A stretch of DNA of 64,000 bases from assembly GCA_023898465.1 (NCBI GenBank), contig CP060223.1:768001-832000 (forward strand), written 5' to 3'. A model generated the notes under the pieces. That model was not told the DNA's origin, did not search any database, and saw only the letters and a list, made by a program, of their open reading frames with translations. The first letter of the stretch is position 1. Each line of letters opens with the position of its first letter. Source of the DNA: Candidatus Nomurabacteria bacterium. Lineage in GTDB: Bacteria > Patescibacteriota > Patescibacteriia > HK-STAS-PATE-3. Positions 1 to 64,000 of the stretch are shown in pieces. Position numbers and translations under genes: made by a program.

Positions 1-239
1 CGCCCTTCACATAAAAAGGCTGCATGAGAAAATAGCGAACCGGTACGATAATCGCCAAGGCGATAATCACTACTTTTAACAGCTCGACAAAAAATAAGCC
101 GGCTGAAGTGGCAAATCCCGGAACTATCTTATCTTCACGACCAGCCATATCTGCCATTTTCCTAGTTCCAACTGGTTGTAATGATTTATCGTCCTTGGAA
201 TTTTTTGTAGACCGATATTCTGTTTTTGGCATAAGGCCG
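1..239 (-). CDS. lepB: signal peptidase I, N-terminal part (gene runs off the window start)
   Basis: My own minus-strand translation from the ATG at 237-239 gives MPKTEYRSTKNSKDDKSLQPVGTRKMADMAGREDKIVPGFATSAGLFFVELLKVVIIALAIIVPVRYFLMQPFYVKG, i.e. a TM helix then the SPase I IRxFLxxPFxV box. It is absent from the ORF track because it is partial. Confidence 0.55.
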
Positions 240-277
240 TTTTTGAAAAAATAGAAAGCGAATGAAGAAAAATTTCC

Positions 278-354
278 TGGTGGACGATGGAGGAGTCGAA
301 CCTCCGACCTCACGAATGTGAATCGTGCGCTCTAACCAACTGAGCTAATCGTCC
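278..354 (-). tRNA. tRNA-Val (anticodon CAC), CCA encoded
   Basis: Hand-folded cloverleaf: acceptor GGACGAT/ATCGTCC, D-arm GCTCAGTTGGTTAGAGC, anticodon loop UUCACAU, T-loop GGTTCGACTCC. Confidence 0.8.
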
Positions 355-503
355 ATAGCAGACCTACGCCACAGAATCATCCGAGAAAACCGGCCATTTT
401 CGTGAAAATCGAGTGCACAATACCACACAAAAGGGGCTGATTCAAGCTGGGACTAGGCAGACGCACCTGCTTTTGCCATACTGACTCCATAGCAACTTTT
501 CTT

Positions 504-1175
504 ATGGAAGCATTTGCCGCGTTTGACGCCTTTCTCCTTATTCTATGGATTCTCCTCCTGAGCCAAGGCCGGCTTAGGTCGATGCTCTTACTATCCAGCC
601 TATTGAGCATTCCGCTTGTGGTACTCGCCACGCTTTTGCAGCCTGACTACTATGATCCACCTGCTTTTACCTCGGCGCCAATTGATATCGAGCGGTTGAT
701 ATTTCTCTTCTTAGCTGGAGGAATTGCTGCCACGATATACCCAGCCATGAGTCGACAGTATTTTCTACCGATTAGCAATGGCCGAAATATGTGGCCGGAA
801 CGAGTTTTTGTCCCACTGGGAATTATCACGATAATTCTTTTGCCGCCCGTCCTCTTCCACTGGAGCGCTATGCACGCATTAGTACTCGGTGAAGTTGTAG
901 GCGTCTTGCTGGTTATCTGGATTGGCCGTGACCTGCGGAATATCATGCTTGGCTCTGCATTATTAAGCGGCCTAGGCTATTTCTTGCTGCTAAAGCTCTG
1001 GTCGCTCCTCTTCCCTGATGTCCTGGAGCTTTGGAACCCCGAAGCGTTTTGGGGCATTCACGTATTGAACGTACCTCTCGGAGAGCTCGTACTGGCGCTA
1101 CTCTTTGGCGCACTCTGGGGACCCCTGGTCGCGTTAATCTTTCACCGACACCTCACCCGTCAAACGCAACCGTAA
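504..1175 (+). CDS. polytopic membrane protein, unknown function
   Basis: 223-aa ORF that is hydrophobic throughout (about 6 predicted helices); no catalytic motif recognised. Confidence 0.4.
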   Translation: MEAFAAFDAFLLILWILLLSQGRLRSMLLLSSLLSIPLVVLATLLQPDYYDPPAFTSAPIDIERLIFLFLAGGIAATIYPAMSRQYFLPISNGRNMWPERVFVPLGIITIILLPPVLFHWSAMHALVLGEVVGVLLVIWIGRDLRNIMLGSALLSGLGYFLLLKLWSLLFPDVLELWNPEAFWGIHVLNVPLGELVLALLFGALWGPLVALIFHRHLTRQTQP

Positions 1176-1222
1176 CGCAGATGGCTGCGTCACGGCTACG
1201 GGGATATTCAACGTACACTCAA

Positions 1223-1780
1223 CTATAGCTCGCTAGCTGGTCCACGGCCACGGGGGTGTCCAAAGCCATGACCCATACTATCGTCTGCTTGATGAGCGGC
1301 ACGCATTTTTTCGTGTAGCTCGACATGGCTAATGCCATATTGGTCGAGCAATTCAGGAAAGCTCTTGCTCTCCAGCTCTGTTTGGAGCTCATCCACACTG
1401 ATGCCGAGGATGTCGGCTTTTGTCTGCAACATGGATTGATAACGAGTTTGTGTCTCGCTTACCCGCTGGTTAATTTCATCCTCACTCAAGCCCTGCTCGC
1501 TGAGACGCGTTCGCAGTTGCTCAAGCATCTTGGCGTGAAATTCCTCTTGGGTAAGACCTTGCTCCTCCACGATATCGCGGAGATCTTTTGTCTCTAACTC
1601 GGATCGAAGCGCATCTGCGTCGAGACCGAGGATCTCTGCGGTGTCGTCAACTTGTTGCCCACCCTTGCCCATGCCAAAGAGGCCATGAGCTGAAGCGATA
1701 TTGCTTACCAGCGCAGTTGCGCCGATAATGCCCATAACCGCTACGGTGGCAAAGAGTACTTTGTGCTGCATTGTAGTCAC
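1223..1780 (-). CDS. secreted repeat protein with LTxxQ-like motifs (possibly CpxP/Spy-like periplasmic stress protein)
   Basis: Signal peptide (VLFATVAVMGIIGATALV); internal repeats ELETKDLRDIVEEQGLTQEEFHAKMLEQ / ELESKSFPELLDQYGISHVELHEKM; lies directly downstream of the ECF sigma/anti-sigma pair. Confidence 0.4.
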   Translation of the reverse strand: MTTMQHKVLFATVAVMGIIGATALVSNIASAHGLFGMGKGGQQVDDTAEILGLDADALRSELETKDLRDIVEEQGLTQEEFHAKMLEQLRTRLSEQGLSEDEINQRVSETQTRYQSMLQTKADILGISVDELQTELESKSFPELLDQYGISHVELHEKMRAAHQADDSMGHGFGHPRGRGPASEL

Positions 1781-1834
1781 CTCCTCAGGTTTAATGTGTC
1801 TGTCATTACTACAATGCAGGGAGGGATTTTCTTT

Positions 1835-2554
1835 CTAGTACGCGTTTTCGCGATAATAATGATAGACTCGCGGCTGACGTCCAGGTAAGCTCACGTGCAG
1901 TATTTCATCAGCGTTATAGCTGCTCGCGTCAATCCGATCGCCTAACACCTGTGCCCACTCACCAACCCGAATTGGCACATCAGGCCGAATCAAGGTGTCG
2001 TTGGCATAGTAGATAACAAAGTCATTTCCATTTGGCGCTACCAGGAGAAAACCAGGGTCACTTACCTCGACAATTTTTCCTGATACCCAGCTATCGCCTG
2101 AGTAACGCTCATGCATTATCGGCTCTAGGAAGCGAATACCACGCGCTGAATCTGGCACGCCAGCTTGATCAAGTAAAACAGCAAAGAGCGTGACGCCGCC
2201 GACCATGCCAACCGCTACCCATAGAAAGGTGTGCTTGTAAGAAAACTCGTACTTGCGCATCAGCCAAATACCTAGAGTGATACCAACTACTGCGACGAAA
2301 ATTGGGATCCACGGCACGTTCTCGATAAATGGACCAATACCGCCGTGACCAAGGTAGCTCAAAGGCTGGTGCACGCGTAATCGATAGAGCACCACGCTGA
2401 AGAAGAAGAGCGTCAGCGCCATACTAGCCAATAATCCAACGCTCAGCGCTATACCACCTATGATGAAATAGGCCTTCGGGCGCATCTGGAGTTTTTGCTC
2501 CTTAATCTCCTGTGTAATTTGTTCAGCCAGTGACGGCTTGGGTTTCTCGTTCAT
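1835..2554 (-). CDS. putative membrane-anchored anti-sigma factor
   Basis: 239 aa with several TM helices, overlapping the 3' end of the ECF sigma gene by 32 nt (co-transcribed). Call is by position and topology only. Confidence 0.4.
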   Translation of the reverse strand: MNEKPKPSLAEQITQEIKEQKLQMRPKAYFIIGGIALSVGLLASMALTLFFFSVVLYRLRVHQPLSYLGHGGIGPFIENVPWIPIFVAVVGITLGIWLMRKYEFSYKHTFLWVAVGMVGGVTLFAVLLDQAGVPDSARGIRFLEPIMHERYSGDSWVSGKIVEVSDPGFLLVAPNGNDFVIYYANDTLIRPDVPIRVGEWAQVLGDRIDASSYNADEILHVSLPGRQPRVYHYYRENAY

Positions 2555-3095
2555 ACAAAGTTTTGAGTAACTTTTTACCCCGGTTAATACGCGTCCCCAC
2601 TGTCCCGATCGGAATGTGGAGCACGTCGCGAATTTCTTCGTATACTAAATCTTGAAAGTAGAAAAGGATGAGCGGCTCTCGATATTTAATATCCAACTTA
2701 TCGAGGCATCGCTCAAGCATGCGACGAATTTCTTTGCGCTCAAATTTTTCCTGGGCGCTCTCTTTGGTATCCGGCACCACATGCACTTCCGGCGTTTCAT
2801 CAATCGACACTTCTCGTTTGTGTTTTTTCAATTCATTCATGGCCTCATTATGCACGATGCGATATATCCAGCTAGAAAACTTTTTCTTCACTTGGAAACC
2901 TTGTAAGTTTACAAAGGCCTTGATAAAAGCCGATTGCAAAACGTCCTCCGCCCTATCCGGATCTTTCACCAGAGTGAGCGCATAACGTCGCAAGCGCTCT
3001 TCATATCGCTCTACTACAAAACGGTAGAGTTCTTGATCGCGTTCGCGAACCTGGACAACAAGCTCTTCATCGCTCAATTCGGCTGGGTCTGGCAT
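2523..3095 (-). CDS. ECF-family RNA polymerase sigma-70 factor
   Basis: Region 2 (FIKAFVNLQGF...FSSWIYRIVHNEAMN) and region 4 (YREPLILFYFQDLVYEEIRDVLHIPIGTVGTRINRGKKLLK) motifs; 190 aa. Confidence 0.8.
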   Translation of the reverse strand: MPDPAELSDEELVVQVRERDQELYRFVVERYEERLRRYALTLVKDPDRAEDVLQSAFIKAFVNLQGFQVKKKFSSWIYRIVHNEAMNELKKHKREVSIDETPEVHVVPDTKESAQEKFERKEIRRMLERCLDKLDIKYREPLILFYFQDLVYEEIRDVLHIPIGTVGTRINRGKKLLKTLYERETQAVTG

Positions 3096-3217
3096 ACGGT
3101 ATATATACTACACTAAAAGGCGATTTTTTATTTCAAAGCCTATTTGACACTCCAAAAAATGGGCAGTAGAGTGGACAAGCGATTCCACCACATCTAGCCG
3201 AAAGTAAGGAGGGCAAG

Positions 3218-3523
3218 ATGTCCTTGGTCGTTGTAACACATGATGGTAGCCTGCCATGCAACCGTGGAGGCACGGGTAGGCGTGTTGGCTACTTCTCGCC
3301 TGAATCGCGGATGTATTTCCCTCTGACCGGGGGCAGTGTCTACATCCCGATTCCTCCGCCACCGCCCAAACCTCCAAACTACTTCGAACTTCCGAGAACC
3401 ACCTGGCGTGACCGCTGCATCGAGTGTAATGGTCACACGAGCTGGAAGAGGAAGAAACTCGAAGGCGGCGTGCGTGAGGTCAAGGTCTGCGAAGAGTGTG
3501 GCAAGCTGATGCGTCCGTACTAG
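3218..3523 (+). CDS. small zinc-ribbon protein (CxxC-x17-CxxC), hypothetical
   Basis: GC-rich ORF preceded by an AAGGAGG Shine-Dalgarno; RCIECNGH...VCEECGK four-Cys ribbon; proline run PIPPPPPKPP. Confidence 0.4.
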   Translation: MSLVVVTHDGSLPCNRGGTGRRVGYFSPESRMYFPLTGGSVYIPIPPPPPKPPNYFELPRTTWRDRCIECNGHTSWKRKKLEGGVREVKVCEECGKLMRPY

Positions 3524-3535
3524 AGCGTCCGTGGA

Positions 3536-3567
3536 CCGCTTCTCAATCTGAGAGGCGGTCTTTTTTC
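3536..3567 (+). terminator. intrinsic terminator / REP-like hairpin (CCGCTTCTC..GAGAGGCGG + T-run)
   Basis: Stem CCGCUUCUC/GAGAGGCGG followed by UCUUUUUU, then TTGACA; near-identical to the unit at 4047-4087. Confidence 0.5.
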
Positions 3568-3643
3568 TTGACAGTGCAGCGTATTGTCGTTAAGGTGCTG
3601 GGTCGGAAACTGGACATTCACAAACGCAATGAAGGAGGGACTG

Positions 3644-4035
3644 TGTCATACGATCCAAACGCTTTTTTCCCGCCCTACATGAATTCGACCAACGAGGGTA
3701 ACCAGCATAGCGCCGGCATGCACGTGGTCGGGCTGCAGTTCTTCTTGGACGGCCTGATCATCGGCGGCAAGATCAACGCGCCACTCATCCCGATCACCGG
3801 AATGACTGACGAGGCCACGGCGAACGCGGTGAAAGCGCTCCAGCGCGAGCTCGGCATGAGCGACGTTGATGGCAACTTCGGCCAGGGTACCAGGGAAGCC
3901 CTGCTCCGTGCCACCAGCTTCAACTTCAACACGATCCCTGGATCGATCCGTACCATCCAGGGAATCTGGATCGACCCGGACGGAAATCTCAAGCCTTGGC
4001 CCCTGGCGTTCACCGACGATCTGCCCGGCGACTAG
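3644..4035 (+). CDS. peptidoglycan-binding (PG_binding_1) domain protein
   Basis: GAAGGAGGG then GTG at 3644 (ATG at 3679 is an alternative start). Motif TGMTDEATANAVKALQRELGMSDVDGNFGQGTREAL is typical of PG_binding_1. Confidence 0.5.
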
Positions 4036-4046
4036 GACCCACCCGC

Positions 4047-4084
4047 GCCGCCTCTTCTTTCACGGAGAGGCGGTCTTTTCTTTT
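4047..4084 (+). terminator. intrinsic terminator / REP-like hairpin, second copy
   Basis: CCGCCTCTTC...GAGAGGCGG followed by TCTTTTCTTTT; 21/24 nt identical to 3550-3573. Confidence 0.5.
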
Positions 4085-4110
4085 GACCTCGCAGCATCTT
4101 GGATGTATGT
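4082..4110 (+). promoter_or_regulatory. sigma70-like promoter upstream of the transposase (TTGACC-17-TATGTT)
   Basis: -35 TTGACC at 4082-4087, 17-nt spacer, -10 TATGTT at 4105-4110; the transposase start is about 37 nt downstream. Confidence 0.4.
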
Positions 4111-4146
4111 TACACACAGACAAAGGTGGCGCCTTAGGGTTACCTT

Positions 4147-4722
4147 TTGACCCAGCGCAGAATTTATCAAAACACATACCCATACCATCTCACCACGGTA
4201 ACGAAAAACCGACGGTGGGCATTTCGAGATGTGAAACTAGCATGGAAATTGCACCAGGCAATTCTTGGCGCGTGTTTTGTTAAAGGTTACACCGCGCTGG
4301 CATTTTGCATATTACCGGACCATATACATTTGTTGGTTTGGAAGCATATCCCAGCGCGGGTAGGAGAACCCACGCTGGGCCTGGATGAAATACAAACACA
4401 ATTATTATTCCCCGAAGCCCAGCGCGCGTTCTCTAACGTGCGCGATAACAACCATGATGACATTTCATACTTAATGAAATCAATAAAAGGCACCTTTGCT
4501 CGATCAATTTCCTCCGGCCCCATCTGGCAACCCAGCTTCAATTCCCGCATCGTCGACTCTGATCAACGCCTCTACAACACACTGCAGTATATTCAATATA
4601 ATTATCGTAAACATAAACTACCCGCACACTATGGCCAAGCACCATATACCTTTCTTAATATCCCAAAAAGCATTTACAACATTGACCAAAACCGGTTTTT
4701 CTCGTACGATGGCAGAGATTGA
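4147..4722 (+). CDS. IS200-like / REP-associated tyrosine transposase (HuH Y1 transposase, RAYT-like)
   Basis: HuH motif LPDHIHLLV; downstream Tyr-containing helix LQYIQYNYRKHKL resembles the YIxxNPxK helix of TnpA_IS200/RAYT; 191 aa, a typical size. Confidence 0.65.
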   Translation: MTQRRIYQNTYPYHLTTVTKNRRWAFRDVKLAWKLHQAILGACFVKGYTALAFCILPDHIHLLVWKHIPARVGEPTLGLDEIQTQLLFPEAQRAFSNVRDNNHDDISYLMKSIKGTFARSISSGPIWQPSFNSRIVDSDQRLYNTLQYIQYNYRKHKLPAHYGQAPYTFLNIPKSIYNIDQNRFFSYDGRD

Positions 4723-6303
4723 TTGGACTTATGTATGCCGGCACCTCGCGCCAAAAAGACCACAAAGAAAAACCCGCCAAAGCAAGCGTCTGAAAAAATA
4801 GCAGAGGCTCAAATTATCATACCTGAGGCATCACCAGCGATAGAGATACCCAAGACTGCAACTCCACACTTCTTTGGATGGAAATTTTTTGTTGTGCTGG
4901 GAATTATCACTGGACTTTCCATGGGCTTTGCTACTTTTTCACGTGTCATTGATCCTCCAAATACCAATGGCGCAGTCGGCACCGAGCAACTCTCCCTACT
5001 CCAACACATTAATCAGCTGGTGGAGAATCAAAACAGACCTTTGCAAGGTGAGTCACGCGACCGGGTGAATATCCTCCTGCTGGGTATTGGCGGCGAAGGA
5101 CACGAGGGCGCCCTTTTAGCCGATACTATCATCCTGGCCAGTCTCCAACCCTCAACTGGAAAAATTGCACTGCTCTCTATCCCTCGTGACTTCTATGTTC
5201 CTATCCCGGGATATGATTGGCGCAAAATTAACAACGCAAATGCTTTTGGAGAAGTAGACGACTACCCGGGCGGTGGTGAACGCTTAACCGCTGATGTGCT
5301 CGAAGATATCTTAGATGTTGATATTCCTTATACTGCGAGAATCGATTTCAACGGCTTCATTCAAATGGTGGATAATCTCGGCGGCATAAGTGTTGATGTG
5401 GAAAAAGGCTTTGTCGACACACGATACCCAACCGAGAACTATGGGTATCAAACCATTCGCTTCGATGCCGGTCGTCAGACCATGGACGGCGAAACTGCAT
5501 TGAAGTTTGTCCGTTCGCGTAAAAGCACTTCTGACTTTGATCGATCGCGACGCCAACAACTCGTTTTACTTGCCCTCCGACAAAAGGCCCTCAACTTCGG
5601 CACTCTGATAAACCCTAGCCGCATATCGGACGTCCTCGGCAGTCTTTCAAGCAATGCACACACAAATATGGAACTATGGGAAATCCTGCGTCTCGCTGAA
5701 CTGGTTGAAGACGCTGACACCACAAACATAATCAATGTCATCCTGGATAGCAGCGCCGACAGTCCGCTTATGGATGATCGCACAACTGTTGACAATGCCT
5801 ACATCGTCCGACCAAGAAAAGGTTGGGATGACTGGTCAGAGCTCCAAGATATTGCCAACAACATCTTTCAACGGGAGGGTGAAGCACAACCCTTAACTGC
5901 TTCCGTGGTCGTACAAAACGGCACTCGTACCGTGGGTCTGGCCAGTGAAACTGCAGACATACTGGAGAGCTACGGACTCGAGGTTATCGATATCGGGAAC
6001 ACAAGCGTCCGTGGTTATACGCAAACCTATATTTATGATATTAGTAATGGTGAAAAGGCTATGGCATTAGCAGCACTGAGACAGGCCCTACCTTTTGCTC
6101 ATGTGTACTCTAAGACCCCGCTCTATCTCAACCCCGACGCACTACTGACCACAGACCTCAGCGGCCGAATTACCGAGATAGCAGTCGAATTACAACAAGA
6201 AACCCATCCTGACTTTGTCGTTATCCTAGGCGACGATACTGATCCTGATGTACTCTTATCTCACAGCAAGACAAGTAGCTCCTCACTGATAACCAGTCGA
6301 TAG
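4723..6303 (+). CDS. LytR-CpsA-Psr (LCP) family cell-wall polymer ligase
   Basis: N-terminal TM; LCP core RVNILLLGIGGEG...ADTIILAS...LSIPRDFYVPIPG...TARIDFNGFIQMVDNLGGISVDV...ETALKFVRSRK; LytR_C-like C-terminus. Start is TTG at 4723 or ATG at 4735. Confidence 0.8.
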   Translation: MDLCMPAPRAKKTTKKNPPKQASEKIAEAQIIIPEASPAIEIPKTATPHFFGWKFFVVLGIITGLSMGFATFSRVIDPPNTNGAVGTEQLSLLQHINQLVENQNRPLQGESRDRVNILLLGIGGEGHEGALLADTIILASLQPSTGKIALLSIPRDFYVPIPGYDWRKINNANAFGEVDDYPGGGERLTADVLEDILDVDIPYTARIDFNGFIQMVDNLGGISVDVEKGFVDTRYPTENYGYQTIRFDAGRQTMDGETALKFVRSRKSTSDFDRSRRQQLVLLALRQKALNFGTLINPSRISDVLGSLSSNAHTNMELWEILRLAELVEDADTTNIINVILDSSADSPLMDDRTTVDNAYIVRPRKGWDDWSELQDIANNIFQREGEAQPLTASVVVQNGTRTVGLASETADILESYGLEVIDIGNTSVRGYTQTYIYDISNGEKAMALAALRQALPFAHVYSKTPLYLNPDALLTTDLSGRITEIAVELQQETHPDFVVILGDDTDPDVLLSHSKTSSSSLITSR

Positions 6304-6305
6304 TC

Positions 6306-7640
6306 ATGGCACAACAAATCAACGTCACCATCATTGGCAGAACCAATGTTGGCAAGTCCCGTCTCTTTAATCGTCTCACAGAATCGCGAGGTGCTATTGT
6401 GGCACCTGAATCAGGCACTACTCGGGATATGAATGCGAAAGAAATCGAGTGGCGAGACACACGCTTCAATTTAATCGATACAGGTGGATGGACTATTAAC
6501 GAGGATGACGAAATTTCTACTGCAATACGCAAGCGAACTGAGCGAGCAGTCCGCGAAGCAAAGCTGCTGCTCTTTGTCGTTGATGGACGGGCTGACCTAA
6601 CACATGAGGATCTCCAATTTGCAGCCTGGATACGGAAACAGAAAAAACCTTGTCTGCTGGTAGTGAATAAGATCGAAAGCACACCGGCGGAACGACGCAT
6701 CCCAACCGAAATTCATCGCCTCGGACTTGGCTCTGCCTATGCAGTATCAGCTGCCAATGGACGCGGCAGCGGTGATCTGCTCGATGTTATTGTTGAGAAG
6801 CTAGGCGGCGCTAGTGCGCAAACAAAAGATCCAGGTTTAAGGATCGCCTTTATCGGGAGACCAAACGTTGGGAAATCCTCTCTCATGAACGCCATCCTGA
6901 ACGATGACCGCGTCTTAGTCAGTCCACAACCTTTTACTACCCGCGACGCTATTTCCGTTCCTTTCACCTGGAAAGAGAAAAAATTCACCCTGGTGGATAC
7001 TGCTGGATTACGTCGCCGCGTCCGCGTGCCACGCAAAAGTTTAGAAGCTGAAGGAGCTGATATCAGTCGCCAAACTATGCATGCTGTCGATGTATTGGTG
7101 CTCGTGCTCGACCTTAGTGAGCGTATTAGCGCCCAAGACCGTACGCTCATAGTTGAAGCGATGAAGGCTGTCCCAGCTATGGTCATCGCTGCAAATAAAT
7201 GGGACTTGGTGACTGAAAAAGACGCAACCACGCTCTTTACTATGGAAAAAGATATTCGCAGCCATCTCAGCTTTGTCCACTGGGCACCGATTGTATTTGT
7301 TTCTGCATTTGAAAAAACACGCGTAGCAAACCTGCTTGAAAAAGCCCAAAGCGCCTGGCACAACGCACAACGCAAACTTTCTGATAACGAATTAGAAGCG
7401 TTCCGAGATCAACTCATCCGCCGTCATCCCCCCACGAAAGGAAAGGGCGCTCGACGTCCACGCATCAGAGTAATTACGCAAATACGTACCGCTCCGCCAC
7501 ACTTTGATATCACCATAGGACCAAAGGAGGATTTACATCCTAACTATCTCGCTTTTGTTGAACGCATGCTTCGAGAACGCTATGATTTTGAAGGCAGCGC
7601 TATTCACCTCTCTATCCGTAAACCAAAGATTAACCGATGA
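6306..7640 (+). CDS. der: ribosome-biogenesis GTPase Der (EngA), two GTPase domains plus KH-like C-terminus
   Basis: IIGRTNVGKSRLFNRL...DTGG and IAFIGRPNVGKSSLMNAIL...DTAG; NKxD motifs; stop overlaps the pth start (ATGA). Confidence 0.9.
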   Translation: MAQQINVTIIGRTNVGKSRLFNRLTESRGAIVAPESGTTRDMNAKEIEWRDTRFNLIDTGGWTINEDDEISTAIRKRTERAVREAKLLLFVVDGRADLTHEDLQFAAWIRKQKKPCLLVVNKIESTPAERRIPTEIHRLGLGSAYAVSAANGRGSGDLLDVIVEKLGGASAQTKDPGLRIAFIGRPNVGKSSLMNAILNDDRVLVSPQPFTTRDAISVPFTWKEKKFTLVDTAGLRRRVRVPRKSLEAEGADISRQTMHAVDVLVLVLDLSERISAQDRTLIVEAMKAVPAMVIAANKWDLVTEKDATTLFTMEKDIRSHLSFVHWAPIVFVSAFEKTRVANLLEKAQSAWHNAQRKLSDNELEAFRDQLIRRHPPTKGKGARRPRIRVITQIRTAPPHFDITIGPKEDLHPNYLAFVERMLRERYDFEGSAIHLSIRKPKINR

Positions 7641-8167
7641 AATGCATTGTTGGACTAGGTAACCCTGGCACGAAATATGACGACACCCGCCATAACCTGG
7701 GCTTCGCACTGGTTGACGCAATTGTTGAGCACCTTGAGTTAGCGCCTTTTCAAGAGCAGAGTAAATTTAAAGCTGAGATGACCCGCAATGATGATCCTAT
7801 CCATCATTGGTTTTTCATGAAGCCACAAACCTACATGAATAACTCTGGTGAGGCAGTTGGTGAGTTTGTCCGATTCTATAAACTTCCGCTCAATGATTTA
7901 CTGGTTATTCACGATGATCTTGATTTACCTTTCGGTGAAATAAAGCATGTTGTTGATCGCGGACCGGCTGGACATAATGGAGTACAATCAATCATCGATG
8001 TTGTGGGCTCACAAGCTTTTCATCGTATCCGCATCGGCATTGGATCAAACAAGGAACTAGGCATTCCCTCTGAGGACTACGTTCTGCAAAAATTCAACAC
8101 TGAGGAAAAGCAAAAAATCTCCGAGCTACTCGAGCCTGTCCTCAACATCATTCTGAACTGGGCCTAA
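7637..8167 (+). CDS. pth: peptidyl-tRNA hydrolase
   Basis: MKCIVGLGNPGTKYDDTRHNLGF...YMNNSGEAV...HDDLDLPFG...GHNG. Confidence 0.9.
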   Translation: MKCIVGLGNPGTKYDDTRHNLGFALVDAIVEHLELAPFQEQSKFKAEMTRNDDPIHHWFFMKPQTYMNNSGEAVGEFVRFYKLPLNDLLVIHDDLDLPFGEIKHVVDRGPAGHNGVQSIIDVVGSQAFHRIRIGIGSNKELGIPSEDYVLQKFNTEEKQKISELLEPVLNIILNWA

Positions 8168-8195
8168 AGAAAAAACGCCAGTGTCAGTTTTCCTA

Positions 8196-8223
8196 CGAGT
8201 GCGGGGCTTCACACTCTTTTTTG
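8196..8223 (+). terminator. intrinsic terminator after pth
   Basis: GAGTG-CGGGGCTTCA-CACTC followed by TTTTTT. Confidence 0.5.
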
Positions 8224-8351
8224 TAGTACTTACCAACACTGGCGTTGCAGGTCCGGAGGGTCGTCCGGACAGAGAAGGACATCGGCCGCGCTTGGCGAGA
8301 AGGAAGCGAGCTTCAATGCGAGTCTCACTCAAGCAACGACCGACGTCCATG

Positions 8352-8423
8352 TGCCGTGGGAGGGATTCGAACCCCCAACCTTCAGATTACGAGTCAGATG
8401 CTCTACCACTGAGCTACCACGGC
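8352..8423 (-). tRNA. tRNA-Thr (anticodon CGU)
   Basis: Hand-folded: acceptor GCCGTGG/CCACGGC, D-arm GCTCAGTGGTAGAGC, anticodon loop CUCGUAA, T-loop GGTTCGAATCC; one U-U mismatch in the anticodon stem. Confidence 0.7.
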
Positions 8424-8579
8424 AGCTGTGTTGCGGGTCCTCAGGGCCTGCATGCTCTTCCCAGCGTACTGGACACTTTGGGCTGCAACACAACTTTTTA
8501 AGGACAGGCCGGGAAAATCCCGGGGGTGTTTATCTATGCACCTCTCGGTGAACTGATGGTATTTCACCTGTCCAAGATG

Positions 8580-8650
8580 AGCGGGAGACGGGATTTGAAC
8601 CCGCGACCTTCCGCCAGAGGCGGCTGCTCTGCCAACTGAGCTACGCCCGC
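8580..8650 (-). tRNA. tRNA-like gene with degenerate anticodon arm (possible pseudogene, identity unresolved)
   Basis: Good acceptor, D-arm (GCTCAGTTGGCAGAGC) and T-arm (GCGGGTTCAAATCCCGT), but the region between them is about 2 nt short and folds as CCGCC-UCU-GGCGG rather than a 5-bp/7-nt anticodon arm. Confidence 0.4.
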
Positions 8651-8796
8651 AAAAAAGAACGGACTAAGAATGTAGCGTATCCCCAAAAAGCTGTCAACCC
8701 TGTACCAGGCTTGGTGCGAGGTCAACCCTATCGTTCGCGAACTACGGAATCAAGAAAAAGGGAGATGCCATCAATGATGAACATCTCCCGAAGATT

Positions 8797-8868
8797 TGGT
8801 ACCTCCTGGAATCGAACCAGGGTAACCCGATTTTCAGTCGAGCACTCTACCAACTGAGTTAAGGTACC
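8797..8868 (-). tRNA. tRNA-Phe (anticodon GAA)
   Basis: Acceptor GGTACCT/AGGTACC, D-arm ACTCAGTTGGTAGAGT, anticodon loop CUGAAAA, T-loop GGTTCGATTCC. Confidence 0.75.
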
Positions 8869-8956
8869 GCTAGAGCGTGGCGGAAAGGCGAAGGACTTTC
8901 ACCAACTCACTGATCAAGACCAGCGTGTCCTCGGGGACGCCTTTCCAGAACAGATG

Positions 8957-9028
8957 AGGCGGGTCAAGGATTTGAACCTCGGAATCGCGGATTTGAAGAC
9001 CGCTGCCTTACCACTTGGCTAACCCGCC
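8957..9028 (-). tRNA. tRNA with apparent UCA anticodon (Trp-like anticodon arm; would decode UGA/UGG)
   Basis: Acceptor GGCGGGT/ACCCGCC, anticodon arm GCGGU-CUUCAAA-UCCGC (compare canonical Trp CCGGU-CUCCAAA-ACCGG), T-arm CGAGGTTCAAATCCTTG. Genes in the window use TGA as a stop, so the anticodon assignment needs tRNAscan-SE. Confidence 0.5.
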
Positions 9029-9050
9029 TTTCAACCTATAAGTTAGAGAG

Positions 9051-9124
9051 GCGCCCTGGAAGGAATTGAACCTCCGACATCTGGGTCCATAGCCCAGCGC
9101 TCTTCCGACTGAGCTACAGGGCAC
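9051..9124 (-). tRNA. tRNA-His-like (G-1:C73 present) with an AUG rather than GUG anticodon triplet
   Basis: 8-bp acceptor including G-1 paired to C73 (a His identity element), D-arm GCTCAGTCGGAAGAGC, anticodon arm CUGGG-CUAUGGA-CCCAG, T-loop GGTTCAATTCC. A34 is unusual and may be a variant or sequence error. Confidence 0.5.
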
Positions 9125-9133
9125 AACAAACGG

Positions 9134-9206
9134 TAGCGCAAGCAGGATTCAAACCTACGTTTCCACACAGAGAATGTGGCGACCTAAACCACTAGTCGAT
9201 TGCGCC
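9134..9206 (-). tRNA. tRNA, Glu/Gln-like (anticodon loop UUCUCUG, CUC?)
   Basis: Acceptor GGCGCAA/TTGCGCT, Glu-type D-arm GACTAGTGGTTTAGGTC, anticodon stem CCACA/TGTGG, T-loop GGTTTGAATCC; position 37 is not a purine, so the identity is tentative. Confidence 0.45.
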
Positions 9207-9311
9207 GGCAAATAGATTGCGACAGACCCTCTTCCGAGAGAGTGACGGCTCATCCTGCTATGAAAGAGGCCATCACAAAATGGTAAGCAATGTACTACAC
9301 CTGATCTAATG

Positions 9312-9386
9312 CGGCGCTGACAGGATTTGAACCTGCGAAACACTCGGCTGACCGCCGAGCTGCCTTAACCACTAGACTACAGCGCC
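9312..9386 (-). tRNA. tRNA, Asp-like (anticodon GUC; position 33 reads G)
   Basis: Acceptor GGCGCTG/CAGCGCC, anticodon arm CUCGG-CGGUCAG-CCGAG, T-loop GGTTCAAATCC. Confidence 0.5.
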
Positions 9387-9427
9387 AAAAAAAGAGCTGT
9401 CCGATGGTACCCCGGAAAATTACTTAT

Positions 9428-9464
9428 GTCAAGAAACCCCGCCTCATCATTTGACAAGGCGGGG
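9428..9464 (-). terminator. intrinsic terminator after the TonB-like gene
   Basis: Minus strand: CCCCGCCTTGTCAAATGATGAGGCGGGG followed by TTTCTT. Confidence 0.5.
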
Positions 9465-9470
9465 TAACTA

Positions 9471-10118
9471 TCAATTCAGCGAGAAACGGAAGGGAATGAC
9501 TGTCCAGACGGCCACCGCCCTATCACGCTGCTTCGCCGGACTAAAGAGCCACTGGAGTGCCGCAGCACATGCTGACTGATTCATCGACTCGAGCACCTCA
9601 CTCTGCACCACACTCGCTGCATCAACCGCACCGGTCTCGGTAATATGCACGCGCACCATCACCAAACCTTCCGCACCAGCCTGACGAGCCAAGTCAGGAT
9701 AGACCGGAGCTACCCGATGAATGACCTGTGGCGCTGTATCATAGGCCACAAAAGTCTCGGGTATTCCACTGTCCTGTCCGCTCATCACAATTGGCGGAGC
9801 AAAGGGATCGTAGGTCGTAGGAGCCAGCGTTTCTTCCAGACTGGCCATCTCGCTGATCTCAGCCTCAGCCGGCAAGTCAGGTCGCTGCACTTCTTGCGGC
9901 GGAGGTGGAACCACGAAGTCCTCCATGAACTCCACCGCGGTCATCACGCGCTCATGCAACTGATAAGGATGCGGGACATAGGGCGGCGAAAACCTGGCGA
10001 GCAAGAACAAGAGGGCAGTTGCTACCAGAAAACTCCAGCCTATGTCACGCCAGTAGTGCTGCTTCAGTAGGTAATGCTCTGAGGCACGGAAGCTTTCCAA
10101 TCCGATCACAAAGCACAC
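9471..10118 (-). CDS. TonB-family protein (N-terminal TM, Pro-rich linker, TonB C-terminal domain)
   Basis: TM WSFLVATALLFLLARF; linker PPPPQEVQRPDLP; C-terminus VYPDLARQAGAEGLVMVRVHITETGAV...SEVLESMNQSACAAALQWLFSPA matches the TonB_C fold pattern. Confidence 0.6.
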   Translation of the reverse strand: MCFVIGLESFRASEHYLLKQHYWRDIGWSFLVATALLFLLARFSPPYVPHPYQLHERVMTAVEFMEDFVVPPPPQEVQRPDLPAEAEISEMASLEETLAPTTYDPFAPPIVMSGQDSGIPETFVAYDTAPQVIHRVAPVYPDLARQAGAEGLVMVRVHITETGAVDAASVVQSEVLESMNQSACAAALQWLFSPAKQRDRAVAVWTVIPFRFSLN

Positions 10119-10441
10119 TCCTTCTCAACCCCGGGAGGTGTATGTAGCTGCAAAGAACTGACCAGAGCTAGGGAGGCTGATGCACAGCTGCCATGCATCC
10201 GATACAGTTATCTCTAGTGTACCCTATTCGGGAATAAAGAAAAAACTCGGCCACACAGCGTCGCCGGCAAGTGGAAAGCAATAGCTGATAAACAGTACTA
10301 CCTTCACTTGAAGCTACTTGGTTTGCATAGGAGGGGTCGCATTCCGTTCGCAACTTACCGACGACGCCATACTGCCGAGCATAGCGAAGCCACTTTCACT
10401 ACCATGAACGTAACGGGAAAAAATAGCATGCATTTCCCACT

Positions 10442-13400
10442 TTGTCAAGGGTGAAAGGAGAAGATATTGCGCATTTTTACTATTCGCGCTATACTAGATT
10501 TGCACTGCACAGTTGTTGCACATGCCTTTGTCTATTTCTTGGTGAGTACGTCGCTTTGACCCCTCCATCTCGACAAGCCCCGGATATTTCCGGGCGTATT
10601 TCGCAGGAGAGCCATATTGAGCTCTCTGGACTTACGAATAATTCAGCCAAAGCCTGGCTCATACTCCATATGCTCCCGAAAATAAAGGAGCATGGGACGC
10701 TTTTGTGGTTGGTGCGAAATGTTCGAGAAGCTGAAGAACTCTTTCATCAACTGCGCTTCTGGTCCGACACACTCAAGGTGCCGGTGAAGCTGACCGACCT
10801 CCAGCCAAATAACTTGGCTGCCCTGCAAGCAATGCGTAATACTGAGCCAGGAATTACCGTTGCCGCTATTCCCCTCCTTCACGAACCATTTCCCTCACCG
10901 ACTATTTTTGAACGAGCCACTCGTAATTTTGTTGTCGGACAAGAATGTGAATTAGTCCCCCTCCTCTCTCACCTTGCTTCAATCGGATATGAAAGTGATG
11001 CCCAGGCTTCAACGCCCGGTACTTTTGCGCGTCGAGGAGGCATTATTGATATCTATGCTCCGCATTGGGAACAGCCCTACCGGATTGAATTAGAGGGAAG
11101 CGCCATTTCTTCGATTCGCCCCCTGAATAGTAAAACAAAGCGCCTCGGCGCAGAGGTGACGAACGTAAAAGTGCTCCCCATCGAACTAAAAAATACAGCG
11201 ATGAGCGCTACAATTTTTGACTATCTTTCACGCGCACACACGCTCGTAGTCATGTCCGACCCTGAGGGTTTGGCTGAATTAGACCACGATTGGAAAACCA
11301 TAGAAGAACGATTTAAATCATTTCATCAACTTAGCTTCCATACCTTTGGCACGCGGGGCTCAGTCAATTTCGATTTCCAGTCGCCCAAACTTTATCACGG
11401 CTTACTCGATCAGCTAGGCCAAGACCTCAAAGCATGGAAGACTGAAAAATACGACGTCACTTTCATTACCACAAAAGCGAGTGAACTAAAAAAATACTGC
11501 ACGGCCAAGAAGCTCCCTCTACCAAACTTTCTTACTCCACCACCCGGCTATCGTATCTACGGCTGGATGAGTAAAGATGAAGGGAGAGTTGTCCTGACTG
11601 ACAACGATATTTACGGTGAAGAAAAAGATGAGGCGCCGAGCTCTGACTATTCGCGAGTGAGCGCATCAGCCTTTGTGGCCGAATTACGCCCGGGCGACTT
11701 TGTCGTGCACATGGATCATGGTATTGGACGCTTCACTGGCATGACGACGAATAAGATCGATGGCATTGCGAAAGAATATTTTGTACTCGAGTATGCCGAG
11801 GGCGACAAGCTCTTTGTGCCCGTCGATGCTGCAGAAAAAATTTCCAAATACTTCGGCTTAGCGCAACCAAAACTCCACCGCCTCTCTGGCAGCAACTGGT
11901 ATCAAGTTACTCACAAAATTCGCGAGGAAGCTTCAAAGATTGCTCAAGAACTTCTGCGGCTCTATGCTAAACGCGATACTACCGCCGCCGCTGCTTTTGT
12001 GCAGGACACCGCAGAAGAAAAAGCACTGGCTGAATCTTTCCCCTACGAATTAACTCCTGATCAAGCTCGGGTGATTAAAGAAGTAAGCGCCGACATGGAA
12101 AAAACGACTCCAATGGATCGACTGGTTTGCGGAGACGTGGGTTTTGGTAAAACTGAAGTGGCAGTCCGAGCAGCTATGCGGGCTGTCATGAACGGGAAGC
12201 AGGTAGCTGTGCTATCACCTACGACTATTCTGACCCAGCAGCACTTCGACACCTTCCGCAATCGTCTAGAGCACTTTAATGTTAAGGTGGAGCTTCTTTC
12301 ACGATTCCGATCAGAGAGCGAACAGGATCGCGTCATTCAAAAACTGCACACTCGGGACGTCGACATCATTATTGGCACCCATCGCCTCTTATCAGATGAT
12401 ATTAAATTCCGTGATCTCGGCCTCATTATTATTGATGAAGAACAGCGCTTTGGTGTAGCGCATAAGGAAAAACTTAAGGAACTACGAACTCAAGCGCATA
12501 TTCTCACCCTGTCCGCTACTCCAATCCCTCGTACACTCAACTTTGCCCTTTCTGGCTTACGCGACATCAGCGTTATTGAAACGCCGCCAGAGGGTCGCCT
12601 GCCAATTGAGACGCTTGTGAAGCCCTACGATGATAAGCTGGTCAAAGAGGCTATTATGCGCGAGCTCGATCGAGGAGGTCAGGCCTATTACCTCTATAAT
12701 AATGTCGAGACTATTGAGCTAGCAGCCAAACGCCTTGGTCGATTAATCCCGAAAGCCAAGATTGGCATCGCCCACGGTCAAATGGCAGAGGACGTGCTTT
12801 CAAAAGCCATGTCTGAATTTGATAATAAGAAGACAAACATTCTTGTTTGCTCAACGATTATTGAAAGTGGTCTAGACCTACCAAATGTGAACACCTTGAT
12901 TGTTGATAATGCACCGAAGTTCGGACTAGCGCAGCTCTACCAGCTCCGTGGTCGAGTCGGCCGTAGCAAGCGACAAGCCTATGCGTATTTCCTCTATCAT
13001 GCGGAGAAGTTAAATGATGCAGCTCGCAAACGCCTGCAGGCTCTACTAGAAGCAAAAGAGCTTGGCTCTGGTTTCCAAATTGCCTTACGTGACTTGGAAA
13101 TTCGTGGTACTGGAAATCTCCTGGGTCGCGAACAGCACGGTAAGGTTGCGGCTATCGGATTAGCCCTCTATACCCGACTACTCTCGCAAGCTATAGAAGA
13201 ACAAAAGAGTGGTGTTACCCAAAAGCCACTCCGTGAAGTGCAAATTGATCTGCCAGTGGAGATTGGCATTCCAAAACAGCTTGTGCCAAGCGAGCCAAAG
13301 CGCTTAAAACTCTATCAACAGCTAGCCGGATTAACGACTGAGAAAGATTTAGACCTATTCATGCAAAAAGAATTCCGCGGAGTAGACCTGCCTGACCCAC

Positions 13401-13717
13401 TGCAAAATCTTTACGAGGTGCTACGGATTAAAATTCGCGCCCAACACACTGACCTGACCCACTGCACCGCCTCGAAGCTCTCAGTCGACGGTACACCACG
13501 TGAACGCATCATCCTCAAATTTGCAAGTAAGGTTTCTGGCGACACGATGAGGTTATTAGAAAGCATTGTGCCAGGCTGGAACTTCATGGGCGACCAAGCA
13601 AAGATCGATAAGAGCGCTCTGGGTGCAAAGTGGCTCCATACCTTGCAACGCATTGTAGAAAAACTGCGACTGCCTGATGAAGCGCCAGCGCCGGTAGCAG
13701 ATCATAGTCAAAAGTAA
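10442..13717 (+). CDS. mfd: transcription-repair coupling factor
   Basis: Helicase motifs DRLVCGDVGFGKTEVAVRAAMRAV, DEEQRFGV, TLSATPIPRTL, C-terminal TRCF domain; about 1090 aa. The true start may lie downstream of the annotated ATG. Confidence 0.9.
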   Translation: MSRVKGEDIAHFYYSRYTRFALHSCCTCLCLFLGEYVALTPPSRQAPDISGRISQESHIELSGLTNNSAKAWLILHMLPKIKEHGTLLWLVRNVREAEELFHQLRFWSDTLKVPVKLTDLQPNNLAALQAMRNTEPGITVAAIPLLHEPFPSPTIFERATRNFVVGQECELVPLLSHLASIGYESDAQASTPGTFARRGGIIDIYAPHWEQPYRIELEGSAISSIRPLNSKTKRLGAEVTNVKVLPIELKNTAMSATIFDYLSRAHTLVVMSDPEGLAELDHDWKTIEERFKSFHQLSFHTFGTRGSVNFDFQSPKLYHGLLDQLGQDLKAWKTEKYDVTFITTKASELKKYCTAKKLPLPNFLTPPPGYRIYGWMSKDEGRVVLTDNDIYGEEKDEAPSSDYSRVSASAFVAELRPGDFVVHMDHGIGRFTGMTTNKIDGIAKEYFVLEYAEGDKLFVPVDAAEKISKYFGLAQPKLHRLSGSNWYQVTHKIREEASKIAQELLRLYAKRDTTAAAAFVQDTAEEKALAESFPYELTPDQARVIKEVSADMEKTTPMDRLVCGDVGFGKTEVAVRAAMRAVMNGKQVAVLSPTTILTQQHFDTFRNRLEHFNVKVELLSRFRSESEQDRVIQKLHTRDVDIIIGTHRLLSDDIKFRDLGLIIIDEEQRFGVAHKEKLKELRTQAHILTLSATPIPRTLNFALSGLRDISVIETPPEGRLPIETLVKPYDDKLVKEAIMRELDRGGQAYYLYNNVETIELAAKRLGRLIPKAKIGIAHGQMAEDVLSKAMSEFDNKKTNILVCSTIIESGLDLPNVNTLIVDNAPKFGLAQLYQLRGRVGRSKRQAYAYFLYHAEKLNDAARKRLQALLEAKELGSGFQIALRDLEIRGTGNLLGREQHGKVAAIGLALYTRLLSQAIEEQKSGVTQKPLREVQIDLPVEIGIPKQLVPSEPKRLKLYQQLAGLTTEKDLDLFMQKEFRGVDLPDPLQNLYEVLRIKIRAQHTDLTHCTASKLSVDGTPRERIILKFASKVSGDTMRLLESIVPGWNFMGDQAKIDKSALGAKWLHTLQRIVEKLRLPDEAPAPVADHSQK

Positions 13718-13795
13718 TTTCAATAAAACGAAAAACACGATATACTTCTCCATGAGAGGAGTTATTTCGATTTTAAGGAAGTTGCAAGGGGGAAA

Positions 13796-15211
13796 ATGAA
13801 AACATATCCAAAGCTCACTACAAAAATATTGCCACCGGCGCCACCTTTGCGAAAAGCGCTCGGTGTTGGCGTTGTCGTAATGGGTCTGGCCATCGGCACG
13901 GGCGAGCTCATCCTCTGGCCGCATCTCGTTACCAAGTACGGCTTACATTTACTATGGATGGCCCTGCTCGGCATTAGCTTCCAGTATTTTATTAACCAAG
14001 AAGTTGCCCGGCATGCCCTAGCTACCGGAGAAGGTTTTTTCTTATCCTCTGCTCGTGTTTTGAAATGGACGGTATGGTTTTGGTTAGCCTCAGCCATACT
14101 CCTCTACATATGGCCGGGCTGGGCCAGCGCTATCGGCACTATGCTGGCTGAACTTTTTGGCTTCGGGGGCCATCTCGCCTGGTCATGGATCGCACTTGGC
14201 TTTGTCCTTGTGCTCACCTTTAGCGGGCGAGCTGCCTACACCATGCTAGAGCGATCACTCAAGATTACTGTGCCAAGCTTTTTTATTTTACTCGTTGTCA
14301 TCAGCGTCATTAATCTCAGCGGAAAAGATTTAGCTGATGGCCTGGTTGGCTTATTAAGCTTTGGTAAAATGTCCAGTGGCGTGGATACGAATGTCCTCTT
14401 AAGCGCTGTCGTATTTGCCGGCGCTGGTGGCATGTTAAACTTGGCCGTCTCGCTCTGGTATCGCGATAAGCAGTTTGGCATGGCAAAATATGGCGGCCGC
14501 ATAGAAAACCCAGTCACAGGTAAAACAGAGGCTGTCGCCGCAGCTGGACATACTTTTGCCATGAATAAAACCAACTTAAAGCGTTGGGAGGATTGGATGC
14601 GCTTTGTCAGAGTTGACCAAGGAGTTATCTTCTGGCTGCTGGGACTCATTACACTCTTCCTACTGAGCCTCAATGCCTACGTCGTACTTAAACCCCAGGG
14701 CATTATACCCGAGGGCTTGGACGTCGCTATTGCGCAAGCCAACATCTTTGGTGAGAAATGGGGCGCCTTTGGCTATAACCTCTTTCTCGTCATGGCAACC
14801 CTGATGCTCTTCTCAGTCATGTGGACGGTCATTGACGCATTAACTCGCATGGTCAGTACTATCCTGTACGAAAATGCCCACATCGGACCCTATCAACAGA
14901 AGCTCCAATGGTTAAAAAAAGTTTCCCTCAGCAAATTTTATTACACAACCATCGTCCTCGTTGTTATTTCCGGCGCAGCCTTGTTACCGCTTGAACAGCC
15001 TCTGACTTTGCTTGTTATCTCCGCGGTCCTTGGAGGACTCACCATGGCAGTGTATACGCCACTCCTTATCTATTTGAATAACGCCCGACTGCCAAAGGCG
15101 CTCCGACCGAGCTGGCCAACCAATGTGGTTATGGTAGGCATCTCCGCCTTCTTTATCTACTTTGCTATTCGCGTCATCATCGAGCAGTTTCACGTATTGA
15201 CCGGGCTATAG
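13796..15211 (+). CDS. Nramp-like polytopic membrane transporter (canonical DPGN/MPH motifs absent)
   Basis: About 11 TM helices; TM1 region GLAIGTGELILWPHLVTKYGLHLLWMALL...TGEGFF parallels the Nramp TM1-TM2 architecture but without DPGN. Confidence 0.35.
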   Translation: MKTYPKLTTKILPPAPPLRKALGVGVVVMGLAIGTGELILWPHLVTKYGLHLLWMALLGISFQYFINQEVARHALATGEGFFLSSARVLKWTVWFWLASAILLYIWPGWASAIGTMLAELFGFGGHLAWSWIALGFVLVLTFSGRAAYTMLERSLKITVPSFFILLVVISVINLSGKDLADGLVGLLSFGKMSSGVDTNVLLSAVVFAGAGGMLNLAVSLWYRDKQFGMAKYGGRIENPVTGKTEAVAAAGHTFAMNKTNLKRWEDWMRFVRVDQGVIFWLLGLITLFLLSLNAYVVLKPQGIIPEGLDVAIAQANIFGEKWGAFGYNLFLVMATLMLFSVMWTVIDALTRMVSTILYENAHIGPYQQKLQWLKKVSLSKFYYTTIVLVVISGAALLPLEQPLTLLVISAVLGGLTMAVYTPLLIYLNNARLPKALRPSWPTNVVMVGISAFFIYFAIRVIIEQFHVLTGL

Positions 15212-15277
15212 GCTTTTGATAGGATTTGCGTAGTGGCGATCAATCTGGAGCGCCACATCTTTGTTATGTGGCACATA

Positions 15278-16380
15278 CTATGCCACCTCATTTTTCAATT
15301 GAAGAAAAAAGCTACTGGATCGCCTGGTCGCACATAGGCAATGTCGGGCCCCACACTGCCCAGGCTTTACGTACCCATTTTGGCAATCTACAAAAGGCCT
15401 GGCAGGCCCCAGACGATGCGCTCGCCCAATTAGGTATCAGCCCTAAAGCACTTCGTTATCTCCTCAAACGCCGTCGAGAAATAGATGTTGAGCACTGCGT
15501 GAGAAACTTAGCAAGATTTGATATCCAAGCACTTTGTATACCTGAGCCAGATTATCCTGAGCTCCTACGACAAAGCCCCGGCGCACCCTATGTCTTGTAT
15601 GTGAAAGGCAAATTGGCAATGTTACCGAGTATTGCCATCGTTGGCACGCGTACTATGTCACGCTATGGGAAAATAGTCACCCAGGACTTTAGTCGCCGAT
15701 TGGCCAGCGCCGGATGCAGTATTGTGTCGGGTCTTGCCCTCGGGGTAGATGCCTGCGCCCATCAAGCCGCCTATGAGGCAAATGGACATACAGTAGCTGT
15801 TTTTGGATCAGGCCTTGATGGAATATATCCCAGCGCAAATTTTCATCTTGCTGAGCAAATCCTGGCGCATGGAGGAGCTTGGATTTCAGAATTTCCACCT
15901 GGCACCCTAGTACAGGCCAGGAACTTTCCTCAACGAAACCGTATTATCGCCGGCTTAAGCCTAGCAACTATTGTCATAGAGGCTGGCGAAAAATCAGGCG
16001 CACTTATCACAGCCCGAGCTGCCCTCGAAGCAAACCGGGAGGTGTTTGCTGTACCAGGGCAAATTACCAGCCCTCAATCACTCGGGACAAATAGACTTAT
16101 TCAAGAAGGGGCGACGCCTCTTTTACAAGCTGCGGAAATTCTACAAAACCTCCAGTTGAAACCACTTTCCTCTCCAGCAAATTCGCCTCTCCCGCCTGTT
16201 AATCTGAGCTCAGAAGAGGCGGATATATTAGCCTGTTTCCAGAGTGAAGCACTGCATTTGGACCAGCTCATCGAGCGAAGTAAAATGCCTAGCCAGCGAG
16301 TATTACAGCTCTGTGCTCAGCTCGAATTAAAAGGCTGCATTAGAGCAGTTGATGGCGGTCAATACCTACTCCAGCGATGA
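15278..16380 (+). CDS. dprA: DNA-processing protein DprA (Smf)
   Basis: Rossmann core IAIVGTRTMSRYG...SGLALGVDACAHQAAYEANGHTVAVFGSGLDGIYP...NFPQRNRIIAGLS..EAGEKSGALITARAALEANREVFAVPG. Start taken at the ATG at 15278; the ORF is open from 15226. Confidence 0.85.
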
Positions 16381-16457
16381 AATTTTCTTGACCAGGACTT
16401 GACGAGATGCCACGCAAGCTGGTACAAGACCAGTTGTACTTTAAGTAAAGTGAACTC

Positions 16458-18944
16458 ATGGCCAAGCAACTTATCATTGTTGAGTCGCCGACCAAGGCAA
16501 AAACTATTGCCAGATTCCTCGGCAAAGATTACACCATCCGATCATCGAACGGACATGTTCGTGACTTACCGAAAAGCACTCTCGGTGTTGATGTCGATGA
16601 TGATTTTTCTCCCAGCTACGTCATTCCAACCAAAAGCAAGAAGCAAGTTGCTGAACTGAAGAAACTAGCTAAAGAGGCTGATGTCATCTATTTCGCAACT
16701 GATGAAGATCGCGAAGGTGAAGCTATCTCTTGGCATTTGGCTCAGCTACTCAAGCCAACAAAAGCTGAACTTAAGCGCATTACATTCCACGAAATTACCA
16801 AAGAGGCAATTGAAGCAGCCCTACAAAACCCTCGCACAATTGATGAAAACTTAGTTGATGCCCAGCAAGCCCGTCGCGTTTTAGACCGACTGGTGGGCTA
16901 TGAATTATCCCCTCTGCTTTGGAAAAAAATCGCCTACGGGCTGTCAGCCGGCCGAGTCCAATCCGTCGCGGTTGATTTAATTGTGCAACGTGAATTAGAG
17001 CGCATGCGTTTTGTTTCTGGTGCCTATTGGGATCTGCAAGCTCGGCTACAAAAAGACCAACAGAATTTCGATGCCAAACTGACCGCGCTTGATGGGCAAC
17101 GCATCGCGAATGGTAAAGACTTCTCTGAACAAACAGGGAAGCTCAAAGAAAAAAGTGACGCCATCTTAATTGACGCGAAACGAGCCAAAGAGCTCCAGGG
17201 CGATCTACAAGATGCTGAATGGAAAGTAAGTGATGTACAAGAAAAACCTCAGCAAGCTCATCCAGCCCCTCCTTTTATTACATCGAGTCTGCAGCAAGAA
17301 GCCAACCGTAAGCTGGGTCTGTCTTCACGGGACACTATGCGAATCGCTCAGCGTCTCTATGAAGAGGGTTTAATCACCTACATGCGTACCGACTCTCCTA
17401 ACCTCTCGCAGCAAGGTATTGCCGGTGCACGTGAGGCTGTTGAGCAAGGTTTTGGCAAAGAATTTCTCTCAGCCGCTCCACGTCAGTACAAGGCGAAAAG
17501 TCGCGGCGCCCAAGAAGCTCATGAAGCAATCCGGCCAGCCGGTGCACATTTCCGCTCACCTGATGCAGCAGGCTTAAGTGGTCGAGAAAAAGACCTCTAC
17601 GCCCTGATCTGGAAACGCACCTTAGCCACCCAGATGGCTGAAGCTAAGAAGCTTATCATGACTGTGAAGATTCAAGCCAAGCAGGCTGAATTCACGGCAA
17701 CAGGGACAACTATCCTCTTCCCTGGATTCTTAAAAGTATATGCCGACGGCGCAAAAGCAGATATTTTGCAGGACACCCTTTTGCCAAAGCTGAGCGTTGG
17801 CGATATTGCGAGCTTAGAAGAGTTAACACCTGAAGAGCATACTACCAAGCCACCGGCCCGTTTCAATGATGCGACCTTGGTAAAAACCTTAGAGCAAAAT
17901 GGCGTCGGCCGCCCTTCCACCTATGCTTCTATCATCAGTACTATTATTGACCGTAACTACGTCAGAAGGATTGGCAACGCCCTAGCTCCTACCTTTACCG
18001 CTTTTGCTGTTACCCAACTCCTCACCAAGCATTTCGCCCACCTGGTCGATACCAACTTCACTTCCAAAATGGAAGAGGAACTCGATCAAATCGCCGAGGG
18101 GAAACTTTCCTGGAAGCCTTATATTAAAAATTTCTACTCAGGTGAGGAGCATTTTCATCAACAGGTTGAAGAACAAGAGGATAAGATTGATCCAAATAAA
18201 TCTCGCAGTTTTACCCTGCCTCATCTCCCAAATGTAGAAATCCGCGTGGGACGTTATGGTCCCTATATTGTCAGTGAGAGTGGTAATGGCGATGATGATA
18301 CTCATGCGTCTATCCCAGAAGATCTGGCTCCAGCTGACTTAAGCGAAGAGCAAGTTCAGGAATTACTTGAGGTGCAGAAGAATGGACCAAAGCCAATGGG
18401 GCAGTACCCGGAAACTGGTGAACCAATCTACGTGTTAACTGGCCGATTCGGTCCCTATCTCCAGGTCGGTGAAAAAACTGATGAAAATCCAAAGCCTCGT
18501 CGCGCCTCTATTCCGCGAGGAGTGAATCCGAACGAGTTAAGCATGGAAGACGCCCTAAAATATCTCAGCCTACCTCGGACGCTTGGCGCTCATCCTGAAA
18601 GTGGTAAGGATGTCGTTGCTAATGTAGGCCGATTTGGCCCCTATATTGTCCATGACGGCGATTTTCGCTCCCTGACTAAGGATGATGACGTTTATACGGT
18701 CAGCTTAGCTCGAGCGCTTGAATTACTGGCTCAGGAGAAAAAAGGACGACGAGGTGCCAAGGAGCTTAAAAAACTTGGAGAACATCCAAAAGATAAAAAG
18801 CCTGTCACTTTGCTCGAAGGTCGCTACGGCCCATACCTCAAGCATGGCCGGACAAATGCTTCATTGCCAAAAGACATAAAAGTAGAAGAGCTCACTCTGG
18901 AAAAAGCTGTCGAGATTCTCGCTGAAAAGAAAAAGAAGAAGTAG
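16458..18944 (+). CDS. topA: DNA topoisomerase I with C-terminal GRFGPY repeat domains (no Zn ribbons)
   Basis: Toprim N-terminus MAKQLIIVESPTKAKTIARFLG; active-site region; four C-terminal repeats VGRYGPYIV / TGRFGPYLQ / VGRFGPYIV / EGRYGPYLK; Lys-rich tail. Confidence 0.9.
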   Translation: MAKQLIIVESPTKAKTIARFLGKDYTIRSSNGHVRDLPKSTLGVDVDDDFSPSYVIPTKSKKQVAELKKLAKEADVIYFATDEDREGEAISWHLAQLLKPTKAELKRITFHEITKEAIEAALQNPRTIDENLVDAQQARRVLDRLVGYELSPLLWKKIAYGLSAGRVQSVAVDLIVQRELERMRFVSGAYWDLQARLQKDQQNFDAKLTALDGQRIANGKDFSEQTGKLKEKSDAILIDAKRAKELQGDLQDAEWKVSDVQEKPQQAHPAPPFITSSLQQEANRKLGLSSRDTMRIAQRLYEEGLITYMRTDSPNLSQQGIAGAREAVEQGFGKEFLSAAPRQYKAKSRGAQEAHEAIRPAGAHFRSPDAAGLSGREKDLYALIWKRTLATQMAEAKKLIMTVKIQAKQAEFTATGTTILFPGFLKVYADGAKADILQDTLLPKLSVGDIASLEELTPEEHTTKPPARFNDATLVKTLEQNGVGRPSTYASIISTIIDRNYVRRIGNALAPTFTAFAVTQLLTKHFAHLVDTNFTSKMEEELDQIAEGKLSWKPYIKNFYSGEEHFHQQVEEQEDKIDPNKSRSFTLPHLPNVEIRVGRYGPYIVSESGNGDDDTHASIPEDLAPADLSEEQVQELLEVQKNGPKPMGQYPETGEPIYVLTGRFGPYLQVGEKTDENPKPRRASIPRGVNPNELSMEDALKYLSLPRTLGAHPESGKDVVANVGRFGPYIVHDGDFRSLTKDDDVYTVSLARALELLAQEKKGRRGAKELKKLGEHPKDKKPVTLLEGRYGPYLKHGRTNASLPKDIKVEELTLEKAVEILAEKKKKK

Positions 18945-18983
18945 CTATTCTCGGCTCCGACCTCCTCATGCTACTATGCCGGC

Positions 18984-20477
18984 ATGAAAAGGAGCACAAA
19001 GAACCTGCGTAAAGTTGATGATGGCTCAGTCAACACCTGGTCGGCTGATGATTTTGTACGTGCTATCCAAGCCTATGATGCCCAGGCTGATGTTGATATT
19101 GTCCGCCTGGCGTATGAATATGCTGAACAAGCCCACCAGGGACAAATGCGAAAAAACGGTGAGCCGCATTTCACTCACTGCATTGCCACGGCCGCTCGAC
19201 TAACTCACCTCCACCTCGACCCCATCACCATCTCGGCAGCTTTACTGCACGATGTGGTAGAGGATACTCCAATAACGGAAGAACAGCTGAAAAAGGATTT
19301 TGGCGCGGAAATTACCAAGCTGGTGATGAGCGTCACAAAATTAGGTAAGATCAAATATCGCGGCATGGAGCGCTATGTAGAAAATATCCGCCGCATGTTT
19401 GTAGCCATGGCTGAAGACGTTCGGGTGATTCTGATTAAGCTCTCAGATCGTATCCATAACCTCAGTACGCTCTCAGCTCTACCTCGGGAGAAACAACTCC
19501 GCATTGCCACTGAGTCGCTGGAAATTTATGCAGCCATTGCCAACCGTCTAGGTATAGGTGAGTTTCGTGGTCAGATTGAAGATTTGGCTTTTCGCTATGT
19601 TCACCCGGATGAGTATATTCGTATCGAAGCACTCTTTCGCGAACACTATCCTCATGCAGAAAAATTTCTGCTCAGCGCCCAACATACCATAGCGAAGGAA
19701 TTCGCTGATGCTGGCATAGTAATCGTGTCCTGCCACGGCCGTAAGAAACACCTCTACAGTCTTTGGAAGAAATTACAGCGACCAGAGCTAAACGGTGATA
19801 TTCATCAAATTAATGATTTAATTGCCCTCCGCATTATCGTTAAAGACGTGCCGAGTTGCTACATGGCGCTGGGAAAAATTCATGAACTTTGGAAACCGAT
19901 TAAAGGTAAGATCAAAGACTACATTGCTCAGCCCAAACCAAACGGTTACCAATCACTACATACCACAGTTTTTGGACCGCATGGCAGGATTATTGAAATA
20001 CAAATTCGCGATACAGTGATGCACGAATTTGCCGAATATGGTATTGCTGCGCATTGGCATTATAGCGAATCAGGTAAACCAAAGGGTGTTTCACAAGTAC
20101 CGAAACGCATGACCAATTGGATGCAAGCACTCACGCAATGGAAAAAAGAGTTTGCCAAAGACCAGGAGTATTTGGAAAGTCTAAAAGTTGACGTGTTTAA
20201 AAATCAAATCTACGTCTTTACACCCGAGGGTGACGTAGTTGAGTTACCTGAAGATGCGACACCGGTTGATTTTGCCTACCGGGTTCATACTGATGTGGGA
20301 AATCAATGCTCGGGAGCAAGAGTGAATGAAAAAATCGTGGCTTTGGATACCCCACTTCGCAGTGGTGATGTTGTGGAGATACTAAAGGAAAAAAAACGAA
20401 AACGCCCGAACCGAGACTGGTTAGACTTTGTGAAAACGCACAGCGCTAAAGAACAGATCCGAAAGGCAACCCGGTAG
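18984..20477 (+). CDS. rel: short bifunctional (p)ppGpp synthetase/hydrolase (Rel/SpoT homologue: HD + synthetase + TGS, no C-terminal regulatory domains)
   Basis: HD motif HDVVEDT; synthetase region RIKDYIAQPKPNGYQSLHTTV; TGS VFTPEGDVVELPEDATPVDFAY; 497 aa versus about 740 for canonical Rel. Confidence 0.8.
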   Translation: MKRSTKNLRKVDDGSVNTWSADDFVRAIQAYDAQADVDIVRLAYEYAEQAHQGQMRKNGEPHFTHCIATAARLTHLHLDPITISAALLHDVVEDTPITEEQLKKDFGAEITKLVMSVTKLGKIKYRGMERYVENIRRMFVAMAEDVRVILIKLSDRIHNLSTLSALPREKQLRIATESLEIYAAIANRLGIGEFRGQIEDLAFRYVHPDEYIRIEALFREHYPHAEKFLLSAQHTIAKEFADAGIVIVSCHGRKKHLYSLWKKLQRPELNGDIHQINDLIALRIIVKDVPSCYMALGKIHELWKPIKGKIKDYIAQPKPNGYQSLHTTVFGPHGRIIEIQIRDTVMHEFAEYGIAAHWHYSESGKPKGVSQVPKRMTNWMQALTQWKKEFAKDQEYLESLKVDVFKNQIYVFTPEGDVVELPEDATPVDFAYRVHTDVGNQCSGARVNEKIVALDTPLRSGDVVEILKEKKRKRPNRDWLDFVKTHSAKEQIRKATR

Positions 20478-20482
20478 TAACT

Positions 20483-21253
20483 TTACACTGCCTTTAGAAA
20501 AACCCGGTGCAATGTTGTGTTGTTGCTAGAGAGTATATAGCTCTCTGCATCACTTTTTGGCTTTTTCCCTTTCAGATCAGTAATCTTTGCCCCGGCTTCT
20601 CGAGCAATTAACAAACCTGCAAAGTAATCATAGTATTCATTGCCATACTGCACTACCGCCTCGATTCGGCCACTAGCTAATAAACAATAATCCAGTGCGG
20701 GTGACCAATTATTCACTATGCGACTAACGTCCAAATGGAATAGTTTATTGTATTGCCGAGCAACCCTTCGTCGATCGGTTGTATAGCCACAGGTGTATAC
20801 AATCGAGGCTCTTTCAATCTCATTCACCTTATTAACTCGGAGTCTTACTCCATTGCAAAAAGCGCCCTTTCCTAGCTCAGCGTAGTAAGTCTTCTGAAGC
20901 GAAGAATGATGCACCGCTCCGGCAATAACCTTACCTCGATAGGTTAAAGCGATTGATACAGAGAAGTATGGGATGCCCATAACAAAATTTCTCGTACCAT
21001 CCAAAGGGTCGATGACAAAACCATAGTCACTCTTATTATCCAGCTGTGTTTCTTCCTCGGCTGTAATGCTGTAACGAGGAAAGTGTTTGCGCAAATACTT
21101 CACTACTGCTCGCTCTGACTCTATGTCAGCTCGCGTCTGTAAATCAGAGGCGATAGTTTTTTGCTTGGTAGCTAATTGAGTGCCAAAGTATTTACGATGT
21201 ATACGTCCACCGAGTTCAGCGGCCCGGATAATGTGTCGTATACGGGTAGTCAT
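20483..21253 (-). CDS. inositol monophosphatase / FBPase-family phosphatase
   Basis: IDPLDGTRNFVMGIPYFSVSIA and the WSPALDYCLLASG motif. Confidence 0.7.
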   Translation of the reverse strand: MTTRIRHIIRAAELGGRIHRKYFGTQLATKQKTIASDLQTRADIESERAVVKYLRKHFPRYSITAEEETQLDNKSDYGFVIDPLDGTRNFVMGIPYFSVSIALTYRGKVIAGAVHHSSLQKTYYAELGKGAFCNGVRLRVNKVNEIERASIVYTCGYTTDRRRVARQYNKLFHLDVSRIVNNWSPALDYCLLASGRIEAVVQYGNEYYDYFAGLLIAREAGAKITDLKGKKPKSDAESYILSSNNTTLHRVFLKAV

Positions 21254-23499
21254 TATTCCTCGTCATTGCCACTACCCTGCAATTCGCTCAGCAGGCTCTG
21301 CGCATCAACATTCTCCGGATCAAGCTGCAGGGCAGTGTTTACCTGCGAAAGCGCGCTCTCAGTCTCATCGATTGCCTGATAAGCCTGGGCAAGAGCGAGT
21401 CGGACCTGCACGTTTCGCGGCGTGATATTTACAACAGTCGTCAGTAATTGAATTGCCTTATTGTAGTCACCATTTAAGCCTTCGTGGCGGGCCAGCTCAA
21501 AAAGCACATCTGGATCATTTGGATAATCCATAGCTAAGGTACGTAACATATCACGGGCCAATGCTTCATTGCCCAGTAATTCATGTGTTAAGGCGAGATG
21601 ATAGCGAGTGTCTAAATCACCTGGCGCTAAATCAAGCGCTTTTGTTAGATGGGTATATGCCGATTGAAGCAGCGCATCAGCTTGCCCGGCCGTGCTTTCA
21701 TCTTTAGCGAGCTGCTGTGAGCTGACTAACTCGAGCTTCGCCCAGTTACGATAGTGCTTCACGTTATTTGGCTCAATGGCAATAAGCGCTTCAAGCATGT
21801 CTTGCTCAGCTAAGGGGCTAGTACCGGCTAAGAGTCGGATAGCTGGAATATAACGAAGTGCCTGCTCATATACCACTGGGTTTTTAGGATCCAGGGAAAT
21901 AGCCTGCTCAATCGGATCAACTGCTGACAAAGCCAGCTGTTTCTGCAATGTTTGATCCTCGCTTAGCTGAGCACTTACAAGGGCATGCTCGGCAGAATCA
22001 AGGCGATACGTTGCTCGCCAAGGATCCAATGAAATGGCGTGATCAATCGTAGCCTGCACGCTTTGCAATGGTTCGGTGTTGAGGATGGCTGTTCGCGCTT
22101 GCGTAATGTAGACGCTTCCAAACCATACGCGCAGCTGACCATACCAAAGTCCAACAAAGAGAAGTAGGGAAAATGCCACAACGCCCCGAAGAAACTTATT
22201 CGATGGCTGGGCAGTTTTTTCTTTACCATACATTCCCAGGATGCCGATACTCAACCAAAGGGAAAGCGAAACAAGCATGGAGCCTGGGGTGAAGAAGATA
22301 ATCAAAAGGTTCAAGAGGAAAAACCAAATTGCCAAGCTTTGAAAATCGCCCTGTTTCTTTTTTTGATCAAGTATGGTCCCACTGCTCTGCCAAACTAAAC
22401 GAGCTAAAAGCCACAGGAAAAGCAATCCTCCGAGAATCCCTGTGCCAGCAAAAACCTGCAGCCAATAGTTATCCGGTCGACTGAAACGAACATCAGCGTA
22501 GGAGCTGGTATTCAAATCAATTGGCCGATAAGAAACTAAATCATAATAAAAAGTGGAAGGCCCACTACCGAGAATCGGCTGACTGCTCAGCGTCGACAGA
22601 CTGACTCGAGCTGAACTGCTTGCGGGCATGGTAATATCGACACCATAACTTTTGCCAGAATACTTACTGACTGACAAACTGAGCAAAAGAATCCCCACCA
22701 ACATGGCAGCGATAATCCACGCATCGGCAAAAGGACGCTGCTTCAATACCACCCGTGTCAGAAGTAAAAGCACCACACCCGCTACGATGCAGAGGGCTGC
22801 TAGGTAGACATCCACAAAAAGCAAAACGAGCAAGTGAATAGACATCACCAGGCTGAGCAGTACGCGTGAAATCGCGTGTGAGGTATTGCGCCACAGCTGC
22901 CAGGCCAAGAAGAATTGAAGTACACTCAGTAAAGCGAGTACGCCGGGTGAACCAGCTAATGGATGAAACGCTTCGGGTATACCGGTGCCAGGGAAAAGTG
23001 GTACTCCGGCGAGGTGAATAAAGCTTAAGAGACTGGCTAGCGCACCGGAAGTAAGGAATAAGCTCAGATAAAAACGTCCGCACGACTCGTCAGTGGTCTG
23101 ACGCAACAGAAACGCGAAGAGGATGAAGTAGAAACTAGCCAATGCGGTATCGCTTTGCGTCCCTGACATGCCGAAGAGACTAACATAAGGCTGCACGGAA
23201 AAAATGGTGCTCAATAGTAGCGCTAAGGCAAAGAGCCCTAAACTCAGACTTAACCAATCAAAACGACCTTGCCACTGCTGCGCACGCAATGACCAGAGCA
23301 ACCAAGCAATCATAGCAACTGAGACTCCGAGTGCGAGGAGTATCATTTTTGGCAACTCCCAAAAGTCAGAAAAGCCGCTGTAGTAGATAAGCGGCAAGAA
23401 GAAAATAACTGCCCCCAGAGCTGTCCGAATGGTCAGCAGATAAGATGAAGTATGTGACTTACGTGGTGATAGTCGTGATGATGTTCTCAAGTTCTTCAT
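21253..23499 (-). CDS. O-antigen ligase-like (Wzy_C) polytopic membrane protein with C-terminal TPR repeats
   Basis: More than 10 TM helices in the N-terminal two-thirds; C-terminal third has repeated TPR-like units (ALSQVNTALQLDPENVDAQ, ALDLAPGDLDTRYHLALTHELLGN...). The start is ambiguous, as the ORF overlaps the parB 3' end. Confidence 0.6.
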   Translation of the reverse strand: MKNLRTSSRLSPRKSHTSSYLLTIRTALGAVIFFLPLIYYSGFSDFWELPKMILLALGVSVAMIAWLLWSLRAQQWQGRFDWLSLSLGLFALALLLSTIFSVQPYVSLFGMSGTQSDTALASFYFILFAFLLRQTTDESCGRFYLSLFLTSGALASLLSFIHLAGVPLFPGTGIPEAFHPLAGSPGVLALLSVLQFFLAWQLWRNTSHAISRVLLSLVMSIHLLVLLFVDVYLAALCIVAGVVLLLLTRVVLKQRPFADAWIIAAMLVGILLLSLSVSKYSGKSYGVDITMPASSSARVSLSTLSSQPILGSGPSTFYYDLVSYRPIDLNTSSYADVRFSRPDNYWLQVFAGTGILGGLLFLWLLARLVWQSSGTILDQKKKQGDFQSLAIWFFLLNLLIIFFTPGSMLVSLSLWLSIGILGMYGKEKTAQPSNKFLRGVVAFSLLLFVGLWYGQLRVWFGSVYITQARTAILNTEPLQSVQATIDHAISLDPWRATYRLDSAEHALVSAQLSEDQTLQKQLALSAVDPIEQAISLDPKNPVVYEQALRYIPAIRLLAGTSPLAEQDMLEALIAIEPNNVKHYRNWAKLELVSSQQLAKDESTAGQADALLQSAYTHLTKALDLAPGDLDTRYHLALTHELLGNEALARDMLRTLAMDYPNDPDVLFELARHEGLNGDYNKAIQLLTTVVNITPRNVQVRLALAQAYQAIDETESALSQVNTALQLDPENVDAQSLLSELQGSGNDEE

Positions 23500-24331
23500 C
23501 TGAATAAAAATCAATGGTAATGCTGCCACGTCCTTTGCGACGAGTGATGCGGACTTTGGTATTTAATGCGCTGCGTAGACTATCCTCTAGCGCGGCGATT
23601 TCGGGATTACGAGCCTGCGCCGCTGCTCCATGTGAAGAATGACTGCGACGCAGATCTTCGCCTCCTCGGACTGTTAAATCTTTCTTCATAATCGACTGCC
23701 AGAGCTTAATCTGCTCTGTCGGATCAACTTCACTTAAGATAACCTTCGCGTGACTCATCGTAATAGCGCCGTCACGCAAACTCTTCTGTACTTCGACCGG
23801 CAGATTAAGCAAGCGAAGGATATTGGCTACTGTCGCGCGCTTCTTCCCAACCCGACGCGCTACTTCCTCTTGAGTTAATGCAAATTCATCGATCAAGGCG
23901 CGATACGCCTCAGCCTCTTCGATTGGCGAAAGGTCTTTACGTTGAATATTTTCAATCAAGGCTAATTCTAGCTTTGACTGGGCTGAAGCGGTACGGACAA
24001 TAGCCGGCACAGTAGCGAATTCCAAAGTGCGAGCTGCCCGAAATCGCCGCTCGCCTGCTACCAATTCATAGCTGCCACTAGAAAGCTTTGTCACAATGAG
24101 TGGCTGGAGTATGCCATGTGCTTTGATTGAGGCAATTAAATCTTCTTGGGCTTGATAATCAAAATGCTGCCGAGGCTGATGTGGATTAGCCACGATTTGC
24201 TCGACTGGAATTTTTTCTACCCGCTCTCCATCAGTCGGTAAAGAGCGTAGGGCGGGATTCACTCCTGGGTTTTGGGTACCAGGCTTCGGAATCAATGCGG
24301 AAAGACCGCGACCAAGGACAGGTTCACTCAT
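23459..24331 (-). CDS. parB: chromosome partitioning protein ParB
   Basis: GERRFRAA box and HTH LIENIQRKDLSPIEEAEAYRALIDEFALTQEEVARRVGKKRATVANILRLL. Confidence 0.9.
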   Translation of the reverse strand: MSEPVLGRGLSALIPKPGTQNPGVNPALRSLPTDGERVEKIPVEQIVANPHQPRQHFDYQAQEDLIASIKAHGILQPLIVTKLSSGSYELVAGERRFRAARTLEFATVPAIVRTASAQSKLELALIENIQRKDLSPIEEAEAYRALIDEFALTQEEVARRVGKKRATVANILRLLNLPVEVQKSLRDGAITMSHAKVILSEVDPTEQIKLWQSIMKKDLTVRGGEDLRRSHSSHGAAAQARNPEIAALEDSLRSALNTKVRITRRKGRGSITIDFYSDEELENIITTITT

Positions 24332-25104
24332 GTATGATGTGGGCTTAATACTTCGCGAGCAAGGCGACTATAGGCTCGAGCACCGCGCGAATCAGGATCA
24401 TGTTTCAAAATAGGACGTCCATGCGATGGCGCTTCGGCTAAATGCACATTACGTGGGATAACGGTGCGGAAAATACGATTTGGGAAATAGCGATAAAGCT
24501 CTTGAAGCACTGCATCAGAAAGTTTGTATCGACTGTCGTACATGGTAAGGACTGCGCCAAGCACTTCTACGTTCGGTTGAATGCTTTCTTTCACTAGTTG
24601 AATAGTCTCCAGTAACTGACTCAAGCCCTCTAAAGCCAAATACTCACACTGCACCGGGATAAGCACCTCGCGGGCTGCGGTTAAGCCGTTAATGGTCAAC
24701 ATGCCGAGCGAAGGAGGGTTATCAATAAGTACGTAGTCGTATTGCTCGGCAATCTCGGGAATAGCACGATCGAGTTGACCTTCTCGACCATCCATATTTA
24801 CCAATTCAACATTGGCTCCAGCTAAGGAAACTGTCGCGGGGGCGATATGATAACGATCATGCGCAGTTGGTTGAATTATCTCTGAGAGCGCCGCCGCTCC
24901 AAGCAAGGTCTCGTACACACCGCGCTCTAACTCACGATGCTTAATACCTAAACCACTTGTTGCATTGGCCTGCGGATCAAGATCAATTAAAAGTACACGA
25001 GCACCATAATGGGCAAGATAGGCACCCAGGTTAATTGCGGTTGTGGTTTTTCCAACCCCGCCTTTCTGATTTACGATAGAAATAATTCGCGCCATAGCGT
25101 GCAA
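24328..25104 (-). CDS. parA: chromosome partitioning ATPase ParA/Soj
   Basis: Deviant Walker A IVNQKGGVGKTTTAINLGAYLA; overlaps parB by 4 nt. Confidence 0.9.
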   Translation of the reverse strand: MHAMARIISIVNQKGGVGKTTTAINLGAYLAHYGARVLLIDLDPQANATSGLGIKHRELERGVYETLLGAAALSEIIQPTAHDRYHIAPATVSLAGANVELVNMDGREGQLDRAIPEIAEQYDYVLIDNPPSLGMLTINGLTAAREVLIPVQCEYLALEGLSQLLETIQLVKESIQPNVEVLGAVLTMYDSRYKLSDAVLQELYRYFPNRIFRTVIPRNVHLAEAPSHGRPILKHDPDSRGARAYSRLAREVLSPHHT

Positions 25105-25152
25105 TTACGGCGACTAGTATACCACAAAATAACCAAAAAACGAAGGCGCTCG

Positions 25153-25181
25153 TTGACATATCATGAGAACTTCTTTACCAT
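25153..25181 (+). promoter_or_regulatory. candidate sigma70 promoter for tRNA-Leu (TTGACA-17-TACCAT)
   Basis: TTGACA at 25153-25158, 17-nt spacer, TACCAT at 25176-25181; tRNA 5' end at 25197. Confidence 0.35.
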
Positions 25182-25196
25182 TGGCATGTTTCACAC

Positions 25197-25283
25197 GCCG
25201 CGGTGGCGGAACTGGCAGACGCACAGGACTCAAAATCCTGCGAGCGCAAGCTCATGAGAGTTCGATTCTCTCCCGCGGCACCA
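25197..25283 (+). tRNA. tRNA-Leu (anticodon CAA), long variable arm, CCA encoded
   Basis: Acceptor GCCGCGG/CCGCGGC, 3-bp D-stem, anticodon arm CAGGA-CUCAAAA-UCCUG, 16-nt variable arm, T-loop AGTTCGATTCT. Confidence 0.8.
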
Positions 25284-25326
25284 AAAAACCGCCTCGTAGG
25301 CGGCTTTCTGCTTGTCTGGCTTATAG

Positions 25327-25572
25327 TTAACCGGATGACTCGGCAGCATCCAGGGCCTTAAGAGCATCCACGCCCTCTTCTAACACGCTTAGGTATTGAT
25401 TATTTAAACGCGTCATCACCTGTAAGTAAAGACGTGCATAGGTGACATGTTCCTTGCCTCGTTCAGCTGGATCTTTCGTATCAGTAAAATAATCATCCAG
25501 CATCTTTTTAGCCTCAGGCCACTTTTCAGCTTTCATGAGCTCTTCTAATTTGTCGAGGTTTACTGTGCTCAT
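25327..25572 (-). CDS. small hypothetical protein, translationally coupled to the upstream charged coiled-coil protein
   Basis: 81 aa; start overlaps the stop of 25569-26711 by 4 nt; no recognised motif. Confidence 0.4.
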   Translation of the reverse strand: MSTVNLDKLEELMKAEKWPEAKKMLDDYFTDTKDPAERGKEHVTYARLYLQVMTRLNNQYLSVLEEGVDALKALDAAESSG

Positions 25573-26711
25573 TTGGTGTTCTCTATTTGAGTAATATACA
25601 TGGAAATAATCGCCCGCTTACCTGGACGGACATTCTTAGCAATGTCGCGAAGGGATTCGATCAAGAATGTACGGGCTTCTCCTGGACGACGTAAACCTAC
25701 CTTGGGATCTTTAAAAATCTTATCCATTTTCTTGGCAAAGGCGTCATAGCGATTTACTTCGCGGATTGAGCGTTCGAGGGTATCGGCAACTTTTGTCTCT
25801 ATGCGAAGCTGCAACTCTTCTTCAAAGTCATCTTCACTCAATTCAACTGTTTTAGAACCATCACCAGACTCATATTCCACGTGATAGGTAAAGTCGGATA
25901 AATAATCAGTGCCTTGCTGCTCACTGAGCGTACGAAGTTGCGCTAAATACTCTAACGCCTTCTGCGTGCCAGTCTCCGACTCATCTGAGCCGAGTTGTTG
26001 TAATTTTTCTTGCGCAAGTTCACGCGCTCGTTCCATAATCGCCCGAGCAGGCTCTATAGCGTCCCAGATATCCTGTCGTATCTTTTGCACTTCTCGCAGC
26101 TCACCAAGAGGACCAAGTATCCTCTCTACTTTACGCAACTCTTTATCATAATCTTTTTCAACATTATGACGGGTAGCTAATTCTTCTTGAGCTATCTTCT
26201 GGTCTTCGCTAGGCTTAATAAAACGTCCAATAATAAACCAACGCTGTTTGCCTTGCTTTGCCGCTTCTTTGAGCAGCTTTTCTTTCTCTCGTAATTTTCT
26301 CTCACCGCCATGCTCGGCCAGCAGCGTTTCTACCTCTAGCTCCCTTTCCTCAATCATCTCCTTACTCTCTCTATACTGGCGAGCTTCATTCTGAATAGTA
26401 GCAAGTGCTTCTGGATTCTCGCGAACTTCTCGTTGGATATATTCATCAATTGCCGCAAACTCGGCGTCATCCATCTGAATATCAAGCTGCTTAGCTATCT
26501 CTTCCTTAAAAAGCTTTTTAATTTCAGGCCCTACGCTCTGAGCTAATTCAAATGCCTCATGTCGCTCCGCTAGCTGCTCAGGCCCTAAAGCATCGAAATC
26601 GAGGTCATCATCATAGCTATCTAAAAATTCAACGAACTTTGGATCGTTGAGATATTGCTCTGGACTGCCCCCCGCCTCGCGTGACATGTCGGAAAAATGT
26701 CCTTCACGCAT
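25569..26711 (-). CDS. highly charged coiled-coil protein, unknown function
   Basis: 380 aa, more than 35% E/K/R/D, long heptad-like stretches (ELEVETLLAEHGGERKLREKEKLLKEAAKQ...); no enzymatic motif. Confidence 0.45.
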   Translation of the reverse strand: MREGHFSDMSREAGGSPEQYLNDPKFVEFLDSYDDDLDFDALGPEQLAERHEAFELAQSVGPEIKKLFKEEIAKQLDIQMDDAEFAAIDEYIQREVRENPEALATIQNEARQYRESKEMIEERELEVETLLAEHGGERKLREKEKLLKEAAKQGKQRWFIIGRFIKPSEDQKIAQEELATRHNVEKDYDKELRKVERILGPLGELREVQKIRQDIWDAIEPARAIMERARELAQEKLQQLGSDESETGTQKALEYLAQLRTLSEQQGTDYLSDFTYHVEYESGDGSKTVELSEDDFEEELQLRIETKVADTLERSIREVNRYDAFAKKMDKIFKDPKVGLRRPGEARTFLIESLRDIAKNVRPGKRAIISMYITQIENTK

Positions 26712-26810
26712 ATCAAAAAGCTAATTAACTGTTAGTGTTTTTGTATTTACATTGGTAGTATAGCAAAAAAATTGCTTTTTAGCAAGATTGTCGACTATTT
26801 ATTTATCCTT

Positions 26811-26845
26811 GACTTGACTTTATGCTGAGAATCCGTAGTATGCAC
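26811..26845 (+). promoter_or_regulatory. candidate promoter for the tRNA(CAU) genes (TTGACT-16-TAGTAT)
   Basis: TTGACT..TAGTAT ending 7 nt before the tRNA 5' end; AT-rich upstream region. Confidence 0.3.
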
Positions 26846-26846
26846 C

Positions 26847-26921
26847 TGCGGGGTGGAGCAATGGTAGCTCGGCGGGCTCATAATCCGCAGGTTGAGGGTT
26901 CAAGTCCCTCCCCCGCAACCA
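26847..26921 (+). tRNA. tRNA-Met/Ile2 (anticodon CAU), CCA encoded
   Basis: Acceptor TGCGGGG/CCCCGCA, D-arm GAGCAATGGTAGCTC, anticodon arm GCGGG-CUCAUAA-UCCGC, T-loop GGTTCAAGTCC. Confidence 0.75.
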
Positions 26922-27133
26922 AGCGTCATCAAGTCCTTCATCCTACGTATTCCGACAAGTCGGACTACTTCGGATTACGGCCGTGTGCCGCTTTTCAGAC
27001 TCGCACTTAACCAAAAGGCCCAAGTGCTCGTCTGTGGAGATGCTTGAAAAGCTTCGAGAGACGGTATACACTGCTCATGCTTCATATTTATCGAACTGAA
27101 GAGCTGCGAAAAGTAAAAATGTAATTACGACGT

Positions 27134-27210
27134 GCCGGGGTAGCTCAGTTGGTTAGAGCGGAGGACTCATAAGCCTCAGGTCGGCGGTTCGATCCCGCCC
27201 CCCGGTACCA
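27134..27210 (+). tRNA. tRNA-Met/Ile2 (anticodon CAU), CCA encoded
   Basis: Acceptor GCCGGGG/CCCCGGT, D-arm GCTCAGTTGGTTAGAGC, anticodon loop CUCAUAA, T-loop GGTTCGATCCC. Confidence 0.75.
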
Positions 27211-27260
27211 AAAAAATGCCCACTGCTACCTACTGAGTAGTTTTAGATATTCTCATTAAT

Positions 27261-27794
27261 TTAACTTTCCCCAATTTCGCTTTTTCCTAACCAAGCGTCA
27301 ATCGTCCACTTCCATGATTTACGCCATACAAGGAAAATAGACAATACAATCAAACCTAAATCCTTTAAGAGCGCTTCAGTCGGTGTCGCTCCGATCGAGA
27401 AAGTACCAAAGCAACCACAATCGATGTCTGTGTTCCCTCGAGCAATATTAATACTAATGGCAATGATAAAGCTCAAGAGCATAAGCGTGAGCGCTCCAGC
27501 CGCCCATCGACGCCAAAATCCAGCCAACACAAAGAGACCGCCCAATAACTCAATCCACGGCGTCACCAATGCGAATATACTTACCATACCCTCGGGAAGT
27601 AATTCGTAGGTGCGAATCGCTGCCTCAAATTCCTCCACTGGCGCCATGAGCTTCCCAAGCGCGGCGTAAACAAAGATTCCACCGACCAGCAAGCGAGCAA
27701 GCCATTCTAAGGCAATCAGCCAGCGCTTAGTTGTTGGCATTGACCTCGGATTGGTCAGTCGATGCAGTAGCGTCCGCTTCGGCAATTGCGGCAT
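27261..27794 (-). CDS. MauE/DoxX-family membrane protein (CGC motif), candidate redox partner of the adjacent DsbA-like proteins
   Basis: Four TM helices and the characteristic NTDIDCGCFG motif; overlaps and is co-oriented with the first DsbA-like gene. Confidence 0.6.
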   Translation of the reverse strand: MPQLPKRTLLHRLTNPRSMPTTKRWLIALEWLARLLVGGIFVYAALGKLMAPVEEFEAAIRTYELLPEGMVSIFALVTPWIELLGGLFVLAGFWRRWAAGALTLMLLSFIIAISINIARGNTDIDCGCFGTFSIGATPTEALLKDLGLIVLSIFLVWRKSWKWTIDAWLGKSEIGES

Positions 27795-28527
27795 CGATCA
27801 CGGACTTCCAATTATCAGTGGTCATACCACCGACACGTCGCTCTCCATTGATGAAGAAGGTAGGAGTAGAATTTACCTTACGAGCATTACCTTCCCCAAT
27901 ATCAGTATTTACCGCTTCTTTTTGCTCGGTATTATCTATACAGCTTTGAAAAGCTTCGGAATCAATCCCAAGGTCAGAAGCGTACTGCACAAAAGTGTCA
28001 GTAACGGTGGAGCCGCTTAATACTGACCAGCTCGCTTGCTCCTCAAAAAGTTTATCGTGATACTCCCAGAACTTACCTTGCGCGAATGCACATTGTGCCG
28101 CCTCTGCAGCTGCTCGTGCATTTTTGTGAATGGTAGTTAAGGGATAATCATTGTACACAAAGCGCACATCATTTGGATATGCCGCCAACACTTCAGGGAG
28201 ATTTGTATCTGCTGCCTTACAGGCTGGACACTGGAAATCTGAGTACTCTTCAATTAAGACCTTTGCGGTTTCAGGACCTCGGCTTGGGTCGTTATCGTTT
28301 GAGAAATCACCTGCTGTACTTGTATTGTCACTACCCTGGAAAGCCCAAATACCTCCTCCAACAACCACTACAAGAATGATGACAGTCCAAATAAGCTTTT
28401 TCATACGGGCTGACTGGGCACCTTTTTCTCGGTTTGCCATTTTTTCTTGGCGTCGTAATTCTCGTCGCTGTTTTTTGGTTAGCTGCTGTTCTGTATTATC
28501 GTTCATAGCTTTGTAGAAAAGTATCAA
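27727..28527 (-). CDS. DsbA/BdbD-like thioredoxin-fold protein (CPAC active site), membrane-anchored
   Basis: N-terminal TM; SDFQCPACKAADTNL...FVYNDYPLTTIH...AQCAFAQGKFWEYHDKLF. Confidence 0.75.
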   Translation of the reverse strand: MILFYKAMNDNTEQQLTKKQRRELRRQEKMANREKGAQSARMKKLIWTVIILVVVVGGGIWAFQGSDNTSTAGDFSNDNDPSRGPETAKVLIEEYSDFQCPACKAADTNLPEVLAAYPNDVRFVYNDYPLTTIHKNARAAAEAAQCAFAQGKFWEYHDKLFEEQASWSVLSGSTVTDTFVQYASDLGIDSEAFQSCIDNTEQKEAVNTDIGEGNARKVNSTPTFFINGERRVGGMTTDNWKSVIDAAIAEADATASTDQSEVNANN

Positions 28528-29170
28528 GTAGTCCTAAATCCCAGGTTAAAGTTTGCTCGCTTTGTCCGGGGATGGCAATAGTCAATTGTAAGGTTTTTGG
28601 ATTCACTTTATCGATATCCAATCCTTCTTCACTTGTCCGGGCAAAGGCTACTAAGCCAATACGTTGATTGACTTCAGAGGCTGGCAAGAGCACTGAGTTA
28701 GCCTCTGACCACTGCTGCACGGGATATACATTACCCTCATCATCACTTAAGCTAACAATTTCCTCAGGATCAAATTCAGAAAGTTCATCATCTGAACTAG
28801 CTAAGGTGAGGTAGAAGACGATTGTATCAGTATTTGGCTTCAGGATGGCTAAACGATCAGCAACTTCACCCTGATGCCCTGATTTGGTGGGAAGCGCCTC
28901 TAATGCACTAGCCAGCTCTGGGAAAAAATAGCTCGCTTCTACCAATATCTTTGCATTCGTATCACCACTCCGCCAGCCAGCATCAAAGTAATCAGTAAAG
29001 ACGCCTTCGGGGGAAGTATCGCTTGAGGTATTACTAAGGAGTGTAGTGTCGCTAATAGAACTCGATCCATGCGGCCAACTTAGCCACACTCCGAAGATAA
29101 TTACCACAATACCAAAAGCCCAGAACCACACGGGCAAACTGGGCTTTGGTGTAACTTTCTTACGTGGCAT
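28496..29170 (-). CDS. secreted/membrane-anchored hypothetical protein within the Dsb cluster
   Basis: N-terminal TM/signal WFWAFGIVVIIFGVWL; acidic; no motif recognised. Confidence 0.4.
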   Translation of the reverse strand: MPRKKVTPKPSLPVWFWAFGIVVIIFGVWLSWPHGSSSISDTTLLSNTSSDTSPEGVFTDYFDAGWRSGDTNAKILVEASYFFPELASALEALPTKSGHQGEVADRLAILKPNTDTIVFYLTLASSDDELSEFDPEEIVSLSDDEGNVYPVQQWSEANSVLLPASEVNQRIGLVAFARTSEEGLDIDKVNPKTLQLTIAIPGQSEQTLTWDLGLLDTFLQSYER

Positions 29171-29184
29171 GCTGCCGAATCGTT

Positions 29185-29967
29185 CTAGAGTAACTGGTCA
29201 ATAACTGATTTGAAGCTGGCGTACGGAAGTGCGCCGCTAATCAATTGACCAGTAGTGACATCGTCACCCTGTAAGACAAAGGTGGCCGGAGTACCAGACA
29301 CACCAGCGAGTTCTCCTTCACTCATATCAGCCTGTACATCATCATCATACTTCTTGCTCTGGTAGCAATCATTAAACTTATCAACGTTTAGTCCGAGATC
29401 GCTCGCTACCTGACTGTAATAGGAGTCGCTCATTGAAGACTGCGTTGCGAATATCTTATCGCCAAACTCCCAAAACTTATCTTGCTCAGCAGCACATTCA
29501 GAAGCATTTGCCGCTGGTAGCGCTTGAGGGTGAATCGAAGTGAGTGGGAAATGTCGATACACTAGAGAAACAGTGTCAGGATTCTCATCAATAATTCGCT
29601 GCAAGGTTGGGTGAAGGTTGCTGCAGTATGGGCACTGGAAATCAGAGAACTCTACCAGTACTACTTTTGCTTTAGAAGGGTCAGCGCCAAGGTAATGATC
29701 ATCCTTGGTTGGCTTGCTAATAGCCGATGCGTTGCCGGTCGGGGCTGCAGCTGCAGAGGTGTTTGTATTTGCTGCGGCCACTGTATCGGTTCCCTTTACT
29801 GTTGCAGTTGAAGCGCCACCGCCAAACATAATAAAGCCCAGCGCAGTAAGTGCTACGCCAACAAAAAGACCCAACATAAATGTGGTCTTGGGAGGTGCAT
29901 CGAGGATGCCGGCTGGACGTGAGCCTTCACCCGATGGCACGTTACGAACTACTGGAGATGGTGTCAT
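29185..29967 (-). CDS. DsbA/BdbD-like thioredoxin-fold protein (CPYC active site), paralogue 2
   Basis: SDFQCPYCSNLHPTL...VYRHFPLTSIHPQAL...ECAAEQDKFWEFGDKIF. Confidence 0.75.
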   Translation of the reverse strand: MTPSPVVRNVPSGEGSRPAGILDAPPKTTFMLGLFVGVALTALGFIMFGGGASTATVKGTDTVAAANTNTSAAAAPTGNASAISKPTKDDHYLGADPSKAKVVLVEFSDFQCPYCSNLHPTLQRIIDENPDTVSLVYRHFPLTSIHPQALPAANASECAAEQDKFWEFGDKIFATQSSMSDSYYSQVASDLGLNVDKFNDCYQSKKYDDDVQADMSEGELAGVSGTPATFVLQGDDVTTGQLISGALPYASFKSVIDQLL

Positions 29968-30043
29968 GTGCTCGAGAATTTAAGAAAAAAATGAAATGCC
30001 TAAGTGATGGATAGTATACGAATTTTGAGCCCGTATTGTCAAT

Positions 30044-30772
30044 TTACTCTAACAACCCTTCTATCAACTGCTGAAAAGTGGCAAAAGGTAGGGCCCCTTC
30101 AATTTTTCTTCCGTTTACAAAAAACGTAGGCGTGCCACGAACCCCTAAATCCAAGCCGTCGGAAAAATCGTCCAAAATTTCATTCTCATATTTGCCACTA
30201 GTTATACAACTCGTAAACTCATCTTCTTTCACTCCGGCTAATCTAGCCCAAGCCAGGATATTTTCCTGCGTCATTTCGTCTTGTCCAATAAACATACGAT
30301 CATGGAGCGACCAATATTGATTTGAGCCTTGTTCCCAAGCACACTGCCCTGCTTCAGCCGCAAATAACGCGAGTGGATGAGCCTCAGTAACTGGGTAATC
30401 ACGAAAGACAAAACGAATTTGCCCACTGTAGGTATTCATAAGCTGACGTACGGTTGGAAACACCTCCTTACAATAGGGGCATTGGTAATCTCCAAACTCA
30501 ACAATAGTTACTGCAGCATCAGCAGGACCGAGTGATGGATCATTTTCACCGACCAGTTGAGCATCGAGATTGCTATTTGTGTTTACTCCCTGATTTTGCT
30601 GGGTATTAAACGTAAAACTACTGGTATCGCTAGTGATAACCTTTTGCAAGGAATGAATAGTAAGCCCGACGTATCCGCCACTCAAAATAATGAAAAGCGC
30701 GCCAAGACCAAGTACCCATGGTTTCATATACCAAGGGCGACTTTTTTGTACATACGATGGCACGTCTTGCAT
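30044..30772 (-). CDS. DsbA/BdbD-like thioredoxin-fold protein (CPYC active site), paralogue 3
   Basis: GDYQCPYCKEVFPTV...FVFRDYPVTEAHPLAL...QCAWEQGSNQYWSLHDRMF. Confidence 0.75.
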   Translation of the reverse strand: MQDVPSYVQKSRPWYMKPWVLGLGALFIILSGGYVGLTIHSLQKVITSDTSSFTFNTQQNQGVNTNSNLDAQLVGENDPSLGPADAAVTIVEFGDYQCPYCKEVFPTVRQLMNTYSGQIRFVFRDYPVTEAHPLALFAAEAGQCAWEQGSNQYWSLHDRMFIGQDEMTQENILAWARLAGVKEDEFTSCITSGKYENEILDDFSDGLDLGVRGTPTFFVNGRKIEGALPFATFQQLIEGLLE

Positions 30773-30870
30773 GGGACTTCATCGTAGCAGAAAAAGCGCT
30801 ATGTAGCGAGAAAGTGAAACAACGGAAATTCACCTGCTACTTGCGCACTTGATGCTTGAATTTTCAGCGC

Positions 30871-32337
30871 CTACACAATAAGCAGTATCGAGATCGTGTA
30901 CATCAAGAGCAGAGAGTAGACAACAGTTGGATGATGCTGCACTCGGAATCGAATAAATACCATCAATGCGAGCGCAATGGTTAAGAAAATGAGGAAGGCA
31001 ACAAAGAAGCGCTGCGAGTATAAGACGATTTGAATAAGCGTGTCAGGAGTGATCAGACGGCTTGGCTCCAAAACCATTCGACCGAAGAATTCCGTAGTGA
31101 TAAGTGGAGCCTCGGTAATATTTTGCGCTGCGTCCTGCGCAATAACTGAAATAGCGCTATCAGCTTGAGCACTACCTCGTGTATCAATTTGACCGTAATA
31201 TCCGTCAACGCTCGGTTGGAGATTCGCTTCGATTCCTCCATAGCGAACTACTACATGCTCTGGGTCATTGGTGACTGTTGCAAAGACATCATAACCAGTC
31301 CGCGGTTCCCAGGATGGTAAGACGACAGATCGATCAAGGGCAATAAGTGGAGACTGGGTATCAATGGAAATAGTTACCGGCTCGGTGCTGCCACTCTCAA
31401 GTTGTGAGTCCGGATCAACCGCATAGGCAATTAAACTATGTGAACCGTCAAGCAAGGGCTCAGTCACATCACCTTCGTATTTACCCTCGGCATCAGCCTT
31501 TACCTCAAGTACCACTGTTTCACCATCTTGCACCTTTACGACAGCATTAGGACTGGTCACTCCGGCCACTCTCGGCTGCGCCACATTTAACAAGCTTTCC
31601 GGTTTTGGAAAAGCAATAGTCGGAGTAATTGGTGGCTCGGCCTTTACTACTGGCTGAGGTGTCGGCGTGCTAGGTGTAGTAGGAGTGCTGGGTTGTTGTA
31701 TGCTTGGTGTGCTTGAGGATTGCGAAGTTGCAGGTGCGGGCTCCGGTGCTGCGGCTACTTCTACCTGCAAAGGCGCGCCAAACATCTGTGCAACCACAAT
31801 AGTCTGTACACCATTTACTTCACCAGTGGAAACCGCAATACCAATCTCAGTGTAATTTGCATTCATGATATTTTTACGGTGCGAAGGACTTGCTAACCAG
31901 GCATCAACCAGCGTTTCGGCCGTTGAAAAATCCTTAGCTAAATTCTCACCAGCAAATTTATATGAATACCCTGCTCGCTTAAACCAGTCCCACGGGGTCA
32001 CATTCGCCGGACTTGTATGAGCAAAATACTGATTCACAATCATGTCATTTGCCTTCCCTTGCGCAGCCTGTCCTAGGAGGCCATTCACTGCTAAAGGAGC
32101 TAAGCCGGCACTCTGACGGGCTTGGTTGGTGAGCGCAACGATATTCTGCACAGTCACGTTTGAGACGTACGAGGTGCCAGGATAAAAAGCCACAATACTC
32201 ATCACAAAAAGCTTCACTCCAATAAGGAGCGTTGCATACACTTTGAGGGCTTTTGACCGCAAGGCATGGGGATGATGATTATTCCCCTCATGCGGGATAA
32301 AAGCATGTTTTAAGTGGTGATGGAGTGGACGTCCCAT
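30871..32337 (-). CDS. secreted CAP/SCP/PR1-like domain protein with Pro/Thr-rich linker and C-terminal membrane anchor
   Basis: CAP core TNQARQSAGLAPLAVNGLLGQAAQGKANDMIVNQYFAHTSP...GENLAKDFSTAETLVDAWLASPSHRKNIMNANYTEIGIAV; linker PTTPSTPTPQP; C-terminal TM. Confidence 0.7.
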   Translation of the reverse strand: MGRPLHHHLKHAFIPHEGNNHHPHALRSKALKVYATLLIGVKLFVMSIVAFYPGTSYVSNVTVQNIVALTNQARQSAGLAPLAVNGLLGQAAQGKANDMIVNQYFAHTSPANVTPWDWFKRAGYSYKFAGENLAKDFSTAETLVDAWLASPSHRKNIMNANYTEIGIAVSTGEVNGVQTIVVAQMFGAPLQVEVAAAPEPAPATSQSSSTPSIQQPSTPTTPSTPTPQPVVKAEPPITPTIAFPKPESLLNVAQPRVAGVTSPNAVVKVQDGETVVLEVKADAEGKYEGDVTEPLLDGSHSLIAYAVDPDSQLESGSTEPVTISIDTQSPLIALDRSVVLPSWEPRTGYDVFATVTNDPEHVVVRYGGIEANLQPSVDGYYGQIDTRGSAQADSAISVIAQDAAQNITEAPLITTEFFGRMVLEPSRLITPDTLIQIVLYSQRFFVAFLIFLTIALALMVFIRFRVQHHPTVVYSLLLMYTISILLIV

Positions 32338-32504
32338 ATATTCACGCTAGGAAACATGAGAAAATAGCATGGAAAGTGAAAAAAATCAAGTCTAGGTACA
32401 AAAAAATCTCTTCAAACAAAGAGACTCGCAATTCCCCCGTGTATTTCTCATAGACTTTACTATTGTAGCAGAATTATCTACTTTTGTCCACTCAATCGAG
32501 AAAA

Positions 32505-32712
32505 AGAAAAGCCACCCGCCCACAACGGAGGGGGGACCACCATGTTTGTTCGTGAAACGAACCCGCAGCATAGTGGCTCCCGTTTGAGGAACGGGTGGCT
32601 GAAGAAGTGAGGCGACGAAAAAACGTAGTTGATTGTCTACAAAGCCCAGAAGGGTGTAGGGCTACGTTAGGGACGCACAGATCAGGCTCCCTGGCAGGAT
32701 GTCGCCTCAATA
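32505..32712. ncRNA. candidate structured RNA (unidentified); two nested helical domains
   Basis: Long-range helices GCCACCCG(32510)/CGGGTGGC(32593) and GAGGCGAC(32616)/GTCGCCTC(32703) each enclose further hairpins (GTTCG-UGAAA-CGAAC; ACGTAG/CTACGT; CTACA/TGTAG). Lies in a 420-nt intergenic gap; strand unknown. Confidence 0.3.
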
Positions 32713-32761
32713 TCAAAAAACTGCTTTCAACCTAACATGTAGGAAAAAAGATGCAAGCCCT

Positions 32762-33127
32762 TTATTTCACCTGAGCCAAAGCTTGCTGCAAAGTATCATA
32801 AGAAAGCAAGGCACATTTTTGGCGACTAGGAGTGAGTGGACTACCAAAGCGAGCTAACTGCTCCTCCTTAGTGCCTTGCATGACCTCCTTCACTGCTTTG
32901 CCTTTTACCGCCTCAGTCAGCATAGAGGCTCCGGCTTTAGCGATTGCACAACTCTCACCACTGAAACGGATATCTTGGATAATGCCATCTAGCACCCTAA
33001 GATCTATGTGCATCTCATCGCCACACATGGGATTACTATTTTTCTGCTGCACATTAGCATCATCCAGTGTGCCGAAATTCTTTGGGCTCCTCGTGTGTTC
33101 GAGTACTTCTTGTCGATAGAGGTCCAT
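32762..33127 (-). CDS. sufU: SufU/IscU-like Fe-S cluster assembly scaffold (zinc-dependent sulfur acceptor)
   Basis: HTRSPKNFGTLDDANVQQKNSNPMCGDEMHIDLRV...IRFSGESCAIAKAGASMLTEAVKGK. Confidence 0.8.
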   Translation of the reverse strand: MDLYRQEVLEHTRSPKNFGTLDDANVQQKNSNPMCGDEMHIDLRVLDGIIQDIRFSGESCAIAKAGASMLTEAVKGKAVKEVMQGTKEEQLARFGSPLTPSRQKCALLSYDTLQQALAQVK

Positions 33128-33128
33128 A

Positions 33129-34361
33129 TTAGGTGAGAATTTTTTTTGCTTCGTGCAATGCTTGCACTAAGCGATCAACTTCCTCTTTGGTGTTATAGAC
33201 ATAGAGGCTAATGCGAGCAGTGGCCACTGCACCAAGCTTACGCACCAAAGGCTGTGCGCAATGATGGCCAGTCCGTAAACACACACCGTAGGTATCACAC
33301 ACTGATGCCAGGTCATGGGAGTGCATCCCTTTCATATTAAAGGAAAGCACGCCGCCTCGCCCCTCAGTATTGAGAGGTCCGTATATTTGAAGATCGGAAA
33401 TCTTCTGTAGCTGTTCAAGCGCATAACCGGTTAATTCCATCTCATGCGCATAGATATTTTCTAACCCTAAATCTTGTAAATAACGCAGGGCGTGCTGCAA
33501 ACCAGTCACCCCTGCAATTTCAGGTGTCCCAGCTTCGAATTTGAATGGTACGGCATTCCACGTCGCCTCGGTGTAGGTCACCTCATTAATCATATGGCCG
33601 CCACCCAGGAAAGGATCAGCCTCTTCCCAGCGTTCCATTTTGCCATACACAAATCCTGAACCAGTTGGCCCAAGCATTTTATGTCCAGTGGCCACATAAA
33701 AGTCACAATCAATTGACTGGACATTTACCTGCATGTGCGGAGCTGCCTGCGCTCCATCAATAATACTGACAATGCCATGTGTCTTTGCCTTTGCAACTAT
33801 TTCTTTTACCGGGTTTATAGTCCCCAAGACATTAGACATATGCGTGACTGAGAGCAGCTTCACCTCAGGGGTCATCAATGCGTCAAGCTGAGAAAGATCG
33901 AGTCGACCTTCATCGGTAATTGGGATGAAGCGTAGCTGCACGCCCTTGTCTTTAGCTAATAGCTGCCAGGGAATTAAATTCGCGTGGTGCTCCATTTCTG
34001 TCAGAAGCACTATATCGCCTGAATGGAGAAACTTCCGTGCCCAAGCATGTGCCAATAAATTAATACCCTCGGTCGCATTGCGAACAAAGACGATATTCTC
34101 AGCCTTAGGCGCGTGAAGAAATTCCGCTGCTGCTTGTCGAGAAGCTTCATAGCCGGCGGTTGCTTCTTCGCTAATGGTATACACTCCGCGATGCACATTT
34201 GCATAGTGAACGCGATAGAGCTGATCAACAGCTTCAATAACCTGTTTCGGTTTTTGGGTAGACGCAGCGTTATCCAAATACGCTAAAGTGTGTCCGTTCA
34301 CCTTCCTCTGAAGTATGGGGAAGTCAGCTCGGATCTTTTCTATGTCTAATGGGGTACTCAT
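33129..34361 (-). CDS. sufS: cysteine desulfurase SufS (class V aminotransferase)
   Basis: PLP-Lys region FYVATGHKMLGPTGSGFVYG and C-terminal catalytic Cys loop RTGHHCAQPL. Confidence 0.85.
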   Translation of the reverse strand: MSTPLDIEKIRADFPILQRKVNGHTLAYLDNAASTQKPKQVIEAVDQLYRVHYANVHRGVYTISEEATAGYEASRQAAAEFLHAPKAENIVFVRNATEGINLLAHAWARKFLHSGDIVLLTEMEHHANLIPWQLLAKDKGVQLRFIPITDEGRLDLSQLDALMTPEVKLLSVTHMSNVLGTINPVKEIVAKAKTHGIVSIIDGAQAAPHMQVNVQSIDCDFYVATGHKMLGPTGSGFVYGKMERWEEADPFLGGGHMINEVTYTEATWNAVPFKFEAGTPEIAGVTGLQHALRYLQDLGLENIYAHEMELTGYALEQLQKISDLQIYGPLNTEGRGGVLSFNMKGMHSHDLASVCDTYGVCLRTGHHCAQPLVRKLGAVATARISLYVYNTKEEVDRLVQALHEAKKILT

Positions 34362-34684
34362 ATAGCTTGATGGGAATTTAATGACACGAGTAAAGAAGTA
34401 CCTTCAACTTTTACCGGAAAGACGCGGATCGGCTGAGTAGCCGGTAGGCTTCGTACTGCTCCGGTAGCAATATCAAAGCGCGCGCCATGACGAGGGCATT
34501 CTAAACATCCATCTACTATCTCACCACCGGTCAGAGAAGCTGATTCGTGCGTACAAGTATCCTGCGTGGCAAAGAAGCGCCCGTTCAAATTAATGAGCGT
34601 GATCGCCAACCCGTTTACCACGAATCGACGTTTCTGGCCGGGCTGAATATCCTCAACCCTAGCAACTGGTATGAAATCAGACAT
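34358..34684 (-). CDS. Rieske [2Fe-2S] domain protein inside the suf operon
   Basis: CTHESASL...GCLECPRHGARFD (CxH...CxxH Rieske ligands). Confidence 0.7.
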   Translation of the reverse strand: MSDFIPVARVEDIQPGQKRRFVVNGLAITLINLNGRFFATQDTCTHESASLTGGEIVDGCLECPRHGARFDIATGAVRSLPATQPIRVFPVKVEGTSLLVSLNSHQAI

Positions 34685-35336
34685 TATCAGGGAGTGGGAA
34701 ACGCATCAGATAAGAAGCAATGTGCGAGTATACCTTTTCTTGCTCCGCTACTTCGAGTGCAAGGAAAGGAGCTCGTAAAAACCCCTCTATCAGCATACGC
34801 CCAGCTTCTTGCCTTGGCAATCCTCGACTCAAGGCGTAAAAAAGTTGCTCCTTATGTAGACCGCCGGTCGTTGCGGCATGACTCGCCTTTACGTCCTGCG
34901 CTTCAATTTCTAAGCTCGGCAAAGATTCTGACTGCGCTGCTTCACTCAAGACCATAACTCGCTCTTCTAGAAAGGCATTTGTCTGATTTCCAGTCGGAAG
35001 TATTTTAATCATCCCCTTGAAGTCAGCCTTGGCACGCTCAACTAAAACACCATGCAGTAAGGTACGAGCCTGGCTTCCTTTCCCCTTATGCTCCGTCGTA
35101 ATATCAATGGAAAAAAGGTCATCACCAGCCCCCGCAAAGACACCAATGATTTGTGCATCAGCTCCATCTTCAAGCACAATACGCAATTTACGATGACAAG
35201 TACCGCCTAAGTAGTACGCCACATACGTTAATCGACTATCGCGAGGAACCACTACCTCCTGGGGCGACTCGATCGCTGCAGCAGTATTTGTATCAATAAT
35301 GAATTGATGGGTGTTTTCTTGCATAGCCTTATCCAA
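34677..35336 (-). CDS. sufD: short SufD-family protein (SufBD/UPF0051 C-terminal domain only)
   Basis: 219 aa with a SufBD beta-helix region; overlaps sufB by 8 nt. Confidence 0.6.
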
Positions 35337-36729
35337 CCGACCCTTCCATTTCTAAACCAATCAGGCGATTAAGTTCCATCGCATATTCCATAGGCAACTC
35401 CTTCACAATCGGTTCGAGAAATCCATTCACCACCATAGCCGCAGCTTCATCTTCACTTAAGCCCCGACTCATGAGGTAAAAAAGTTGATCTTGTCCGATC
35501 CGGCTAACCGTTGCTTCATGCTCAATCGTAGCTGACTCATGCACATCCATGCGAGGATAGGTATCAGTGCGTGATTCAAGGTCAAGGAGGAGTGCGTCAC
35601 ATTTCACCTTTGACTGCACGTTTTTCGCTCCCGGCTGCACCTGTAACACACCTCGGTAACTTGTCCGACCATTACCCTGCGATACAGATTTGGAGGTAAT
35701 AAGAGAAGAAGTGTTTGGCGCCACATGAATCGCCTTGCCGCCAGCATCTTGATGCTGATTTGAATTCGCATATGCTAGGGAAAGAATTTCTGCCCGAGCC
35801 CCTTCACCCATCAAATACACCGAGGGATATTTCATAGTCACGCAGCTACCGATGTTGCCATCGATCCACTCGACAGTTGCGTTGGCAAAGGCTATCGCGC
35901 GTTTCGTTACTAAGTTGTATACATTCTGCGACCAGTTTTGAATCGTGGTGTAACGAACTCGAGCGCCGGGCTTGGCAATAATTTCTACCACAGCGGAGTG
36001 TAAAGAAGCTTTGGAATAGATTGGCGCCGTACAACCTTCAACATAGTGCACCTCACTTCCTTCATCAGCAATAATGAGCGTGCGTTCAAACTGCCCCATG
36101 GCCTCGGTATTAATCCTGAAGTAGGCCTGTAAAGGAAGATCAACTTTCACACCTTTAGGGACATAGACAAAGCTGCCGCCGCTCCATACTGCGGAGTTTA
36201 GGGCGGCGAATTTATTATCACCCGGCGGTACAACAGTACCAAAATGTTCACGTACTAAATCGGGATAACGACGCAAGCCTTCATCCATACTGAGAAAAAC
36301 CACTCCCAACTTATCCAGCGTCTCACGCACATTATGATAAATCACTTCCGAGTCGTATTGCGCGCCAACTCCAGCGAGATATTTCCGCTCAGCTTCCGGG
36401 ATACCAAGGCGGTCAAAAGTTCGCTTAATGTCATCCGGCACCTCATCCCATTTGTCGGCTGAGGCTTCTGATGGTCGCACGTAATAGGTAATGGCATCAA
36501 AGTCTAAACGTGACAAATCAGCCCCCCACTTCGGCATCGACTTCTTCATAAATTGCTTCAGCGCATGCAGGCGAAAATCCCGCATCCACTCTGGCTCATG
36601 CTTCTGGGCGGAAATATCACGAATTAACTCATCGCTTAGTTTATGCTGAGAACGATACACTGATGAGTCAGGATCATGAAAACCATATTGATACTCATTG
36701 GTCTTTTTTACCTGACTGGCCTGACTCAT
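35329..36729 (-). CDS. sufB: Fe-S cluster assembly protein SufB
   Basis: 466 aa with the SufB-characteristic N-terminal region and SufBD domain. Confidence 0.8.
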
Positions 36730-37478
36730 ACTTTTGCTTCGCGCAAAATACGATCATAACCCTCTGCCTCTAGCTGATCAGCCAGCGTCTTATCGCCTGA
36801 GCGAATAATTTTACCTTTTGCTAATACGTGCACGTGATCCGGCGTAATATATTTCAGGATGCGCTGGTAATGCGTGATAATAAGCACGCCTAATTGAGGA
36901 CCTAGGAGTTGCTGAACGCCTTCAGATACAATGCGTAAGGCATCGATGTCCAGGCCTGAGTCTGTCTCATCGAGGATGGCAAAGCGAGGTTGTAATACCG
37001 CCATTTGCAATATCTCAACCTTTTTCTTTTCTCCACCGGAAAATCCTTCGTTTACTCCACGCATGAGAAAGTTCGGATCGAGTTTTAGTTGGGCAATCTT
37101 TTCCTCAAGCATTTGTTGAAACGGCAATACACCTAGCTGATCTTTTTCTTCACGCTGGGCGTTATACGCCTGACGAAGAAATTGAGAAAGACTCACGCCG
37201 GGTAACTCGCTCGGGTATTGGAATGCTAAAAAGACGCCAAGTCGTGCTCGTTTATCAGGACTCAGACTAAGAATATCTTCCCCATCAATAGTAACAGTAC
37301 CGCCGGTCACCTCATACTGAGGATGACCCATCAACACTGAAGCGAGTGTACTCTTACCTGAACCGTTGGGGCCCATGATGGCATGAACCTCGCCTTGGCG
37401 AACAACTAAATCAAGCCCTTTGAGTATTTGATTAGCGCCGGCGCTAGCCTGGAGTTGCGAAATACGTAACTCACTCAT
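36726..37478 (-). CDS. sufC: Fe-S cluster assembly ATPase SufC
   Basis: Walker [11 protein letters not shown], signature FSGGEKKK, Walker [12 protein letters not shown]. Confidence 0.9.
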
Positions 37479-37723
37479 ACTTCAGGCCACATTTGTTTGC
37501 CGTCCTGGTCAAAAAGCTTGATAGCATCCACCGGACAAGACTTCGCCGCTTCTAAAATCATCTCTTCTTCATCACCAATGGGATGCTCTTTATCGACAAA
37601 CTCAACTTTACCTTGACCATCGAGTTGGAAGGTCTTAGCCGCTAAAGCCACGCAAGAGGCCGCGCTAATGCAGGTTTCTTGATCTAGCTCAATCTTGCCG
37701 ATTTTTTTGTCCTTGTCTGCCAT
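37475..37723 (-). CDS. small ferredoxin-like protein (Cx5C...CP), first structural gene of the suf operon
   Basis: CISAASC...SCPVDAI cysteine pattern; 82 aa. Confidence 0.5.
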   Translation of the reverse strand: MADKDKKIGKIELDQETCISAASCVALAAKTFQLDGQGKVEFVDKEHPIGDEEEMILEAAKSCPVDAIKLFDQDGKQMWPEV

Positions 37724-37726
37724 AGG

Positions 37727-38137
37727 TTATGAGCTTACCTGAGTATGGAGTAACTTATCAAGTCGCATTTTGCTGAGCTTAGATTCCATTGCTTCTCGCA
37801 CCTGCACCCAAATATCATGCGTGGTACAAAAGTCCTGCCGAGGGCAACCCTGTGCGCTCCGTTCACAAGCCAGCACATCTAATTCATGCACCGCATGCAG
37901 TATTTCACCTACGTTAATTTCCTTGGGTGAACGGGTCAGACGATAGCCTCCCTGACTACCTCGGCTGCTCTCTACTAAACCAGCCTGACGTAAATATACC
38001 ATTAACTGTTCAGCATAGGTGTAAGGCACTCGCTCCTGCTCTGCGAGATTGCGCAAAGAAAGACTGGCTTGACCGTGCTGCCTGGCCAGACCGAGCATGA
38101 GAGCTAAGCCATAGTCACCTTTAGTAGAAAACTTCAT
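37727..38137 (-). CDS. Rrf2-family transcriptional regulator (IscR/SufR-like) heading the suf operon
   Basis: wHTH MKFSTKGDYGLALMLGLAR...LVESSRGSQGGYRL; cluster-ligand Cys in CERSAQGCPRQDFC. Confidence 0.8.
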   Translation of the reverse strand: MKFSTKGDYGLALMLGLARQHGQASLSLRNLAEQERVPYTYAEQLMVYLRQAGLVESSRGSQGGYRLTRSPKEINVGEILHAVHELDVLACERSAQGCPRQDFCTTHDIWVQVREAMESKLSKMRLDKLLHTQVSS

Positions 38138-38266
38138 ATCTGAGTAAAATACTAAGATATAAAAACTCGCCTGTCAACGTCTACTTTGACAAGCAGTGCC
38201 TGCAAAATCTATGCTACCCCCATACTCGTTCTTTCACACCCGTTCCCATGCAGGAAAGGAATACTC

Positions 38267-38911
38267 ATGGACGCTCTGATGACCAGCCTTGTGCAGGCAC
38301 CAATTCGCAAGAGTCGGCCGACCTGCGCTCGACGTCGATCTCACCGCTTCCAGCAACTACGTCATGGAACCCGACTTCGCCCTCTGGCAATCGCGCTCAA
38401 CCAACTCAACATCAGACCTTTCGTCAAGGCTGATGTGGAGAGATACAAGCGTGCACGTCGCGCTGAGTGCGAACCAACGCTTCGTCGAGATGCGCGCTTC
38501 AGGCGCTTCTTCCACATCAGCGCTAAGGTCGCCGCGATATTCGTGATAGTGTCTGCCATCTACTTGGCGGTACCTGGTCCGGCTCAATTCGCGGCGACTT
38601 GCTCGCTACTTGTTTCGTCGGTCTACCTGACTGCAAACCTCATCCTCGGCTGTCGCCTGCAGTTGCGAACTTACGTCCGCTGGCAGACCTGGAAAATCGA
38701 AACAGAGTGGTGCGCTTACCCAGGCGTACTTCCCGATCCTGTACAGCTACAGATCGCCAGGATCAAGGAGGTAGCACCGGGCGCTCGCTTCGAGGTCGAA
38801 GACCTCCGTTACAATACCGGACGGGTCTATGACCCACTCCTGTACGCGTGTCTGGATGAGGAACGCTTCTGCGTAGCAACTTGGCTAGGCAAGGAATGCC
38901 GAATCGCCTAA
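38267..38911 (+). CDS. hypothetical membrane protein (basic N-terminus, two TM helices, about 75-aa C-terminal domain), GC-rich island
   Basis: AGGAAAGG Shine-Dalgarno then ATG at 38267; about 59% GC versus about 48% backbone; no motif recognised. Confidence 0.45.
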   Translation: MDALMTSLVQAPIRKSRPTCARRRSHRFQQLRHGTRLRPLAIALNQLNIRPFVKADVERYKRARRAECEPTLRRDARFRRFFHISAKVAAIFVIVSAIYLAVPGPAQFAATCSLLVSSVYLTANLILGCRLQLRTYVRWQTWKIETEWCAYPGVLPDPVQLQIARIKEVAPGARFEVEDLRYNTGRVYDPLLYACLDEERFCVATWLGKECRIA

Positions 38912-39237
38912 GGCCACATTCGAGACCAGCTTCTCTCTTGAAGCTGGTCTTTCCTTATATGCTTGACAGTTTTTCTAGACCGTGCTAACTTATCCCGTTG
39001 TTCGTGACCGCATATGTAGTCCCGGACAACGTCAACCACTGGAAATCGGCGCATCATCGCGCCACGTCACAACGAATGGGAGGTATTCCCTCGATGCTGA
39101 CAAAACTCAAGCGTTGCCCGCGTAGGTATGCGAGCCTGGGTCGCCGGTCCCAGTAGCCCTCTCTCGCACGAGAGGAATCCAACTCGTCCTGCGCCGGGGC
39201 CTTCCACCGGCAATTACACCGTCGAAACGGACGAACC

Positions 39238-39276
39238 CCGGAGCCCGAAGACATCTGTCTGAGGGCTCCTTTTTCC
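39238..39276 (+). terminator. intrinsic terminator (GGAGCCC...GGGCTCC + TTTTT)
   Basis: Perfect 7-bp GC stem then T5, immediately upstream of a consensus promoter. Confidence 0.5.
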
Positions 39277-39277
39277 A

Positions 39278-39306
39278 TTGACACAAAGCGTATCGTCTGC
39301 TATATT
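39278..39306 (+). promoter_or_regulatory. near-consensus sigma70 promoter (TTGACA-17-TATATT) driving the three-paralogue operon
   Basis: TTGACA at 39278-39283, 17-nt spacer, TATATT at 39301-39306; first ORF starts at 39345 after GGAGGATGA. Confidence 0.55.
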
Positions 39307-39344
39307 CCCCGGTCTCACGCACCTGCACAATCAACGGAGGATGA

Positions 39345-39614
39345 ATGCGGAACGAAGACGCTGATGCAATGCACTTCCACTGGGGGATCACGAACTGCGT
39401 TGTCATCGACGTAGAAGAAAGGCCTAGAGCAAGTGCGGTACGCACTTTTGCTCAGGACAACCAAGCTACTTGTTCAGAGGGAAATGAAGTCCTGGTGCGA
39501 TGCACCTGCACTGAAATTCGACCTCAGCTACTTAGTGTGAGGAGGCTCCAGTCCTTTCTCACCGAACATCGTTCTGGTCATCCAATAAACTCGCCCAAAG
39601 AGGAGGGGGAATGA
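39345..39614 (+). CDS. small acidic Cys/His-motif protein, paralogue 1 of a tandem triplet (unknown family)
   Basis: 89 aa; shares NCVVI...VLVxCxC...FLxxHxxGHP with the two following ORFs; 4-nt overlap with the next ORF. Confidence 0.5.
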   Translation: MRNEDADAMHFHWGITNCVVIDVEERPRASAVRTFAQDNQATCSEGNEVLVRCTCTEIRPQLLSVRRLQSFLTEHRSGHPINSPKEEGE

Positions 39615-39889
39615 AAGCAGTCAACGCTGGTGAACACGGCAACGAGCACGTCCGGGTCTGCGTTGTCATCGAAGGAGATGAGAACCGAGATATTCTGGAA
39701 ATCTACGCTTTCGCTCGCGAGGTTCAGGCCATCGAGCCTGACGAGCCGCAAGACGAGGCTAGCGATGGAGAACGCGTCTTGATTTGTTGCGAATGTCCGG
39801 GCGGAGACAGACCTCGCTTCGCTGACCATGACCAACTGATCGCCTTTCTCCGCGATCACAACTCAGGCCACCACGCTTCGGTGGAATAG
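39611..39889 (+). CDS. small acidic Cys/His-motif protein, paralogue 2
   Basis: 92 aa; VCVVIEGDE...AFAREV...VLICCECPG...FLRDHNSGHH. Confidence 0.5.
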   Translation: MKAVNAGEHGNEHVRVCVVIEGDENRDILEIYAFAREVQAIEPDEPQDEASDGERVLICCECPGGDRPRFADHDQLIAFLRDHNSGHHASVE

Positions 39890-39904
39890 CCGGAAGGAGA
39901 CTAC

Positions 39905-40177
39905 ATGCATACCGTAGCCGCTACGGCACCATCGAAGCAAGTCAAGAACTGCGTCGTAATCCAGCTAGGAGAGCATCCCTCTCTAGAGACGCTCCTTGCC
40001 TTCGCGGCAGAGCATGCGGCCGTCAGAGTTGACGAGCAACCCGACGAACTCAACGACGGTGATCAGGTCCTGGTCACCTGCAATTGTCGGGACGGCTCAG
40101 GGCAGCAAATGCTCCTCACCGTGCCGGAGATTGAGCAGTTTCTCGAAAGTCACGCCTTGGGGCATCCCTCGGGGTAA
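39905..40177 (+). CDS. small acidic Cys/His-motif protein, paralogue 3
   Basis: 90 aa; NCVVIQLGE...AFAAEH...VLVTCNCRDG...FLESHALGHP. Confidence 0.5.
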   Translation: MHTVAATAPSKQVKNCVVIQLGEHPSLETLLAFAAEHAAVRVDEQPDELNDGDQVLVTCNCRDGSGQQMLLTVPEIEQFLESHALGHPSG

Positions 40178-40273
40178 ACTATGCACCTTCACCTAGAACC
40201 AGCTGACTCCGGTCTCCTGGTTCTTTCTTTTTCTGTCACTCTGGACTTGTTCCGAAGTCTCCTAAACTCAAAA

Positions 40274-41110
40274 CTATTTCAATAACTTCGCCTGTTGCTG
40301 CAACTCCTGTATCCGCTTCCGTTCTTGAGTAGTGAAACCGTGCATATCCGTTAAGGTTAACAACTCCTGTATCGTAACCACTCCGATTCGGAAAAGCTTC
40401 GATTTCATACTCGAGTCTAAACTCATGAGAATGGTGATAGGATAGACTTTTGTCTGCTCAATAAGCTTTTGTAAACTTTGATCAGCCGGATGACCCCAGC
40501 TAAGAATGTGCACGTTTGCGCAACGGGCGTATTTCATTGCTTCGGTGGTACATTTCGTATTTGTAACTAGCCAGGCATGCTGGACATGCTTCTTAGGGGC
40601 CAGGCGCTGTTCATCTTCTTTGGCTTGGAAAGCTTTTCCAATGTCATCGAAGCGTGCCTTAATATAGAGCGCCACCTTTACATCAGTCTTCATGCCGCGT
40701 CGATTATGATACTTGCACTCAAAAAGATGCAGCTGACCATTCTTGCGGGCTAAAATATCAACCTCGTGTGAAACACAGAAGCCGCGAACATATTGATCAG
40801 TTTGCACGCTGTACCCTAAGGCACTCAACAAACGCGCGACGTATTGTTCAAAAGGAAACCCGGTCGGACCAAGATTCATTATCGCTCGTTTCAAACCATA
40901 ACGCATGGCCTGCTTGGTATTGAGCTGGGCTAGTCGACTTTTTGCATAGGAAAAAATCGCTTGCGTCGACTTATGGAGTTTTGGCTTTAAACTTATTTCC
41001 TCAGCCAAACCTCGGGCCACTGTACCCGGCACTCCAGAATTTTGTAAAGACTGAATAAACTTCTCTGGCTGAAAAATCTGGTATTCACCGGATGATTTAC
41101 GGATGCGCAT
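40274..41110 (-). CDS. ATP-cone domain fused to Mrr-like restriction-endonuclease-fold domain
   Basis: N-terminus YQIFQPEKFIQSLQNSGVPGTVARGLAEEI (ATP-cone-like); core FEQYVARLLSALGYSVQTD...HEVDILA...LHLFECKYH matches the Mrr_cat/PD-(D/E)xK pattern. Confidence 0.55.
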   Translation of the reverse strand: MRIRKSSGEYQIFQPEKFIQSLQNSGVPGTVARGLAEEISLKPKLHKSTQAIFSYAKSRLAQLNTKQAMRYGLKRAIMNLGPTGFPFEQYVARLLSALGYSVQTDQYVRGFCVSHEVDILARKNGQLHLFECKYHNRRGMKTDVKVALYIKARFDDIGKAFQAKEDEQRLAPKKHVQHAWLVTNTKCTTEAMKYARCANVHILSWGHPADQSLQKLIEQTKVYPITILMSLDSSMKSKLFRIGVVTIQELLTLTDMHGFTTQERKRIQELQQQAKLLK

Positions 41111-41225
41111 AGGTATATTGTAGCACGTACTTAGGGTATAGTCTTGACATTTCTATAAAAATCGCTAAGGTCAGACTGCTTTTGGAGCATTGACATCAAC
41201 CGCTAGAACAGAGGAGGAGGAGTAG

Positions 41226-41468
41226 ATGACGCTCGCAGCTACTGAACTTAGGCCTGGGATGACGGTGCGGAATCTGCGGAGCGGTCTCACCGCTACGGTC
41301 ACCGAACCGCTGAGGGTCACGGGCGATCCGCTGCACGTACACGTCAGGAGGACGATGGAGGGAGGCGAGAGCAACGGTAAGACCAAGTTGACCACCTGGA
41401 GTCTCGACAACGTCGAGATCGTGCCGGTGGCTCAGGAGCCTGTCGACAACGATCGGCAGGTCGGCTAG
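41226..41468 (+). CDS. small GC-rich hypothetical protein with its own strong RBS and terminator
   Basis: GGAGGAGGAG Shine-Dalgarno 5 nt before ATG; 80 aa; about 62% GC. Confidence 0.4.
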   Translation: MTLAATELRPGMTVRNLRSGLTATVTEPLRVTGDPLHVHVRRTMEGGESNGKTKLTTWSLDNVEIVPVAQEPVDNDRQVG

Positions 41469-41477
41469 CCCTTCGCG

Positions 41478-41530
41478 CCCAATCCAAAAAATCCAGCTGA
41501 GCTGGACTAAGGATTGGGTGCTTTTTTTAT
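41478..41530 (+). terminator. intrinsic terminator (CCCAATCC...GGATTGGG + T-run), also 3' of the convergent peptidase gene
   Basis: 8-bp stem with inner TCCAGCTGAGCTGGA hairpin, then GCTTTTTTTATTTT. Confidence 0.5.
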
Positions 41531-42312
41531 TTTGCTGGGGTCACTACCAACATGACCTTTTGCCCATGGTCAACATCCCCGCCATTCCAATCGTGAATGG
41601 CATTCATAAGCACACTCTCTTCATAGACGTAGTCAGCTCCGTTGCGCGTACCAGGATCATTGGTAATAAAATGCCCATCCTTTGTGTAGCCCTTCACTAC
41701 TAAGGCATGATAAATCGGACCTGGTGAAGTGAAGTTTGGATTACCTAACTGGCGACCAGCAGCTAATACAATAATTGGATGGCCTTGTGCAATCTCCTGC
41801 TTAATAGCAAGAGCAGTCACCGCATCGCCGGTACTCACCTCTACTTCATAACCCCATAGGTCGCGAATGAAGCGTGCCGTCTCTTCGCCGGTTGTATCCT
41901 GGTAAAAACCATAGTGCTGCTCCTCAAAATCTACAATCGCTAAAATGGAACGATCAGCGTCTTCTTTCGTAAGCGGCTCATCCTCCCAATAACGTTGTAC
42001 CATAAGCGCAGCAGTTTCTTCACAGGCTTCTTGGTATGGTAAATCCCAATTGGCAAAAGGCGCCTGAGATGAAAAAGGCACGTCTAAATTTATCTCGTCC
42101 GGCAAAGTAACGACTGTGTTTGTAATTGCCGTATTGGTAGTTGTGCTATTACTGTTTTCCACGCTCGTATTCACGACTGCATTTTTCGCAGTAGGCTCTG
42201 GTAACTCAGGTGTAGAGATCGAATCCCAAGTATCACGAATCCAGCCGCGCTGCCAATAGCCAAGCCCGAGTAAAAGCACTAACGCGATAATAATGATGAT
42301 TCCCTTTTTCAT
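41527..42312 (-). CDS. secreted C39-like (Peptidase_C39_2) cysteine peptidase domain protein
   Basis: Signal peptide; DVPFSSQAPFANWDLPYQEACEETAALMVQRYW resembles the C39_2 N-terminal Cys region. Confidence 0.5.
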   Translation of the reverse strand: MKKGIIIIIALVLLLGLGYWQRGWIRDTWDSISTPELPEPTAKNAVVNTSVENSNSTTTNTAITNTVVTLPDEINLDVPFSSQAPFANWDLPYQEACEETAALMVQRYWEDEPLTKEDADRSILAIVDFEEQHYGFYQDTTGEETARFIRDLWGYEVEVSTGDAVTALAIKQEIAQGHPIIVLAAGRQLGNPNFTSPGPIYHALVVKGYTKDGHFITNDPGTRNGADYVYEESVLMNAIHDWNGGDVDHGQKVMLVVTPAK

Positions 42313-42375
42313 AGACGTGCGAGTATAGCAAGACTATTGTAGCACGTCAATGCCCAATGTCTGCTATTAAGGAGA

Positions 42376-43326
42376 CTAGGCGAGCTGCTTACGGAAGAGT
42401 AGCGCCAGTAGTAAAATTCCTAATGCTCCTCCGCCCAGCCACCAAGCCAATGTAAAATCTTTTGACTGTTCTTCTTCTACATTTGTTTCTGTTGCTGGAT
42501 ATACATCGCTTGTCTGTATAGTATTTTCATCATCACTGCTTAATTCAGGCATATCTAAAGCCTGTCTTATTTCTTCCTTCTTCTCTTGGGATTCTTTTAA
42601 GTCTAGCGAAGTATTCTTTGGTCGCTCAAAAGTAAAACTTGGCCCTTCCACAGCTACAATCAATCGCTCGGCAATTCCAGACCCAGCTGTCGCCTTTTCT
42701 TTTCTTATACCAACCTGTCCAGTAACAGCATAATTTCCATAATCAGTATTAAAAGGTTTTACAACAATTTCATTATCATCCCATGAAAGAATAGTGGCGC
42801 AACCCTGATCAGTGCGATTGATGCTACAGGTACCGAAATAGACTATGCCTCCACTCTGAAGTGTACCGAATCCTTGACCTCGAATATGCACTTCATCATC
42901 GTACCAACCCGTATTCGGCTCTAGACTATCAATTCGTACATATCCCGTATCTTTAGTCGTGAAACTTATTTCATCTGACACAACGCCACTATTCACAAAC
43001 CGAACATAATACTTTTGAGAGGGCTGCAACACTCCCTCCAGAGAACTAATGAGATAATAAAATTTATTATCATCAGCTATAGTATAGGTTCCTCCATCTA
43101 TATTCTGCGTATATTGACCGGACTCAACGCCTAACTCAATCCCTAAATCAACCCAATCAGTTGTATCATCTGACTGTACAGAAAAAACCGCGCTTCTATC
43201 TGAAGTATAAACTACACTTGGATCTGATAATGAATGTGTTTCAGCCTGAGCCGAAGAAGCAAAAAACAGCGCTATAGCCAAGCTCACTATAGCGATCTCA
43301 CTGAAGAACATTATGTTCTTTTTCAT
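42376..43326 (-). CDS. surface protein with signal peptide, beta-rich repeats and C-terminal membrane anchor
   Basis: Start taken at MKKNIMFFSEIAIVSLAIALFFASSAQA; C-terminus WWLGGGALGILLLALLFRKQLA. Confidence 0.45.
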   Translation of the reverse strand: MKKNIMFFSEIAIVSLAIALFFASSAQAETHSLSDPSVVYTSDRSAVFSVQSDDTTDWVDLGIELGVESGQYTQNIDGGTYTIADDNKFYYLISSLEGVLQPSQKYYVRFVNSGVVSDEISFTTKDTGYVRIDSLEPNTGWYDDEVHIRGQGFGTLQSGGIVYFGTCSINRTDQGCATILSWDDNEIVVKPFNTDYGNYAVTGQVGIRKEKATAGSGIAERLIVAVEGPSFTFERPKNTSLDLKESQEKKEEIRQALDMPELSSDDENTIQTSDVYPATETNVEEEQSKDFTLAWWLGGGALGILLLALLFRKQLA

Positions 43327-43426
43327 TGTATCCTCCGTATATTTATCTGCCTCATAAGTGTAACACAAATAAAAGTCTAGCCTCGAAGCGAGCCTCCACT
43401 CTTTTATCGATGCTCCTGAATTCCTG

Positions 43427-44875
43427 TTACGAACGCGGCGTGTCGCCAACAATAATCACTGGTGTGCCCACTTCGGCAAACTCGTACATCCACTGTGCAG
43501 CATCAGTTGGTAGATTTGAACAACCATGACTCATAGGATGTCCAAAATTATTGTGCCAATATGCGCTGTGAATACCATAGTCGCCGTTGTAGTACATAAC
43601 CCATTCTACGTTTGGGAGATAGTAACCTGGCCCGCTCATAACCTGACGACGCACCTTGGTGTACACCTTATATTCTCCTGGAATAGTTGGTGTTGCCGGA
43701 CGACCGCTGGAAATTAGTGTGTAGTATTGCAATACACCATCCTGAAAAGCAAACATGGTCTGCTTATCTAAGTCAGTGTAAATAAGCTTACCCTCATTGC
43801 GAGGCGCACTTACCTCTAAATACTCTGTTGACTTTGCGATGGTATGAAAGGGAATGGTGATTTCGTTCTCACCCTGACCGATCCACTGTGCATCTAAGAA
43901 AGTAATGAGTCGATCAATATCTACCTCGCGACCATCCTTCCCCTCACTGATTGGCTTTGTCTCAGCCACTGACTCGTATCGTTTTTCTGACACAGGCTCC
44001 TGACGAAGTGTAGCGAGTCGCGTTGCAAAAAACTTCTTTGCTGTCTCTGAGAGAACAGCGAGGTGCCAACCATCCTCATCTTCACTAACTGTTAGCCAAG
44101 GTAATACATCGTCTTCTGTCATTTCAAATTCCTCGTCCTCGCTCACTAAGCGAAGTGGAGCACTGAGGAGATCGGCTGCCTGCTCAGCTAAGGGCTGCAG
44201 TATAGCAGTGTCCTGCATTGCTTCAGCAGCTACAAAGGCAACGGAAATATCTGTCTCATCTAATCGAATCGCCTGCTGTAAAAGTTGTGCCTTTAACAAA
44301 TCCTGGTCAAGCACATTACCTGTCTTACCACCACGGAATTGTAGATCTCCGCCATGGTGTACCAGAGTTGGTTGTAGCGGCGCCTGATCAAGCTGCTCAG
44401 CCAACCAGGATAGATAGGCATCGAGCTCAGGCTCATGAATCACAACGCTGGCAAGTACTTCATTGTCTGATCCAGCGTGCACTGGTGGCACAAACCATTT
44501 TCCTAACAAGCTTGTACGGCCAGTGTGAAAAGCTTGTGCTACTGTCTGCGTAATATCAACACTTAAACCTAAATCGCTAAAGCGAGGCGTCCAAGCTTCT
44601 TCACCATAGCGGATAGTAATAGGCTGCTGAGCGTAGTCACTTACGTATTGCTCAATTGCTGCCTCCGCCTGTGCGACTGCTAAACCGCCCACATCAACCG
44701 GGCCAATATGAATGCCCGGGTAAATTTTTTGTTGTAGGAGTTGCGCATAGCCAAAAGACAGTACCGCTAACACTGCGACCACGGAGAGCGGCGCGCTTAG
44801 CCATAGAAAAATGCGCGACTGGTGCCAGCGCGAAGTCTGCTCTCGAGATGGAGAATAGCGTACCCCCTTGTGCAT
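43427..44875 (-). CDS. L,D-transpeptidase (YkuD) domain protein with N-terminal membrane anchor
   Basis: C-terminal YkuD motif GIHSAYWHNNFGHPMSHGCSNL (catalytic His/Cys); N-terminal TM. Confidence 0.75.
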   Translation of the reverse strand: MHKGVRYSPSREQTSRWHQSRIFLWLSAPLSVVAVLAVLSFGYAQLLQQKIYPGIHIGPVDVGGLAVAQAEAAIEQYVSDYAQQPITIRYGEEAWTPRFSDLGLSVDITQTVAQAFHTGRTSLLGKWFVPPVHAGSDNEVLASVVIHEPELDAYLSWLAEQLDQAPLQPTLVHHGGDLQFRGGKTGNVLDQDLLKAQLLQQAIRLDETDISVAFVAAEAMQDTAILQPLAEQAADLLSAPLRLVSEDEEFEMTEDDVLPWLTVSEDEDGWHLAVLSETAKKFFATRLATLRQEPVSEKRYESVAETKPISEGKDGREVDIDRLITFLDAQWIGQGENEITIPFHTIAKSTEYLEVSAPRNEGKLIYTDLDKQTMFAFQDGVLQYYTLISSGRPATPTIPGEYKVYTKVRRQVMSGPGYYLPNVEWVMYYNGDYGIHSAYWHNNFGHPMSHGCSNLPTDAAQWMYEFAEVGTPVIIVGDTPRS

Positions 44876-44949
44876 TTGTAATGTGAAATTTGTGTTGTTT
44901 TTTGACTTTTCATATATGAGTATAGCAAAAAAATCGTCGAAAGTCAATA

Positions 44950-45090
44950 TTATCTACCCGCCCTCTCACCCGTCATTGCGAATCCCGATGCATATCGGGA
45001 TGAAGCAATCTCGTTACTCAAACTCACGGGATTGCTTCGTCGTTCGCTGGACTCTCTCCTCGCAATGACGGGAGGAAGCGAGAGGGCGGT
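44950..45090. repeat. about 135-nt imperfect palindrome between truB and the L,D-transpeptidase gene
   Basis: CCGCCCTCTCACCCGTCATTGCGA...TCGCAATGACGGGAGGAAGCGAGAGGGCGG with an internal GAAGCAATC/GATTGCTTC stem. Confidence 0.5.
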
Positions 45091-45136
45091 TAATAAAAAT
45101 CACGACAAGGCAGAGACGCCTTATCTGTGTGTCTAC

Positions 45137-45823
45137 TTATGCAAAGAAAGTAATAGGCCGAAGATGTTGTGTGAAGTCTGCGCCCTGAAGATCTGACAAG
45201 GTGCTGGCGTCTCGTACATTCCATTTGCCAATTGCCGTACGTCGCAATGCACGTAAGTACGCGCCGCATCCCAAAGCCTCACCAATGTCACGCGCTAAGG
45301 TGCGGATATAGGTACCTGACGAGCACTCTACTTCAAGCTTCAGCTCTGGCCATGCATATGTACGGATACGTATGGCATAAATTTCTACTTCCCGCTCAGG
45401 TAGCTCTACTTCCTCGCCGCGCCGCAAGCGACGATAGGCTGGTACGCCACGGATCTTAATAGCCGAAAGCGCTGGAGGAATCTGTCGAATCGGTCCTTGA
45501 AACTTTTTTACCGCTGGCAGGATATCCTTCTTCCGTAATGGATGCAGATCCTCTGTTTCGGTAATCACTCCATCACAATCATCAGTATCACTTCGAGCAC
45601 CTAAGCGCAGGGTGGCCTCGTAGGTCTTAGTCGTATCTAGGGTAAGTCCACCCAAATGCTTTGTCGCGGCACGTCCCACTCCGACTATAAGCAAGCCAGT
45701 AGCAAAGGGGTCAAGCGTGCCAGCATGCCCCACCCGTTGCACTCCACTGGATCGTCGCACCCGGTTCACCACATCGTGCGAAGTCATACCTGCAGCTTTA
45801 TCGATAAGGAGAAATCCTTCCAT
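45137..45823 (-). CDS. truB: tRNA pseudouridine-55 synthase
   Basis: GFLLIDKAAGMTSHDVV...HAGTLDPFATGLLIVGVGRATK (catalytic Asp). Confidence 0.9.
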   Translation of the reverse strand: MEGFLLIDKAAGMTSHDVVNRVRRSSGVQRVGHAGTLDPFATGLLIVGVGRAATKHLGGLTLDTTKTYEATLRLGARSDTDDCDGVITETEDLHPLRKKDILPAVKKFQGPIRQIPPALSAIKIRGVPAYRRLRRGEEVELPEREVEIYAIRIRTYAWPELKLEVECSSGTYIRTLARDIGEALGCGAYLRALRRTAIGKWNVRDASTLSDLQGADFTQHLRPITFFA

Positions 45824-45947
45824 ACCCATAAGTGTACAGGGGGCACGTAACAAGTGACAACAAGGCATATTTGCTACTTTCCTGTTAGCCCTTGACCGCG
45901 CTTGACATCAGGTGTATACTGCTTGCGAGTTTTTGCCCGTACAAATT

Positions 45948-48839
45948 ATGGAAGATTCAATCCGAGTCAGGGGAGCCCGAGTACACAACCTGAAGAATCT
46001 CAGCGTTGAGATCAAACGTAATCAGCTTGTCGTGATTACCGGTCTTTCTGGTTCCGGCAAATCCTCGCTCGCTTTTGATACACTCTATGCCGAAGGTCAG
46101 CGTCGCTATGTTGAGTCTCTCTCAGCCTACGCTCGACAATTCCTCGGCCTGATGGATAAGCCGGATGTTGATAGCATCGATGGACTATCGCCGGCAATCG
46201 CCATTGACCAAAAATCAACCTCGCATAATCCCCGTTCAACTGTTGGTACAGTCACGGAAATTTATGACTACCTGCGTCTGCTCTATGCACGCATCGGACT
46301 TCCGCACTGTCCAAATTGTGGCAAGCCAATTACCAAGCAAACGATCGATCAAATTGTGAAGCAGGTACTAGCGCTACCAAAGAATACCAAAGTTGCAATT
46401 CTGGCACCGGTCATTCGCGATCAAAAAGGTGAGCACAAAAATGTACTAGCAGAAGCCCGGAAGGCTGGCTATGCCCGCGTCCGCTTCGATGGCACGCTCT
46501 ACTCAATTGAAGAGGCCGAAGACCTAGAAGTAGATAAAAAGAAGAAACACTCGGTTGAAATCACCGTTGATCGTTTGGTCATGGGTGTTGATGATCAGGA
46601 AAAAGGAAAAGCGGAAAAAACTCGCTTATATGATTCACTAGAAACCGCCCTCGACCTTGGTAACGGCATTGTCGTTATCCACGATATGGATAAAGCAGAG
46701 GATCGTCTTTTCAGCGAGCACTTTGCCTGCGCTGATTGTGGCATCAACTTGCCGGAAATTGAACCACGTAACTTCTCTTTTAACTCTCCGCACGGCGCTT
46801 GCCCTGACTGTACCGGACTCGGCACCAAGCTGGAAATTGACCCAGGCCTCGTCATCCCAAACAACCGACTCACCTTAGCGGAGGGAGCAATTCGACCCTG
46901 GTCACGCACCTCAGCCAACCAAACGTGGTACTTCCGAATCTTAGAGGCTGTAGCCAAGGCAAATAATTTCGACACAAATACACCGATTAAGGATTTACCA
47001 AAGAAAGCACTGGATATTGTCCTGTATGGCACGGGCGATAAAATGTTTGACGTCAACAATGCGAACGCTTCAGGCAAAGTTCGAGAATTTATGACCACTT
47101 TTGAAGGAGTGATTCCGAATCTCATGCGTCGCTATAAGGAAACCGAGTCAGAATATATCCGCAGTGAAATTGAACGCTATATGCGCGTTTTTCCTTGTCC
47201 TACCTGTCAGGGCAAGCGCCTCCGACCAGAAGTGCTAGGTATCACCGTGGCGGAAAAAAGCATTGCCGAGATAGTGCAAATGACTATTGAGCAATCAAAA
47301 GAATTTTTCACTGGTATCACAAATAACTCTGGTAAAAAGAAGACCGAGCTCAGCTTAAGCGAACGTGATAAAAAAATTGCCAGCCAGATTCTCAAAGAAA
47401 TTGTGGCACGACTCACCTTCCTCTCTGATGTCGGACTCGACTACCTCACGCTTGATCGCGCCGCCTCTACCCTAGCTGGTGGAGAAGCACAGCGCATCCG
47501 TTTGGCTACCCAAATTGGCTCATCCCTGGTTGGCGTTATTTACATTTTGGATGAACCATCCATTGGTCTGCATCAACGTGATAACGATAAGCTCATTGCC
47601 ACCCTCCAGCGACTCCGTGATCTTGGTAACACTGTTATCGTGGTTGAGCACGATGAAAATACCATCCGCGCGGCTGACGATGTGATTGACATTGGCCCAG
47701 GGGCTGGTGAGCACGGTGGTGCCGTAGTCGCGCAGGGAACAGCCAAGGAAATTGAAAAGGTGAAAGATTCCTTAACCGGACAATACCTCTCTGGCAAAAA
47801 GGCTATCCATATCCCTAAGGAATTTCGTAAAGGAAATGGCAAATCAATTGGTGTAAAAGGTGCCCAGGCTTTTAACTTGAAAAATGTTGACGTCACTATT
47901 CCTTTAGGCAAGTTCGTTTGCATTACTGGCGTGTCTGGATCAGGTAAGTCAACTTTAATGACTGACATCTTGGCCCGCGCGCTCAACCAGCACTTCTACA
48001 AGTCAAAAGATATTCCTGAGAAGCACGACAGCATTGAGGGCTTGGAAAATCTTGATAAAGTCATCACGATTGACCAATCACCGATCGGACGCACCCCTCG
48101 TTCAAATCCGGCAACCTACACCGGCGTCTTTACCTACATTCGCGACCTCTTTGCCCAAGTGCCGGAGGCGAAGATCCGCGGCTACAGCCCTGGTCGCTTC
48201 AGCTTCAACGTAAAAGGTGGGCGCTGTGAAGCCTGTGAGGGCGACGGGCTGACCAAGATCGAAATGCACTTCTTGCCTGACGTCTATGTTGAGTGTGAAG
48301 AATGTAAAGGAAAGCGCTACAACCCGCAGGCGCTGGAAATTCACTACAAAGGCAAAACTATTTCTGATGTGCTAGAAATGACTGTCGAAGAAGCTATGCG
48401 TTTCTTTGCCCACATTCCAGCAATCCATCAGAAGTTAAAAACCCTGCACGATGTCGGTCTGGGCTATGTCCACCTCGGCCAGTCAGCAACTACGCTATCA
48501 GGCGGTGAAGCACAACGTGTGAAACTTGCCACAGAATTATCTCGCCGCGCTACGGGTAAGACACTTTATATTCTCGATGAGCCAACTACTGGCCTCCACT
48601 TCCACGATGTACAATCACTGCTCAACGTTATTAATCAGTTGGTGGATAAGGGAAACAGCGTCCTCGTGATTGAGCATAACCTGGACATGATTAAGTCAGC
48701 TGACTGGATTGTTGATATGGGCCCAGAGGGTGGTGAAAAAGGTGGCACAGTAGTCGCTGAGGGTACTCCACGCGATGTGGCAACGGTAAAAGCCAGTTAC
48801 ACCGGCCAATACCTCAAGGACATGCTGAAGGACGCATAA
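45948..48839 (+). CDS. uvrA: excinuclease ABC subunit A
   Basis: Two ABC modules ([20 protein letters not shown]), zinc-finger CxxC pairs, LSGGEAQR signatures; about 965 aa. Confidence 0.95.
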
Positions 48840-48864
48840 GAATCCCAGTGGTATACTGGGACTA

Positions 48865-49563
48865 ATGTCCAAGCCACTAATCATTGCCCACCGTGGCGCC
48901 TCAGGCTACGAACCAGAAAATACCCTTCGAGCTTTTCAAAGGGCATTTGCGCTACACGCAGACGGAATCGAGCTTGACGTCCATTGTTGCGGATCTGGGG
49001 AGCTTGTAGTAATCCATGACGCCACACTACAAAGGACTACTGATGGGCACGGCCGGATTGCCAATTGCACGCTCTCAGAGCTGCAAAAACTGGACGCCGG
49101 GGCTAAAGAAAAAATCCCAACTCTCGACAGCGTCTTAAAACACACACCGAGAGGTAGCTTTGTGAATATAGAATTAAAAGGGAAAGGAAGCGGTCGAGCG
49201 CTCGCTCAATTTCTTTTTAAAAAAACAATGCGATCTAAGCTCCTTATTTCTTCTTTTCATTTTTCTGAGCTGAACGACCTACGAGAGCAGGACCCAAAAA
49301 CACCTCTGGGCTTACTATCACTTTCTCCTCTTGGCATTTGGGAAAAAGCAAAGCAGCTCTCGGTAAGCTCAATTAATATCTACCATAGAAATTTAACGCA
49401 TAAAACAGTAGGTCGTGCTCATTCATATGGCTACAAGGTATTTGCCTGGACTGTAAATACACCTCGCGATATTAGAAGGATGCTGCAGCTAAAAGTAGAC
49501 GGGATAATCACAAACTATCCTGATCGCATACAAGAAATAGAAAAACCGCCCGCCTCATCCTGA
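48865..49563 (+). CDS. glycerophosphodiester phosphodiesterase family protein
   Basis: IIAHRGASGYEPENTLRAF...GIELDVH...LVVIHDATLQRTTDGHG. Confidence 0.8.
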   Translation: MSKPLIIAHRGASGYEPENTLRAFQRAFALHADGIELDVHCCGSGELVVIHDATLQRTTDGHGRIANCTLSELQKLDAGAKEKIPTLDSVLKHTPRGSFVNIELKGKGSGRALAQFLFKKTMRSKLLISSFHFSELNDLREQDPKTPLGLLSLSPLGIWEKAKQLSVSSINIYHRNLTHKTVGRAHSYGYKVFAWTVNTPRDIRRMLQLKVDGIITNYPDRIQEIEKPPASS

Positions 49564-49593
49564 TACAAGTTCAGGACAAGACGAGCGGTGATA

Positions 49594-49803
49594 TCAGCGA
49601 CGCGAGATGCGCACGTCGACCTGCTCGATGAGCACACCAATGCAGAAGAGAGCAAACAAGCCGACACAAAGCACGAGAAGGGCGTCGCATCCAGGCTCAG
49701 GTCCACCCATCTCCACCGAGGAGACGTAGACCTGATGGGCCGAGTACACGACGTACCCAAGACCCAGGAGAAGAAAGGTGCGGTACAGAATCTTCTTGAT
49801 CAT
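49594..49803 (-). CDS. small two-helix membrane protein, GC-rich islet next to 16S
   Basis: 69 aa, about 58% GC, hydrophobic helices. Confidence 0.35.
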   Translation of the reverse strand: MIKKILYRTFLLLGLGYVVYSAHQVYVSSVEMGGPEPGCDALLVLCVGLFALFCIGVLIEQVDVRISRR

Positions 49804-49812
49804 CTCACCTCC

Positions 49813-50211
49813 CTAAGGTGTAGCGGTTCGACGTCGTTGTAGCCACAGGATGGGCTGCATCCACAGCCAGCCGAAGAGGAACCAGCCAACAGCCAACCAG
49901 AAGATGAAGACAGCTGGAGGCCAGAAGTATGGAGCGAATGCGTACGTTAGCATCACGTCATTTGCTGCAGATGGGAATGCTTCCTCACCTACAGCATAGC
50001 GCTCAGCCGCCTCGTCTCCGTAGCGGTCGCGAACCTTGTCCATGACCTCAGCGGAAAACTGCGACGCAGTGAGGCTCGCTGCCTCCTGCACACACTCATG
50101 ATGCACGCGGTACGCATACATCGCGGACGGGATCGCCACCAGAATCGCGGCAATCACGTACCAAACACGCAAAGCAGTCCACTTTCGCATCTCGTCCTCC
50201 CATATTGCCAA
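49813..50211 (-). CDS. small membrane protein, GC-rich islet next to 16S
   Basis: 132 aa, two or three TM helices, Trp-rich; about 58% GC. Confidence 0.4.
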   Translation of the reverse strand: MAIWEDEMRKWTALRVWYVIAAILVAIPSAMYAYRVHHECVQEAASLTASQFSAEVMDKVRDRYGDEAAERYAVGEEAFPSAANDVMLTYAFAPYFWPPAVFIFWLAVGWFLFGWLWMQPILWLQRRRTATP

Positions 50212-50556
50212 GGTACAAAACTAACGTAAGAAGGTATCACTTTACGCGACTTTTGTCAATGCAAACACAGCCCGGGAGACATACTCCAAGGCTGTGTTAC
50301 CTGCTAACAGCTCAAACGTGATCAGTACAACGAATCGACTAACTACTTCGTCATAAATGTCCTCTTCTTTGAAGAAGGACGACGAAGGGTAGTTTACTAC
50401 CATCTGATGCTGAGCAACTGCCTATCACTCGGACAATCAATTGATTTGCCCGAATGGGCAGTCGGACAGACATCACGACCTACTAGGTCTCACATACTGC
50501 ACGATAGTGCAAATATATGTAGAGCCATCGTACCTTACGGCACGAAGATTCTCCCT

Positions 50557-52040
<1,484 letters not shown>

Positions 52041-52341
52041 TAAAGATTTTTTATTACCGCATCCGAAGATGAGGCACCAGAAAGATCTTCAAAACTGGTA
52101 TGGAATCATTATTGGGATTCATGTGTACCGATCACGCTCGAACTGTCAACGATCTGAACTATTTTTTCTTATCTTTATGGGGCGTCCGAGCGTGAGCGGC
52201 GCATCCCCATCAGAGTGAAGAAAAAACAGTGGAATCCGATTCGAAAATCAGACGCTACTGTTTTTCCTTACACCGTCCTGCTAGTTGTTAGGGCAGAGGG
52301 TATGTGAAGGCTTGTTTCCAGCTAATCGTAAGAGCATGCAC

Positions 52342-52370
52342 ATTGTAATGGTACTCTGAAAACTTGTCAA
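52342..52370 (-). promoter_or_regulatory. consensus sigma70 promoter (TTGACA-17-TACAAT) about 300 nt upstream of the 16S 5' end
   Basis: Minus strand reads TTGACAAGTTTTCAGAGTACCATTACAAT. Confidence 0.5.
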
Positions 52371-52473
52371 GGAGGAAGGCAGATAGTCAAACTTGCTAAA
52401 AAGCCATAAAAAGCTTAGGTTTTAGATAGATCATTTGTAACTACCAATCATCATGAGAGAACGAGGGGGAGAC

Positions 52474-53211
52474 ATGTCCCGAGAAGTAGCCCGTACAGAG
52501 TCGAAAGAATACCCACCAGATCGCAATGGCAACATCATCCGAGAGGAGGTCAGCGAGCTGGCTGGCGGTGCCGTGCATCGTGAAGGCGGCATTGAAGAGG
52601 GTCCAGAAGCTGGACGCCGATGGAGCAAGTGGGATGAGAAGGAAGCGCGTCCGATCCCGGATGCACCAGCTGAGCTTCCGCTCTGGTATACCAGCGACCC
52701 GACGCAAATCAATGAGCTGCGGGCTCGGCGCTACGGCTTCATCACAGAAGCGTCGGAAAACGGTGGAGGTCCGTTAGCCGGCGACGCCTGGCTGCATGCC
52801 GAAGCTGACGTTGAAGTACTGCCAGTAGACCCTTTCTCGGCTGAGGCTCTCGAGCGAATGAGGGAGCTGAGCGCTGAGAAGCCTACACTCGTGATACAGG
52901 ATGCCGACTTCGCAACTACCTACCGTCGGCATGAGCATGAGGGTCAAATCCGAATCGAGATCACTCGAGTTCATGACAACGGCACCAAGTTCACACGCGG
53001 CGAACACATAACTGGAGACCGCAAAGGTTCCGGCTGGATCACGCGTGAAGCCCCAGTCGACACACAGATTGTCGACGGCCTCGAACTTCAAACCGATGAC
53101 GGCAGTCGAATCAATAGCCTCCAGGTCAAGAAATCGACTTTCAACTTCGGTACAGGGTCGCAGAACCGTCTCTACGTGGAATTCGTTGGGCGTCGGGAAA
53201 GCGAAAGCTAG
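52474..53211 (+). CDS. hypothetical acidic protein, GC-rich islet on the other side of the 16S
   Basis: About 60% GC; GAGGGGGAG Shine-Dalgarno before the ATG at 52474 (ORF open from 52453); no motif recognised. Confidence 0.4.
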   Translation: MSREVARTESKEYPPDRNGNIIREEVSELAGGAVHREGGIEEGPEAGRRWSKWDEKEARPIPDAPAELPLWYTSDPTQINELRARRYGFITEASENGGGPLAGDAWLHAEADVEVLPVDPFSAEALERMRELSAEKPTLVIQDADFATTYRRHEHEGQIRIEITRVHDNGTKFTRGEHITGDRKGSGWITREAPVDTQIVDGLELQTDDGSRINSLQVKKSTFNFGTGSQNRLYVEFVGRRESES

Positions 53212-53261
53212 CCCACGCACCTACGCATGAACAAAAGCCCTTGCATCACTGCTGGGGCTTT

Positions 53262-54032
53262 TCACTTGGCGGGAGAATTCTGTTTTTTGCCCACTAGCCT
53301 ATCCCCCAACTTATCCCAGTTCACCTTGAGCATGAGATAAACTGCCAACACGGAAAGTACAAGAGTGAGGACATTCGAGACAAGATTCGACTGATTTGAC
53401 CCGGCCACGGCTGAGGCTATATTAGTGTACTTACCAAAGGCAGCTAATCCGATAGTAATAACCATTTTACCGAGAGCAACCGGTATAAGCATGCGGATAA
53501 ATCCATAGCGCAAAAAACCAAGCGGCACGATAAAGATGTCGTCTGGAATTGGCGTTGCACCAATCAAGAAAAGTACGATGTAGACATACCAGCGCTTATG
53601 CTCGATCAAGCGCTTCAATACATCCAGATTTTTTTTGTACACATCATTCGTCAACTTCTGACCAAAGTAACCCAGGAAGTAGGAGGAACCTTCTCCTAAA
53701 CCAGCTCCAACCCCGGCAATAATTCCAAGGAGGAGAGGATTAATATCAGCCGCCGCAATTAGCACGATAACCACCGTATATGGTATCGGCACCACAATGG
53801 AGAAATTAGCTAAGAACGAAATGAGAAAGCCGCCTATGTAGCCCTGCGTTGCGCTAAGCGAAATCAACCAATCCCAAAAACGATTAAGTCCGTCACGGAC
53901 TGCTGGCACTCCGGTTACTAACCAAATGTAGGCGGCAATAACCAGCAGGGTGATAACGAGGAAGCGTTCTTCTTTACCAAATCGTACTCTCATATGCTTG
54001 AGGGATGTTTCCGATACTGCTTTTTTCGCCAA
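53262..54032 (-). CDS. DedA/SNARE-associated (TVP38/TMEM64) family membrane protein
   Basis: Multi-TM with the DedA signature region GKMVITIGLAAFGKY...; 256 aa. Confidence 0.65.
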   Translation of the reverse strand: MAKKAVSETSLKHMRVRFGKEERFLVITLLVIAAYIWLVTGVPAVRDGLNRFWDWLISLSATQGYIGGFLISFLANFSIVVPIPYTVVIVLIAAADINPLLLGIIAGVGAGLGEGSSYFLGYFGQKLTNDVYKKNLDVLKRLIEHKRWYVYIVLFLIGATPIPDDIFIVPLGFLRYGFIRMLIPVALGKMVITIGLAAFGKYTNIASAVAGSNQSNLVSNVLTLVLSVLAVYLMLKVNWDKLGDRLVGKKQNSPAK

Positions 54033-54664
54033 GCCGCAATATCAGCATGGTTTCCGGTGAGTAATTCTTTTGGCACGCGCTTGCCTTTATACACTTCCGG
54101 TCGAGTATACTGCGGGTACTCAATCTGATCTGGACTATGAGAAAAAGTTTCATCAACTGAGGAGGCGTCATCACCTAAAACACCAGGGAGAAGTCGAGTG
54201 ACCGCATCAATAACCACCATTGCCCCAAGCTCTCCTCCGGTTAAGACGTAGGGCCCGATAGAAATTTGCTGATTTACTAGGCTACGAATTCGCTCATCAA
54301 AACCTTCGTAACGACCAGAGACAAGTATGAGCTGATCCAGTTGTGCGAGCTCTCGCGCTTTTGCCTGGGTGAGAAATTGCCCTTGAGGTGAAAGCAGGAT
54401 CACCTGCTTCTTCTTTGTACGAGGAGGAAGTGTCCGCCCGGCCACTTTGCGAAGCGCCCGATCAATCGGCTCTACCTTCATGAGCATACCAGGGCCACCG
54501 CCATAGGGCTTATCATCCGTAGTGTGGTGCTTATCTGTTGCGTAGTCGCGGATGTTATGCACGCGAAGATCCAGCAGTTTTTTCTGCTGCGCCCGCTTCA
54601 ATATGCTTTCGTTACAATAATCCGACACCATGTTCGGAAAAATCGTCAGTACATCAATACGCAT
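53990..54664 (-). CDS. trmD: tRNA (guanine37-N1)-methyltransferase
   Basis: MRIDVLTIFPNM...YATDKHHTTDDKPYGGGPGMLMKVEPI...GGELGAMVVIDAV. Confidence 0.9.
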   Translation of the reverse strand: MRIDVLTIFPNMVSDYCNESILKRAQQKKLLDLRVHNIRDYATDKHHTTDDKPYGGGPGMLMKVEPIDRALRKVAGRTLPPRTKKKQVILLSPQGQFLTQAKARELAQLDQLILVSGRYEGFDERIRSLVNQQISIGPYVLTGGELGAMVVIDAVTRLLPGVLGDDASSVDETFSHSPDQIEYPQYTRPEVYKGKRVPKELLTGNHADIAAWRKKQYRKHPSSI

Positions 54665-54736
54665 GGGCCTATTGTAGCGCGAAGTGGCCTATCCTTCCAG
54701 TTGACATAAAGGCAATTCTCCAGTACCTCTAGAATT

Positions 54737-55090
54737 ATGTCACAACGATTCTTTCGCACCCTAATACTCAGTCTAGCCGGTCTAGCCCTGCCCAGCCTCG
54801 TCTTTGCTCAGGACTTCCCTGATATCGGCTCGCAAATTGGTTTAGGTGGTGCCGACCCACAAACTGTTATCGTAAATATCATCCAAACCCTCCTTGGCTT
54901 TGCTAGCCTGGTGGCACTGGTCTTTGTTATCTTAGGTGGTTTCCAATGGATGTTGTCTGCCGGGAATGATGAAAAAATTGCCCGGGCAAAGAAAACCATT
55001 AGCGCGGCAATTATCGGAATTATTATTGTGCTGATCTCTTGGGCAATAGTGCAGTTTGTCATCAACACTGTTCTAGAGGTAACGCAATAG
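54737..55090 (+). CDS. TrbC/VirB2-like pilin-type small membrane protein (signal peptide plus two TM helices)
   Basis: Signal peptide ...LVFA/QD; GGADPQTVIVNIIQTLLGFASLVALVFVILGGFQWMLSAGNDEKIARAKKTISAAIIGIIIVL is typical of VirB2/TrbC-like pilins common in Patescibacteria. Confidence 0.55.
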   Translation: MSQRFFRTLILSLAGLALPSLVFAQDFPDIGSQIGLGGADPQTVIVNIIQTLLGFASLVALVFVILGGFQWMLSAGNDEKIARAKKTISAAIIGIIIVLISWAIVQFVINTVLEVTQ

Positions 55091-55179
55091 CCAATAAGTA
55101 GCAAGGAGCAAGGATTGCTTCTAAAAAACTCATAACAAAAACCCCAGGTCATGACACGCTGGAGTTTTTGTTTTGTTGA

Positions 55180-55533
55180 CTAGAGTTTCAGGTCGTCAAC
55201 CGCACTGGTGTCTTCCGCCATCGGTGCGCTGTCCTCTTCATGTGAAGGGGCCTGACGCATACGATCGCTCTTTCGGAAGCCTTCTGGCTCGAAAATCTTC
55301 AGGTTGACCCGGGCGTGATTCTTTGCCCCGACAACGCGAAGTAGCGTGCGGACTGATTTTGCGGTCTGACCGTTGCGGCCAATTACTTGGCCAAGGTCCT
55401 GAGGATTTACCTTGAGCGTAATCAAAACACCCATCTCATCGACGGTACGCTCAGTGGTAACGTCCTCTGGACGATCCACAATCGATTTGACCACGAACTC
55501 GACAAACTCCTGATCGCTGTGCTGTTCTGCCAT
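55180..55533 (-). CDS. KH-domain RNA-binding protein (KhpA/YlqC-like) with C-terminal extension
   Basis: KH GxxG loop VIGRNGQTAKSVRTLLRVVGAKN; position between rpsP and trmD. Confidence 0.7.
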   Translation of the reverse strand: MAEQHSDQEFVEFVVKSIVDRPEDVTTERTVDEMGVLITLKVNPQDLGQVIGRNGQTAKSVRTLLRVVGAKNHARVNLKIFEPEGFRKSDRMRQAPSHEEDSAPMAEDTSAVDDLKL

Positions 55534-55686
55534 AGATACAGTCCTGTGGTTACTACAGATGCCAGCGGTCGACCTTTCCGTCCGCCCTCACCCTCTAGGA
55601 ACGAGCAGAGGAATCCAGGCTGGCGTGTTCGAGTGTACAAAAAATAGCCCGGTGCTGTCAATACGTCCCAAGCATTTTTTAACTAC

Positions 55687-56118
55687 TTATTCGGCTTTTG
55701 GCTCTGCCTCAGCTGGCGCTTCTTCCTTTGTTTCAGCTGCCTCTGGCTTGGCTGCTTCCTCGGCTGGAGCTTCTGTAGCTTCCTTTGGAGCTTCGGCTGG
55801 GGTCTCGGCTGGCTTTTCGCTAGCTGCTTCAGCCTCGGCGCCCTTCTTCTTGATTGCGCCCTTGCGTCGCTTCTCGCCCTTAATCACGCCTTGATTTATC
55901 AAGAGGTTATGGACGGTATTTGAGCACTGGGCACCCTGGGAAATCCAATATTGGACCCGTTCGGTATTTACCTGAACGGTTGAGGGCTCGGTATGAGGGT
56001 TATAATTGCCCAAAAGCTCTAAATAACGGGCTTTTGGATCGCGCGCCTTTTCGGAAATAACAATCCGATAGGTTGGTTTCTTGCGCTTTCCGAATCTGGA
56101 TAGTCGAATCATTAACAT
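55687..56118 (-). CDS. rpsP: 30S ribosomal protein S16 with about 65-aa Ala/Glu/Pro/Lys-rich C-terminal extension
   Basis: MLMIRLSRFGKRKKPTYRIVISEKARDPKARYLELLGNYNPHT; tail AEAEAASEKPAETPAEAPKEATEAPAEEAAKPEAAETKEEAPAEAEPKAE. Start chosen at the internal Met. Confidence 0.85.
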   Translation of the reverse strand: MLMIRLSRFGKRKKPTYRIVISEKARDPKARYLELLGNYNPHTEPSTVQVNTERVQYWISQGAQCSNTVHNLLINQGVIKGEKRRKGAIKKKGAEAEAASEKPAETPAEAPKEATEAPAEEAAKPEAAETKEEAPAEAEPKAE

Positions 56119-56365
56119 ACCAGCATATAGTACGGAAATCTCGGAAAGTGTCAAGTGGGTGGCTAAATACTAAGCACAAAATACGAAATACTAAACAAGC
56201 ACGAAATGCAAATTGATACATACTGGGAAATATTTAGAAATAAGGAAGCTTCAATTTGTTTCGAACTTCGTACTTCGGATTTCTAATTTTCTAAATGAAA
56301 TGCTACACTATTCCTTGTCCCATCCTTATTATTAGCGCTGCTACGCGACTAGACTCCGAAACGTC

Positions 56366-59062
56366 ATGTACCTCCAGAAGCTCGAGATCCAAGGCTTTAA
56401 GTCATTCGCAAAAAAAGTAGACTTCGACTTCACTCGGGGGATCGCCGCAATTGTCGGACCAAACGGTTCAGGCAAATCAAATGTGGCTGATGCCGTGCGT
56501 TGGGTGATGGGCGAACAGAGCATGAAAGTGCTACGCGGCAAACGGGCCGACGACGTTATTTTCTCTGGATCGGACAAGAAAGGCCGCCTCGGTATGGCCG
56601 AGGTAAGCCTGGTTTTTAATAACGAAGATGGAACCATGCCCATCGACTTCGCTGAAGTCGCTATCACCCGCCGTGTCTATCGTAACGGCGAAGGTGAGTA
56701 TTTTGTAAATAAACAACCTGCTCGACTGGCTGACATTATACTCATGTTGGCAAAATCTAATGTGGGACAAAAAGCCTACTCCGTCATTGGTCAGGGCATG
56801 ATCGACCAAGTGCTCATTGCTACACCACAGGAACGTAAAACCTTCTTTGACGAAGCTGCCGGCGTCCGACAATTTCAAATCAAGCGAGAGCAGGCTGAGA
56901 ATAAACTAAAGGCAACGCGATCAAACCTCGCCCAAGCCGAGCTCCTCATGCAGGAGGTTGAGCCGCGTTTGCGCACTCTGACCCGCCAAGTCCGCCGACT
57001 GGAGCGCCGACAAGAGGTAGAACAGGAACTGCGCGCCCTGCAGGAAGCCTACTATAGCCAGGTCTGGGCCGATTTGAGTGAACGACATGCGACGGAAAAG
57101 AAACACTATGATGAGTTAGAGGCTGAGCAGCATAAAGCCGCCAAAGAACTGGAACACATCCAGCGAGAACTCGAAGCGATTGAGCAAGAGCGCGGCCAAG
57201 ACGATGCCTTCCGAGAACTGCAACAGCAATACAGTCGCCTCTTGGATGAAAAAAACGCGCTAATGAAGGAACAGGCCGTCCTGCGTGGCCGCCAAGAACT
57301 CGAAGCGAGTCAACAGGGCCAATACGATGTTGTCTGGTTGAAGAATAGAAAAGAGGAATTAGAGCGTACGATCAAGGAAATTGATGAAGAGTTAGAACAA
57401 CTCAGTACGCAGCTCGCTAAAGAACAAGCGCATTTTGAACAGCAATCGCTTGAGCGGGATAAAGTCGTGCAAGAGTTTGAAAGCATCGAGGCAAAGCTTG
57501 TTCAGGCCTCGAGCGAACTGCGCAATGAAAAATCCTTTGATGCTGGCAAGTTTCAAAAAACCCTCTCGACAACCAAGGCTGCCTACGAGGAGCTCCTTAG
57601 CGCACTCAACAGCCTAGAATCCTTAGAGCAACTGCCGAAGTTAAAGAGTCAGGCAGCAAAAATTGATGCGGATCTGGCTGAAATGCTCGATAGTATCAAC
57701 CAAGAAGAGAAAGCTGATCACTCTCAAATCGTGCTTGAGCTGCAGGCTAAGCTCACTCAGTTCATGAAGACAAAAGACAGTCTGGTCAATGAGCTGCACG
57801 CGTTGGAGAATAAAACGAACCAGCTGAAGGAGAAACACGCAGCGCTCAAGCACTATCGCGATCGCCTCCAAGGTGAGTTGGACAAAGTGCTGCGCGAACT
57901 CACTCGCGCCAACATCAAGCCAGAAGACAAAGGTAAGGCTGATTCGCTTTTCCGCAAAGAAGACGCTGAACTAGAAAAGAAAGTGAACGAACTTGATGAG
58001 CGACTGAAGGCGCTCGCCCACGACATCCAGGGCTTTAATAAAAAGGCGCAAGACAAGCGTGAACGGCTCTTCAGCCTACAAAAATCTTTCCGTGAAAGCC
58101 AACAACGACTCAATGCTGAAAATGCAAAGTTAAATGCGATTCAAGTCGAGCTGGCTAAACTCGAAACTCGTCGGAATGACCTGGAGCAAGAGTTTACTGC
58201 TGAGGTGGAAAGCGCGCTCGCCGAAAAGATCAAAAAGGCGACAAGCGAAAAAATCGCTGAGGTAAAGCCGGTCGAATACTATCAAGAAGAAATCCGTCGC
58301 TGCAAGCACTCACTCGAGCTGATTGGCGGTATTGATGAGGCTATTACTCAAGAGTACGAAACTACGAATGAGCGTTTTGAATTCCTGAAGAAACAGTCCG
58401 ATGATTTGCAGGAAGCTATGACGCATTTAGAGCAGGTAATAAGTGAGCTCGATGCGACAATTAAGAAGCAGTTTGATCAATCCTTCGAAAAAATCAATCG
58501 GGAATTCCAACACTACTTCCGAGTCCTTTTTCAGGGCGGTAAAGCTAGTCTCGTACTACGCAAAGAAGAAGTGCTCAAGAAGCTCGACGATGACGAAGAG
58601 GATGAAGATGACGACGACTTTGACGAAGATGAGGATGATGAAGAGGAGGAGCAAGCTCCAAAAATACAACCGAAAGGCGAGCTTGTTATTACAGGTATTG
58701 ATATCAATGCAACCCCTCCTGGCAAAAAACTGCAAAACATTACCATGCTTTCTGGCGGCGAGCGCGCTCTGACCTCGATCGCACTTATTTGCGCCATCAT
58801 GGCTAATAATCCCTCACCATTTGTCTTCCTCGATGAAGTGGATGCTGCCCTAGATGAAGCAAACTCTCAACGTTTTGCAAACATCATTGCCGAACTCAGC
58901 AATAAGACACAGTTTATCGTTGTCTCGCACAACCGCGCTACCATGGAAAAAGCCGCGCTTCTCTACGGTGTCACCATGGGTGACGACGGTATTTCAAAAG
59001 TCCTCTCCGTCAAGATGGAGGAGGCTGAAAAGGTTATCCAGCAACACGGCAACCGTCAATAA
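56366..59062 (+). CDS. smc: SMC-family ATPase, short (898 aa), no recognisable hinge domain, poly-acidic insert
   Basis: SMC N-terminus [42 protein letters not shown]; C-terminus LSGGERALTSIALICAIMANNPSPFVFLDEVDAALDEAN...FIVVSHNRATMEKAALLYGVTM; continuous coiled coil between; insert DDDEEDEDDDDFDEDEDDEEEEQ. Confidence 0.75.
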   Translation: MYLQKLEIQGFKSFAKKVDFDFTRGIAAIVGPNGSGKSNVADAVRWVMGEQSMKVLRGKRADDVIFSGSDKKGRLGMAEVSLVFNNEDGTMPIDFAEVAITRRVYRNGEGEYFVNKQPARLADIILMLAKSNVGQKAYSVIGQGMIDQVLIATPQERKTFFDEAAGVRQFQIKREQAENKLKATRSNLAQAELLMQEVEPRLRTLTRQVRRLERRQEVEQELRALQEAYYSQVWADLSERHATEKKHYDELEAEQHKAAKELEHIQRELEAIEQERGQDDAFRELQQQYSRLLDEKNALMKEQAVLRGRQELEASQQGQYDVVWLKNRKEELERTIKEIDEELEQLSTQLAKEQAHFEQQSLERDKVVQEFESIEAKLVQASSELRNEKSFDAGKFQKTLSTTKAAYEELLSALNSLESLEQLPKLKSQAAKIDADLAEMLDSINQEEKADHSQIVLELQAKLTQFMKTKDSLVNELHALENKTNQLKEKHAALKHYRDRLQGELDKVLRELTRANIKPEDKGKADSLFRKEDAELEKKVNELDERLKALAHDIQGFNKKAQDKRERLFSLQKSFRESQQRLNAENAKLNAIQVELAKLETRRNDLEQEFTAEVESALAEKIKKATSEKIAEVKPVEYYQEEIRRCKHSLELIGGIDEAITQEYETTNERFEFLKKQSDDLQEAMTHLEQVISELDATIKKQFDQSFEKINREFQHYFRVLFQGGKASLVLRKEEVLKKLDDDEEDEDDDDFDEDEDDEEEEQAPKIQPKGELVITGIDINATPPGKKLQNITMLSGGERALTSIALICAIMANNPSPFVFLDEVDAALDEANSQRFANIIAELSNKTQFIVVSHNRATMEKAALLYGVTMGDDGISKVLSVKMEEAEKVIQQHGNRQ

Positions 59063-59136
59063 GTTGACGTTTTAACTTGAGCCTGGTATAGCAATGACAA
59101 GGTTCTTTTTTGTACCCTCAAGGTAAGGAGTTCACC

Positions 59137-59511
59137 TTGATCACTCAAGTGCAAGAACAGATTGACTCCCTGAGTTCAGCTCTAGGGGTCGCGGATGAAG
59201 AGCAGCGTCAAAAGGTGGCGTCGATCGTACGCACCTGCAACGAATGGATGGACCTCATCGAGAGTGGAACCACCAAGGAGAGAGGAGATTCCATCGAGAT
59301 CAGTCTCCAGGGCCTAACCGAGGCCATCACTTGTCTCCGCGCCAGAATCCCGGAACTGGCAAAGAGGTCGAATCGCCGTCCCAGAGCGGTCCGGCTATCT
59401 CGCTTTCTGCGCCTCCGTACTACGAACGGCCAACTGATCGAAGCAATGTACAACGATGTGGCCTGTCTGATCAGACAAGCCAATCTGCCGAGTGCTTCTC
59501 TGGCCGCCTGA
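59137..59511 (+). CDS. small GC-rich hypothetical protein
   Basis: AAGGAG Shine-Dalgarno then TTG at 59137 (ORF open from TTG at 59110); about 57% GC; no motif. Confidence 0.35.
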   Translation: MITQVQEQIDSLSSALGVADEEQRQKVASIVRTCNEWMDLIESGTTKERGDSIEISLQGLTEAITCLRARIPELAKRSNRRPRAVRLSRFLRLRTTNGQLIEAMYNDVACLIRQANLPSASLAA

Positions 59512-59517
59512 AGCATA

Positions 59518-59551
59518 GCGGACATCAGCCATCCTGGTGTCCGCTTTTCTA
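59518..59551 (+). terminator. intrinsic terminator (GCGGACA...TGTCCGC + TTTTCT); a second hairpin at 59561-59591
   Basis: 7-bp stem, 13-nt loop, T-run; the second hairpin is AATGCCA...TGGCATT + TTTTT. Confidence 0.5.
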
Positions 59552-59908
59552 TCCGAAAGAAATGCCACCGCACGAGACGATGGCATTTTTGGGAAACGTA
59601 GACCCGTCCTTGTCTAGGCCCTGACCTGATCGATCAGCCGATGGTAGCTGAGCAACCTCCTGTGAAATCCGCGATCACCTCGCGAAGCTTCCCAGGTGAG
59701 ACCCCTCACAACCTTGTCGTTGCGATCCAGAATGGATCGCGTCCTCCCCGGCGTCATCCCTGACTTTGCCTTGGGCCTAGCGCTATTGGACTTGTTGGGC
59801 ATAGTCCCCAACCCCCATATGCTACCCATCAACCCTATTGTTGATGTTAGTATTAAAATAAACCAATCTTAGGAATTGGTAAAGTATTCACTTCCCACAG
59901 GAAAACGC

Positions 59909-62533
59909 TTAGGGATCGACTCGAATCAACTCAGAGAAATAACTGCCCGGCACAATGCTCCGCTCGTTGTTATTTGCGCTTAGCTGGAAAAGAATTTCAT
60001 AGACCTGGCGCTCATCTGGTGCATCCATACGGAAAGTGAAGCTGGCCACCTGACCTGGAGCAACCCTTGCCTCATTCATAGGAATACCACCGGTCTGTCG
60101 TGCCCATGACGTATCACGAAATTCCGGGCGACGGAAAAGCGCTCCATACACATTTAAACGCGTACCGCTGTCCCAGGTTTTTGTACCCGTGTTGCGATAT
60201 CGCACAGTCACAGGGATTCGCCATGGCACGCGAATAGCTGGCGGAATCGTCTCACTTACTTTTTCAGCATGATATTCCCCTGGGTTCAATGGAGTATTAG
60301 CTGCATCAACTCGAATCAATGGATCGAAGATCGGATGTTGAATCGTATCAGCGCCACCATCAATATCAATTAACTGCATGTTTTGCACATAGACCCGTGG
60401 CACAACCGGCGCTCGCATGTAAAATCGATATGTGGCTGTTTCACCTGGACGAACCTGACTCTCCTGCATACGAATTTCACCAACCGCACCTGGCCAGCTG
60501 CCATCATAAAACGAGCTGGGGCCGTGATCATCATTCATTACCTTTAAGACAATCGAGCGATCCCAGGTTGTTACGCCAGTATTCTCAAATTTCACCGTGA
60601 CAGGGATGCGCCAAGTATTTAACATTGCTACCGGGATTGTCTGACTCACCAATGCGGCCTGACTAGGTGAATCAACTCGCGAATGCACAACCACTTTACT
60701 TCCCGCTACTTCTTGTCCATTACGCAATAGGACAATCTCTTGCGTATAACGACCGATGGTATTTGGACTGCGAAGGCTAATGGTAAAGTTACCAGATTGA
60801 CCCGGCTGAATAGGACCGTTATCTAAAGGAATGACGTTTTCGCCTGACGCGCTGTGTACGTCATACACACTATCACCACCGCCTGGATCACGTACGACGA
60901 GTGAGAATTCATTGCGCTGCCAAGCTGCTCGGCCGGCGTTTGCGTACTTCATAGTTACCGTGGCGGTGTCACTCTGCAGCATTGCTTCTGGGAAGCCATT
61001 CTCCTGCAAATGAGCAGCGTAGGGACTGCTGGTAATCGTGAAATTAATTGTTGCGCTTGTACCACTTAATTGCTGCCCATCATGAAACAAGGCAAATTTT
61101 GCTTGTAGGGCTGAGTGTCCAGTTGGTGCGGTAACTGTGAAATGATAGCGCACCGTTTGACCAGGATGAATTGGCGAATCCTCAATTACACCAGCAATAT
61201 CTCCATCCCAATTTGATGCACGGAGTAAGTGAGCTGCATCATTTGCTGGCTTGAGTTCAGGTGCGGTACCGAAGCGCGTCCAGTCACTCGTACCATCATT
61301 GCGCATATCTACCCAAAGCTCGAGACTCACTCCCTCTCCAGTAGCTACCGTGTTATCACTCTGCCCACGCAAACTAGCTCGGGGCGCCCCATTCGGATCT
61401 GGTAGGGTATTGTACTCAGCTCGGGCTGCCGATCGAATGTCAGCAAACTGACTTGTATAGCGAGCCCCAGGGCAGGTTGTACAATCAACATCTCCGTGGC
61501 CAAAAATAGTTGGCAAAGTACGATCCATGAAAAAAACATCGCTGTTAGGTACAATACCTAAGGCTCGCCCTTTCACTGCGATGAAGTGACTAATTGCTGC
61601 TTTTGCTTGTGCAGAAACGTAATCTACGTTTTCGTAATTCCCGAGTAAGGCAACCCCGATGCTCCCACGGTTATAGCTTTGCTCAGCGCCCTTGCTTGTA
61701 CACTCTGCGCCGCGATACGTATGCGCCCCGACCACACCGTCGCCTCCATAACGACCTTCAAAAATATGTCCTGTAGTATCGACGAGATAATTGTAGCCAA
61801 TGTCGCCCCAACCTCGAATAACAGTATGGTAATAGTAAATACTGCGAATCACTGCTTTCGCTTGCTCTAAATCAGGCTGACCGTTTGAGCCTGCGGTGTG
61901 ATGGAGAATAAACGCCTTTGGTGCCTCGTATTCTGGTGGCCATTCCTCTTGTCCATTATTGAAACGTAGTGATTCATCAGCTCCCCATTCGCTACGACTG
62001 ATTACATCGAGGTCCTGAGCCTCAGTGTGAGGTACCAGCCATTGAAAAAGCGATTCATACCAGCTTGGTTCCTGTATCGTATCAATGAAGAAAAACTGCA
62101 CCGAGCTTGGCAGGGCTTGCGTAGTGTTTACCGTATACTGCACTCGATCAGCCGGAAGAACATCAAGTAAATTGGAATAGTGCCGAGCGTCTCCATTAAG
62201 CTTCGCTCCCGCATCTTCATCACTTGTAATGGGTATCCAATCACTCCATTGGCCATGACTACGGAAGCGTACCTTAAGCTCACTCTCCTCTGTGCCTGAC
62301 CAGGTTGCCGCGATAGCATTGAAAGTAACGCCCGGATTAACAACAGGAGACGTAAAGCCAGCTTGCACCTGCACATCCAGTGTGCGTGAAGTAATTGCTA
62401 CAGCGCTCTGCTCAGCCCGACCTATCATTGGCATGACAATAGCAAAGACACCTAGCAAGGATGCTAAGCTAAGACTCAAAATGCCAATACGGCGGAAATA
62501 CTTTTTTGTCATGTATGTTTGTTTTGGGAACAA
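59909..62533 (-). CDS. secreted N-acetylmuramoyl-L-alanine amidase (PGRP/Amidase_2 domain) with multiple C-terminal beta-sandwich repeats
   Basis: Signal/TM; Amidase_2 region ILHHTAGSNGQPDLEQAKAVIRSIYYYHTVIRGWGDIGYNYLVDTTGHIFEGRYGGDGVVGAHT...GHGDVDCTTCPG; repeated WRIPVTVKFENTGVTTWD / WRIPVTVRYRNTGTKTWD domains. Confidence 0.75.
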   Translation of the reverse strand: MFPKQTYMTKKYFRRIGILSLSLASLLGVFAIVMPMIGRAEQSAVAITSRTLDVQVQAGFTSPVVNPGVTFNAIAATWSGTEESELKVRFRSHGQWSDWIPITSDEDAGAKLNGDARHYSNLLDVLPADRVQYTVNTTQALPSSVQFFFIDTIQEPSWYESLFQWLVPHTEAQDLDVISRSEWGADESLRFNNGQEEWPPEYEAPKAFILHHTAGSNGQPDLEQAKAVIRSIYYYHTVIRGWGDIGYNYLVDTTGHIFEGRYGGDGVVGAHTYRGAECTSKGAEQSYNRGSIGVALLGNYENVDYVSAQAKAAISHFIAVKGRALGIVPNSDVFFMDRTLPTIFGHGDVDCTTCPGARYTSQFADIRSAARAEYNTLPDPNGAPRASLRGQSDNTVATGEGVSLELWVDMRNDGTSDWTRFGTAPELKPANDAAHLLRASNWDGDIAGVIEDSPIHPGQTVRYHFTVTAPTGHSALQAKFALFHDGQQLSGTSATINFTITSSPYAAHLQENGFPEAMLQSDTATVTMKYANAGRAAWQRNEFSLVVRDPGGGDSVYDVHSASGENVIPLDNGPIQPGQSGNFTISLRSPNTIGRYTQEIVLLRNGQEVAGSKVVVHSRVDSPSQAALVSQTIPVAMLNTWRIPVTVKFENTGVTTWDRSIVLKVMNDDHGPSSFYDGSWPGAVGEIRMQESQVRPGETATYRFYMRAPVVPRVYVQNMQLIDIDGGADTIQHPIFDPLIRVDAANTPLNPGEYHAEKVSETIPPAIRVPWRIPVTVRYRNTGTKTWDSGTRLNVYGALFRRPEFRDTSWARQTGGIPMNEARVAPGQVASFTFRMDAPDERQVYEILFQLSANNNERSIVPGSYFSELIRVDP

Positions 62534-62670
62534 AAAACCTCAGTAGCAAACTGAGGAGTAGAGTCAGTGAGAACCTCACTTACCTACATAGTATAACGTA
62601 TTTTAACGATTTTGTCCAGAGTAAGCAGAGTGAGGAGGCAGTCATAGTTTTTGATCGCCCCCTCTTAGAA

Positions 62671-63489
62671 TCAGCGGACAATAGTTATTTTTTGCTTTCT
62701 GGTAGCATCGCCTGCTCTCAAAGAAACAAAGTAGATGCCAGAGGGAAGATTGGAGGTATAGAAGCTATATTGATGTCCACCAACACCCTGGGGGCCTAAG
62801 CGCCTTTGTTCTACAACCCTCCCTAAGACGGTCACGAGACTGAGCTCAACTTCTTGAGATTCGGAAAGCGAATACTCTATCGCTATTACTCTATCGATCG
62901 GATTCTCCTTCACTTGTAGCTCGGATCCAATAGAACTAAAATCCGGAAGTTCTTGTACCCCGGAAATCACTCCAAGGGAGTAGTAATATACTCCAACAGG
63001 ATTTGCAGTAGACGTTGTGCTGATCACTGGAATATCCAACACACCGTCCATATTAACATCTGCGATGAGATCTGCTCTTGAGCCATACGAGAAATCTGAA
63101 TCGGATGGATAAAAGGAGGCTTCGAGAATCCCACTAGGAAACTCAACCACTTCAACCCCTGTATAACCACCTCCCGCATCCGTAGCAATAACACCGACCA
63201 AAAACTCTACTTCTTGATCAGTGTCGAAGTTGCTAATTCCGTAACAGACGAATATTTCTCCCGACGAGCTATCATAGGAGAAAATCGGAGTCGAATTACC
63301 CGGTTTGTATACCTGCAAGATATCTCTGGCGAGTATAAACTCCGGGCCAAATTCTAGATCTACATAAGCAATAGACCAATACCGTGATGCAGGATCAGGC
63401 AATTCCCAAACTAGCGTCTGACCAAAAGCCGACATTGTAGAGGTGATAACCATTGTCAAAAGAGCGATCACGTACGAAAGGCAACGCAT
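62671..63489 (-). CDS. secreted protein ending in a T9SS/Por-type C-terminal sorting-domain-like beta-sandwich
   Basis: Signal peptide MRCLSYVIALLTMVITSTMSAFG; C-terminus VELSLVTVLGRVVEQRRLG...SNLPSGIYFVSLRAGDATRKQKITIVR resembles the Por_Secre_tail pattern. Confidence 0.45.
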   Translation of the reverse strand: MRCLSYVIALLTMVITSTMSAFGQTLVWELPDPASRYWSIAYVDLEFGPEFILARDILQVYKPGNSTPIFSYDSSSGEIFVCYGISNFDTDQEVEFLVGVIATDAGGGYTGVEVVEFPSGILEASFYPSDSDFSYGSRADLIADVNMDGVLDIPVISTTSTANPVGVYYYSLGVISGVQELPDFSSIGSELQVKENPIDRVIAIEYSLSESQEVELSLVTVLGRVVEQRRLGPQGVGGHQYSFYTSNLPSGIYFVSLRAGDATRKQKITIVR

Positions 63490-63556
63490 GATAAGCCTCC
63501 TATGTTTTGCTGCCCACTGTATGATTACTAATTATCGAACTTTTTGTCCAGTCGCC

Positions 63557-64000
63557 TTACTCTTCACGCACATAGCGCAGGACTAAACGAGAAAGTCCAA
63601 TCGCGCTGATGTACCCGATACTCACCCCAGCGATCAATACTAACCATGGGGTAAATCCTAGCGCAACGAGATGGAAGGCGTCTCGAAGAGGTGTGTAAAT
63701 GAGTAGTAACTGGAGAAGCACTGAAGCACCGAGTGCCAATACTAACCAAGGATTTGAAAACCAACCTAATTTTTCCTGTGAGCGGATCGTCCCAATCCGA
63801 ACAAACTCATAGAGCACGAAGCCGGTAAAGAGAGTGGTGCGAGCGGTGTCAAAACCAAGCGGCAAAGTGATTAGGAATGTTGCGAGTAAAATAATCGTTT
63901 TCTTAGTTCCTATCACTGCCACTAACCACCACAGCTGACGGGTGAGAATTGAGGAAGCACGGCGAGGCGGATCTTTCATAATATCGCTGCGGGCAGGATC
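63557..64000 (-). CDS. P-type cation-transporting ATPase, C-terminal membrane domain (partial; gene starts beyond the window end)
   Basis: Last about 140 aa resemble Cation_ATPase_C (…NPWLVLALGASVLLQLLLIYTPLRDAFHLVALGFTPWLVLIAG…). Confidence 0.5.
   Translation of the reverse strand, partial: DPARSDIMKDPPRRASSILTRQLWWLVAVIGTKKTIILLATFLITLPLGFDTARTTLFTGFVLYEFVRIGTIRSQEKLGWFSNPWLVLALGASVLLQLLLIYTPLRDAFHLVALGFTPWLVLIAGVSIGYISAIGLSRLVLRYVREE

Follow-up and report, generated by a model that had tools for sequence, protein, structure and literature searches.

The hinge is regarded as a defining, universal domain of SMC proteins; proposals for its role include a DNA-binding site, a DNA entry gate and, recently, a gate for obstacle bypass. 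On bacterial chromosomes, Smc loading and partition usually depend on ParAB. B. subtilis grows normally when its Smc carries a Rad50 zinc hook instead of the hinge, and Smc function there does not depend on which fold the apical dimerisation domain has (PMC5344682). Prokaryotic Smc arm lengths cluster at 163, 238 and 341 aa, a short-arm class being among those already known (PMC5344682). The engineered B. subtilis proteins Smc(Zh), which carries the Rad50 zinc hook, and Mini-Smc have a small unrelated apical element and/or shortened arms, and they show that a Smc with a replaced hinge, or with short arms of a permitted length, can function (Burmann et al. 2017, PMC5344682). In hinge-less Smc, arm contacts contribute to dimerisation (PMC5526789). 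A natural 'hinge-less SMC' clade, branching near Actinobacteria, was described in 2025 from ocean metagenomes (PMC12153180). Its architecture is that of the protein presented here, with an SMC head and an antiparallel coil and with neither hinge nor CxxC; it is apparently the sole SMC of its genomes, whose organisms are likewise known from metagenomes alone. We liken the two by architecture, not by descent, and the report of the marine clade covers neither Patescibacteria nor arm-length classes, an apical hairpin or an acidic loop. Our literature search on Patescibacteria/CPR returned nothing specific on hinge-less SMC or on ScpAB.

The window analysed here is a 64-kb stretch of DNA from Candidatus Nomurabacteria (Patescibacteria/CPR), whose genome of ~1.08 Mb is a metagenome assembly. 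An open reading frame at 56366–59062 on the forward strand, with an ATG start and 898 codons plus a stop, encodes an 898-aa protein comprising a complete SMC ATPase head and all-helical arms. TIGR02168 (SMC_prok_B), the Smc equivalog model, scored 686.8 bits on the whole protein, above its cutoff of 567.35. The closest solved structures by sequence in the PDB were the B. subtilis and Geobacillus Smc heads (E 1e-119), and a Foldseek search with the AF2 model gave as its top match 5xei, a Smc head with its joint, with 5xg3 at a TMt of 0.88–0.90. Next to the gene, on the reverse strand between 53990 and 56154, lie trmD (53990–54664), a khpA-like KH-domain gene (55180–55533) and rpsP (55687–56154), conserved smc neighbours that are here inverted relative to smc. 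The order L32–nusB–rnc…smc–rpsP–khpA–trmD is common to mid-length, short and hinge-bearing relatives, and by this gene order smc sits at the ancestral smc locus. Owing to the equivalog score and the conserved synteny, we assign the protein as the housekeeping Smc orthologue, a hinge-less one. The initial annotation had called it SMC-like; the SMC-type head halves on which that label drew were recovered, with every motif present and the alignment to the B. subtilis Smc head noted above, while the restriction to mere likeness gives way to a true Smc orthologue. At NCBI, the 898-aa Smc and many of its relatives are named 'AAA family ATPase', other relatives being named 'SMC' or hypothetical protein.

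The N-terminal half of the ABC ATPase head, delimited by sequence, AF2 and fold match, occupies aa 1–167 (56366–56866; all features of the gene are on the forward strand). It holds the Walker A motif GPNGSGKS at aa 31–38 (56456–56479) and the Q-loop residue Q143 (56792–56794). The C-terminal half, aa 723–898 (58532–59059), holds the signature LSGGE at aa 795–799 (58748–58762), the Walker B motif and D-loop FVFLDEVDAALD at aa 819–830 (58820–58855) and the H-loop residue His855 (58928–58930). In the AF2 model (pLDDT 79.6), residues 168–722 are wholly helical with zero strands, and a strong heptad pattern runs from ~176 to 720, the heads showing none. An N-terminal arm helix spans aa 168–387 (56867–57526), with conserved breaks at 274–277 and 313–321. 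Its C-terminal counterpart, delimited by AF2 and heptads, spans aa 452–722 (57719–58531) and includes the joint-region discontinuities of aa 614–658 (58205–58339), among them a conserved LELIGGID loop. The middle of the protein had been taken for uninterrupted coiled coil; AF2 and heptad analysis show instead seven conserved breaks, at 274–277, 313–321, 388–392, 416–419 (a turn), 450–451, 515–521 and 614–658. Among relatives, the neck (aa 168–220) is highly conserved and the joint also strongly so. A distal arm module, with an N strand at aa 322–387 (57329–57526) and a C strand at aa 452–514 (57719–57907), is lost from relatives of a ~745-aa short class, and because the two strands are co-deleted as a pair, the antiparallel register of the arm is confirmed. 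The ATPase head, neck and joint are canonical, with a long antiparallel coiled-coil arm whose joint lies near the head.

What the arm lacks is a hinge. PF06470 (SMC_hinge) gave no match on the whole protein (E ≤ 1) or on aa 301–530 alone (E ≤ 10), a local hinge HMM was also negative, and neither sequence nor apex-profile searches of the PDB returned a hinge chain. The same AF2 pipeline, applied as a control to the hinge-bearing relative P0163, produced a confident α/β hinge of 8 strands at residues 415–570. The initial annotation had proposed that the hinge is absent and had named its detection by HMM as the finding that would speak against this; the search of 301–530 and the all-helical model both uphold the proposal. 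In the place of the hinge, at aa 388–451 (57527–57718), is an apical module predicted as a break, a helix (H1, 393–415), a turn (416–419), a second helix (420–449) and a further break. This ~60-residue hairpin has the strongest heptad signal in the whole protein; positions 404 and 411 of H1 are additional conserved hydrophobics, a modest excess (0.30 against about 0.21 of columns), and 427 is a conserved K/R. It is kept, with the same heptad positions, in 201 of 201 mid-length, 35 of 46 short and 21 of 22 long forms. Its class-wide retention, heptad signal and conserved H1 hydrophobics indicate that the hairpin is under selection. We compared it with two kinds of known structure. As a remnant of the hinge it was rejected, since the two profiles, hairpin and hinge, aligned in hhalign with a probability of 0.14%, hence no detectable homology; as a relative of a known dimeriser it was also rejected, the PDB matches of the apex profile being limited to Lpp and to helical bundles of generic or designed type. 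By alignment and AF2 modelling, the globular hinge has been lost, and a conserved ~60-residue helical hairpin caps two arm helices of ~220 residues.

The genome being a metagenome assembly, a mis-assembly or internal deletion might have removed the hinge, or a hinge might persist that is too divergent for HMMs. Both are refuted for practical purposes. Hundreds of independent assemblies share the same ~890-aa architecture at 45–65% identity; the ~60 residues between the arm ends are too few for a hinge of ~150–180 residues, and AF2 places helices only there, in line with the negligible hhalign score.

A close comparison is with hinge-bearing relatives of the Magasanikbacteria type (~1020 aa; P0163, P0221 and P0223), which are 41–45% identical and occupy the same locus. 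These share the arm length, helix breaks and enlarged acidic head loop of the Nomurabacteria Smc, but carry at the hairpin site a canonical α/β hinge (PF06470, E 1e-26 to 1e-32) with the motif GD..EK.GV.RGG. Their hinge of ~183 residues is located exactly at the ~60-residue hairpin of aa 388–451, and all of their extra residues fall within 385–464 of the Nomurabacteria protein. The N-terminal arm of P0163 ends at residue 408, equivalent to 389 here, and its breaks at 293–296 and 336–338 correspond to 274–277 and 317–319. From head to head, the hinge-bearing form spans 674 residues against 554 in the Nomurabacteria Smc. At 898 aa, the protein is indeed below textbook Smc length, as first noted, and the shortening has two separable parts: hinge loss (net ~120 aa) and membership of the short-arm class, to which the hinge-bearing relatives also belong. 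Compared with B. subtilis-type Smc, the head motifs and fold, neck, joint, antiparallel coiled-coil arm, locus and ParAB are in common; the B. subtilis type has a hinge and arms of ~340 residues, where the Nomurabacteria Smc has no hinge, arms of ~220 residues and an additional ~36-residue acidic loop in the C-terminal head.

The hinge-less form is widespread: of 278 relatives retrieved, 268 have no hinge, as is the case at 64 of the 85 loci from reference genomes. Moranbacteria were hinge-less throughout (17/17), whereas Magasanikbacteria were all hinged (9/9). Hinge loss is a lineage trait of a very large Patescibacteria radiation and not a one-off. By arm length, the hinge-less forms separate sharply into three classes, with head-to-head spans of about 413, 548 and 716 residues, the short class (~745 aa) differing by co-deletion of one paired arm segment, the ~66-residue module. 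In a head-only neighbour-joining tree (30 bootstraps), every replicate gave 4–5 changes of hinge state and at least 17 short/mid changes; distances within and between classes were almost equal and deep nodes unresolved, and for this reason we do not claim a number of hinge-loss events.

Several other families combine an ABC-type head with a coiled-coil insertion, namely Rad50/SbcC, RecN, MukB/MksB/JetC and the archaeal ASRP, and Rad50, RecN and ASRP likewise lack the SMC hinge. The only cysteines of the protein are Cys646 and Cys809, and there is no CxxC; the Rad50 and SbcC models reached 59 against 847 bits and 28 against 478 bits, and no Mre11/SbcD nuclease neighbour was found at the smc locus. 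RecN proteins have a short coiled coil and a length of about 550 aa, against 898 aa here, and TIGR00634 scored 49 against 408 bits. The exclusion of Rad50/SbcC and RecN in the initial annotation is thereby substantiated, and the comparison with MukB, MksB and JetC that it called for gave no MukB Pfam match (E ≤ 1) and at most 52 bits for JetC, over coiled coil alone, with no MukEF or JetAB(D) partner genes near smc. ASRP (NF045487) was rejected at 82 bits against a cutoff of 300.

A paralogue with another role, either an anti-phage ATPase (Lamassu LmuB, MADS mad3 or Wadjet JetC) or a repair protein (RecN or SbcC/Rad50), would account for the missing hinge, since the LmuB and mad3 families also lack it, and for an NCBI label of just 'AAA family ATPase'. 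PADLOC does return mad3 at 220 bits and LmuB at 88 bits. These two candidates were rejected, however, as their matches span the ABC head alone and fall far under the 687 bits for Smc. The RecN, Rad50, SbcC and ASRP models likewise stay far below their cutoffs, the neighbours rpsP, khpA, trmD, rnc and nusB are housekeeping genes with no defence or nuclease partner among them, and hinge-bearing orthologues occupy the same locus. We regard a paralogue as largely refuted and very improbable.

Elsewhere in the window, and considered as context alone, are parB (23459–24331) and parA (24328–25104), spanning 23459–25104 on the reverse strand. N-terminal, HTH and C-terminal domains were all detected in ParB, and ParA is present. 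Matches to the parS consensus TGTTNCACGTGAAACA in the window numbered 0 at two or fewer mismatches and 2 at three mismatches, against 1.66 expected by chance. Pfam scans of all ORFs of 150–300 aa found no ScpA or ScpB in the 64-kb window. Nor did either occur within about 10 kb of smc at 88 related loci, as judged with probes and with HMMs that had positive controls: across 4069 ORFs from the window and the 88 smc neighbourhoods, probes, motif regexes and local HMMs built from 63 ScpA and 80 ScpB sequences gave a best E of 0.067. Of the B. subtilis-type probes, validated against the PDB, that for ScpA agrees at every position with 3zgx_C across its first 86 residues, and that for ScpB matches 3w6j_B at 3e-61 and also detects the M. 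tuberculosis and Chlorobium ScpB. The best 120 matches of a ScpB profile database search were all from Bacillaceae, and a metagenome scan yielded 80 ScpB loci, none recognisably Patescibacterial. Within the window and the 88 neighbourhoods, scpAB is not adjacent to smc. Clustering of flanking ORFs for a conserved novel partner beside smc gave just housekeeping families and spurious antisense ORFs.

How might such a protein work? We consider it probable that this is the sole housekeeping Smc, in which the hinge has been lost to a hairpin and which would act as a ParB-recruited loop extruder, dimerising as a rod via hairpins or arms. Two hinge-less molecules would still form a rod-shaped dimer, joined at their two hairpins, paired as a four-helix bundle, and/or along their arms, in contact side by side, with ATP- and kleisin-mediated bridging at the heads adding to the dimer. 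Recruited through ParB, such a complex would extrude DNA loops, driven by ATP, and thereby organise the chromosome in the manner of Smc-ScpAB. The part given to the hairpin in dimerisation is suggested by its conservation and heptad pattern, and fits the B. subtilis result that the apical fold is irrelevant. In Smc(Zh), a laboratory construct, the zinc hook is a proven metal-dependent dimeriser, whereas the Nomurabacteria hairpin is natural, has no metal ligands and is a putative dimeriser. That the protein may dimerise differently from canonical SMC, as initially suggested, is a reasonable inference.

Alternatively, the molecule could be apically open. The hairpin would then be a mere cap, dimers would form at the heads alone via ATP and/or kleisin, and DNA would be clamped or bridged at the heads with no long closed ring, as with hook-less Rad50 or RecN. 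Several observations lean this way: the generic helical bundles that are the apex profile's only matches, the poor conservation of the hairpin sequence (about 37% mean column identity), the apparent lack of most of the hairpin in P0122, a close relative at 55% identity, the many changes of arm length among close relatives, which suggest relaxed constraint on the distal arm, and the lack of ScpAB near smc. Yet the hairpin persists in forms that have lost the arm module beside it, conservation of the neck and joint is strong, and the arm-length classes are sharp and discrete, as expected if two-armed rod geometry still matters (PMC5344682). We think it unlikely that dimers close at the heads alone, and similarly doubtful that many Patescibacteria have as their only condensin one with neither hinge nor stable apical junction, closed only at its heads and with possibly a non-ScpA partner or none. 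If there were indeed no apical junction, Smc would need no hinge gate and no closed long-arm ring to organise a chromosome, and the discrete arm classes would reflect a mechanical constraint of the arm and not hinge–head phasing.

The C-terminal head holds a further departure from B. subtilis Smc. By AF2 and by alignment to B. subtilis Smc, a disordered acidic loop of 39 residues occupies aa 732–770 (58559–58675), with a net charge of about −18. It includes a near-pure run at aa 741–762 (58586–58651), 22 residues at ≥95% D/E, of which 21 are D/E and one is Phe. A pure acidic run of 25 residues had been described just before the C-terminal head; the run is in fact this 22-residue segment, and the B. 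subtilis alignment puts it inside the head fold. The loop is flanked by the strand that follows LFxGG and the one that precedes PPGKK, and it replaces 3 residues of B. subtilis Smc. Because hinge-bearing relatives carry it too, the loop is independent of hinge loss, and it is an older trait of this Smc clade in its own right. The human SMC3 loop at about 1058–1092 is acidic and Ser-rich and holds the ATM site S1083 (PMC3329402). At ~35 aa, disordered and negative, it matches the Nomurabacteria loop in length and occupies the same position, and HMMER aligns straight through; much of its charge is conditional on phosphorylation, in contrast to the constitutive charge, 21 Asp/Glu in 22, of the Nomurabacteria loop. 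The two loops are likely of independent origin. By analogy, and speculatively, the most plausible reading is that the acidic loop corresponds, in constitutive form, to the phospho-regulated loop of SMC3 and tunes the electrostatics between head and DNA or head and partner. The shared position suggests recurrent electrostatic tuning of SMC heads.

For annotation, these results bear on the Nomurabacteria Smc and its relatives, many of which are named 'AAA family ATPase' and which cross-match the defence model mad3. For the SMC family, they show that nature has removed the hinge from the Smc orthologue, apparently the only Smc, of many Patescibacteria lineages, and that it is kept in sister lineages. 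Since hinge-less and hinged relatives are colinear, they form matched natural pairs, hinge against hairpin on identical arms, alongside a natural arm-length series in which the paired ~66-residue module is present or absent. Together, the matched pairs and the arm series bear on what loading and loop extrusion owe to the hinge and to arm length.

The smc gene occupies window positions 56366–59062 on the forward strand, with an ATG start and 898 codons, in line with the coordinates and length of the initial annotation. All SMC head motifs are present: Walker A GPNGSGKS (residues 31–38), the Q-loop (Q143), the signature LSGGE (795–799), Walker B with the D-loop, FVFLDEVDAALD (819–830), and the H-loop (His855), confirming that both head halves are of the SMC type. 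The protein contains two cysteines and no CxxC, and thus no Zn-hook; it falls far under the cutoffs of the Rad50, SbcC, RecN and archaeal ASRP models, which bears out the earlier exclusion of Rad50/SbcC and RecN. The Smc equivalog model TIGR02168, by comparison, gives 686.8 bits against a cutoff of 567. The nearest solved relatives are the Smc heads of B. subtilis and Geobacillus (E 1e-119), and our AlphaFold2 model can be superposed on structures covering the Smc head, neck and joint, with 5xei ranking first and 5xg3 at a TMt of 0.88–0.90. An NCBI entry 100% identical to the protein lies on a 1,082,586-bp Candidatus Nomurabacteria contig.

In the window the gene is flanked by rpsP, a KH (KhpA-like) gene and trmD. 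In relatives at 46–53% identity the order is L32-nusB-rnc...smc-rpsP-khpA-trmD, which we take to be the classical Firmicute-type smc neighbourhood; the same upstream block, L32-nusB-rnc, precedes smc in one hinge-bearing and one short relative. Across 85 loci, rpsP follows smc in 46, and no conserved unknown partner adjoins it. ParA and ParB are encoded at 23459–25104. Using validated probes and HMMs, we found no ScpA or ScpB in the window, nor, in 88 loci, at distances up to ~10 kb from smc; in other bacteria scpAB is usually unlinked to smc. Small T4SS_pilin-family genes recur near smc in several Patescibacteria loci (window 54737–55090, forward strand; relatives' loci L006, 21165–23057, and L008, 16376–16807 and 22641–23258). 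An SMC-like paralogue is made very unlikely by the equivalog score, the housekeeping neighbourhood, and defence-system models that match the head only (PADLOC mad3 of the MADS system, 220 bits, E 1e-65; LmuB, 88; JetC, 52). The equivalog score, structural matches, conserved neighbourhood and ParAB together identify the gene as the housekeeping Smc orthologue.

The middle of this orthologue lacks a hinge, as first proposed. Pfam assigns SMC_N to residues 2–877 and detects no SMC_hinge in the whole protein, even at E ≤ 1; a scan of residues 301–530 alone at E ≤ 10, the check proposed at the outset as able to refute the claim, returned coiled-coil noise only, and the claim stands. Querying the PDB with the apex, both as sequence and as profile, gave no SMC hinge, MukB hinge or Rad50 hook. 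In the AlphaFold2 model (80 relatives, pLDDT 79.6), residues 168–722 are helical throughout, with zero strands, and a 4-residue turn (416–419) folds the chain back on itself. Run on the hinge-bearing Patescibacteria relative P0163 as a positive control, this pipeline returned a confident alpha/beta domain of eight strands at 415–570. Independently of AlphaFold2, family-averaged hydrophobicity shows a strong 3.5-residue periodicity between ~176 and 720, and the heads have no such signal. The coiled coil is therefore real but not uninterrupted, as had been supposed, since the periodicity falls where the model breaks its helices.

What stands in place of the hinge is a helical hairpin, residues 388–451, comprising a break (388–392), a helix (393–415), the turn, a second helix (420–449) and a further break (450–451). 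After a 19-residue offset in the N-terminal head of P0163, the arms of the two models are colinear: P0163 helix breaks 293–296 and 336–338 correspond to 274–277 and 317–319, and the end of its N-terminal arm, 408, to 389. All extra residues of hinged relatives are inserted within 385–464, so that a hinge region of ~183 residues has its counterpart in the ~60-residue hairpin module. Homology between hairpin and hinge was not detectable (hhalign probability 0.14%), and by profile search of the PDB the apex resembles generic helical bundles only. When hinge-less proteins are sorted by arm length, the hairpin is kept in 201/201 of the mid class, to which ours belongs, 35/46 of the short and 21/22 of the long; its hydrophobic heptad positions and the basic residue at 427 recur across them, and its heptad signal is the strongest of the whole protein. 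Its first helix has conserved hydrophobic positions 404 and 411 besides a/d, weakly suggesting, from sequence, a further packing surface. One 812-aa relative at 55% identity (P0122; L007, 10001–12439) keeps the distal arm and appears to be without most of the hairpin (394–430 and 442–471); this is possibly a natural hairpin-less form, or else an alignment artefact.

Hinge loss extends well beyond this protein. The best 120 database matches, all from Patescibacteria, measure 871–938 aa and carry no precomputed hinge domain, and an exhaustive search clustered into 50%-identity representatives gave three or four length classes. Pfam together with a local hinge HMM detects a hinge in just 10 of the 278 proteins retrieved, each of them 995–1035 aa long. 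Between the head anchors EEAAG and LFxGG, hinge-less spans cluster sharply at ~413 (n=39), 548 (n=174) and 716 residues (n=21), our protein falling in the 548 cluster (554) and hinge-bearing forms at ~674. Hinge state tracks lineage in reference genomes, where 64 of 85 loci are hinge-less: Magasanikbacteria are hinged (9/9, ~1020 aa), and Moranbacteria (17/17, ~770–800 aa), Uhrbacteria, Doudnabacteria and Falkowbacteria are hinge-less. Many reference records with a Patescibacteria-type Smc (binchicken assemblies; L016, L022, L024, L026, L027 and others) are titled 'uncultured Gammaproteobacteria' or 'Bdellovibrionales', which is probably mislabelling rather than real taxonomy. Hinge state switches 4–5 times on a head-only tree, whose deep nodes are unresolved, so these are not event numbers. 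A monophyletic 'hinge-less SMC' cluster near Actinobacteria was described from ocean metagenomes in 2025 and termed new biology (PMC12153180). In a search reaching few subscription journals, we found no report of the Patescibacteria hinge-less Smc, its hairpin, its arm classes or its acidic loop.

Arm length varies by discrete modules. The short class is without residues ~320–387 and ~455–524, which form paired helices in the model (322–387 and 452–514) and are lost together, being kept in only 2/46 and 1/46 short proteins; the long class has additional helix within the distal arms. Subtracting the 64-residue hairpin module and an estimated head-boundary correction (~46 residues) from each span gives arms of roughly 150–160, 220–225 and 300–310 residues, a pattern similar to the prokaryotic Smc modes of 163/238/341 residues (PMC5344682) but somewhat lower in value. 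On the head-only tree the short and mid classes intermix, and every bootstrap shows 17 or more transitions between them, again not event numbers given the unresolved deep nodes.

The acidic run described earlier exists, although as 21 Asp/Glu in 22 residues rather than 25 pure residues. Nor does it lie just before the C-terminal head: aligned to B. subtilis Smc, residues 732–770 (39 aa) stand in for three, flanked by the strand that follows LFxGG and the one that precedes PPGKK, and hence lie inside the head fold. The insert has a net charge of about −18 and is predicted to be disordered (AlphaFold2 pLDDT <50 at 739–767). Of 279 proteins, 252 have a loop enlarged to at least 25 aa, hinged forms among them, and in 211 the loop carries a net charge of −5 or below; long-class loops are not acidic. 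The presence of the loop thus does not depend on hinge loss. Its position is shared by an acidic/Ser-rich loop of 35 residues in human SMC3 (~1058–1092), and a HMMER alignment of the two proteins runs through both loops. The human loop holds S1083, an ATM site required for the intra-S checkpoint (PMC3329402).

Elsewhere in the window, long ORFs end with TGA, TAA or TAG, TGA closing 12 of 41, which shows the standard code to be in use. A tRNA of normal length (72–73 nt) with anticodon UCA, labelled 'SeC' by ARAGORN, lies at 8956–9028 (reverse strand); its acceptor stem (GGCGGGU/ACCCGCC) and discriminator U73 give it a tRNA-Cys-like look, and a role in opal suppression or recoding is possible. 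It shares a seven-tRNA cluster (8351–9386), coincident with a GC-rich stretch, with a tRNA-His (9050–9123, reverse strand) whose anticodon is AUG (A34) where GUG is the norm. The complete 16S rRNA gene (50559–52042, reverse strand) stands without an adjoining 23S gene within the window, which makes this an unlinked rRNA operon. The ORF at 4147–4722 (forward strand) matches the N-terminal part only of the IS200-like Y1 transposase profile. Three tandem DsbA/thioredoxin-like genes, with an unannotated ORF between them (28496–29170) and a MauE/DoxX membrane protein, form a small disulfide-handling cluster at 27261–30772 (reverse strand).

The Nomurabacteria protein keeps its Smc ATPase head, neck and joint intact, together with antiparallel arms, at an orthologous locus in a genome with ParAB. 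It would dimerise through hairpin–hairpin and/or arm–arm contacts, plus bridging at the heads; arm contacts aid dimerisation of hinge-less Smc (PMC5526789). The main alternative is a dimer open at the apex. By analogy with Smc–ScpAB, the protein would be loaded in a ParB-dependent manner and extrude loops. Since the mad3 model matches the head of a housekeeping Smc, hinge-less Smc proteins could be mislabelled by defence-system annotation pipelines. This protein is an Smc by descent, yet fails the textbook structural definition of one.
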